DNA from: Pocillopora damicornis
Lineage: Eukaryota
Length of the DNA stretch: 64,000 nt
Assembly: GCF_003704095.1 (NCBI RefSeq)
Contig: NW_020844152.1
Location: 186,001 to 250,000, forward strand
Direction: 5' to 3'
Shown here: one piece after another, positions 1 through 64,000 of the stretch
How positions within the stretch are numbered: the stretch's first letter is position 1
How the letters are laid out: every line of letters starts with the position of its first letter
The notes under the pieces: model-generated
The model's input: only the letters and a program-made list of their open reading frames with translations
Databases searched by the model: none
Told to the model about the DNA's origin: nothing
Translations under genes and position numbers: made by a program

Positions 1-3000
1 AGAGCAGTGAAATCACTGAATGTGAGTGAAGTGTTAAATGAGACTGTGTCAAGCACTGAGGATAAAGTGGACAATGAACTGTTAGACCTACTGAATGATG
101 TCAAGACTAGGCTGGCACTTATCAAAGCTAAAATCAGAAATGTCTCCATGGATCTCCTTGAGGTAGACTCAAATTTTCCTAAATTACAGGAACTGACAGA
201 TCTCATGGGTAAGTTTTGATAGTTTTGGTTTTTCCACTGAAATAGAGTAACTGAATACCATTTGTTCTGTTGCATGTTTTTTTTAAGATCAGAGAATTAT
301 TATTTGCTTTTAACTCCCAAGATTGTTAATTCTCCCTTCTAGCTGCTATACATTCCTTGGAAAATAGTTATGGGAATTTGGTGTTAGATCAAGATAACAA
401 CTTCTGCTTGAATATTCTCAATACCTATTTGCTGGACAATGTATGTACATTAACGGGGGAAGTTAGAGGTTAATCTCTTATGGGGTGAAAGGATAACACG
501 CTGTTTGTTACGCAAATAGTAAAAGAAGAATATTTTATGACTCAGATGGGAAAGGTCGTGAACTTGGGGAGAATGCAACAGATTCAAAAACCAGAGCAGA
601 CGATGCAAGGAAGAAAGCTGAAGACATTAAGGTGCTGTGTTGGAAATTTGGTTTCGATAAAACGTCTATTGTGCTAGTGTAAACAAAAAGTTTGATTTTA
701 AAACGTTGTCACAAAGTCGAAAGTGAGTGTAAAGCTGTTTTAATGAAGTCTTATGTTTGCATTCATAAAACTATGATGTGTTGCAAGCTTTGAAACTTTC
801 TGAATTTTTGTTACCAATAAGATAATCATTTTCGCGCTCGAAAGTGTTTGTTTAATGTTAATACAATAAACTATCGTCCTGACTCCTTGACCTTCTCATC
901 GTGCTAACTGTAGCAATTAAACAAAACAACATTGCCTTTGCCTCCTAGGATCAGCTGAGTGACCTATCTGGGCTAAGGGACTCTATTGTCGCGACAAACA
1001 GCAACATAACAGAAGCTGAAAAACAAGTGATGAATGGTTTAAATATGTCTTTGGAAATTAGAGAGAAAGTGCTGATTCAGGAAAAACGACACCAGCAGAT
1101 TCTTAACGAGTTGGACTCTGAGGTGTCGCGACGTTTAATGGACATCAAAAATATGATGATTAAGGCAAATAATCTGCTCAAGTTCACCACACCTGTTATG
1201 AAGTTTGATGGGGAGGCTACAAGTTCACCAATATTACCTCCTGCTATGAAGCAGGAAGTTAGAGCTATGAACATCTTGATGTATTTGAACCCTGATAAGC
1301 CCGATGGCTTGGTAATGTTCCTGGGAGATGCAGAAGGCACCAGCACTCGTCGCCAAAAACGTCAGTCTCAGGAATCTGACTGCAAGACGGATTACATAGC
1401 TGTGCAGTTGAAGGAAAGGAAACCACAGTTGAAGATATGCACAGCAGTTAAGGGACTTGTGGAGATTGGGGTGAAAGATAACGATTTTGAGATGGAGACT
1501 ACCGGCAATGTCTGGTATAAGCTTGAAGTTGACATGTAAGTTTCAGTGTTTTAATACTGTGTGATTTGTAATAATATGCTGATCATGGCTGTTTAAAGAG
1601 TGAGATGGAGAACGGAAACAGTAACATCTTTTTAAACCTACAACAGTTTGTTAAGGTGAATTTGAATGATCAAGAGCAAGGTTATTCGCCATTATAAACT
1701 GAACAAAAAGTAGTTTTGAAATAAAACAAAAGAGTTTGTGTATGCGGAAATCTTAACGTTGTGGGCACAACTCAGAGACATTGTAGCCTGAGCCGTGAGG
1801 CGAGGGTTAACATGACTCTTAGAAGGGCCTAAAACATATTTATACCCAAGAACACTCTACTATTATTGTTAACTTGGAGGGCATCGAGAAACAAAATACT
1901 GAAAAAAAGGAAAACAAAACAGCCTGAACAATCACGCGATTGTCTACTGTAGCCTCCACAAACGCACCACAATGCTCGACGAAATGATAACAGTAAAACT
2001 GAATAAGTGCTGAGAAGATTTCAAGAAGCCTTGGACTTACTCAAAGAGGTCATTGTATTAAGCTGTTATTGTTAATAGGTTCCACAAGTTTTTGTTGCTA
2101 CTACCTCCCATATTACAGTAAATGGTTAGAACCCGGGCGTAACACGTAATAACGTAGTTTGATCGTCCGTACGAGTGTAGTCCTAAGAAGAACTGTCGTC
2201 GGTAGTGGTGACTGACGTTTCGACGTTTCCTGAGCGGAGGTCACCATCAGAGTCTGATGGAACAGGGTACTCATAGATATGTGGGATGCAGCACGTTTTC
2301 TGTTTTGCATGTGAGACATGAGGGTTTATTTATCTCCTTATTATAATGATTGGTTTTTCTGTTTTGATTTACAGGGCCGGAGATTGGGCAAGTCTTACAA
2401 TTAAGTACTTTGTTAATAAAAAAGAGGAGATTGTAATAGGGCGGAGGTCATTAAAACTGGATAATCCCAAAATAGTATTCAACGAGGACAGTGATTTGAT
2501 TGTTGGTGGTGTTCCTGCGAAAATGAAACTGCCATCTAAAGTTGAAGCGGTTAATTATACAGGATGTATTGATGGCCTGGAAATGAATTATCATTTTGTA
2601 GGATCATGGAACACCGAGGTATGTCTTTCACTGCAGGTGAAATTGAGTTACCTGCTTCTTAACTTAACTTATATTAAGAGCAGTGTCTAATTAAATGTCG
2701 GAAAACCAAAGCCCAAATTATCTCGGTGATCCAATCAAAACAAAGGTGTACATTATCATTAGCCAATGAGAGCTCAGAGTGAAACCAAGCGCGGGAAAAC
2801 GTGAATGACCAAGTTGCAATTGTTTTTACTTTTCCATCTGATTTGTTGAAAGGATGGCTCGAATTTTCTGGTCCATTTACAGAGCAAAGTTAAGTGAAAC
2901 TAAAGCAATTGTGGATTACCTGCGACACTCATTTGAAAATTTCTCAGATACGGTATTGAAGGTCCGTTATTTTAAATTTTGGTTCTTGTAGGCTGTGTGT

Positions 3001-6000
3001 TGTTGGGATTTGGGTCAACTTGATGAATTGTTGGACGTGTCATTTTGGCGAACTAAGTCGGCGATCTCAGTCAGGAAACATTCGCCTTTCATCCTTAAGT
3101 AAATTACATTTAAACTTACAGTAATATTTGCGCACTCTTTATGATATATTTCCTTTTATTTTAATTCCTTGTAGATTCTTGAGAAACCTTCGAAAAATGA
3201 AGTGTGTCCCTCGCGTAAGGGTGCCACAGAATTTGCTGTGGATGAAGAAAACGCACCCAGAACTTTCTTTGGTACTGGTTATGTCAAGTCTGGACCGTAT
3301 CAAGAGGATGATCCTATGGGAACCTTCGATCTAAAATTTAGAACAACTTCCTCAAATGGAATCTTGGTTATTGCCATTGATGATGATGATGCATCTCTTT
3401 TCCAGGCCCTTGAGTTAATTAACGGGCGCGTTGTTCTCTCTTACAATATGGGTCATGGATACAGAAAGCTGACTTCCACAAAGTTGTATGACAATGGAGT
3501 GGAGGTCACCATTGTAAAGAGGGATTTTGATAGAAGAGGTTTCAAGTTTTCATTAAGTATTACATCCGAAGACGGCAAGAGTGAGGTGCTTGCCGACGGT
3601 AAATCGTTTTACAAGGATCGACGCCCCAGGTTTGTGAATGCTGACTTCGTATACTGGGGAGGCATGGAGAACAGAACTGCCATTCCTGTGAACGTGTAAG
3701 TACTTTGAGTAGTATTATATTATACATACTAGCTGCTGGATAGTTTTTTTCTTGTGCTATAAGTAAATATATAAATCCTGCACCATTTTTAGACTCTTCT
3801 CGGAAATATGTTGGTTTTGTTGAAATATTTTTCAGTTTCACGGATGAATTGTCAAAATATGGACACCTGAAGATGGTAGGGGGAAAGGAAGGGGGCCTGG
3901 GGCAGAAAACAGTGGCGCTTGAGATGGTCGGCTTTAGCATAACAGTTTGCCACGGTGCTCCTGATTATTTTCTCGGGCTCCCAGATTAAAGTGATGCTTG
4001 CAGCCATTTACACTTGAAAAATGAAAATGGATCAAGTTCTGGACCTTATACAGGGAGGGTACTCGGGTCAATTTTTTGCTGGGTATGTGCCGTGACCCCA
4101 AAGAACCCCTGCCTCATTGTAATCTATTCTATGACCAATAATAGACCCTTCCCACCCCCACCTCCCAGAGACAGTGTCAGTTTTTGTTGAGTTGATGTAG
4201 ACAGGGGAGCTGTACTCCCTCAGACCCTGAACTTGGTGGTCTGTGAAATCATTTACTTTCTTTATCATCCAGGACCAAAAGCTTTTTTAAAGGTTGTCTG
4301 TCTGATATGAAGTTATCCACCGGTGAAATCAGAGTTCAGCCCAGCCCAGGATACATTTTTGGGTGTAAAGTCAAGGTATGTTATTTCAAGAATCTCCCCA
4401 AAATGAAATGAATACTGTTTGAAGTGAATTACATGATTGTCCTTTCGCCATTCAGTATTTGGCTTACGCACCACCAGGAATAAAAAAGCCAAAGCCAAAG
4501 ATGTGTTGAAAAAAATTCTTCAAATGGAATTCTCATTTTGTGCTAAGGGTTTGCATCGTCTTTCCGTAATAAGAGAGAGCAATAAATCGTACTTATTTAT
4601 GATATTGTAGAATACTCTTACGCTTTTCCTGATTTTCTGATCTGCAGCCAGCACATAATGTGACATTCCTTGGAGCAACGAGCTACCTTGCTATAGAACC
4701 ATTTCTGGGTCAGCAAAGAAGAGGTTTTAATATTGGGTTGTCCTTCAGAGTTGACCACAAAACTAAAAATGGGCTTATTTTCCTGGAGACTCATGGTCAA
4801 GAAGTGAGTGATTCATTCCAACCTTCTGATTCCTCTTTAGTTTTCATTATCATGCAGTTTGAGTTCTTCAAAGCCACGTCAAAACACAGCAAAATTTTTC
4901 CATCCAATTACTTTTTTTGGAGCAAGAGTTCTACACTTACTCATGCTCGTCGGTTAGTGACATGCTGAGAAATTCCAGTGATATTTCTTTGGCATTTTCA
5001 ATGTTTTGGGGCATTTTATTGAGCTTACAAGCCAAGGCTTGCATCATGTTGGGCGTAGAAGTCAAAGACTTTGTTGGTTGAACTTTTTTTTTGTTCAAAG
5101 TTGGGGCTCTAAATGGTCAGCATATAATCCGGATATTGGTCTGATCAATTTTCCCCTTTTTTCTTGCAAAAGTAGAAGGGTTTGGAAAAAGGAAACTTCT
5201 GAGTGTTGATTTGTTGTCAAAATAAGGTGGTCACAAAAAAAGAAAAAAAAATCTCGAGGCTAATCTTATTGAATGTTTTCTTTTTTTTTATCAATGTCTA
5301 ATTGCAGTTGGATTTTATTGCCTTGGGCTTGATTGACGGAAAGCTGCGATTTTCAGCCAGCCCTGGAAACAGAGCTGTATCTGTAACGAGTAAAGCTGAA
5401 TACAATGATGGAAAATGGCATTTTGTACTCGTTCGTCAGATTGGTATAGGGTAAGCAAAAAAGAAAAGACAAATTTTGCGGGAAATGATATTAAGTCTCA
5501 TGTATTATGAATTTCGGCTCTTTTCGTGTTTGTAGGAAGTCTGACAAAAATGCAAAATTAAAAGGATCCTAGTTTAATTATTATTATAAAATAATTCACA
5601 TAGTACGCGCGCTCTGATTGGCCATAAAACCATTTTACATGAGCGTATGTAAACACGGTTTTCGTTCCTCTTTCATTAGTTATTGTATAAAAGAAATGTA
5701 AAATGGTTTCCGTGTTAACATAGCCCGATGTAAACACTTGGGAGTTTGGGAGAACACTCGATAAGCTGGAAACCTCCCGCATGTTTACATCAGGCTATGT
5801 AAACACGGAAACCATTTTACATTTCTTCAATTGTTACCATTCAATTATTTGTTGAATGTCAATTAGTCACCATATTCTTAAATCATGTTTCTCTTCTGAA
5901 AAAGGGTATTCATAAATATGTGGGATACGGTGGGTATTTTTTTTTATATGGGAATAAAAATCTTCTGCAATCTTCTAGCGTCATGTTAAAACCCCTATTT

Positions 6001-9000
6001 ATGTTCAATGCTAGTAAAAATTGCGCAATGTCAGTAGCTGCATGCATTCTCATACTGGCTCCTTTGAGATACCTTCTCTTTTCAGAATAAGTTTTATATA
6101 GGTTATGTAAGTTTTTTTGTTTTTGACAGCGTTGTTTTGTTTTGTTTTTCTCGTTATTATCAGGATTTCTCTGCGTGTGGACGATGAGGATCCAGAAGTA
6201 ACAGTATTTGAAAACGTGATGCAGCAGTTGATTCAGACCACTAACGATATGTATCTGGGAGGAATCCCTGAAAACTACATGGATACTGTTAGAATTAGCA
6301 ATATTGACAATGTTATTCTCAATTCTCTGAAGGGCGGCTCCATCCGAGACTTGACTTTTGATCAAACGTGAGTTCAAATTGTACTTTATAGTTTGATGTT
6401 TTTGGTCGTAATTTTAGAAAGAATCGTCTGAATACTTCCTTCAATAACTCATATGCTCCACGCATTTTTCATTCAATGTTTTACCTTCTCGTACCGTTTG
6501 GAGAGATCAATCTGGTCATAGCCGTTGGTATGTTTAAATCCCTATGCAACCAAAGGCAGAGGGGAAGAGCACGCATTAGGTGAACATCTATCGGCCTGAA
6601 TTCGCCGCCGTCATTCCCCCCCCCCCCAACCCTTAAAGAAGAAGAAGAAGAAAACGAGAAAAAAAGGGAAAATCGCTAGGTGTACCGGTTAGCCGAGTGA
6701 AGTCGGTTAATCAAAGTGAAAGCTCGCTGTAATTCACTGCAATGGTTAGCTCATCCGTGCTTACAACCAAGTCTTTTGGTGTAAACGAAGTGGCCATTAC
6801 ATTCAGTGAGCATTACACCCCTTTACATCTCCTTCCCCCCTTCCACCACACCTTGTCACAGCAAATGGAAGTGTGACTCTGTAGTCCGACTCTGTGTTAA
6901 ATGCAACTATTTTTAACGACTGAGGACTGAGCGCTACCAAATCACCCCCACAAAACATTCTGACCATCAAACTTTGTCTAAGCGAGCTTAACAACTACTT
7001 ACTTGCGAGATGGTAATTTTTCCTCACCTCTGCGGTTGATATTCCATTTGATTTGTTCGTTTACAGACTGTTTGACTTCGAAAAGTATAAGAGGAGAAGA
7101 AATGTCATATTTGATAATGATGATTACTCAGAACCGTCGCCTAAGCTGGACATAATTGAGAGTAAGAGACATCTTTCCTTCTGCTAAATTTGAAAGGAGT
7201 GTATTTGAAACAAAGAAAGCTACGTATTGAATGTGTGATGAAGATCATTTCTCCGTGAGGGTTAAAAATTTTGATTTTTTTTTTTCCTAATCGCACGAAT
7301 TTTAAAATTTCGTGCGGTACCGTTTTTTTTCTTTCTAGAATTGCAAAATCATCGTGAGATAAGACTGTTTGGTTTTAGTTGAGTGTGATATAATTCTTAG
7401 ATTTGGAAATTGCAGTGTAAATATGTATGTTTCTTTGTGGATGTATTTACGTCGGAAAACCTCTACCCTGTTCCAGGCGTTCAGTTAGTCAGACGAGGTC
7501 CGATAGTAAACAGCGCGATAGTAGAGGAGGAGTGAAAAAAAAAATCAGGGAGTTTTGGCTCGGGTCGCGAAATGAAGAACCCGACCCAAACCTCTCTCGT
7601 TTTTGTTCCGCTGCTACTATCTCACCGTTCACTATTTCGCTCCGCTTCACAAATTGAACGCCTGGAAAAGGCTTGAAAACCTGCGGGAAAAGTGGTTATT
7701 TTCTTCATATTGTTACACTGGTTTTGTGGTGGGTCGACTGTTCGCTCTGTTTTGCGTCTCCCTCTTGATTCTTTACAGAACCACCAGATATTGGGGAAAT
7801 GACCACAACAACCAGCCCTCCTCCGTCCACAACCACAGGTCCCCCAACAACAACAACATCAACACCAACAACAACAACAACAACAACAACAACACCACCT
7901 CAAGTGTGTCAAGTGCCAGAGAAACCAGCACAAGAGAATGGAACTGGAGTGTTAGGATTTGGTTATGATCTCAATAGTCATGCAATGTATACTGTGACTG
8001 GAAATAAAGTTCTCTCCAAGTTAATCAGTTCGACGTAAGTTGGAGCATCAGTCAATATACAAACAGTAGTTCTGGAAAGTGATGCTTATGCATTTTTATG
8101 GTTTAATTGAGAACGATAGTCACGCAAGAAACGGATTGACGTAAATTTACAGTTCTTAAATATCGTAAAGTGATATGAAATCTCCAATTTCCATACGCGT
8201 CCTGTGGTCTTTTAAAATTGGGTGGAAGAGCGGGGGAAGGAGATTAAGAAACGTTGTGCGGGGTGTTCTTACCTTTTAAGTCTCTTCCGAATGGTAATGT
8301 ATCTTTACATCCATTTTCAGGACTGATTTGAGCTTTGATTTCCGTGCTTCAAATCCGGACGGAATCATTTTATATACCGCAATCGATAACGACAAGCAAG
8401 CGGACTTTATTGTGTGCAATTTGCTAAATGGGAATGTGTCCTGTGGCTTTAGCGCCGGAGGGGGTATCCTGCGGCTCACCTCACCTGATGCAGTTTACAG
8501 TGATGGCACTTGGCACACAGTCAGTTTCGTTTCTTGCTTAGATTTTTTTTGTCGTTTTTTTGTTTGATTTGGTTTTTGTTTATATTATCGTTGTTTTCGT
8601 TATTTTTTGTATTTTTTTGTGTGTTCTATATTTTAATTTCTTTTAGAGTTCATGGAAATATACTTCCCAAACTCAGTTGAGAAGTATTCTGTCACGTTAG
8701 GGAAGGTATGGTGGGTTAAACCGATTATTTTAATTTTTAGGTACAACTCACGCGCGATGGGGTGGACGGCACGCTTTTCGTGGATGGTACACTTGTTATG
8801 ACTGGAGCCGCCGCTGGCTCTCCTAAGTTTATCAATGGACTCAAGGAGCTGTACCTAGGAGGCACTCCACAGGGTTTTGATGCAAAGCGAGTCACGGTCA
8901 GCGGTGTTCCAGTATAGATAACTGTTTTTGTAATACGTCATCAGCACCTAGTAAGGGTACAAGGTTATTTGCGGGGGAGAGAGGGAGGGAGGGGGAAGTT

Positions 9001-10981
9001 AGTTATACCTTAAGTTTTGATAAGTGAATGTTCAAACGTTGTCTCACGATTTTGAGATGTTTCGGTTTTTTTAGAAGAAAATCTGCGTTCTGTTGGTTCT
9101 TGGGTGGTGTCGTGAACCAATCTTTTCTGTACTGTGTGGGTTCTCTCCTCTACGATTATTATTTTGGTTTAATTGAATGTTTACCTCTCTGTTGCCGTAT
9201 CCTGTATTGTTTCAGGAGATCATGAAGATCCTCTTTATTGAACAATTCATCCTGTAAGAGAAAAACTCTCACTAACCCTAAGCAAAACCCTTGTAATAGA
9301 CTTGTTTTGCTTGTTGTCGTAGATACTCGCCAGTTAGCATCAATTACTCATTCACTGTTTTGATTCTTTTCAGGTTGGTGCACGTGCAAGTTTCCCAGGA
9401 TGCATCAGGAACGTTAAAGTCAATAATGACGATATTGGTGAACCTTCAAGTCTAATCAAGGTTCAAGATTGTTACATAGACAGTCCTACTTCAGGAGTCA
9501 GCTTTGACATGGGTGGTGGATACCTGCAAGTTGGTGAGTTTGTACTCAGAGAAATTGATCAAATTAACCAATGGTGTGCCTCTGAGATTTTCTTAAAATG
9601 CTTCCTATGGGTCTCCTCGTGCCCACTCGTCCCAAAAATGCTGTAAGCACCTGGATCTGAAAAAGATTAAATCTCTCAGGTTGGTAGTTACTAATCAATA
9701 TATTTTTATTATGTTTATTTTGCAGCCAAAACTTACACTGTGGGAATGGATGAAGTGATCTCCATGGAAATAAAACCAACGTCTCACACGGGTCTTCTGT
9801 TATCATCTTCAAATTCCAAGGGAGACTACATTGTGTTAGAGATTATTCGCGGAAACGTACGTATTCCCAATAGCGCATGCTCAATGCTCATTTATCAGAA
9901 CAGTGTTAGGTCATGAAAATGGTAGGGATCGTTCAGCATCGTTAGTTCATTTGAATCGTCTTCCCCCCACTTCTTATCATTCAGACCAGCAAACTGAAAG
10001 AGTTCTTTATTATTTGTTGCGAAAGGTGATCTTCCGGGCAGAAAATGGCGGGGGGCAGCTGGTGGTGGAGAATACTGCCGAGGATCCTCTTCGACTCTGT
10101 GACGGACAGTGGCACAAGATTAGGGCCTGGAAAGAAGGGAATTTGGTGAAACTTCAAGTTGACGAAGGAACAATACTGGAAGGTGAAAGAAAAGGATCTC
10201 AAACCAACGCAAATATCTACGACCCTCTGTATGTCGGAGGTCTCCCAGGTAGGTACATGGTGCATGCGTAGTTAGCCTCTTGTCTGTGATTCAGTTTCCT
10301 CGTTGATGACTATGTGTGGTGTTCAGTGATTTTGTCTCCTCGCCATGAAGGAATCAATCTTAGAAAAACCGTGTCTTCATACTCCTGCATTTTACACGAC
10401 CTCGAAGATGGAGTAATCGTGAAGGAAACGTGCTGAAACTTATGTTTTCAAACACTGCTACGACGGTTTATGTTCCTTTATCAACTCCTTATCAATAATC
10501 AACACAGTATCTTAAGAAATAGACACTAATGAATAACTTACCCCAGTCGCATGGCTCAGCAAAGCTTACATAACTCTTTGTTCCCCTTGGTCAGCGTTTC
10601 TATTTACCCTCCAAAGAATAAGTTAAAATATATTTTATATATTTTATAATTCGTAACAGCGCTCTCTTGTATTTCTTCAAATCAACATTCGTGATCCTGT
10701 TATTATACGATTTGCCTGCCGATGAAGCGCAAGTAAAAGTTAACAACCTTTTTTGTTTGTTCAAGTGATGTGGTGTCTCTTAATTCCTCTCTGACCCAAT
10801 ATATTGAATGTTTTGTCCTGCAGCGGGTGTAGAGGCTAAAGGTGTGACGGCTACCGAGAGGTACACGGGTTGCATACGTAACTTGGAGTCTAAAGATAGA
10901 AATGCAGCGAAGTCTCTGAAGCTTGCCAATCCTGTGGAATTAGGTGGAAATGTTTACCTTGGAGGCTGTCCTTACAACTAA
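1..10981 (+). CDS. Laminin alpha chain, 3' portion (end of coiled coil plus LG1-LG5), probably alpha3/5 (LanA) type; 5' end lies outside the window
   Basis: Phase-consistent GT-AG exons: <1-208, 546-631, 949-1535, 2375-2618, 3175-3695, 4273-4375, 4648-4803, 5308-5450, 6164-6367, 7067-7161, 7779-8034, 8321-8519, 8741-8896, 9374-9533, 9726-9856, 10026-10248, 10824-10981 (TAA). Heptad coiled coil followed by five LamG modules (FRTTSSNGIL, YNDGKWH, DGTWHTV, CDGQWH, LYVGGLP, YTGCIRNL), a Thr-rich LG3-LG4 linker, and C-terminal ...GGCPYN*. Confidence 0.93.
310..496. mobile_element. Degenerate TTAA-CCCTT (piggyBac-like) MITE family copy
   Basis: Begins taactcccaagat and ends ggggtgaaaggataa; internal similarity (ggaatttgg..gatcaa) to the 41152-41337 copy. 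Confidence 0.5.
2150..2256 (-). mobile_element. Penelope-type terminal-repeat fragment with a minimal hammerhead-ribozyme motif (2210-2254)
   Basis: Minus strand reads GACT-CTGATGG-TGAC...GTC-GAAA-CG-TC-AGTC: stem I GACT/AGTC, stem II GAC/GTC, core CUGAnGA with one mismatch. Confidence 0.62.
2677..2946. mobile_element. MITE-like dispersed repeat (related fragments at ~19690-19850, ~22410-22480, ~58975-59150)
   Basis: Imperfect terminal inverted repeats agagcagtgtctaattaaatgtcg / cgacactcatttgaaaatttctc; shared internal agccaat(c/g)ag and catctgatt(t/g)g motifs across copies. Confidence 0.5.
5585..5828. mobile_element. Hairpin-containing dispersed repeat (MITE-like), copy 1
   Basis: ~46-bp inverted arms 5691-5736 / 5782-5827; near-identical second copy at 14546-14872. 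Confidence 0.75.
7464..7673. mobile_element. MITE with terminal inverted repeats
   Basis: cctgttccaggcgttca ... tgaacgcctggaaaagg; internal gggtcg/cgaccc hairpin. Confidence 0.6.
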
Positions 10982-11399
10982 TGAACTATTTCCTTCACTA
11001 TCTCCCATTTGTCTATTCAATTAGTTTGTGGTTTAAAGGCAAAAGGCTCAAAGGTTTTGTTAATGTTTTAAACCAATTTTTTATAATTTTTTCACTTTCC
11101 TATCACGAAGTAGTTTAAAAAACTATGCCAGTCTAGCGAGATGTGTTTCTTAGATACTGGCGTAAAAAGATTAAGAATTCATTTGAATTCCTAACACAGC
11201 ATTTTATCTTGATAACATGTTACTTTCATGTTGGGAATAAAAATCTTACTTCAGTTTTGCAGTGTTTTCCTTTCTGCGACGATAATACCATATGGCAATA
11301 AACATTTGAAGTTGCTATTCCTCCTCTTTTATCCACCAGTACACATATAGTTCTTCCACCCTGAGGACACATGCTCCCCACGAGCATCGATAAACTATT

Positions 11400-13685
11400 T
11401 CCTTGCAATATTAAAAGGGGAATTTTTGGACCCACAAAAGAGCTGCGACTTAACAACTTACTCACAGTAGACATCTACCACAAGCTAATTCAATTTTTGA
11501 AACTCATTGACAAAATTGTATTGTTTCAATATTCAGACGAGATTTTCTCAGCCCACACAAGAGCTGTAACTGACATTTGCACATAGAACAGAGCTAACCA
11601 CGCTCTTGCTAACGCGCTATAACTGGTCGCAGAATCCCCCCATTTCGCGGAGTTATAAACGAATGAATATTGCAACAAGTGTTCAAGCTCATTAACGAAA
11701 TTCTATTGTTTCAATATTCAGGGGAGATTTTCTTTGCCCACACAAGAGCTGTAACCTTCATACTTACTCACAAAACAAAACTGACCACGCTCTTACTAAC
11801 GTGCTAAAGCTTGTCCCAGAATTCCCCATTTTTTTACAGAGATATAGACACATGAATATTGAAACAATAGAAATTCGTCAATGAGCCTTTGACAAACGGA
11901 GTTTTCAATTTCATCAACGAAATTCTGTTTTTTCAATATTCGGAGGGGAATTTCTTGGCTCACACAAAAGCTGTAACTTTGACACTTCCACACATAACAG
12001 AGATAATCACGCTCATTCCCCATTTTTACAGAGATATAAAGGCATGAATATTGAAACAAAAGAAATTCGTTAATGAGCCTCTGGCAACTTGTTGGAACCA
12101 CGACTAAAACGGAGTTTTCAAGCTCATTAACAAAATTCTATTGTTCAAATATTCAGAGGGGAATTTCTTGGCTCACATATAAGCTGTAACTTTGATACTT
12201 CCACACATAACAGAGATAATCACGCTCTTTCTAAAGCATATGAAATTATCCCAGAATTAATTATTTTTACGGAGATACAGAAGCATGAATATTGAAACAA
12301 TAGAAATTTGTTAATGAGCCTTTGGCAACTTGTTGGAACTACGAGCAAAACGGAGTTTTCAAGCTCATTAACCAAATTCATTGTTTTAATATTCAGAGGA
12401 GATTTTCTCGGCCCACACAAAAGCTGTAACTTTGATACTTGCACACATAACAGAGCTAATCACGCTCTTCCTAACACGCTATAAATTATCGCAGAATTCC
12501 CCCTTTTCGCGTGAATGTGTAAACGCGTGAATGCTAAGACAACAGAAATTCGTTAATGAGCGTAAGTTGTTGGAACCACGAGCAAAACCGTGTGTTCACG
12601 CTCATTAATGAAATTCTATTGTTTCAATATTCAGAGGGGAATTTCTTNNNNNNNNNNNNNNNNNNNNNNNNNNNNNNNNNNNNNNNNNNNNNNNNNNNNN
12701 NNNNNNNNNNNNNNNNNNNNNNNNNNNNNNNNNNNNNNNNNNNNNNNNNNNNNNNNNNNNNNNNNNNNNNNNNNNNNNNNNNNNNNNNNNNNNNNNNNNN
12801 NNNNNNNNNNNNNNNNNNNNNNNNNNNNNNNNNNNNNNNNNNNNNNNNNNNNNNNNNNNNNNNNNNNNNNNNNNNNNNNNNNNNNNNNNNNNNNNNNNNN
12901 NNNNNNNNNNNNNNNNNNNNNNNNNNNNNNNNNNNNNNNNNNNNNNNNNNNNNNNNNNNNNNNNNNNNNNNNNNNNNNNNNNNNNNNNNNNNNNNNNNNN
13001 NNNNNNNNNNNNNNNNNNNNNNNNNNNNNNNNNNNNNNNNNNNNNNNNNNNNNNNNNNNNNNNNNNNNNNNNNNNNNNNNNNNNNNNNNNNNNNNNNNNN
13101 NNNNNNNNNNNNNNNNNNNNNNNNNNNNNNNNNNNNNNNNNNNNNNNNNNNNNNNNNNNNNNNNNNNNNNNNNNNNNNNNNNNNNNNNNNNNNNNNNNNN
13201 NNNNNNNNNNNNNNNNNNNNNNNNNNNNNNTTAACGAAATTTTATTGTTTCGATATTCAGAGGGGAATTTCTTGGCTCACACAAGGGCTATAACTTTGAC
13301 ACTTCCACACATAACAGAGATTATCACGCTCTTTCTAACGCATATGAAATTGTCCCAGAATTAATTATATTTACGTAGATATAGACGCATGAATATTGAA
13401 ACAATAGAAATTCGTTAATGAGCCTCTGGCAACTTGTTGGAACTACGAGCAAAACGGAGTTTTCAAGCTCATTAACAAAATTCTATTGTTTCAATATTCA
13501 GACGGAATTTTCTCTGGTCACACGAGAGCTGTAACTTTGACACTTGCACACATAACAGAGATAATCACGTTCTTCCTAACACGCTATAAATTATCGCAGA
13601 ATCCCCCTTTTCGCGGAGTAATAAACGCGTGAATATTAAAACAATAGAAATTCGTTAATGAGCCTTTGGTAAGTTGTTGGAACCA
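11400..13685. repeat. ~240-bp tandem satellite with a 33-bp internal inverted repeat, interrupted by assembly gaps
   Basis: (a/g)agctgtaac recurs at ~11561, 11746, 11968, 12181, 12421 and at 13286/13526, a 240-bp period in intact units. N-gaps at 12648-13230 and 13686-13785. Confidence 0.9.
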
Positions 13686-13969
13686 NNNNNNNNNNNNNNN
13701 NNNNNNNNNNNNNNNNNNNNNNNNNNNNNNNNNNNNNNNNNNNNNNNNNNNNNNNNNNNNNNNNNNNNNNNNNNNNNNNNNNNNNGGTAGTAAAAAATAT
13801 AATTGGCATGCTCTCGCATTTCATTTCGTGAGATGGTTGACTATGCATGGGACCAGGAACCAGAGTAAGATTTCAGGGGGAGGTGGAGGTCTCGTTCGAT
13901 TCTCGTATTTCATGTACGTGACATGTTGTCGTTTCGCCTTATTTAAGACATTTATGCCTTGTTTTAAAT

Positions 13970-14066
13970 GGTTTTAGGTAGTTTGCAGTGGCTGTAGATG
14001 TTTTTAGGTGGTTGTAGGTGGTTGTAGGTGGTTTTAGGTGGTTTTAGGTCGTTCCATGTTTTAGTA
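13970..14066. repeat. 10-bp minisatellite (GGTGGTT[T/G]TA)n
   Basis: Repeated taggtggttg/taggtggttt units ending in gtcgttccatgttttagta. Confidence 0.7.
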
Positions 14067-14067
14067 C

Positions 14068-14332
14068 GCAAATGAACACCACCCAACAATCAAATTTATT
14101 GTTGAAATATCTGTTTCAGAAGCTACTCTCTTAGAAACTTCTATCTATAAGGGTGAAAGATTCAACAGGGAGTCAGTTCTCGACATAAGAGCCCGCCCAC
14201 CAACAGAGACATTCCAGGACACATTCACAACACAACGTGTCATCCATCAGGAGCAAAGAGAGGATTTGTTAAAGGCGAAAAGCGTTACGACTCCCCAGCA
14301 CTACTTCTTCAGCAGAATATTTGAAGAGAAAA
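14068..14332 (+). mobile_element. Decayed Penelope-like element reverse-transcriptase (C-terminal/thumb) fragment
   Basis: Translates, with frameshifts, as ANEHHPTIKFIVEIS..EATLLETSIYKGERF..VLDIR..PTETFQ..CHPSGAKRGFVKGE..LRL. This matches the PLE-RT pattern HPxIKFTxE...FLD...KPT...SxHP...GxxxRL. Confidence 0.8.
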
Positions 14333-14545
14333 ATTTTTGGTGAATATTTTTGTCTGACATACTTTTTCTATGTCGAATTATAATAAAGTTCGGATATGAC
14401 GCGCACTGTCATTGGTTGAAAGAACGTGCTCTGTGAGAGTATAGAGCATAGAGCTGAGCTAAAGCTGTCACGCCATCTGCCAATTATAACATAGCTAGTA
14501 AATTTGTCTAATCAAATTCAATTGCGCGAGCGTGCTTCATATTCC

Positions 14546-14872
14546 TATTATAAAATAATTCAAATAGTACAAGCGCTCTGATTGGCCATAAAACCATTTT
14601 ACATGAGCGTTTATAAAATAATTCAAATAGTACGCGCGCTCTGATTGGCCATGAAACCATTTTACATGAGCGTATGTAAACACGGTTTTCGTTCCTCTTT
14701 CATTAGTTATTTTATAAAAGAAATGTAAAATGGTTTCCGTGTTTACATAGCCTGATGTAAACACGGATGATTATGATGTAAACATAAGCTGGAAACCACT
14801 CCGCTTCGCGTCGTGGTTTCCTACGCTTATCTCGTGTTCTCCCAACCTCCCGCGTGTTTACATCAGGCTATG
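14546..14872. mobile_element. Hairpin-containing dispersed repeat, copy 2, with a local ~65-bp tandem duplication
   Basis: Near-identical to 5585-5828; ataaaataattcaaatagtac...catgagcgt occurs twice (~14548 and ~14613). Confidence 0.75.
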
Positions 14873-15717
14873 TGACTGATGCGACCTTCCACTCAACGCA
14901 TCGGAAAGGATATCAGAGCAAGCTCATATTTTTTCACTCGNNNNNNNNNNNNNNNNNNNNNNNNNNNNNNNNNNNNNNNNNNNNNNNNNNNNNNNNNNNN
15001 NNNNNNNNNNNNNNNNNNNNNNNNNNNNNNNNNNNNNNNNGAAAAAAGAAGCTCTTGATTGTTAAACAATTTCTCCTTGTCAGCACCTCAGGAAATGTAT
15101 AAAGAACAAGGGATGGTCTCAGATGGATAAAATGATAACCTGCATTCAAAGAAACATGTCACAGTTTAAGGAAGCTCAGCAATGCTGTCCCCTCATTTTC
15201 AGTCTGTGTCAATCTTTTTCACCCTTAAACATTCTCTGCCTCTTTGGTTTGCTCTGATATAATTCAAGTATTTTCTGTTTCTTTTTGTCAAACTGCACAC
15301 TTTGGTTTCCCCTACATTCCAAGCAACTCAAATAATTATGTCATAGCCTGATGACCTTGAAGTAAAGCAAAAAGTTATTTTAAAATACCTATCAGACCTA
15401 CAGACTTACAATATTATATTAGCAAACAATCATACTGCACCTGTAAATTTCAGAAATTAAGAAATAATCTTCAGCCACAAGATTCACCTCAAAAACATAC
15501 AGGGTATATTGGCTGAAATACTATTGATACAACTTAAAATCATGCCTTCCTCATACCAAGGAATATAGCAGTGATCAGCCAAATTAATTTTTTTACTCTT
15601 GTTCTTTATCAAAAGTTTGAAGCCAACACCTCTGAGTAAGGCTCACATCTCTGTGCACATTTTTATCAAGCCCAAAGTCACTATAGCGACAGAGGTTTGT
15701 TGGTGCTGACACCATAC

Positions 15718-18700
15718 CTACAACTGCCACGGCTGCCCCCATCATTTTCGTTCCCATGCGATAGCTGCAGGTAGGCACCACATATTCTGTAAAGGTAAAT
15801 ATTCCGAACTCATGTTGAACAGTGGCTGGCTAAAAAGCAACATAAATGGTGAGATTAGTTCTAGGTCAAATGACTGCTTAATGAGGAGGGGGAGGGAGGG
15901 AGGACTGAAAATATGACAGAATAAAAGTCTCTTAATGCACATAGTCCTCACCCTAATATAAGTCTCTAAAAAGAACAAAATTTATGCCAAGATGCCAAAG
16001 ATTTCACTTTCAAATCAACAACAATTTCAGATGTTTATAAATTAACCCAAAGTTCCTCTGGAATAAACAATTAAACTCATCATGATTACTGCTTACAATA
16101 ACCTCTGTTTTAAGTCTCTTTTAATGTGAGAATAAATCTTTAACGATTGAGAACAAGCTGCCAAATTCATAAATATTAAAATTTTTAAGTCTTTAAGCAA
16201 AATGAGGTGTCACATTCACTTGGTATTAAAAAAAAAATGAAGAGGCAAAAAATAGAACTTACCTCATGAAGATGACCTGAGAACGCATAAGTTGGTTTCA
16301 TAGTTCGAATTAACTTAAAGTAAAAAACAAAGGAAAATAGTATAGCTGTTATAAACTACTATTATTATCATTATAATAGAGACAAAAATTATCTTAATCG
16401 ACCAGTCTCTTATGAGAACTCTTCACCATCAATGTACAAACAAACAATCTTGTGTTTAAAACATTAAAATTTTGACAATCAATTACCATGACTTTCTAGC
16501 GATTCCCAATCAATTTCAATTCATGAAGGAATTTACAACATCATTGGTCAAAACTAGTGTAGGCAAAACAGCAAACTTTGTACATGATCCTTGTGGCCCC
16601 ACCAGCAGGTGCTTATCCTGATTTTCCTAACATTTCTCCTCCCTGGATGGGATCACAGTCCATTGTAAGATCACCCCCAGGACAAGATCACCTCTTGTCC
16701 TGCCCAAGAACACAACACATTGACCCAGCCAGGTCTGGAACCCAGACCTCTTGACCCTGAGTCTAGAGTACTTGTATAGTAGTGGTAAACTGCTGAAAAA
16801 GTCACAAAATATTCATGCTTAGGGGTTCAAATTTGGTGTCTCATTTCCAAAGGCTGACAAGGATCAAAAGGCTTACATAAATCCTGTATGAACTGGCGAC
16901 AATGAAACAATACAACTAAAGCAAGATCAGTTTGGTATTTGATGAATCTGCCTGTTGAAAATAACTTACCTTGCGCAATGGAACATCATGTTTTACACTA
17001 ATTTCGTCAATAGGAACATGACCAACTAAAATGGAAATCTTCTCCTTGTCCAGTTTTGGAGAAAGAGTATTGATAAAATCTACAGTTTTATTGTAGATTT
17101 TTCTTTCCTCTCTAAAAGGTTTTCTTCTTAACAAACTTGCTGAATTGATCTGTAAAAATTCAAAACATACAACATACTTTAATATAATTTCAAAACTTAT
17201 ATTGATTTTTACTTTAGTGACCAAGGTTCCATTTCTGCCACTCTCTTGAACAGTGTCTGGTTATCAAACACACAGTTACTCCTGCAATTAAGTGTAAGTA
17301 ATAATGGGTAACAAAATGACTTTTAATAAATGTTTGAGAAAGTTTTTCTAGATTAATTTATTATATCTAGTAACTAAACAGACCCAGAGCAATATTTCAA
17401 GATACAAATCTAAGGAAGACTGGTTTGGGTTGCCACTCAAAACCAGTCCATTCTGCTTTGTTCCCTGATAATTTCATTCCTTGAACCTCAAAACCTCTAA
17501 CATCTTGATCTTTATTGAAAACACATCAAACAAAAATAGCTTTCCAGGAGTAGTAAATACTTGGGAGAACTGATCCCTTGACTTTGCAGGTCTAATGTGT
17601 ACTCCTAAGGACACAGTGCTCCTGGTTTTAACTTTAAGACACATAAAAGGTTTTCTAGCTACTGAGCTACAGCTGCTTAATGTGGCAAGCAATCCAATAA
17701 TCAACCAATACAATGAACTACCATAGACATAAATTCGTTGGTGACAGCAAGACTAGCACATCACACAGGACATCCCTTCCTATGCCACTGATATATAACA
17801 ACATTAATCTGTCTCCACTAGTATACCTTAATTATTTGAAAAGACTTCAGTTTCACCACATCATTTATGGGACCAAAGTGTCGTTGAAATCTCAATGTTT
17901 TTTGTTCTGTGAGGATATCACTCCATTCACCTCCAATGTCATTGTCCCCAGCAACATAGATCCTTTCAGATCTGTCAAAGGTGTGGAAAATCTTATCATG
18001 TCTTGCCTAGAAAAGATATAAAACATTGTTAAAATTAGTAACTATCCATTTTATAATTTTTTAAATCAATCACAAAGGCATCTACAGAGCAAAACTAATA
18101 AATTAATACTTGATGAAAAAATTAAGTTGTTTGGGACCATACAAAGAGTGAAGCCCCATTACTCTGCATTGAAGAGAGCAATAATACAAACCCTCTCCTT
18201 TCCCTCTGCTTTTTTCATACTGGGCTGGGAGGGGAAGATCTCTTTATGGCAAATGAATGGTTCAATTTTGAAGCTGACAAAGCTGTCATATAACTGAATG
18301 AGAGGGTATACAGCTGGTCTATTACCTTATACTCCTCATATTGCTCATCTGTAGCAATTGATCCTTCATCTAAAATGTCACCTGAGATGTCAAAACTAAA
18401 TTACCATATATGACTCACACAAGATAAAAAAAAAAGTGACATAATAATGAACAATAATAATAATAATAAATCAGATTTAGAAGTGGGCACCCATGACACA
18501 GCTCCTCTTGTGTCTGTTGGCAGATATTCATGCAGAACTGTGTAATATAATCTTCTTTGATAAGGATACCACACAGTCATGTACATTTTATCAATTTTGA
18601 AGTTTTTTCATCTAGTTAAAACCAAGGATGGAGGAGTGACTGACCAAGTCAGTGGAAAAAGACAAATTAGCTATCTAAGCATTAATAACTTTAAAGCATA

Positions 18701-20246
18701 CTAAAATATTTGTTTTATGGTATATTTGTTTGTATCCACCATTTTACTGAGATAAGCTTCATCAGGAAAGTCACATGAAACACATATGACACTTACTGGT
18801 GTCTACTTAATACAAGTAGTCTTTCTGATAAAGGTTTTCCATATCAATTTGTGTAGTGATAGAAAGCTTGACTGTGAAATTTTCCTCTTTATATGACAAC
18901 TGCTACAGTACTGGCTCTCTTACAAAATCTTCTCTTATAGGCCTCTTTTTACCTAACATGTAACCTGAGCTATAGTGAAGTCCCACTAAAACAAATGATT
19001 GCAAGTATCCTTAGAGAAAAGGAAGGCTTGTTACACTAGTCTTATCAAAGGTCTGCGGTTACACTTATCAGAGGTCTGCAATTACACTTATCAAAGGTCT
19101 GAAGTTACACTTGTCAAAGGTCTGCAGTTACACTTATCAGAGGTCTGCAATTACACTTATCAAAGGTCTGCAGTTACACTTATCAAAGGTCTGCAGTTAC
19201 ACTTATCAGAGGTCTGTAATTACACTTATCAAAGGTCTGCAGTTACACTTGTCAAAGGTCTGCAGTTACACTAATCAAAGGTCTGCAGTTACACTTATCA
19301 AAGGTCTGCAATTACACTTATCAAAGGTCTGCATCTGTTGGATATAAGTTGGTTACTGAAAATACACAAAGAAAAAGTCCAGAATAAAGTTGGTGTCTGT
19401 TTTATACAAGTCTTACTGTAAACTGGGTCACATTCCTTGAGACACCCAAATGTGTAATTAAAAAACAATACAACCCCACATAGGACTTAAAAAGTAAAAA
19501 TGAAGAAGGGGTCATGAAACAAACCTAAATGAATAACAGCATCAGGTGAAAACGATGCCAAGGCCAGATAAAAAGCCTTGAATAAATACCAGTCTGTATC
19601 CACACGTGTTATACATCCTTGAATTCCTTCAGGTTCTTCCTTGTATCCCTTACAGGAAAAAAAAGGGTCCAAGGAGGAGCTTTGTTAGAGTTAATTTCTA
19701 CTAAGTATCACAAAACCAAAACCAAGAAATGAAACCCTGCAGCCAATCAGAACAAAGGAAAATCAACTCAAATCAAACACAAACCATTGGCCTGAAACAT
19801 GGAAAAAATATAAGTGACTGTGACGTTGTTGGTTTTAGTTTTCAAACTAACTGAACTAACTGTTTGGGGGGAAGTAGTGCTATTAGCCATGTCAAGAGAG
19901 AAGAAGCCTTAAGTCACTAAATGTAACTGCTCATAAAAAATGCAAGGTTGTGGTTCTGGATAGAAGGACAAAAAAAAGACTAATTGATTCAAACTTCAGA
20001 TAATAAAATGATTCAGTGTATGTTCAGCATAGTTGTCTGTTGCTTTTGGTACAGTAGACCTACCGGGATTTGTGAGTCAGAGATGAGAAGTAAATTCAGT
20101 GAATCTCTGGATTGGTCAGGAATCCTCCAAGTAAAAAAAGCCCATAGAAAACATCCAAACTCTCCAATAAACACAACAATTACAAGTAAAACCAATGACA
20201 CCTTGAGGGTAAAGATATACCAGTACCACAAACACTTCTTCAACAT
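15718..20246 (-). CDS. Cdc1/MPPE1(PGAP5)-like membrane-anchored metallophosphoesterase; terminal exon(s) not found
   Basis: Exons 20246-20064 (ATG, N-terminal TM helix, LLISDSQIP), 19648-19525, 18381-18326 (GDILDEG), 18006-17827 (AGDNDIGGE), 17149-16970 (LVGHVP), 16313-16263 (FSGHLH), 15829-15718 (VPTCSYRMG). All five calcineurin-like motifs are present and phases are consistent. A probable non-coding exon 1 has its donor at ~21090. Confidence 0.85.
16595..16772 (-). mobile_element. Degenerate tRNA-derived SINE
   Basis: Minus strand has a B-box-like gggttccagacc followed by gtgttgtgttcttgggcagga, a SINE body motif I recognise from cnidarian repeats. Confidence 0.5.
19031..19332. repeat. 23-bp minisatellite (CTTATCAAAGGTCTGCAGTTACA), ~12.7 copies, intronic
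   Basis: Direct head-to-tail units with a few substitutions and no spacers. Confidence 0.95.
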
Positions 20247-20437
20247 CAAAACTGAAATGAAAACGAAAATAGTACTCTTTAACCAGAGTGACTAATACAC
20301 TTGTTATATCAGTTAATCAATGAATTTATTTATCTAATAATTTGTTATTTTTTAAGTTTTTTTAAATATATTACTTACTCTTATTCTAACGTCATTAGGT
20401 TTCTATCAATATGTTCATTCTACATAATAAATAACAA

Positions 20438-20750
20438 ATAACAAATAAATTCCATGTTACCATGCGTCTATTCAGTAATGGATCACAGATGAGACCAAAA
20501 TGCACCACAAACAAAAGTGGTACACAAGATGCAGTTGAGTTTATCTCTGATGTTCTTACCACGTTTTGACGTCATCTGTGATCTATTGCTGTACAGACCC
20601 ACGGCAACATGGAAGATATTTGTTTTATATAATACAGGTCTGGAGCAAAAAAATTGTTAATGGTGATGTCATCCATACGTCTGTCCTCCAATAGATCATA
20701 AGTTCGAACCAATCAAAATGAACGCGTGATGCAGCACATTGTATAAATAT
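20438..20750. mobile_element. Hairpin-containing dispersed repeat in the 5'-UTR intron of the metallophosphoesterase gene
   Basis: Imperfect inverted arms ~20438-20501 / ~20561-20628 (ttccatgttacc..gatcacagatga / tcatctgtgatc..ggcaacatggaa). Confidence 0.6.
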
Positions 20751-21090
20751 ACGTACAACATGTCGTGATCTCCCAAATTTTGATTGTGCTTCACCTGCTT
20801 ACTCAGGTGTTACCGCCTCAATTCTTCTGGTCAAAGTAGACTACACAGGGCACATGCATGATTGTCACTTTCCGAATATTAAACAAGATCAAGCTAGTGT
20901 AACCTCATTCAAATAGCTATCTAACCTGCAAGAATCGATCAAACAGTAAGCCCTAGCTGTGCAAATATTCTCAGTGTCGTGACGCAAAATCTTAATCCGC
21001 AAATGAGGACGTAATGTGAAGAGATTTCAAATCCTGGAACTAGCATCTTTCCAAGCGTTCTGTTTAAAAAATAAATAGTTCAGAGAATAC

Positions 21091-21318
21091 CTACATCGAT
21101 TATTCTATGGTAGTATCCAGTACAGCTTCCTTTCTCCAGGGTAGGATTTGCGGTATTTCTGACACAATCGCCTTCAGAGAACAAACAGATGTGAAGCGAT
21201 TAGGTTGAGACCGGATGTGAGCTCATGTATTTGTCACCAACTGTACCATGTTAGGGCCCTGGGTACCATCGGTCTTTGCATGCCGAAAGCCGAACCAGTA
21301 TTGTCGTTTTCAACGAAA
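21091..21318. promoter_or_regulatory. Probable bidirectional promoter (metallophosphoesterase / EB1)
   Basis: A minus-strand donor at ~21090 (tag|gtattc) and the EB1 ATG at 21319 are ~230 bp apart, head to head; locally CpG-richer; aaaATGGCGG start context. Confidence 0.5.
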
Positions 21319-24300
21319 ATGGCGGCAATAAACGTTCATAGCACTAGTTGTACTACAGATAATCTTAGTAGACATGACATGCTGAAATGGATCAACGAGA
21401 GTCTGCAGCTTAAGTACACCAAAATTGAACAACTATGTTCCGGTTAGTAATCGAGAACATTTGCGGCAGTTTCGTCGACAGAACTTCCATGTTTTCACGC
21501 CTTCGATCGAACGAGGGGCTGATGTTCGGGGTTATCAGTCTTTTCTCGTTGTTTCGTTATCGCGTCATACTTGGCTCTCACTAACTTGTGTTTGCTTAAT
21601 AGGTGCTGCATATTGCCAGTTTATGGATATGTTGTTCATGGGTGAGTACATTATGAAGATTACGTATGAAATTCGAGTCCTTTAACAAACGCCTCTTTAA
21701 ACTTTGTACATGTGAAGTTAATATCATGAAATATACATAACTCCCCTCAGTGATGTTCGATTTTAAACTCACATCAATCGGTATTTTAATTGAATGTATT
21801 TTAGATTGTGTAAATATGGCAAAGGTGAAGTTTGCATCAAATCAAGAACACGAATTCATAAATAACTGGAAGATATTGCAAAAGGCGTTTAAGAATGCTG
21901 GAGTTGATAAGGTAAAGTTTATACTTCCTTTTTTCTTTTTTTGAATTCTTTATTACAGCATGATGTTAATTTATTTCACGCTTATTTTCGACATGTATCT
22001 CGTGCTGTAGAGCATTTAAACAGAATCATGAATTAATCTAAAAGTAAAACGAAAGGTGCTGTAAATTGTGCTATTGGCGTGCTGGTGTCGAAATTTTTGT
22101 GGTGACATCATCATACTAATTATTTTTTTTTGTAAATGTCTCCATCAACAATGAAATCTTTGAAAAGGTAAGGGAGTATCAAGGTGTTTCATGATATGCA
22201 AAGTTTTATTTTCCAGAAAGATCATTTACTTTTGATTCTGGATCATGTGACCTAGCAATGGTTTGAGAATGTTTGTGAACGGTAGTGCTCTCTTTAACTG
22301 AATGCCGCACTTGTAAAACCAGCTAAGAAGAAAGAGGCCAGTGTGAATCAGCAAGATATTTAGCTTTGATTTTATATGTTATTGGTTAAGACAGAAGACT
22401 GAGTTTTAAGACCAGTCAATGAACACAGAAAATCAAAACCCAAAATAATCCTGAATTACTTTGGAACTGAGTTTGAATGACTCACACTTTTTAATTTTTG
22501 GGTTCAAAATTTTTTTAATTGAGTGAGAATTACTACTTCTTAACTAATGATTATAAAAAAATTTATTTTCATTGGGGCTGAAAATGCACGAACAATTATT
22601 TTTCACCAGTGAGTGCTTGTCAGGTGTCATTATTATTACTATTATTATCATTATTATTGTCATCATTATTATTGCTATTATCATCTTTTTTCCTTTTATG
22701 AAGATCAGGATTTCAAGGCATTGAAACAAAGATAATATATTTTTATATATTCATATCATATTTTTTAGCAATGCAGTATGTAGATTGGAGTTGGATTTTA
22801 ATAAACAAAATAAATTGGCTTACTGGTGATATTTATAAATTAAATAAATAGGAACATCATTAACAAATATAAAAGCCAAATGGATGTTGACTTGAAAGGC
22901 ACATCATATGATTGCAAATAATGCAAACTGTGAAATCTCAACATGTTTTCTCAGCAGTTGAGGTCCAATTGAAATACTAAAGCACTTTGACTGTGGTTTT
23001 TCTTTTATTTCCTTATTCAGACGATCCCAATTGAAAAGTTAGTCAAAGGGAAGTTTCAAGATAACTTTGAGTTTGTTCAGTGGTTCAAGAGGTTTTTTGA
23101 TGCAAACTATATCGGGCCTGATCCTGATTATGATCCTGTAGAAGCACGACATGGAAAAACAGATACTCCACAGATTGCTCAGCCACGAAAAGGGTCAGGA
23201 CAGCTTACCAGACCTGTGCAACCCCCAGGTGAGGAAAATTCTTAGGTAGACCTACTGAGTATGCAATGTTACCAATTTCATACACCTTGCATTTTTCCAC
23301 TCAATTACCTCAGCCTCAAGATTGTGACTTTTAAGTCATTATAATGTATTATCTTGGTTGTGATTCTTGTGTCACTCATTAGAACCAAACCTTACTGAGA
23401 GTAAAATCTCTTTTTTTCATTCTCAATCTCTAAACAGCCAAAAATCCGGCTCTCTCAAAAGGAAATTTTAGTAAACCTACAGCAGGTGGTCCGGCCAGAA
23501 ATGGTGGAGCTTCTAGAGGTGGTGCATCAGGACTTGGACGTCCAGCAGCACAAAGTTCGCGCACTGTAGGAGGGGCAGCACAGGGACCCCGTACTGGAGG
23601 AGCAGCTGGAGGGTCATCTGCTGCAATTGCACAGAAAGATGCCCAAATACAGGAACTTAATAATGAGGTTTGTTTTTGATGCTTGGTAAATGAATGAAAA
23701 TCATGGATGAAAATTGTTACCAATAATTGATACAAACTCCTTAATGAATATGAGAATGAATTAGTTACTATTCAAAACTTAAGCTCATCATCTAGCACTA
23801 TGTTTGGCAGAAGCATCCCTTTTGCTGGATATTAAAACTATGTTGGTTAATACCAACAATTGTCAATCAAAAGCAGTCAAGGTATTCTTTGATTGTTTAG
23901 TTGAGTCTGCTCTTATAGATATGCTCTCATGTTGATTGGTAAACTGAGCAACAGTCTAATGGAAATCAGTTAAACTCAGTATGGACATGTTTATTTTTGC
24001 CAAGAAGGATCAAACTGTGGGTGTATGTTGTAAGTCCACAAGTCAGGAAGTGTCTAACATGTGTTCTTGTGCTTGGTCTCCAGCTCACTGCACTGCAACT
24101 GACAGTGGAAGGATTAGAAAAAGAAAGAGATTTCTACTTTGGCAAGTTACGAGATATTGAAGTCAAATGCCAGGAAGAAGATCCAGGTGCTAATGTTGTC
24201 CAGAAGGTCTTGGAAATTCTTTATGCAACTGAGGTAGGTGCAGCATTTTGGCCTCACAAAACCCTTAGCAAGATAATGGAACTTACAAATTGGATCTAAA

Positions 24301-24970
24301 TCAAATGGAATCTACAAAGCACATTTCAATAAATTTTCTGTAATCAGGAATTCTGTTCTCTCACATACCTTGGAAGTTACATTTCATCTTAACTCATTCT
24401 TGTTAAGGAAGGCATTGTTGCATTTGAGTGGATACATTCTCAAACAGAAGGGAACAAGTTAATGTTACTAATCTTAACCTGTTTCATGCATTTATTTGTA
24501 AACACAGCATGATAATGGGAGCAAAGAAGAAAGTTTTAAGCAGTGAAATTACATTAAGGAAGGGATGCTTATGGCTGTAGATTTCACCCATACCCTGCTC
24601 CTTCTGTCACTCTGCCACAAGTATCACTGTGTTCATGAACTAAACACTTAGAAATGGGTAAACTACTCTTCAGAAACAGATTTAATGGACAACTTGCTTC
24701 ATTTACACAATCACCACCAAAGCCAAAATATCATGTTTCTGAATTTGACCCCTAAGAGGTTTCTGTCAAATCAAGGAACTTTTCTTCACTTAATGTCCAT
24801 CTGTGAGAATTGTTCAAGGAACTAGTTGTAATGTATGACTTGATATATGTTGGGTTCCAATTACTGAGGGAACTATGAATTGTTGTTATTTGTAGGAGGG
24901 TTTTGCTGCACCAGAGGAAGGTGGTAACAATGAAGAATATGAATATAATGATGAACAAGAAGAGTACTAG
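21319..24970 (+). CDS. MAPRE1: Microtubule end-binding protein EB1 (RP/EB family)
   Basis: Exons 21319-21442, 21603-21641, 21805-21911, 23021-23228, 23438-23667, 24084-24233, 24896-24970. [52 protein letters not shown] (CH domain), [16 protein letters not shown] (EBH domain), C-terminal EEY*. Confidence 0.96.
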
Positions 24971-25380
24971 ACAGAAGAGACGTATGCAGGATCAGTTGTC
25001 ATCAGCAGACTTGCCATCAACCATATTTTTTAAAAATTAAAACTGTTTCTTGTGATAACATGCTAGGAGATGAAGGGAACTTCTTCTGTTATCTAAACTG
25101 AGAGTACTGATCTCAAGTTTGCACCACTGGCTATTTTGTATTATAATAATTATTATCAAAGATTTTTCCATGTAAACTGAAGGCTAGCTAAAATGTAGGT
25201 GTGTTGAAACCCAGTTTCTGTGATAGAGAGGTAATGAAGGTTTTCTCTTCTTTTGACGTGTGAAAACAACTTGTTTAGTGAAAGATGTCGCAGCTTTGTG
25301 CTCTAAAAGATTTTTTAAGTTTTACTTCCTGCCAAAGACATCAGGTGATTCCTAAGCTACCAAGGATAACTTTTCCCTGC

Positions 25381-25587
25381 TTAACCCTTTCACACTTGGA
25401 GAGACCAAATATATGTTTCTCCTTACAATATTCATAAATTTCCAAGCAGAAAGGTGATGAGAAATTTTAAAAAATCAACAACAGCACATTGTATGATTGA
25501 ACAAAAAGTTCTCTGAACTACACTTATCAGAAATGTCTGAAAGAGTGCAGACAATTGATATTAAGAACCTGGGAGTGAAAAGATTAA
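25381..25587. mobile_element. piggyBac-like MITE (TTAA-flanked)
   Basis: TTAAccctttcac ... gtgaaaagaTTAA. Confidence 0.6.
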
Positions 25588-26164
25588 GCAGTTGAGGGGA
25601 AAACAGAAATAAAAGAACTGTCTCCTAAATGATAGGCAATTGGTGTTGAAATTGTTAGGAACTTAATGAAAACAAACTTGGAATTAAAGAATGTGCTACA
25701 TATACTTCACTCAGATTTGTGTCTGGTTAAAGTTAATCCTTCTTGGTGATCTTCATATTCAACCTCCTTGCATTAAAATGTCTTCTGCAGAAAATTATAG
25801 AGTGGTAAATGGTCTGCTGTGAATGGTTTGTTGATTCTACAATTCACCAGGTGATCCTTGTAGTATTTCTCTCTTTTAAACTAGATTTAATTTGTTTAAG
25901 ATATTTGATGCCATTCTTTGTGTGCCTTGGCTGGCAATTTATTTTCCAGTGAACATTCACAGCATCTGAAACTCTTGTTCATGTGATTTAGTAATGTGAG
26001 GCATATTAATAGATCTGCACCCAATACTCATGGGAACATTAAGCACTAAAAAAATACAAGAGTTGAGACGAGTACTATCAACAAGCATCAAAGATAGAAA
26101 CCTCCTTCAATTGTCAGAAAAAGTATTAGGAATTTGGCTGTGTCTCAAAGTCTTGTGAAATTGC

Positions 26165-26325
26165 CAATGAAGAAGGGCTAATGTTGGAAACATCAGCTTT
26201 AGAGACTCTTTTCTGAGGCTAATTCACATTATGAATTCAGTTAATAAAACAAAATTATCTGTAATAACCCCCCCTTCCCTCAACTGAGACAGTGACACAG
26301 CTACATTAGAAACTCATCCTCTTTA
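26165..26325 (+). mobile_element. Degenerate Penelope-type repeat (hammerhead-bearing family; also 38915, 60953, 61579)
   Basis: tgaagaagggctaatgttggaaacatcagcttt...cagttaataaaac...tagaaactc aligns by eye with the other copies. Confidence 0.55.
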
Positions 26326-27631
26326 AAAGGCAAACCAGTGAAATGGTGTGAACAACCTACCTCAGAGTTCTATGCCCAATCACTCTCTGAACTTACCCTC
26401 CACAATTCCACTAAGTGATTTAACCAGAGAAACTAGCAAACCATTTCATTGTCATGCACAATTCTCAGCTGTACCCATCTTTTGCATGCAGATGTCGTCA
26501 CCATTATTTGTGCAAAAGTTGACTATAGCAAGGTATGTTAATGAAACTGGGGAATTGCTCATGCCTCTATATCATCACCTAGGATGTTTTTTAATTCATT
26601 ATGATAAAGCCTTAATAACTATCTGATCAACAGACAAACCTTTACTGAATGATAAAGCTTGTCTTGCTACCTTGAGTGAAAAGCACACACATGTTACACT
26701 GATACTCGTGGACCTACAATGGTTCCTGGTTATCTTCAGGATTATTTTACAGATTTTGTTACTGAGTATGTGGCTCTTGATGGACTGACACCACACTACA
26801 TCAGAGATTTAATTTAATACTATTTAACTTGGTCAGTGAGTTAAGATCTCCCAACAACCACTTGCTCTATGGGCCTGTAGCTAAGCTTTAAAGTTAACAT
26901 AGAATGGCATTTTTAGGAGCAGAACCAAGTTCATGGAAAAAGATTACAGGTTGGGCAATCATTATGGAAAGCAGTATTTAAAACTATTTTTTAACCTTTT
27001 CTGTTTAAAGATGCATTATGTTTATAATTTCCCCATTTTTATTTTTTGTAATTTACTTATTTCATTCTATCCTGTTAATTAACTTTTATTGTAAAGCACC
27101 AAAGACAACACTCCACCACACACTGTATATCATAATTAGAATTATCTTATTTAATAATATTAAGTTCTCAGATTGATCAGTAAATCAGAAATTCTGGTAA
27201 TAATAGATTTATTTCCACTCAATGTCAATTGATAACTTGTCAACAAAATATATTAACTATTGAAAATAAATGATCTATTAGTTTGTATTCATGAAGCCCT
27301 ACTCTCCTATTTCTAAGAACTATAAATTGTGTCTATAAATGTCATTACATCTGTAATGAAAATAATATTTTTGTGATTCAAGATAATGTCTTTTACATTT
27401 CCACAGAAATTTTCATCCTTAGTTCATTTTTCCAATATTAAGTAATAAAGCAGCTCTAACCTTTTGTAATACCAAGTTAAGTTTCTCATAGTATTGTACC
27501 TGGTTATCAGACAAGTCCCACCAAAAGGTTCCTAATAAAAATAAGCTTAACACCCCTGTCTAAGAGATTCCACACTTTCAAAGAACAAGACAATTTGCAT
27601 CTATCCACTATTAGTTACTACTTGCTACAAC

Positions 27632-31971
<4,340 letters not shown>

Positions 31972-34242
31972 CTACAGAATGAAAATTACAACTTAATAAA
32001 AAATTGCTAGGAGCAGTGCTTATTTTGTCTTCTTATCATTTCATGATAACATGTGATCATCTTATGACAAACTCTCCCAACAAATGTACCCACGTCAGTT
32101 GACACCAATAAACTAGCAAGTCATATGCGGTGTTTTAAGGCACTTTCTTTTTTAAACGCTGGTATACTAATTATAAAACCAAAAGTTATGTAATTCAACG
32201 TGGCATTTATGGTAATAAAATACAAGATTTATATATTAGATGAGCGGAAGCGCAGATTGACTCGATTACTCATAATTATTCCTTTCAGATTAAAACTCGT
32301 GGCACATTCTTAACACTCCATACTTCTTTCAAAAATAAAAAAAAGCTTTCAAGAGACTTACCAACCCTTAAATTTATGCCTGCAAGGTAAACTTAGCGCA
32401 TGAGGTGTTAGCGAACTGTTTGATTAATCTTTCTAGCGAACGGATGGCCTAGCAACCAGGCCTTTAGTACTTGCAGTGTGCTGCTTATATACACAGTTTC
32501 CTAAGCAACTTAACCCCCCTTAATTCATTTGCTATTATAGGGAGAGGTAGCTGCAGAGAACCGTGGCCGATAGAGGCAAAGTTGGGCGAGACTTCAAAAT
32601 CTGAGTGAGGACGTGTAGATAACGACTTCAAGACGTGGTTTTGCGAGACAACTATATATTATACTATATACTATATATATTTACTTATAAGGCCTTTTAG
32701 TATTTCTAATCTTTTAAAAAAAAAATTGAAAACGTCAAAACTAGGTTGTAACAGGGTAAAAATGGAAAGGGGAAGAAGGAATTTGAAGGAAACAGACTCA
32801 AGCCCTTTCTTTAGACTCTGTAAAGGTCAAAAGATGATGCGTGTGATGCCATTCTACAATGAAGTACAACCAGGAGGTGGGAGGTCTTCTCTCAGTTTAG
32901 AATTAGTCACTCTAAACCGTTTAAGTTTACTGAACTTTCTGATCCATCAGGAGGTGATCACTTGATGATCAACAGGAATTGCATAAAATAAAGTCTATCA
33001 ATTTTTTTACTCCCTTCCTTGTGATACAAAAAAAAAAAAAAAAAAAAAACAGAAAGAAACCCAGGATATTGCATCAGTCTCTAATAACTCATTCAAAATC
33101 CAAGCAAGCTGATCAACAGTATCGATATCTTTCTGAACTGATCTCTTTATTAAGTGTTGACATACAACTCAATAATTGCATACAATGTACTTTAAATAAC
33201 TCTGTCTAATGACATCTCCCAAAATAACTCAACTAAAGGCAATGAATTGGCAAAAACTTAAGTCTTGTTGGATGTGGAATGTAAGATAAAAAGCCACAGC
33301 GAACTACCCTTCATGCAACAATTTTACTTTTTCTTTTACATCAATGTAGTCATCAAATTTAGCTGCACATGTTCTCTACAATATTTTCTGAGCCCTGATA
33401 ACAGTTTACAGTTTAGTGATGACCCACACTTTAATGAACTTAATGGGTTCCACTGTCTAATAATATAAATAAATAATGATTTACAATGGCAACCCAACCA
33501 AGTCCATGTCAACATAACAACACAAATCCTTTCAAACTGACAGTCAATGCTTCATATTAATGAAAACACAGTCACGTGTCATTGCTATTTCTACACAAAA
33601 ATAGTCTTTTGGACAGACTCCACAGTAGAGCTCATAACCAAGTGGGGTTCATAAGTAAAGATAAAAATTTTAAGATGTGTGGTGTTGATCCTTCAACTGA
33701 CTCTGTCTGAATTCTAATTCTCTCTTCTTGCTGTCAACTCTTGCGTATAACTTAAAGTTAGGAGAATTGGCAATATCAATGAAAAATAACCTATGGCTGA
33801 TAAACCCAACTATTCTCATCACCACTTTCTAGATGAGTTATATTTTTACATTACAAAGAGAAGTTATAAATTAACCAGTTAGACCAAAGCCCATCCATGC
33901 AACCAGATTAAAAGAGCTGAGGACTCTGACTGTAACATCAAAGACCAGTAATATAAGTTGAGAAATAATAGTCAAGTGTGGATTCAAAATAGGAAAAAAA
34001 ATTAAAAACCAAAATAAAAAAGAGGCAAATGTGGTGAACCGTTCTGATAATGCCAAAATTATACTTTTTCCAAAGCCTTAGAGACAGATAACTCAACTTT
34101 TTTTATAAATATTGAACATACTAAGTTGAGTTTCAATACATAAATAAATTACTATTTCAGAAGTTCACCACTGAGAAAATACAACAAATTCTGATGTGAA
34201 AAATTCATACCATAAAAATTGGTCATATATATAAATTATTTT

Positions 34243-37200
34243 TCAAGACCCTGGAGACTCTGTCTCCATTGACTTTTTCTGTAGAGAAAGCATCAACTGG
34301 AGAAAACGAATTATGCTATTAAGCCGTTCAAGTATAGAAGTCATCCCTAAAATAATAAGTTTGGGTTTATCCTGAAGTGGTAGTGCCGCAAGTACCCACC
34401 ACATCCAATCTGGTCCATTGTTGCACAGCTGAATATCCTCTCTTAAGGCTGGGATGGGTCCAATAGCATTCATGATGCACTGTTGCTGCCTGGATGTCAT
34501 TTGACTGAACCAAGTCTGTAATGTGTTGTGGCCAGTTCTGTTTAGTTCGTGGAGTTGTCTGATCTCATCTGCATCCTCAACCTGTTCATCCTTTAGCCAT
34601 TCAACAGTTGCTGTATGGTAACCATCCAACATACCCCTTGACACAACATGGAAACGCTCTCCCCCTTCTGTATCCACAATTGAACGACCATCAGGAAGAA
34701 AATTCACTGACTTGATATTGAGCATAGTACCATAATCTGCAAAATTCTTGTTTGAGTCATCACTTGGGACACACATGCCAAATTGCTTTGAGCCTGAACT
34801 GACACAACGCCGTAACATCAGGCGATACCGTGGCTCAAATATGTGCAAAGGACATGGAACTTTTGGAACAGCTAGGGTGCAGACAAAAATAGGGACTTGA
34901 GCATGGCCATCTTTTCCCACACTGAAGAGGAGGGAAAAGACATGAATTAAGTTCTAAGTGGTTGGTTCAACACTTTAATCACCAACTAGAATTCAATAAC
35001 TGATGCCACACTAATAAGTGAGCTTTTCTATAAAAAGAAACAATTTCAAGGCTGAAGGTACCATTAACCCCTCTGGTGGAAGCTATATTGAAAGACAAAC
35101 AAAGTGCTGCATAAAGGTAAGAGAAATAAAGCAAAATTTCCCCACAGCCAGTTCAACTTTGACTTTAATCAGGGATTAAGTTGTTAATGTCATAGTTTTG
35201 ATTGAGTAGGAAAAAAAGCAATTACAATAAAATCCATGTCTAAATTATGACTTATGCCTCATATATTCTACCAGGAGAGTGAGTTGGTTTGTTATGTTCA
35301 AGTGCACTAAGAGGAGCCTAAATAGAAAATTGGCATCACAAAGAGAGAAATCAGGTTATGTGTCAGTGAAGATGAGCTAAATTTAAACAGAATCAAGTAA
35401 ACAGCCAAACAAAAAATAAGAAATAAACAAAATTGAAGCCAATACAGAGGGGAAAAAGACATTTCAATACTACCAAGCAGACGGTTCATGAATGTATGCC
35501 TTGCAGACCTATTTTAAAGATGGCTACCTTACGTCCCGAAACAATCAATTAGAAATGTTCAGTTTTATTAGGCCAGAATGTTCTTACATATGTATATACC
35601 ATTCCCAAAACTGGTTAATTGTACAAAATAGGAATCGTCAATTTCGCCTCTTTAAATGTCAGGTTTTTCCTTTACTTTTTCGCAACACACGTGAAAGTCG
35701 GCTAATTACATAACGATCTTTCAATTATATAACCATTTTTCTTTCTTTTCCCCCAAGACTGTCGACCATGAAAGACATGCAACTCAAAGGGATGGAAATG
35801 TTTCTCTCTAAAAATAATGTGGTTCCTATCAATCGTCGCACCAGAAAGGCGATTTTACGACTCGAAAGTAAAGTAAAGTTTACTTCCAGGAAGATTCACT
35901 GACGCAACAAACTGTTATGTAATCGTTATGTCATCTTCATTCTAAAATTGTTACCCACCTCGCGAGTTTCTCGATGCTTTCTTGATAATTTCTCTTCCTT
36001 TCGTTATAATATGCCGTGAAATAGTTGACCAAAATCAACTCCAGTACTTCAGTGACTTCCATGTTTGGTACTCCTCGGTCGTATTGATCAAGAACCGTCC
36101 GACAACATGGACATTCGACGCGATGGTCCAGGCATCGCTCCAGACATTCTCGACAAAAAGTGTGTCCACATATTGTAGTTATCGGTTGAAATAACAAATT
36201 AAAGCAAAGTTTGCATTCAAAGTCATCTAAATCTTTCAATTTATCCTCGTATGTTACTCCTGCTGTACAGTTTTCGCCCTTAGATTTTTTGTTTTGTTGT
36301 CTTTCGAAGTTACTGGGAGCTTCCTCGCTGTTTGAAAAGGACCGAGATCTTTGCCTTCTCCGTTTGAACATACTTCCAGACTGACTGCTCGAACGTTTTG
36401 AACAAGTATTTTCGCCAGAGTTATTTTTACTATTAACTTCTCCACTAAATGATCTTTCACCACCATGGGCAAGGGTATTGAAGTGCTTCCCTACACTTCC
36501 ATTGAGTGCTTTTTCCTGCGGTGTCGCAACAAGTTTAGTACCCGCAGCTCTGAGTACCAGCAAAGTCCTATTCGAGTTTGTGAATTTTGGGCTCAACAAT
36601 TGATGCAAGCTCTCTGTGAACTCCCGACGGTATCGCTCGCATCCAGGCGCTAGAGCAGAGCAGCGCAACAAAGCTAACACACTCTCTTCGTGCTTGGATG
36701 AAAGAACTCCTTCGTGTTTAGCACAGTTCGCTAACACAGCAGCTTTCCTGTAGACAGTTCTTGCTGAAGTAGGGCGAAGTTTACATGCTTGCTCGATGTC
36801 TTGAAGCGCCAACTCAAATTGTTCAGTTTGGAGAAGTGCATCAGAACGCCAGCACAAACAGTGAAAATCATTAGCAGATACCGACAGGATCTTGGAAAAA
36901 CAATCAACAGCTGATTTCGCGTCGTTCTCAGAGAGATGTTTATGTCCGACAAGTTTATCCACTTGATTCTGAAACTCCGAGGGAAACCATTTCTGAATGG
37001 AGTTCGTGATTAGTAAATTCACTGAGTGTTTCATATCTTCCGACTCAAACTTTCCGCATTTCGTACACTCCACTCGACCGGTGAACGAACGCTCCTCAAT
37101 GAGGCAACTTTGACAAAATGTATGACCGCAGGAGAGGGTGACTGGCTTCAGAAAAAGGCACTGACAAAGAGAGCAAATTAAAATATTTCCGCTGCTGTTT

Positions 37201-37445
37201 ACCACTGGAGAACCTTTTCCTTCTTTCCTCTCTTTACATAGTTTGTTTCTTTGAAATTCCAACAGTGCGGTAACCAAAGATTCGATACGTTCCTTTGGTA
37301 CAACTCCAACACGGAAAGCATTTGAATAAGCACTGAACGACTGATCGAGTTTTCCCTTTCGAGCCAACAATTCTCCCTGTTCCAAAAGAGAATCGAGAGT
37401 ATTCTTTTTTGCATAACTTTTCTGGTCCCTAGACAAGTTTTCCAT
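34243..37445 (-). CDS. LONRF: LON peptidase N-terminal domain and RING finger protein (RING-TPR-RING-LON)
   Basis: Two exons, 37445-35959 and 34921-34243. CSLC..PVTLSCGHTFCQSC..C, TPR-like helices, ECKLCFNLLFQPITTICGHTFCRECLERCLDH..CPCCR, PIFVCTLAVP..CPLHIFEPRYRLMLRRC. Confidence 0.94.
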
Positions 37446-37816
37446 GAAAGTTACACTACTTTAAAGACGGCAAAACAGAGAAAGTTCACGAACAACAGAC
37501 AATGTAACGTGGTTTACAGAACTATCTGTGACAACGGGCCACTCCAAGTTGTGCGTGAACTTTTCGATATTGTCATCGTTCAACCCACGTGACAATTACT
37601 AATCCTAAGTACCACTCACGTGTAATAACTCGCTGTGTACCAAAATACGTTTCCGGTAAACGTGAGCATACAATGGAGACTGTTTCGTCTGTGACTTTTC
37701 CGCAAAGAAAGATTCTAACATTAAGTTTCTGTCTTTAATACTTGATCAACCCTTACCCTTCCTCGAAATTAAATTCTATTTTATGACAGACTTCTTTCCT
37801 TTAAGTTCTTACGTAA
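35688..37816. promoter_or_regulatory. Clustered E-boxes and D-boxes in the LONRF promoter and intron 1
   Basis: CACGTG at 35688, 37586, 37617; RTTAYGTAAY-type D-boxes at 35705-35714 and 35914-35923; TTACGTAA at 37809-37816. Confidence 0.45.
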
Positions 37817-38365
37817 TATTTTGATTTATGCATATCGTTTAAATCCCGGCAGAGCCTCGTTCCCAAGACTTTTCAAGGTCCCTTCGGATTTTTAAGGGAA
37901 GGCTCGAGGGTTTTGCAGTGTTTGCAGTTCGCTTTCACAGGACCCAGCTGAAAGAATGGCGAGATTAAGAATTCGCCAGAAGCATTTTCGAATAATTTTT
38001 TTCTTAGAGTTAAAAATTAAATAAAATAAATTTGGAACACAGAGAGGGAAAATTCCACCAAGTATGATGTCTGTAAAACGACCTATTCACGATTTACCAT
38101 ATAATTTAAAGATTTTATTACTTTAAGCAAAAGAATTCTCTACACACACAGTACAGACACCAATGAGTGTTTCTAGCCGCGGTTTACTGCCATAAAAAAA
38201 CGAAAACAAGTGGAACTATACAAAGGCTCAATAACTGTTACATGAATGTTGTAAGAAATGGTGAACGTGATCAGGGAGGGGAGGTAGGGGGGATGAATAT
38301 ACAGACTGGGGGACGAGAGGGATTAAGAGAAAAGGACTCAAGAGAGGATAGCCGTCATCGGTTCT

Positions 38366-41300
38366 TCAGTGTTCCATCTTGGTCTCTTCATCTTTTGAGG
38401 CGTCCCCGCTTTCTTCAGCTGGAGGAGCCTTTTCTTTCTCCTCCTCTTCGACCGGCTGGGGTGAGTTGCTTTTTGCTGTGCAAAAACAAGCCAAAAATTG
38501 GAAAAGAGTCAGTTGCAGTGGATCGATGCGAGTCATTCATGTTGGTTTTGTTTGTTTTGGTTCTCAGATTTCTAAGTGGAAGCATTTACTTGAAAACATA
38601 CACGTGATTACAACTTTCAGCCGTCATAAACATGTGCTATCGTGACTTGTTAATCTCCTTGATAAACTCGCGATTGGAACAAAGTCACGTTTCTTCAAGA
38701 GGTCACGCCACAAAAGGCTGTTAGGAGTAGTCACGTTTTTCAGATCTAATTACGAGTACAATCAACTAATACAGCAGATTATTGGCATAAGGCAACGTCA
38801 GAAGGAATAACAAGTGGCACGTGAGTCTCCTCGGCACATTTTCTCACAGTTACTATCATATCTTGCCGCTCCATAACGGAATGCACTCATGGAGGAACCA
38901 CACGAGCTGCTTCGCTGTAAAGAAGGGCTCACGCTCGAAACGTCTGCTTCAGAACCTCTCAACGGTGGCCAATTTACGGCTCGGTTGATAAAACCAAAAT
39001 ATCTTGTAATACCCCCACCAACGCAGCACCAATTTCTTTGGAGGCTTACCCCCATTTTACATTAAAACCTTCCTCACGGTAATGAAGATACATTTAACAT
39101 ACAGGATAAACCATTTTCCCAGGCCACTGAAGTTCCGCCTTATAATGAAAACTCGAATAACCTAGGAACTCCACAGCGTGTTGGTTTCAGGATTTGTACA
39201 ATATTCCATAAAACCAAATTGAAAATTAATGATTGTGAAAACAGGTTGTTCACTTGTTGTACACGGTGTAAGTCATAGCAGGGTTCTGATGAAACAGATA
39301 ATCGTATAAATAAAGTAACCAACAACAAACCTGTACTGGTTGCTCCATTGTTTTCTGCATTGGACAAAGTATCTCTACAGAAAAACCCGTTAAGGTACAC
39401 CATTAGAGTCTGATGTAGTTTTGCAAATTTCAAAGACTGTTAAGTTTTAATTATGTAAACCAAGTTGCAGCCAAAAATAATAAAAAAAACTTAAAACAAA
39501 CAAAGACGACAATGAAGAGAAAGGAAGCAAGAAAAATGTCTTTTAGGGGGCACATGTTGCATCAAGACTATCAATTTCATTAAAGTATTGCAGGTTATCA
39601 AAACAGTTGCCAAAAGAGTAAAAGTAAACCAGAAAAAAAAAGAAAAAAAAAATCACATCACCAACTAAACATATGGCAAAATTTAAAACATTAAAGTACC
39701 CTATGCATAGTGAAAAGCAATTACCAAGGTAGCCCCAGCAGAAAATCCAGCTGTTGACATGTTGTTTCACTGCTTGTTACACACAACTTACAGCTGGTCA
39801 AATAAATAAGGCACCCCCTTCCTTGGAATTACATCTCAATTCTCCAAAATAATCACAAACCCCATTCAATATAATCTACGAAGAATTTCCGAGGTGATCA
39901 ATACATACCCATCAGTATTTGGAGGGGCGTCAGACTCCTGTACTTCCATAGCTTCTTCTGTATCCTCTTTCCCAGTAGTAGCACTTTCAGCAGCTTCAGG
40001 ACTGCATATCAGTACCCAAAAAAAAAAAAAAATCAGGAAAGTAAATGTACCTTGAGTGTCAAAATGAGTAGAGTGCATGGCAAAACTCCTTCTGATTTTA
40101 ATTCTTACCAACACTTCATTGTTCACCTCATAACATAAACATTTAAGATCTCGAGATAAGTTAAAGTTCACAAGGCAACCAGGTGGACAATCAGACATGG
40201 TTTCATGCTATTCTGGTTAAAGATTTAATGAATGTAACCAAGAAGTTACAATTCATAGACCCAATGTTTCAACACTCCTGTCTAGCACCCTCATCAGTGG
40301 TGATCTAGTCACTGCAAGAAGAGGTCCTTTTATATGCTCACTAATTACCTGCCCTTTTGCCTTTGTTTGGAAGGCTGGCATATCCACACCACCACCTCCT
40401 TTAAAGCATGATGATGGTAGCTTACTTCCTGAGGCTTATTTACACCTCGTCAGAAAAAAGGGTAGCTCATTAGTGAGCATATAAAAGGACCTCTTGGTGC
40501 AGCAATTAGATCACCCTTGATGAAGGCACTAGACAAGAGTGTCAAAATGTTGGGTCTAAGAATTGTAGCTTCTCAGTTACATTCATTAAATCTTTAAAAC
40601 AGAGTAGTATCAAACCATGTCTGATTTAAGATCTGATGAGTAGTTCTCTGTTTCACCTGCTTTACAGAAAAGTTCTAACTTGATTAAGAAATAAAAGGAA
40701 AAAAGTGTACCTTTTTCTACTGGCTTCTTGTTCAGGAGGTGGCTCAGTTGACATCTCAGATGTAACACTAGCAACTGTCTGAGGGGACCCCTCCTTGGGA
40801 GTACTTGTTGAGCTCTTGGGTTTCTCTTTCTCCTCCACAGGGGAGGTGCTGGGTTTTGAAGAGGGTGTGTTCTCATTTGACACGGCTGATGGTTTTGAGT
40901 CATCATTGACAGTATTTTCAACACCATTTGTGACCATTTTTTCCACTGGTGTACTGGATACTTTGGGTCGCTTGCGGGATCGTTTTGGCTCCTTTGGTGC
41001 CTGTATGTCTCTTCTGCTGTCTCCTTCATCTTCTGAATCTGACAATTCTTCCTGAGGTGCAACATGTTTATCTGATGCACGGACTGTAAGGAAAAAAAAA
41101 GTAAAAAAACAGCTAGTTTCAGAACATATAACTTAACATGCCCCTCAGTGTTTAACCCTTTCACTCCCAAGATCTCATTACTAGTTCCCCTTACTCTCTG
41201 CCCTACAATTCTTATGATGTAAGTTTGGAGAATTTGCTACTGGATCAACTAATAATAACATTATTGATATTTTTCTTCATTCTCATCACTCATCTGCATT

Positions 41301-44300
41301 GAAATTATATAGTAACTCTTTGGGGTCAAAAGGTTAAAGCTGTAAGTAAACATTGCAAACTACAGTGAAACCTCAAGCTCATGCTTTTAATTGTTTCCCT
41401 GAGAAAATGACAGGAAGAAAGGAAGAAATACTCACTACTTATTCTTCTGTCAGGTTCCATGTCCTCTTCATTGTCACTTTCCTCCAGAACTGGTGCATCA
41501 TCAGGAATGGCTGAAAAAACAATATAACAAGTTATGGATTGTTACACCTCATTACATACTAGGTACTTCCTCTTTGAGAATTGAACATTCATTTTTTCTG
41601 AACAGCCCCTCTTCAAAGGAGTTGTCTGTAAAACTAGTCCCAAGAAGATCAACTTATGTTTCCAGAAACTTCAGATTAACATGACAAGAGATTAAAAACC
41701 CCACTGGTGGACAAGCAAGATTTATCAGGGTGCAATTTTCACTTACGGTGCATCTGTACTCCTGGAGCATGGGGAAGCATTCTCAAGTTTTCAAACAATC
41801 TCTGTCTACACACACAAAAAAGTACAAGATTAGCAAGATTTGTATAGCTATCAACATTTTCAATACAGTTAGGATCTGAACATGTTCTCTGTTTGCATGG
41901 CAACAACCTGGATTATAACACACATAACAAGGAACTGCATAGCACTAAACAAACAACATAATTAAGGAAGTCTATGGCATATGCCTTGTGCTTTTTTGGA
42001 AAAATAATCTTAAAGAGAAAAACTAGTCTTAATTCTTACTTGATTTTTTCCAGGTAATCATTTGTGTTTTGGTTGGCCATATTGGATGGACTAATGTGGA
42101 GTTTGAAGTCTGGACCAAAGTACTCAAAGTAATCATTGTAGGGAAGTTCTAGAAATAAAGAAAGAAGAAGATTCGGAAGGAGCAGAAATTTTGAACTATA
42201 TGTTAAACTTTGGAGGCTATTTACAATGAACACACAGCTGAAGAAAGTGCAAGGCCAAATTATCCAGGAATTCCATCAACAATGAGACTTGAAAGTCTTT
42301 CCTGAATCCTAAACTAGACTAACAACAGCACAGAAGAGAAGAATACTGACTGTTCTTCTGACTGTCTACAAATACAACTAAGTTGAAAGAGACAATATGT
42401 AGACAATTAGTTAACATACAATGTTAACAAATCTGGATTCTTCATTTTAGGTGTTTTGAATAATTTCATTTTTTCATTTGTGGGAAATTTTCTTGGTTAA
42501 AATGTAAACCAACAAAATCAAGATTTCTAGTTAGAGTTATGCCTACCATTTGCAATATCAGAATCTAAAGCTACTGCTGTCTCAAATGTCCAGCATCTTG
42601 CAACATTCCTGATTGTGTATCCCCCTCCTCCAAGAACCAACAATGGAAGATTGAACTTCTTCACAAAATTCACACACTGAGCATGGCCTATAGAGAAATC
42701 ATGGTAAATCAGATAAGTAAATCTTGATGCAGAGATTAAATTAATCCAAAGATAGCAATTTACACTCTTTGTATACAATCAGTTGACAGCAGAAACTAAA
42801 ATGTTATTGTGAATCATCTTTGACTGGCCCACCAAGAGTAGCTTGCTGATTTGTGGGTAAGTCCAATGTAACAATAACAGTGTAAGTTGGAATCTTTGTC
42901 AAAATACCAACACTGACACTACCTTTGAGTGACAGATTGAAGCAGCCAAGTCTGTCTCCGGCCAAAGAGTCTGCTCCACACTGAAGCACAACAGCATTTG
43001 GTTTGTATACTTCCATTACCTTTGAGACAACCTGATGAGTGAAATTGGATAAAATAGTTGCAATCATCACTTGCTACAAAAGCAAGTTGAAAGAAAAAAA
43101 ATGGAAAATCAGACAAAACAAACCATTGATTGAAACTTACAGGATTGAAAATTTGTTCATAAGACTCATCATCAATTCCATCTCTAAGAGGAAAATTCAC
43201 AGCATAATATTTCCCTTTTCCTGCTCCAATATCCTGTGAATAAATGAAGAGAAACAATTAGTAAGAATGGACCCTCCAAGCAGTTTTAACTTTAATTAAA
43301 AAAATAAAGGTAAGCAGCTAGTTACACTCCTCATCATCTCACATGCTTCCTTTGCAGATTAAGCATTGAATTCTACTGTTTTGCTGTGAAGAGAGCTGCC
43401 AAAAAAACATTTTGAAGAAATCTTATAGGTAACAATGCATTATAACATTGACTACTCACCCTCAAATCACCAGTTCCAGGGAAATATTCTCCATATTTGT
43501 GAAACGACACTGTCATGACACGATCGGTGGTATAGAATGCTTCTTCTACTCCATCACCATGGTGAATGTCAATATCAATGTATAATACACGCTGGTGGTA
43601 CCTGGAACAATAAGAGATTTAATTACAATTTAAAAAGTGCAATGGTTATAAAGCCCAAAAGAGTCTTTCACATTTCTTGGATCTGACCATGCAATGTTCA
43701 ATAGTGTCTTTACTATGTTGAAATAGATGAGCAATGACACTTCTGGTTCATCTACTCACTCACAGTGCGTGAATGTAATAAAAAAAGACTAGACAGTCAA
43801 GGAACTCCCAACATATTCTGCCCCACAGTTGGTTTCAAATCTGATTGGCTTTAATAACCAATCATTTCTGCTAACTATGGGTTTTTGTTAATGGGATATA
43901 AGATATTACAACAGAGTTTGCTTGCCTCTGCAGCTGAAGATATTTCTAAGTAAAAACCGATGAAGAGTGTTCATTATATTTGTTTTTCAGGCTCAAATTT
44001 TAACCAAGTTATAACTAATACTTGCAGCAATTCTATAGTTTAGCTTGAAGAGCATTCTCGATATTTTTTAAACTCAGAAAAAACACTACACAAGAAATGT
44101 GACTGGCTAGCAAACACTTCATTCAAAAATAAAGCCCTTCTGGACATTAACAAAATAATTATTTTTGGGCTTCTTCCAGTTTACTCCTTACTCTCAACAA
44201 CAGTTTTTCCTGGTAAACAAATTTGGAATTTTCATACTTTTAAACATTTCCTTCTTTTGTGGAAACCCAGATAATAACACTAAATAAAACAACACTCACT

Positions 44301-45902
44301 TCAGAAGCTCTAAAATGGCCAGAACAATATCATTGACATAACAAAACCCTGATGCTTCAGATTTCTTTGCATGATGCAGGCCACCAGCCCAGTTTATAGC
44401 CACGTCTGTCTGTTGTTTATTTAGCTTCACTGCTCCAGCTGAAAAAATATCCCAAAAAAATAATAAAATTTATCACAGTCACTTTACAACTCAAGATTCT
44501 AGTGGATTAAAATAAAAATAGAGTAGCATAATTTTGTAGTGAACAACTTTATGTCTCACATACCAATTGATCCGCCTGTTGAAAGCTGACAGAACTCAAA
44601 CAAACCATCAAAGACAGGGCAGTCCTCACCAACATTGACTGATACATAAAGAAAACAGTCCATACAAATAAGTTATTTTTATTTCCTAATTTAGCTTAAT
44701 TACCTTATGTACAAAGATCAATAGCCATTTTGCTTCTAGGAAAAAATTAATGGTGGACTATGATCTAGAGAGTTTAAATCAAAGATTTGTAACAAATTAA
44801 CCAATGCCAGCAGAATATAATGATAGAGACCATGAACAACAAAAATTCTTATACAAAATAAAATGACACATAATGGCACAAAAGGTGTCTTCTATCATTG
44901 ACACTGTGATTACTCTAAGCCTGGAGTGAATTATTTTCAAAATCCATCAGTTTAGAAACAAATCATAATTTACCAATATTGTTTACAACACACCAAGCTA
45001 CTCACTGATAATTAGAGGAGAATGGTTTAAAAAGTTAAATAAAATTCCATCTAGCAGTACATAATAATTGATAGGCGTTACAAATCAAGAAATTCTGTAA
45101 ATCTATTATAATTCACAATTTAGTAAGACAAAAAACTTTCAGTTAAAGCGTAAATCCCAAACCACTGAAATATAATTCATAATTTTGAATATCCAGTTTA
45201 CCTAGGACTGTATCGATGATGTAGAAAACTGTATTATAATAAAGAACTTTGTAAACACATCGACAAAAACAACTTACGAACTACTGAACACGGGAAAGTT
45301 GAAAGAATGCAAAGGGAAATGAAAGCACATGTGTATTCATTCAATAATTTTCTAGCCACTCACATCTCTGCATTTGCTTTGTGTATTCGGACATATTGTC
45401 GGGTCTTATAGTCTTTAAGAATTTTATGTAATCATCTGAATGGTATTTAGTCATCTCGTCCAGGTTTGCTTTGTGTGGACGCTAAAATGAAGAAACGTGA
45501 ATTGGTGAAATGACATTTCATTCAAATGAAAGAACTGACAGTTTTTAAATCAACGTTCTCGCAAACTCTAAGTCTAGCTTTTACACTTACATAGATCTCC
45601 ATTTTCCTATACAGGCCATAGTTAAGAAGCAAGTTGTGGGTCATTCGAATACGATGTGGCTTCATGGGATGGCCTTGACCGTAGTAGTAGTTACCAATGT
45701 CACCTTTGTTCGGAACACGAAAAAGACATTAGGACACGAAGACAAAATTCATTGATTTCCGCTTAAAAATAGGGGAAACATTTCATACAACTCATCTTGA
45801 ATACATTTCCTCGAGACAAAGTGGACGTTGGCAGCAGATTCGTATCTTACCATCGTAATAATAGCAAACTCTTTTCTTTCCGCCAGTAGTTGTGTACGCC
45901 AT
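38366..45902 (-). CDS. HDAC1: Class I histone deacetylase (HDAC1/2/Rpd3) with extended acidic C-terminal tail
   Basis: [125 protein letters not shown]. Tail exons 41083-40711, 40001-39909, 39374-39331, 38475-38366 (..DEETKMEH*). Confidence 0.96.
38913..39057 (+). mobile_element. Penelope-type repeat copy with degenerate hammerhead motif
   Basis: agaagggctcacgctcGAAACGTCtgc..ggtggccaatttac..gttgataaaacc..ccaccaacgcagcacc; the 5' core is mutated. Confidence 0.6.
40189..40626. mobile_element. Long foldback (~170-bp arms) in an HDAC1 intron; each arm carries a decayed hammerhead motif
   Basis: Arms ~40189-40358 / ~40455-40626 (aatcagacatggttt / aaaccatgtctgatt; gaggtccttttatatgctcactaat / attagtgagcatataaaaggacctc). 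Confidence 0.85.
41152..41337. mobile_element. piggyBac-like MITE (TTAA-flanked)
   Basis: TTAAccctttcactcccaaga ... tctttggggtcaaaaggTTAA. Confidence 0.65.
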
Positions 45903-47279
45903 GCCGGTGATAACTCTTGCTTGCTCGGCGCTTACTTTGAACGCGACTTAGTCACGTGATCGTCTTAAGCCAATTGGAGAAGGTATTTTTTGGCTAATTA
46001 ATTAGATTCCATTACTTCTCAATAAGCCTGACGGCTATTAATCCATAAATGGGTTCTAAAGATAATCAAAGAAACATGTGAACATTTTTTTTTTTGCTGA
46101 GGCCTGGAAGAAAAGCCTTTGTTATGATTTTAAAAATTTATTCCGGTTTTCCGACAAGAACTTTTACTGGCAATACCGAAAATCAGGCAGGCCTTCGAAA
46201 CCTTAATCTCATTCATTTTTCATTTTCACAAGAATAGAAAGAAATTTTGGACGTGCAGCCATCAAGTGACCACTAAATACATCTTTGCCAATAAATTACT
46301 CTTTATTATCGCTATGGATCATATATTTTCTTGGGTATGGAGGCAAAGAAATTGTTCTGCTGGTTTTCTTAACAAGTTCATCCCCTCGTTCTCTCACAAG
46401 AAAGAATCCGTTTCTGTGATCTCTACAACCGCCCGGTTAGGTGAATAATTTGGGCACTGGACTGCCGCAAGGAAGAGAGTGGGAGACAAAGGGCCCGATG
46501 TGCGCGGTTTGTGGCCTAACCAGTACCTTTTTTTTTTTTTTACTGTCGTGGCTCTGGAAAAATGAGCGGATAAACCGCCAAGGAAAGTAAAGTCTTCACT
46601 ATTGTACAAGGGCTGATGTAGGTGTGCCCTTTTACTTTTGAGAATTTTTTGGCTTTTTTCTCCTATTTCGACAAAGGGTCTATCAAGTGATGCATATGTG
46701 TTACTGATGTGGCGTGAGGTTGCGCTCTCAACAAAATATTCCGCTCCCTCCCCCCTCCCCTCCCGTCTGAATTAATAGGATCTGCCCCTGATTCATCATA
46801 TAAATTTATTCGTTCGTTTGTTGGCTTCGTCACGTATTCTTTTAGGGAACTGAGGTTAGGTCCATTGTTATTACGGAGAATTTAGAGAAGATTGTAAGAA
46901 ATTCCTAGGTGCAATCACCAGTTAACTAACATTTGCTCGATCTCGGGTCCAATTAGAACACGGACACGGGCTCCTCGAGAAAAAAATTAACAACAGAGAC
47001 AATATTTATTGGAATGCTTTGTCAGAACCGACCACTTCCTTATTTATTGAATATAGGAATGAAAGATACTCGGGACGGTGCTAAAAAGCACTGAGACATT
47101 GATGGGACACAATTGGATTATTAGACTGTAAATAAAACTTGGAGCTATGAACAAGTATTAAGAGGATAAACGTCATTAATTAGTTTATGAGTTCTAATCA
47201 AAAGAGCAATATCTTTTATAATCCTCCACTAGTTTTTTCCCGGAACAATTTGGATTTATCCTGATTAAAAAGTCACATT

Positions 47280-49904
47280 TTATAATTCATCGTGGCTTGA
47301 ATCTTCAGGCTCATCCTCAATGAAGACTTTATAATTTTTCATAATCTCATCCATGGTAAGTTTGCCATCTTTGTCTTCATCAGCCTCTTTTATGAGTGTT
47401 TTAGGTTCTTCAGTGGAGAAGTCATCATCTGGGAACAGCCAGCTTTTCATCTCTTCTTTGTCTAGTTTGCCATTCTTGTCCTTATCAAAGTTGTTGGCGA
47501 AATCCTTTTCCATTTCTTCTTTAGCGTCATCATTTACATCACTGAATGTAGCTGCACAATAAAATTTAACAAATAAATATGAAATACTAATGTTGACATT
47601 GGGGATGGATGGTTAGGACCGGAGCAGGAAAAGCCTGGTGAGAAGTTTTCTCACTCAGTTCCAGGCAGGGTAGTTTATCTCACTTCAATGGTATTTTTTT
47701 TACCTAAAAATTCTTTCTTTGATATTTGACCATCCTTATCTTTGTCGTGTTTTTTGAGGCTATCTTCGATGGTAAATTCCGTCATTCTTGGATTATCCTG
47801 CAAAACAAATAAAACTATTATAATTTTGCCTATTTTGACCTGATTATTTTTTTCATGAAAGGGATTGTGGGCTTTAATCAAATAATATTTCCTCGTACCC
47901 CTGGGTGGTAAAACGCCATGTATTCCTCCAAGTCTAAATTCCCGTCTCCATCTTCATCAGCAAATTTAAATTTTTCTTCATCTTCTTTCATTTGTTCTTT
48001 AGCGTCTTCATCTTTACCATCATCAGAGAAATGACCTTTTTTGAATTCCTCCCATGATACCTTGCCATCTTTGTCTGCCAACAAACGTTAACAAATTTGT
48101 ACGTCAAATACTGGCAGTTAATATCACCACTGGTGCCGTTGCGTCTGAAAATGAACGCAAGCGTCTAAAGTCGGACTTCCGAAAACGGGCACAAGAGTTT
48201 GAAAAACGGCCAAAAACGGGACCATAACGTCCATTGTCTGAAAACGAACGGCGCCGTCCGAAAACGGATGGAAGTGTCGGCAATAGAATAAATCCGTTCC
48301 AAAAACAGATGTAAGTGTTCGAATATTAAGTTTAATTTACGCAAGCCTAATGTTCTTTAAGCAACCAAACTAAATATTGGTTTAGAACTAAACTTCATAT
48401 ATATACTAGTTGTTTGGGTGGTCCGCCACGGAAAAGCTAAACCTAATTCTAAACCTTATAGAACTCTTGGTTGTCGATTAGTACAGGGAAGAATTATAAC
48501 TCACCTGACCAGTGACCAGTGAGAAGAGTGACCAGCTAATATATTGTATGAGCTAAAATATACCAGCATATACTGACCCTCATCGTGTTGTTTCATGGTT
48601 TCCATGACTTCTTTTTTCCTGTATTCCTTTGTAGTTACGTGAAATCTCTGTCTGATCTCATCCTCTGTCAACACTCCGTCCTTATTCAGATCTACTTCAT
48701 CTTTGATTAGTTGCGCCAGTTTGGTTTTTGCGTCTTCGGGGGAAAGCCCTTTGAATTCAGTGTAGTTGTCTCCTGGAGAGGGTTTGAGAGGATTCAACAA
48801 TAAGACAGTGAGAAGTGCTGAGAAAGACCATTTGAGAGGCTAAATAAAAATTTTAATCTCAGTTACAGATGATATTGGCGCAGGAAAACTTAAGTTATTT
48901 TTTTTATTACTACGTTTCCTTTTACCGCCCCCCTACAATACCGTCCCTACCCGTCGGATGTTTTTTTCTCTGACAAAGAAGCAAATAAGTCACCTGTGTC
49001 ATAATCTATTCCCCTCAATACCTGTACCTGAATTTTAAGTTTGTAAAACAGTTTTGTAACATTTAACTTTTGCATTTTTAATCGCACGAGCACAGTAAAA
49101 GAAGGACAATGAAACAAAGTTCAGGGGTTAAATTCAACCTTCTCCCAGCGCGAAATGTTTTGCGACTTATTTAATTTTTCCTTCTTAAATGCTGTACACT
49201 TTACATTCCTTACCATTAATTAACACTTCCTTAAAAACATCGCAAATCCGGTTTTCAGAAAGGCCATCTCCGAAAATTTCGAAAAACCTTGATGCCCTTG
49301 ATTGTAAAACTTGGAAGTTCAAAAAGTAACTAAATGGCTGCATTGACAAATATTTCCTGGGAAAGCTCAAGTTCTAAATTCACAAAGCTCTCCTTTTCCT
49401 TTCTTTTCCAACACCTGTCCCAGTATACTACTTAAAAACTTAGTAGGTATCCAATTAATATTTGCTATGAACTCTCAAAGTTCAATTCATTCCAAAAAGG
49501 CCGGGTTTAATTATATTTATCGAGCCAGATTTTTAATGTATTTTACATAGAGGTGTCTTGGCGAACAGGTGATGACCAGAGTGCAATGCTAACTTACCTA
49601 AAAATGCGTCGTGTTCAAGGTGACTTTGATCATTTTCATCTTCTCCTCCATCATCTCCTTGACTTTCATCTTCTTCATCATCATCGTTGTCATCTTCCAT
49701 TTTATCGTCGTCTTTTTCCTCATCCTCTGTTTCCTCCTCATCAGCAGGATTCTGTTCGTCTGCATGGTCTGCCATTTCTTCATCGTGTTCGTCTTCGTCG
49801 TGTTCATCTTCTGAATGTCCAGGCTTCAAATGATCATCTTCCGTGAAAGCAAAACTCACAGTGATACCTAAAATTAACAGAGCTAACCACCAAGAACGAA
49901 ACAT
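47280..49904 (-). CDS. CARP1: Coral acid-rich protein 1 (signal peptide, Asp/Glu/His-rich region, CREC/calumenin-like EF-hands, HDEL)
   Basis: Exons 49904-49598, 48772-48578, 48074-47899, 47797-47704, 47551-47280. MFRSWWLALLILGITVSFA signal, EDEHDEDEHDEE..DDDEEDE acidic tract, CREC motif HDAFLG, six EF-hand loops (DLNKDG, DEDKDG, DEDGDG, DKDKDG, DKDKNG, DEDKDG), HDEL*. The CARP1 name is recognised from memory. Confidence 0.9.
48135..48325. repeat. Degenerate short tandem repeat (tcYgaaaacg core) in CARP1 intron 2
   Basis: Recurring gtctgaaaa / tccgaaaacgg / aaaaacgg units in a CpG-rich patch. Confidence 0.5.
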
Positions 49905-50875
49905 GTCGATCAATCAGATGTAGTTTTGCTGTGCTCTAAGGTTGGAGTTATTACAGCTCTTTGTTCTTTATAATGTGATGTCCGAACCAAGACAGCGAAG
50001 TTCAAATTTAAGACACGTGTATTTGGATTTCGTAGCAATGCGTGCCGCTTTTGGAGTGGTAGGTAAAGCTAAACATTACCAGCTCTCTCATCCTTAGCAC
50101 AATGTTTTGGTTCTCATTAGATAGAACATAAATGGAACACCTTGGTAAACATATTTGGCATTCATAGATTGGATGTGAAAAGAAAATAATTGAATATTTA
50201 AACTTGTAGCAAATTAGCCACTTCAATTCAACTGTTCTTTCTCGCGTAACCAAATGGTTGGTTGTCCAATATTTTTATGCTAAAGTTAAAAGTGTTAATG
50301 ATTAGTTTGGTCGACCAGCGCTGGTAATTGAGACCCGAAAATTGATTAATGCGGATGAAGATCTAAAAGACTGCATCAAGTGGTTTGAAAGCAGGTAGTA
50401 TTGGCATTCAATTAAATAGTGATTTTGAAACGTAAATCAGTAATATTGGTGGAAAGGCTAGTTACCTGTAGACAACTTCTTTGTAAAAATTATGAAAAAA
50501 AAAAAAACTTCCCTTTTTACCTTCTCCAGTTATATTGACATATGAAACTGTTCTTTCCGAGAGCACTTTAAAGTGGTTTATCATTTGTTTAGCGGCATCT
50601 ACCCTCTGGTCTTACCCGACATGACAAACAATCCATGACTTCTCCAAGCTGCAAGAGCTGTTTTGTCCACGTTGTTATGATTAAAGAACTTTTGGAACAG
50701 GACTAAACTAATAAGTCACGATTAGTGAGAGAAGGAAAGGTCGACTTTCATAACAAAGGCGTGGTCTTTAGCGCCTACGGCTCTTTCTTAGGAGCTGACG
50801 GTTAAGTGATAAAGTAATCAAATGTTTCACCCTAATTCACAAATATCATGAAGGCTGACGGGTAGATTTTGGCGG

Positions 50876-50951
50876 TAGAGCGGGAGGGGGAGTGAGAGGG
50901 ATGAGCGGGGGGGAGGGGGAGTGAGAGGGATGAGCGGGGGGGAGGGGGGTG
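50876..50951 (+). repeat. G-rich purine tandem repeat (~29-bp unit) with G-quadruplex/H-DNA potential
   Basis: gagcggg(n)agggggagtgagagggat repeated about 2.5 times. Confidence 0.7.
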
Positions 50952-51903
50952 AAAAGGCTGATTGAGACGAACAAAAAAGAATGAGGGCTTCGTTGGCGAA
51001 AAAAGAGGTTTCGTGTGTTTTGCCTCCGGAATAAAAGTATGAGACGGTGAAAACGACGTTATGACCACCAAAGAGGCCACAGCTTGCAAAGGAAACACGG
51101 TGGAAAAAATGATGATGGTAACAATGATAACGGCATACAACACACTGTAACACTGTTTAATACTTCTGGCTACTCAGAGGTTTACCAAAACAAAGTACAC
51201 TTTTTCCACTATTTCGAGTTATCATGGTGAAATTCTTTGCATGAGTTAAAAGAGTTTCAATTAAAGAACAATACCGAGGTAAATGGAAGAAAAGTTATAT
51301 TTATTTGTAACAGAAAGGACTCGAGAACTGTGCACTATCGCCGATAAAGAATCGACGATAAAATACGCTTTACGTGACTGATCGTGAAAAAGAACTCACT
51401 CTCAGAAGGTATGTGCACAGAAATTGTTTCAAGCCCGATCAGCCTAAATAGAAATTGTTTTTGGCTCAAAAACCAGAACAAACTGCTATAAATGGTTACA
51501 GAATTATAATATCTCTTGAATTGTTTTAGCATGGGTCTAGTTTTTAACTCGGACTGTGGCTCTTCAAGGCGACGTCAGGTGACACGAATTCATGATGGGA
51601 CAATGTCACTCAATTACGTAGAATATATTTTCAAGTGAACAAAAGAAGACTCTGAAGAAATAAATTAAACAGTAACTACCGTCAGTAACTTAAAACGGGA
51701 AAGGTAGCTCGCAAGGTTTGTTGTCACTTTGGCAATTTCAAATGAGTTACACATATCAGGTAAAATTCTACAGCCCAGTACAGATGCAAAATAATAAACG
51801 TGAAGTATCACCAAAAGCTGTTCGAAAACGAACAGTGAGTCGTGAGTTTGATTGTCTCGCTTTTGTTCTGATAAACTTAATACATTGGCAGTTCAACTGG
51901 GAT

Positions 51904-54630
51904 TTAGAATCCTTCTGTTATGATTTCTGATCTCCTAGCAACGTCCTTAGTAACACAAGTTGGATTTGCAGGATAGTCATCTTCGTCGATGAAGAATTCC
52001 GTCTTGGTTGGTTTCTGGCACCACGTGGCAAATGACGATGCAATGGATTTATGCTGCACCTTGATTGAATTCCATTGAGCGTTAGAGATCACTTGTCCAT
52101 GATCAATACACGAATCAACATACAGTCCGATATTTGATGAGGCGAACACGGGCTTCATGGCTTTTAACGTTTTACTTCGGAATTTCTTGATCAGCTTCAC
52201 TTCTTTCTTGGAACATTTGTAAGGAGTAGAAGCACAAGGGATTTCCCAGATGTGACTCAACTGCCACGAGTCGTACAAAGAGTTCACGACAAACAGACGA
52301 CTTTTAACAAAACGTAAAAAGTACTGAGGGAAAATACATTTCCACAGGTCTTTCCCTGACATCTTCTTGACGCACTCTTGAGGGACCCCATCCGTACAGT
52401 CATGAAGCTTAAAAACATTCTGCATCGCCTTCCTGAATTTCTTCTGTTTTTTGTGTTTCCGTGAAGTTGTATCGAGGAAAAATCCTGAATCCGCAAGCGA
52501 TCTGAAATGTGCATGCTTGGGGAGTTTTGAACGGACATAATCGGCGTGAAGCATAACAGCGAGTCCTCCAGCAGAGGTACCAGAAAACACAACATTCCTG
52601 GCCTCTTTTAGACTTGTGTCAGACAACAATTCCGATATGGTCGAATCCAAGATTCTGAAGCCTCTAAAATACAACAACGAACCTTCAAACTCTACTGGGT
52701 CAGATCTGTTGCCTGAAAACGACGAACCATCACAGTATGGGAGATACGCCACGTTCCAGTCGTGGAATTCAGGATTTTCTTTAGCACTGTTTGATAAAAT
52801 TCCACCAGGATTACCAAGAGGTTTGAAGAAGAGAGAAGACCCCAGATGCATGCGGCTCCTTCCCGAACAAGCTTTCTCACTCTCGCACCATGCCCCACCC
52901 TGTAAGTAAATAATCCAGTTCTTGCCTGCTTCGGCAGATCCCTGTCTCACATAGTAACCCGGTGTGGACCCATCAAGACATACAGCGCCTATTTTGTCAG
53001 CATCTCTCACAGCGTGGTACACAAACCCGTTTGATGGTTGATTGTAATATTGCAAAAGGGAACTTTCCTCTGCAGAGTAAGTTCCCTGTGGTGCCTGTGG
53101 TGCCTGTGGTGCCTGTGGTGACTGTGGTGTTACTGTGTTGATGATTGGACCTGACGAAGGATAATACACAGATGGGTACTGCGTGGAATATTGTGTGTTT
53201 GAATTGGACTGCTGAACATCCGCTATTGGAATTTGACTTTCATTGAAGTTGTCATGGTGTGATTCCATTTCCTTTAAGTGATGGTCCAGTTGATGATGAT
53301 GATGATGAAGTCTGTTATGGTGATGGTGATGATGATGGTGATGACGTTTATGTTCATGATGCTTCTTTACTTTTTGAGCCTCCATTGTCACATTACTAAC
53401 GCTCCCGTTGAAGATTCCGCTGTCCGCGTGGTGACTGAGGGCTCGAGACGCGTCTGCTTCTTCGGTAAATGAATTATTTTGATGTTTGTGATGATGATGA
53501 TGATGATAATGTTTGTGAAGTTGTTTGTGGTAATGTCGATGTTGTTTACTGTGAAGCTGTTTATGTTCTTCACTATTGTTTCCTCTAAAAACATCCTTAT
53601 CGAGTTTCGAGAGGATTTCTTTCATATTGTGTGCGTAAGCCTTTTTCTTGTGCTCACCAGAAGAAGCTCCAGACTCATCCGAATTTGAGCCGCTTTTATC
53701 TGTGTATCCTTCAAACATAGAGCTTATATCTTCTCCTTTGTAGTGATGGCGGCCCAAAATGTCACTCTTACTCATCCCAGTTTCCTCTTTGTTTTCTTCA
53801 GATACCAACTGTCTTGCCTCTTCGTCAGTAATGGCATCGTCCAAGTAACTGTCATCATCCTCCTCTACTTCTGGACCCAGATCCCCATCGTTCTTGAAAT
53901 CTTTGAAGAGCTTGTCATACTCACTTTCACTGTCCCCCTCAGTAACCTTGCTTTTCTTATAAATATCGCTTCTTTTCCTCTGAACCTCACCTCCCTTTAG
54001 AACAGCGGGTGACATAACCTTCACCTTGGGTTCTTCTTTCTCTTCTTTTTGAGAGTCTTCATCGTTGTCATTTTCTTGTTCATCATCAGTGCTGCCGCTA
54101 CCGTCTTGTGCGTTTAATTCTTTCTCAGGAGTTTCGTTTCGTTCAACCTCGCCTTTACTATCCCCTGAGAAATCTGCACTCGTCTCCTCAGGACTGTCCT
54201 CCCCAGAAGATACCTGAGTCATTTTATCAACTGCCCCACGCGCAGAAGAATCTGTGGTGTCAGACTCTTGAATATCCACCATATAACTGTTTGGATAAAT
54301 TCCACTCCCTGACATGTATTCTTCATGAACTTCTCCACTTCCGCTGGGGTCATCCTCCTCGTTTGGGAAAGTACTTCCGCTAGACTCTTCGTTTTCGTCC
54401 AAACTATGAACCTTCTTCCCATGTGATGACCTAGCTATGACACTCTTTGCAAACTTTTGATCCGTTTGCACTGAGCCAGTTTTGTACCACAAATACTCGC
54501 CAGGTTTGCCAGACTTCGAAATATCTTGTTGAACTTTGCCAATTTCTGATTTCTGAATATGTCTTGAAGACACAAAAACAATCAGTGCTAAAGTGTACGC
54601 CAAACGTACATTTAAGGTGTGGTATAGCAT
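51904..54630 (-). CDS. Intronless secreted 908-aa protein: acidic Ser-Gly region, poly-His tracts, PQA repeats and a C-terminal pectin-acetylesterase/Notum-family esterase
   Basis: Single ORF with an N-terminal hydrophobic segment; AVCLDGS, YLQGGAWC, YCDGSSFSG, LYFRG, GTSAGG (GxSxG nucleophile, 52564-52581), ADSGFFLD, CIFPQY, NSLYDSWQL, SCIDH, YPANPTC. Confidence 0.9.
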   Translation of the reverse strand: MLYHTLNVRLAYTLALIVFVSSRHIQKSEIGKVQQDISKSGKPGEYLWYKTGSVQTDQKFAKSVIARSSHGKKVHSLDENEESSGSTFPNEEDDPSGSGEVHEEYMSGSGIYPNSYMVDIQESDTTDSSARGAVDKMTQVSSGEDSPEETSADFSGDSKGEVERNETPEKELNAQDGSGSTDDEQENDNDEDSQKEEKEEPKVKVMSPAVLKGGEVQRKRSDIYKKSKVTEGDSESEYDKLFKDFKNDGDLGPEVEEDDDSYLDDAITDEEARQLVSEENKEETGMSKSDILGRHHYKGEDISSMFEGYTDKSGSNSDESGASSGEHKKKAYAHNMKEILSKLDKDVFRGNNSEEHKQLHSKQHRHYHKQLHKHYHHHHHHKHQNNSFTEEADASRALSHHADSGIFNGSVSNVTMEAQKVKKHHEHKRHHHHHHHHHNRLHHHHHQLDHHLKEMESHHDNFNESQIPIADVQQSNSNTQYSTQYPSVYYPSSGPIINTVTPQSPQAPQAPQAPQGTYSAEESSLLQYYNQPSNGFVYHAVRDADKIGAVCLDGSTPGYYVRQGSAEAGKNWIIYLQGGAWCESEKACSGRSRMHLGSSLFFKPLGNPGGILSNSAKENPEFHDWNVAYLPYCDGSSFSGNRSDPVEFEGSLLYFRGFRILDSTISELLSDTSLKEARNVVFSGTSAGGLAVMLHADYVRSKLPKHAHFRSLADSGFFLDTTSRKHKKQKKFRKAMQNVFKLHDCTDGVPQECVKKMSGKDLWKCIFPQYFLRFVKSRLFVVNSLYDSWQLSHIWEIPCASTPYKCSKKEVKLIKKFRSKTLKAMKPVFASSNIGLYVDSCIDHGQVISNAQWNSIKVQHKSIASSFATWCQKPTKTEFFIDEDDYPANPTCVTKDVARRSEIITEGF

Positions 54631-55957
54631 GTCTGAAATTGAATCGCAGAGCTCGTCGAGCCTGCCAACAAGTTAAAATCGAATCAGATTTGGCTGAGGG
54701 CAAGTTCTTTGAACTTTTCCTGAGGTAATTTGATGTCACGCAGATCCAGGTACCTGTGTTCTCTCTTTAGCTCTTGCCTTGTTTGTTTTGATAGCAAATC
54801 ATTAAAATAAAGAAATATCGAGAGCTTGGCAGACAAATCTGTTGTTTGTCAAACCAAATCAACCAGGGCAAGATCCACGGTTTGGTTCACAAATCGTCTA
54901 TAATTAATCTTGAGTTAATGGAGCGGGTGGTTTAGCTGTGTAAAACACCACACCACCTGGTGACTTTTGAGTGCTCCGTCAGTAGAGAAGGTAATACTTT
55001 TCACAACAGTACTAAGACATTTAAACAACGATTAAGATGCGCGTGGCATTAAAGTAACCTGTAATCATCGATTAGAGAGTTTTCATTCTGCCTTTCTTGT
55101 GAGAGATCTGTTTATAAATTCTATATCAGTTGTTTTTAAAACAGGTCATGTGTTTTGATATAAAACATATTAGCAATATATTAAATCAGGCGAGTGATTC
55201 CATTCTTATGTGCTGTTGGTTGGATCTGACCGTGAAACGTTCACTTCAGTCTGCACAGAAATATAAAAAGAATGACATAAAATGCTACGCAGTGTACAAA
55301 TCCGACTTTAAAAAAATTAACCGACAAAGAAACTTGAAGAAAATATAGGCTCAGCTCTAGTAAATTAGTAATTAAATACATCCCCATGCAACACTGGGTA
55401 GACAAATTTCGACAGCCTTTGTTCCAAAAAAGCAGTGTAAATGACGCAAATATGTAAAAGATGAAAATTAATAGTTTTTACTTTTAAAAATAGGAAGGTC
55501 AGTGCTAGTGTCTGCAAATCCATTAAAGACAGGCGAGCCATTCATCTAAGACCACTTTCGCATACGAACAGGACGTAAAAAGAGTTTGCCATACAGCGTA
55601 ATGTCCCTGTAGTATTTTTTCACTCCCGTTTTCCAGCTATTTAGAACCTGGCGAGCATATTTCCAATATAAAATTATTTCAGTCGGCCATAAGTCGTTAC
55701 TACCAATTCCTATCCATCCACCATAGCTCAAGGCTCTCTTATTTTTGTGCCGAGATCTCTCCGCTAGTTTCTTTGTACACGTGGTTACTCCCAATCATTA
55801 ATGTCTGACTGGTATTTACTGTAATAGCTCCTTTTTTATCACAATGTGTTGAGCCCCGAGGGTGATGGGCCTCCTTAGTACGATGTCCGGCTGAGGTATC
55901 CCATACTGAATGTCAGAGTTAGTCAGTTGTTACGGTACAACTGTTGAAGGTTGTAAA

Positions 55958-63908
<7,951 letters not shown>

Positions 63909-64000
63909 CTAACCGGGTAAAGTACACAAATTCCTGTTTCATTGAAATTAATATTCCAGAGCAATCCCTTTGTGAAAATAATTACTGAAAACTAATAAGC

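Follow-up and report, generated by a model that had tools for sequence, protein, structure and literature searches.

Introduction

In plant walls, de-esterification of pectin controls calcium cross-linking. In animals, the pectin acetylesterase (PAE) family is widespread, with members in sponges, cnidarians, echinoderms, amphioxus and molluscs. To our knowledge, pectin is not a polymer of cnidarians, and we know of no substrate or role for animal PAE-family members other than Notum. Notum itself is retained at the cell surface through heparin/sulfate-binding sites, and the roles of its Ser232 and of the other residues of its triad have been described (PMC8172013). Coral biomineralization genes are known to follow a pattern in which an older gene gains an acidic region, and CARP1 is described as resembling reticulocalbin, with an acidic N-terminus fused to it (PMC4878875).

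Here we describe a gene of the stony coral Pocillopora damicornis that encodes a predicted PAE/Notum-family esterase behind a long acidic and His-rich N-terminal region. A literature search for acetylesterase or PAE together with corals, cnidarians or biomineralization returned only sialate O-acetylesterase, which belongs to a different family. No paper describing an acidic, His-rich esterase of corals was found in the search, in line with the view in a preliminary description of this locus that the architecture had not been reported.

Results

Gene structure and transcription

The gene lies on the minus strand of the 64-kb stretch of DNA that was analyzed (the window) and occupies positions 51904-54630, including a stop codon at 51904-51906. 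It consists of a single uninterrupted frame encoding 908 aa, as had been claimed of one ORF without introns. The open frame at this position was also the longest of the window, with 922 codons against 507 for the runner-up. The gene is single-copy in the P. damicornis genome, and a profile of the N-terminal half matched the esterase locus alone when searched against that genome. The preliminary description held that every other gene of the window is spliced. This is roughly true, but a second ORF, encoding a RING/TPR protein of 502 aa (35937-37445), is also uninterrupted, and the PAE paralogs are uninterrupted over the domain. An Rfam scan of the 64-kb window gave no matches.

Assembled RNA contigs of 3489 and 3545 nt spanned the N-terminal half and the esterase without a splice. 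One contig (X11, record 8) covered 51143-54639 with no joints and carried a loose poly-T at 51143, and another (X5, record 15) covered 51216-54754, again with no joints. The contigs outline an unspliced poly(A) transcript of ~3.6 kb (51143-54754, minus strand), with an approximate 5' end and a 3' end at ~51143. Its 3' UTR (51143-51903, minus strand) contains the poly(A) signal ATTAAA at 51156-51161. Poly(A) RNA runs from at least four studies contained 86-99% of the words of the esterase-gene stretch, and RNA depth was zero across the intergenic positions 50600-50987. Although assembled contigs alone cannot prove one molecule, the poly(A) end at 51143 together with the empty intergenic bins fits a single transcript. 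The assumption that both halves of the protein belong to the same transcript was thus upheld, with unspliced poly(A) RNA contigs covering the ORF end to end. RNA contigs from other studies showed in-frame length variants of 18 and 27 nt at 53085/53095, within the P/Q/S/Y linker described below. The gene is genuine, transcribed, intronless and of coral origin.

Esterase domain and predicted active site

The C-terminal 370 aa correspond to an alpha/beta-hydrolase of the PAE/Notum family (PF03283). The HMMER comparison proposed earlier placed the Pfam match at aa 539-873 (52012-53016, minus strand), with E 1.5e-99, a score of 333.9 bits where the cut-off is 26.6, and coverage of positions 12-351 of the 355-position profile. 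AlphaFold2 modeled aa 531-908 from a 78-sequence alignment with a pLDDT of 92.2 and a pTM of 0.92, and the top Foldseek matches of this model were all Notum (TM 0.82/0.87, rmsd 2.8). The predicted catalytic residues are Ser686 in GTSAGG (aa 684-689; codon at 52573-52575, minus strand), which aligns with Notum Ser232; Asp787 in YDSWQ (52270-52272, minus strand), which aligns with the aspartate of Notum FDEAQ; and His844 in DHGQ (52099-52101, minus strand), which aligns with the histidine of Notum GHG. None of the three varies among 15 orthologs or 78 family members. The candidates named in the preliminary description are intact, and every motif quoted there is present in the translation. CLDGS is found at aa 551-555 and the oxyanion-loop motif GGAWC at aa 578-582, and NPTC is also present. 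All 12 cysteines of the protein lie within the domain, where ten are conserved across the family.

The catalytic domain is strongly basic (net charge +14, pI ~9.2), and those of cnidarian PAE-like proteins are unusually basic. A basic surface loop, TTSRKHKKQKKFRKA (aa 721-735; 52426-52470, minus strand), reads SRKxKGQRKFRK in coral orthologs and is less basic in anemones; the model has a local pLDDT of ~70 here. The conserved C-terminal tail, ...KRSEI(L/F/I)TEGF (51907-51945, minus strand), has 6 of 13 invariant columns, and TEGF ends every ortholog. Neither a KDEL/HDEL signal nor a hydrophobic GPI-type end was seen at the C-terminus. By its sequence features, the protein is a predicted secreted-type serine carboxylesterase of the PAE/Notum family.

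Within this family, the domain is closer to PAE-like proteins (E 1e-65 to 1e-111, 33-49% identity) than to Notum (E 3e-31, 25% identity), as had been proposed. Its oxyanion-loop motif agrees with the PAE-like consensus GGGWC, whereas Notum has GGW-x-C, and it carries CLDGS where Notum has CNDGS. The same genome contains more Notum-like genes, namely the CND-type L007-L009 and the spliced pieces L010 and L011; the exons of this spliced Notum-like gene and of the CARP1-like neighbor were searched singly and never joined. ESM Atlas feature scores over the whole protein did not separate Notum from PAE. Judged by identity and motifs, the esterase domain is not Notum.

N-terminal region

The N-terminal 535 aa begin with a predicted signal peptide, continue with an acidic region rich in Ser-Gly and then with His runs, and end in a P/Q/S/Y linker. 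By a heuristic reading, aa 1-22 (54565-54630, minus strand) have the shape of a signal peptide, with R9 followed by a hydrophobic core (aa 10-21) and by V-S-S ahead of R23; this feature is present in all orthologs and agrees with the signal peptide suggested earlier. The core is the sole hydrophobic stretch of the protein, which has no transmembrane-like segment. Fourteen of 37 columns are invariant over aa 24-60 in 15 orthologs, and the ortholog alignment shows a conserved motif, DxSKSGKPGEYLWYKTGS, at aa 36-53 (54472-54525, minus strand).

The acidic Ser/Gly-rich region that follows (aa 61-330; 53641-54450, minus strand) is probably disordered, as suggested by its composition and conservation. 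Over aa 31-330, D+E made up 25% of residues, S 14.7% and G 9.3%, with a net charge of -39, and 12 Ser-Gly dipeptides were observed against 4.1 expected from shuffles (P = 1.5e-4), which matches the D/E-rich Ser-Gly region of ~300 aa in the preliminary description. The acid-flanked Ser-Gly sites are the best-conserved positions in this otherwise fast-evolving region. They include the cluster DPSGSGE ... YMSGSGxYPxSYM (aa 92-117; 54280-54357, minus strand) and a second site, DGSGS (54091-54105, minus strand), both conserved, and S96, S107, G108, S109, G110, S178 and S180 account for 7 of the 14 invariant residues of aa 61-220. At the sequence level, the orthologs thus keep Ser-Gly near acidic residues, as would a proteoglycan core. 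The ortholog alignment also shows a conserved stretch SEYDKLFKDF..GDLG (53875-53925, minus strand) and a dibasic RKR-S (aa 218-221; 53968-53979, minus strand) within the acidic region.

A motif conserved in orthologs, KEILSKLDxDVFRG (aa 337-350; 53581-53622, minus strand), precedes the His-rich region, and strings resembling it are found in an Oculina paralog of 461 aa, in Nematostella (HEILSKLK) and in Hydra (EILS). The His-rich region itself covers aa 351-470 (53221-53580, minus strand). His accounts for 27% of aa 331-470, in three runs of six (at 376), nine (430) and five (442) residues, where two tracts had been claimed. His runs were found in 15 of 15 aligned orthologs, the longest run being 3-10 residues. 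The conserved ALSHHAxxGIFNGSVSNVT (53386-53442, minus strand) within this region contains two predicted N-glycosylation sequons. The P/Q/S/Y-rich linker (aa 471-535; 53026-53220, minus strand) includes (PQA)3 at aa 505-513 (53092-53118, minus strand), the (PQA)n of the preliminary description.

The AlphaFold2 model of the full-length protein, based on 15 orthologs, had a pLDDT of 36, low even over the esterase; this value follows from the shallow alignment and is no evidence for disorder. A search of the ESM Atlas with aa 24-530 gave no usable look-alike. From its sequence, the N-terminal region of ~535 residues looks lineage-specific and intrinsically disordered.

Orthologs and phylogeny

The full architecture was found in 20 coral-type ortholog clusters, with 49-62% identity over 99% of the length. 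In the careful tree, the coral clade received a support of 100/100, joined by Nematostella at 97/85 and by L014 at 97/93, and the long forms of Actinia and Actinostola joined this clade in a quick tree. Sea-anemone proteins are the nearest relatives of the coral clade. Plant PAEs formed their own clade (98/98), with the coral esterase outside it, and of the earlier reading as a plant-type PAE and not Notum, the greater closeness to PAE-like proteins stands but a place among plants does not. In the tree, which was built without an authentic Notum sequence, the CND-type genes of the genome form a separate long branch. PAE-like proteins were also found in sponges, amphioxus, echinoderms, a hemichordate and scallop.

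As read from sequence, the anemone orthologs (Nematostella, Actinia and Actinostola) combine the esterase with a signal peptide and with an N-terminus that is long, acidic (net charges of -37 and -55) and Ser-rich. No His runs were found in the anemone and Hydra long forms; poly-His is present in P0019 and missing from P0209. The coral clade is set apart by its poly-His tracts and some short motifs alone, and the acidic, His-rich front half is, on these alignments, a stony-coral variant of a form shared with sea anemones.

An exhaustive search of 1.84 billion representatives with the N-terminal-half profile returned orthologs only. The N-termini of the anemones, Hydra and Nematostella went undetected by the coral N-terminal HMM, which gave one weak match, the KEILSxL motif of the 461-aa Oculina paralog (E 0.058). 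The preliminary description had seen a fusion of two genes, and a profile search that returns orthologs alone speaks against it. Most likely, the N-terminus would have grown in place from an ancestral hexacorallian extension and not by gene fusion.

Neighboring gene

Immediately downstream lies a gene (47280-49913, minus strand) that combines an acidic N-terminal exon with EF-hand exons and HDEL. It appears CARP1-like, and its predicted features match the published description of CARP1. The order of PAE gene and CARP1-like gene is retained in L001, L002 and L016, and in L013 and L015 no such linkage was seen within 10 kb.

Discussion

We consider it somewhat more likely than not that this is a single-copy, intronless coral gene for a secreted PAE/Notum-family esterase carried behind ~535 disordered-looking residues, acting as an O-deacylase held in matrix or mucus. 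Its function would most likely be that of a matrix- or mucus-tethered extracellular O-deacylase. The protein would pass through the secretory pathway, where its N-terminal polyanion may be heavily modified, with GAG chains as candidates on the invariant acid-flanked Ser-Gly sites, N-glycans as candidates on the two conserved sequons (NGS and NVT), and sulfation of Tyr or phosphorylation of Ser as further possibilities. The coral-specific His-rich segment could provide metal- or pH-dependent binding. Together, the modified tail and the His segment may hold the basic catalytic domain in an anionic extracellular layer, for example mucus, extracellular matrix or the organic matrix of the skeleton. 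There the enzyme would free a glycan or glycoconjugate of O-linked acyl groups, acetyl being the likeliest.

The protein might act instead on lipids, deacylating a secreted ligand that carries a fatty acid, such as Wnt, with its own GAG chains replacing the glypican tether. The modeled fold and triad shared with Notum, the retention of Notum at the cell surface by heparin/sulfate binding, and the Phe of DSGFFLD, which aligns with a region of Notum pocket residues, are in keeping with this, but the low identity to Notum, the PAE-type GGAWC and CLDGS motifs and the separate, more Notum-like genes of the same genome make it improbable. Compatible with the matrix- or mucus-held enzyme, and given a similarly low probability, is cleavage of a precursor by proprotein convertases at dibasic sites (RKR-S at aa 218-221 and KRS near the C-terminus), which would yield an acidic Ser-Gly peptide or proteoglycan and a His-rich esterase. 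R220 is invariant within a conserved (K/R)(K/R)RSxIY, and K899, R900 and S901 are conserved, but there is no R-x-K/R-R furin consensus, and conserved basic residues have many other explanations.

A role in calcification is unlikely. Here the acidic/His scaffold would bind the growing aragonite or its organic matrix, the polysaccharides of the matrix would be remodeled by the esterase where calicoblasts meet the skeleton, and the gene would form a functional pair with the CARP1-like gene. The restriction of poly-His and of the conserved motif set to the coral-type clade, the adjacent gene that fits the CARP1 description and its retained order in three loci, and the known addition of acidic regions to biomineralization genes (PMC4878875) point toward it. 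However, the acidic module is also carried by Nematostella, Actinia and Actinostola, and since these non-calcifying sea anemones have both the acidic N-terminus and the esterase, the combination is older than calcification. The mineral-tethered, calcification-specific role first suggested loses its footing here; the architecture is shared with non-calcifiers as regards acidic N-terminus and esterase, but not as regards poly-His and the short motifs. In addition, D+E at 25% (aa 31-330) is a modest share by the standards of coral acid-rich proteins, conserved gene order does not by itself demonstrate a shared function, and the linkage is missing in two loci. A search by name, which misses 'uncharacterized' entries, was made for esterase, pectin, Notum and His-rich terms and found none of them in the main texts of skeletal proteomes (PMC4890752, PMC7115838 and a 2026 Desmophyllum preprint) or in the supplements of PMC9532382 and PMC7115838. 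The text of coral cell-atlas supplements contained no PAE term, and a Pocillopora acuta spatial paper no relevant term. Distinctly doubtful is a stronger form of the idea, a coral GAG-bearing "proteoglycan enzyme", derived from an ancestral anthozoan secreted esterase and fixed in the calcifying matrix with the help of a His-rich segment switched by metal or pH, that would deacylate polysaccharides to tune calcium binding, in analogy to pectin in plant walls, and be co-inherited with the adjacent CARP1 gene. Hardly credible is a recent retrogene or a transfer from a plant or alga, for example the dinoflagellate symbiont, which would explain the missing introns and the plant-like motifs. The gene is indeed intronless among spliced neighbors and plant PAEs occur among its named matches, but all seven PAE-like genes of the genome are uninterrupted across the domain, so that neither recent retroposition nor plant transfer is needed. 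The Nematostella ortholog is likewise a single ORF, and no spliced parent gene was found for a retrogene. The domain falls in a cnidarian clade with plants apart, PAE-like proteins occur in the other animals listed above, the GC content of 0.40-0.44 is close to that of the surrounding window, and conserved host neighbors are retained beside the gene. We rejected this origin, which the preliminary description had raised, on the intronless paralogs, the cnidarian placement and the host neighbors.

The coral esterase is a well-defined entry point to the animal PAE family, being single-copy, expressed and equipped with an intact predicted active site, and, since the gene is intronless, easy to clone. 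Its few conserved N-terminal positions are exactly the candidate glycanation sites. The coral-specific poly-His and the conserved CARP1-like linkage offer a testable, currently weak, link to calcification. Should the protein be a mucus or digestive-gland enzyme, it would represent an ordinary lineage-specific elaboration of a secreted hydrolase.

Comparison with known systems

Plant PAEs belong to the same Pfam family (33-37% identity), share the motifs CLDGS, GG-x-WC, YCDG-SF-G and G-SAGG, and are secreted enzymes, as is predicted for the coral protein; they differ in having no long N-terminus and in being near-neutral or acidic, against the basic coral domain. Animal PAE-like proteins have a PF03283 domain that is 41-49% identical to the coral one and carries the same motifs. 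Among the anemone and coral proteins are Actinia tenebrosa LOC116297794 (930 aa), Actinostola QZH41_008086 (704 aa), a Nematostella predicted protein and, with the same domain, the Stylophora "pectin acetylesterase 7-like" of 448 aa. In the tree, the long forms of anemones are sister to the coral proteins, and they are laid out in the same way, with a signal peptide, then a long N-terminus that is acidic and rich in Ser, and the esterase at the C-terminal end, but without poly-His runs; short paralogs have merely ~90-180 residues ahead of the domain.

Notum, a palmitoleoyl-protein carboxylesterase that deacylates Wnt, is the sole solved structure with the fold of the coral esterase and has the same Ser-Asp-His triad. 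It is secreted and acts with sulfated proteoglycans, and whereas Notum binds the GAG chains of glypican, the coral protein may carry its own, in which case, unlike the glypican-reliant Notum, the enzyme would be its own proteoglycan. The acid-flanked SGSG, DFSGD and DGSGS sites resemble the attachment sites of proteoglycan cores of the syndecan or serglycin type, and poly-His beside acidic stretches is likewise seen in the histidine-rich Ca- or metal-binding proteins HRC and HRG. The likeness, to what is generally known of these proteins, is one of composition and motifs only, and the profile search, which returned orthologs only, gave no sequence homology between them and the coral N-terminus. 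CARP1, amgalaxin and nacrein also have an acidic N-terminal region joined to an older domain (PMC4878875), as in the coral esterase; here, by contrast, anemones that do not calcify already have the acidic extension, and the domain to which it is attached is an enzyme.

Esterase gene and its transcript

The esterase gene was found exactly where the preliminary description had placed it, at 51904-54630 on the reverse strand, encoding 908 aa in the longest open frame of the window (922 codons vs. 507 for the second longest). A single strong Pfam match, PF03283 (pectin acetylesterase, PAE), covered aa 539-873 (E 1.5e-99). Asp and Glu together made up 25% of residues 31-330, Ser 14.7%, and Gly 9.3%, and the net charge of this region was -39; residues 331-470 were 27% His, with His runs of 6, 9, and 5; and residues 471-535 were rich in P/Q/S/Y, including (PQA)3 at aa 505-513. 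The esterase part was basic (net +14) and held all 12 cysteines of the protein, and the signal-peptide-like N-terminus was its sole hydrophobic stretch. Ser-Gly (SG) dipeptides were enriched threefold (12 observed, 4.1 in shuffles; P = 1.5e-4). A TARA coral metagenome scaffold encoded a protein that was 99% identical.

In at least four studies, poly(A) RNA runs contained 86-99% of the words sampled from the esterase stretch. RNA contigs, assembled rather than read as long reads, were placed on window positions 50600-56400. Two of them, one 3489 nt long (51143-54639) and the other 3545 nt (51216-54754), ran without a joint through the 3' UTR, the esterase, and all of the N-terminal half into the 5' UTR. 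These assembled contigs thus place the N-terminal half and the esterase on one transcript, as had been proposed, and not on separate ones. One contig ended in a poly(A) tail at 51143, with an ATTAAA signal 13 nt upstream of this end, and the intergenic bins at 50600-50987 were empty of RNA, which argues against DNA carry-over. The (PQA)n repeat showed in-frame length variants of 18 and 27 nt among RNA data sets, and near-identical proteins of the 90% cluster ranged from 893 to 910 aa; the (PQA)n repeat and His tracts (53085-53120 and 53282-53519) are therefore variable within the species complex.

The last exon of the upstream gene, mostly 3' UTR, lay at about 54780-56036 on the reverse strand, and each of the four RNA runs showed a loose end at its splice junction (56036). 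A RELHVY-containing ORF at 57108-57284 makes ELP3 the probable identity of this gene. Its 3' end was about 100 nt or less from the 5' end of the esterase gene, and one contig of RNA data set X1 (record 6) crossed both.

Family and fold of the esterase domain

When the domain was used as query, plant PAEs matched at 33-37% identity. Proteins labeled "pectin acetylesterase-like" matched at 36-49% and came from cnidarians, sponges, amphioxus, echinoderms, a hemichordate, and a scallop; plant and animal PAE-like matches were all far better than Notum. A careful maximum-likelihood tree was built from 48 domains, with the CNDG/CNDN-type genes of the P. damicornis genome as outgroup in place of any authentic Notum. 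The coral clade was supported at 100/100, its union with the Nematostella ORF at 97/85, and the further addition of a cnidarian-like ORF at 97/93. Cnidarian paralogs of 450 aa, deuterostomes, sponges, and plants (98/98) formed separate clades, and the CNDG/CNDN-type genes sat on a long branch. The esterase had been called plant-type rather than Notum: match scores and motifs bear out that it is PAE-like and not Notum, but it is no plant import, as its cnidarian clade stands apart from plants. These sequence comparisons place the gene among the cnidarian members of a PAE family widespread in animals.

The only solved relatives of the domain were Notum structures (E 3e-31). A domain model from 78 sequences (pLDDT 92.2) superposed on Notum with TM 0.82/0.87, and the triad S686/D787/H844 was invariant and aligned to Notum S232/D340/H389. 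The oxyanion loop was GGAWC, like the family consensus GGGWC, whereas that of Notum is GGW-x-C.

Retroposition or ancient transfer had been suggested as a possible origin of this intronless gene. In the P. damicornis genome, each of the seven PAE-like domains was an uninterrupted ORF, and exon-like pieces of the PAE family came only from a more Notum-like gene; the lack of introns is thus a family trait and does not mark a recent event at the esterase locus. Contig C2278 of the same genome carried three PAE-family genes (L007-L009) within about 85 kb, all without introns and encoding 374-387 aa. They had Notum-like CNDG/CNDN motifs, matched Notum at E ~1e-34, formed a long separate branch, and may represent a distinct cnidarian subfamily.

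Conservation of the N-terminal half

Orthologs fell into 20 protein clusters with 49-62% identity over 99% of the length. In an alignment of 15 of the 20 clusters, 47% of columns were invariant in the esterase and 9% in the acidic region. Seven of the 14 invariant residues in aa 61-220 were Ser or Gly of acid-flanked SG sites (S96, S107-G110, S178, S180). Further conserved islands were DxSKSGKPGEYLWY, (K/R)RSxIY, SEYDKLFKDF..GDLG, KEILSKLDxDVFRG, and ALSHHAxxGIFNGSVSNVT, the last with two N-glycosylation sequons; His runs were present in every aligned ortholog, and the C-terminal TEGF was invariant. Such islands in an otherwise variable half indicate selection at short linear motifs, the pattern expected of a modified disordered region.

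The N-terminal profile, searched against 1.84 billion representatives with no word index, returned only orthologs, ortholog fragments, and two unrelated low-complexity His-rich matches; in its own genome, it matched no locus beyond the esterase gene itself. Because no donor gene was found in these searches, "fusion" of two genes, the term originally used, is the wrong word.

Layout in non-calcifying cnidarians

The Nematostella locus contained a single ORF without interruptions, 689 codons long (692 when counted as an open frame), with a hydrophobic start, about 310 residues bearing SG sites (ESSGSGH) and HEILSKLK, and then the esterase. The 930-aa protein LOC116297794 of Actinia tenebrosa had a clear signal peptide, and its N-terminus of 568 aa contained 19% D+E, 12% Ser, and 14 SG, with a net charge of -37. 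The net charge of the Actinostola long form was -55, and Hydra long forms were less acidic than those of anemones. Long forms from a domain-anchored search were added to a quick tree, in which Actinia, Actinostola, and Nematostella grouped together, with the coral clade and one 1517-aa protein as their sister group (SH-aLRT 86-98); Hydra long forms were placed outside this grouping. Since anemones carry the signal peptide, the long acidic Ser-rich region, and the PAE esterase, this sequence layout is an anthozoan one older than stony corals.

His runs of three or more were absent from the Nematostella, Actinia, Actinostola, and Hydra long forms, and the poly-His tracts and short-motif set were restricted to the coral-type clade. 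No anemone N-terminus was matched by the coral N-terminal profile, as expected of fast-evolving disordered sequence. At 2347-7966 of locus L013, a PAE paralog of 439 aa, encoded on the opposite strand, and a LINE-like reverse-transcriptase/endonuclease ORF lay next to the most divergent poly-His ortholog (P0019).

Neighboring genes

The next gene downstream of the esterase (47280-49913, reverse strand) had a very acidic first exon and EF-hand exons, and its product had a signal peptide and HDEL at the C-terminus; these features fit the published description of CARP1 (PMC4878875). Its exons were each searched singly, unjoined. Three loci, which between them represent both major branches of the coral clade, had the order PAE then CARP1-like: L001, a same-species scaffold (CARP1-like at 8531-11204); L002, from the other major branch (14361-17729); and L016 (17889-18185). 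This order was not found within 10 kb in loci L013 and L015 or in Nematostella (L012). This arrangement suggests a long-standing linkage and does not imply shared function. On a cnidarian-like scaffold (L014), an EF-hand exon at 854-1063 (reverse strand) showed 37% identity (E 2e-13) to the CARP1-like gene and lay about 5 kb upstream of a 614-aa long-form PAE on the opposite strand.

Elsewhere in the window, positions 34243-37445 (reverse strand) probably hold a single LONRF-like gene made of large exons: an uninterrupted ORF of 502 aa encoded two RING fingers and TPR, and the 225-aa ORF after it a LON substrate-binding domain. GC content was 0.243 in the 2-kb bin 12001-14000 vs. 0.33-0.44 in the rest of the window.

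Discussion

The coral esterase is real, conserved, and a member of a known enzyme family, with an unusual tail. Its named relatives are labeled "uncharacterized" or "pectin acetylesterase-like," and our literature search found no paper linking PAE-like esterases to corals or cnidarians. The signal peptide, ten family-conserved cysteines, and conserved sequons, together with the lack of a membrane anchor or ER-retention signal, make it a putatively secreted protein, and O-deacylase activity is likely given the complete catalytic machinery. Overall, we consider the description as a secreted coral PAE-family esterase with a modified tail reasonably probable. A tether to mineral had also been entertained. 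A calcification-specific reading is weakened by the age of the layout, already acidic in non-calcifying anemones before stony corals, and skeletal-proteome papers, in which a PAE-type esterase was looked for by name, name none; we regard a skeleton-specific role as improbable.

The catalytic domain itself offers a clue to the setting of the esterase. Cnidarian PAE-like catalytic domains in the tree set, from long and short forms alike, are unusually basic (pI 9.0-9.8, against about 4.7-8.8 for plant, sponge, and deuterostome domains), which suggests that the substrate or the surroundings are an anionic polymer. The His-rich segment might also confer binding that depends on metal or pH. Acid-flanked SG sites resemble glycosaminoglycan (GAG) attachment sites, and actual attachment to this protein is a tentative proposal that we hold to be somewhat doubtful. 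Placement of Notum depends on the GAG chains of glypicans (PMC8172013). Whereas Notum thus relies on the chains of another protein, the coral esterase may carry its own at these candidate sites.
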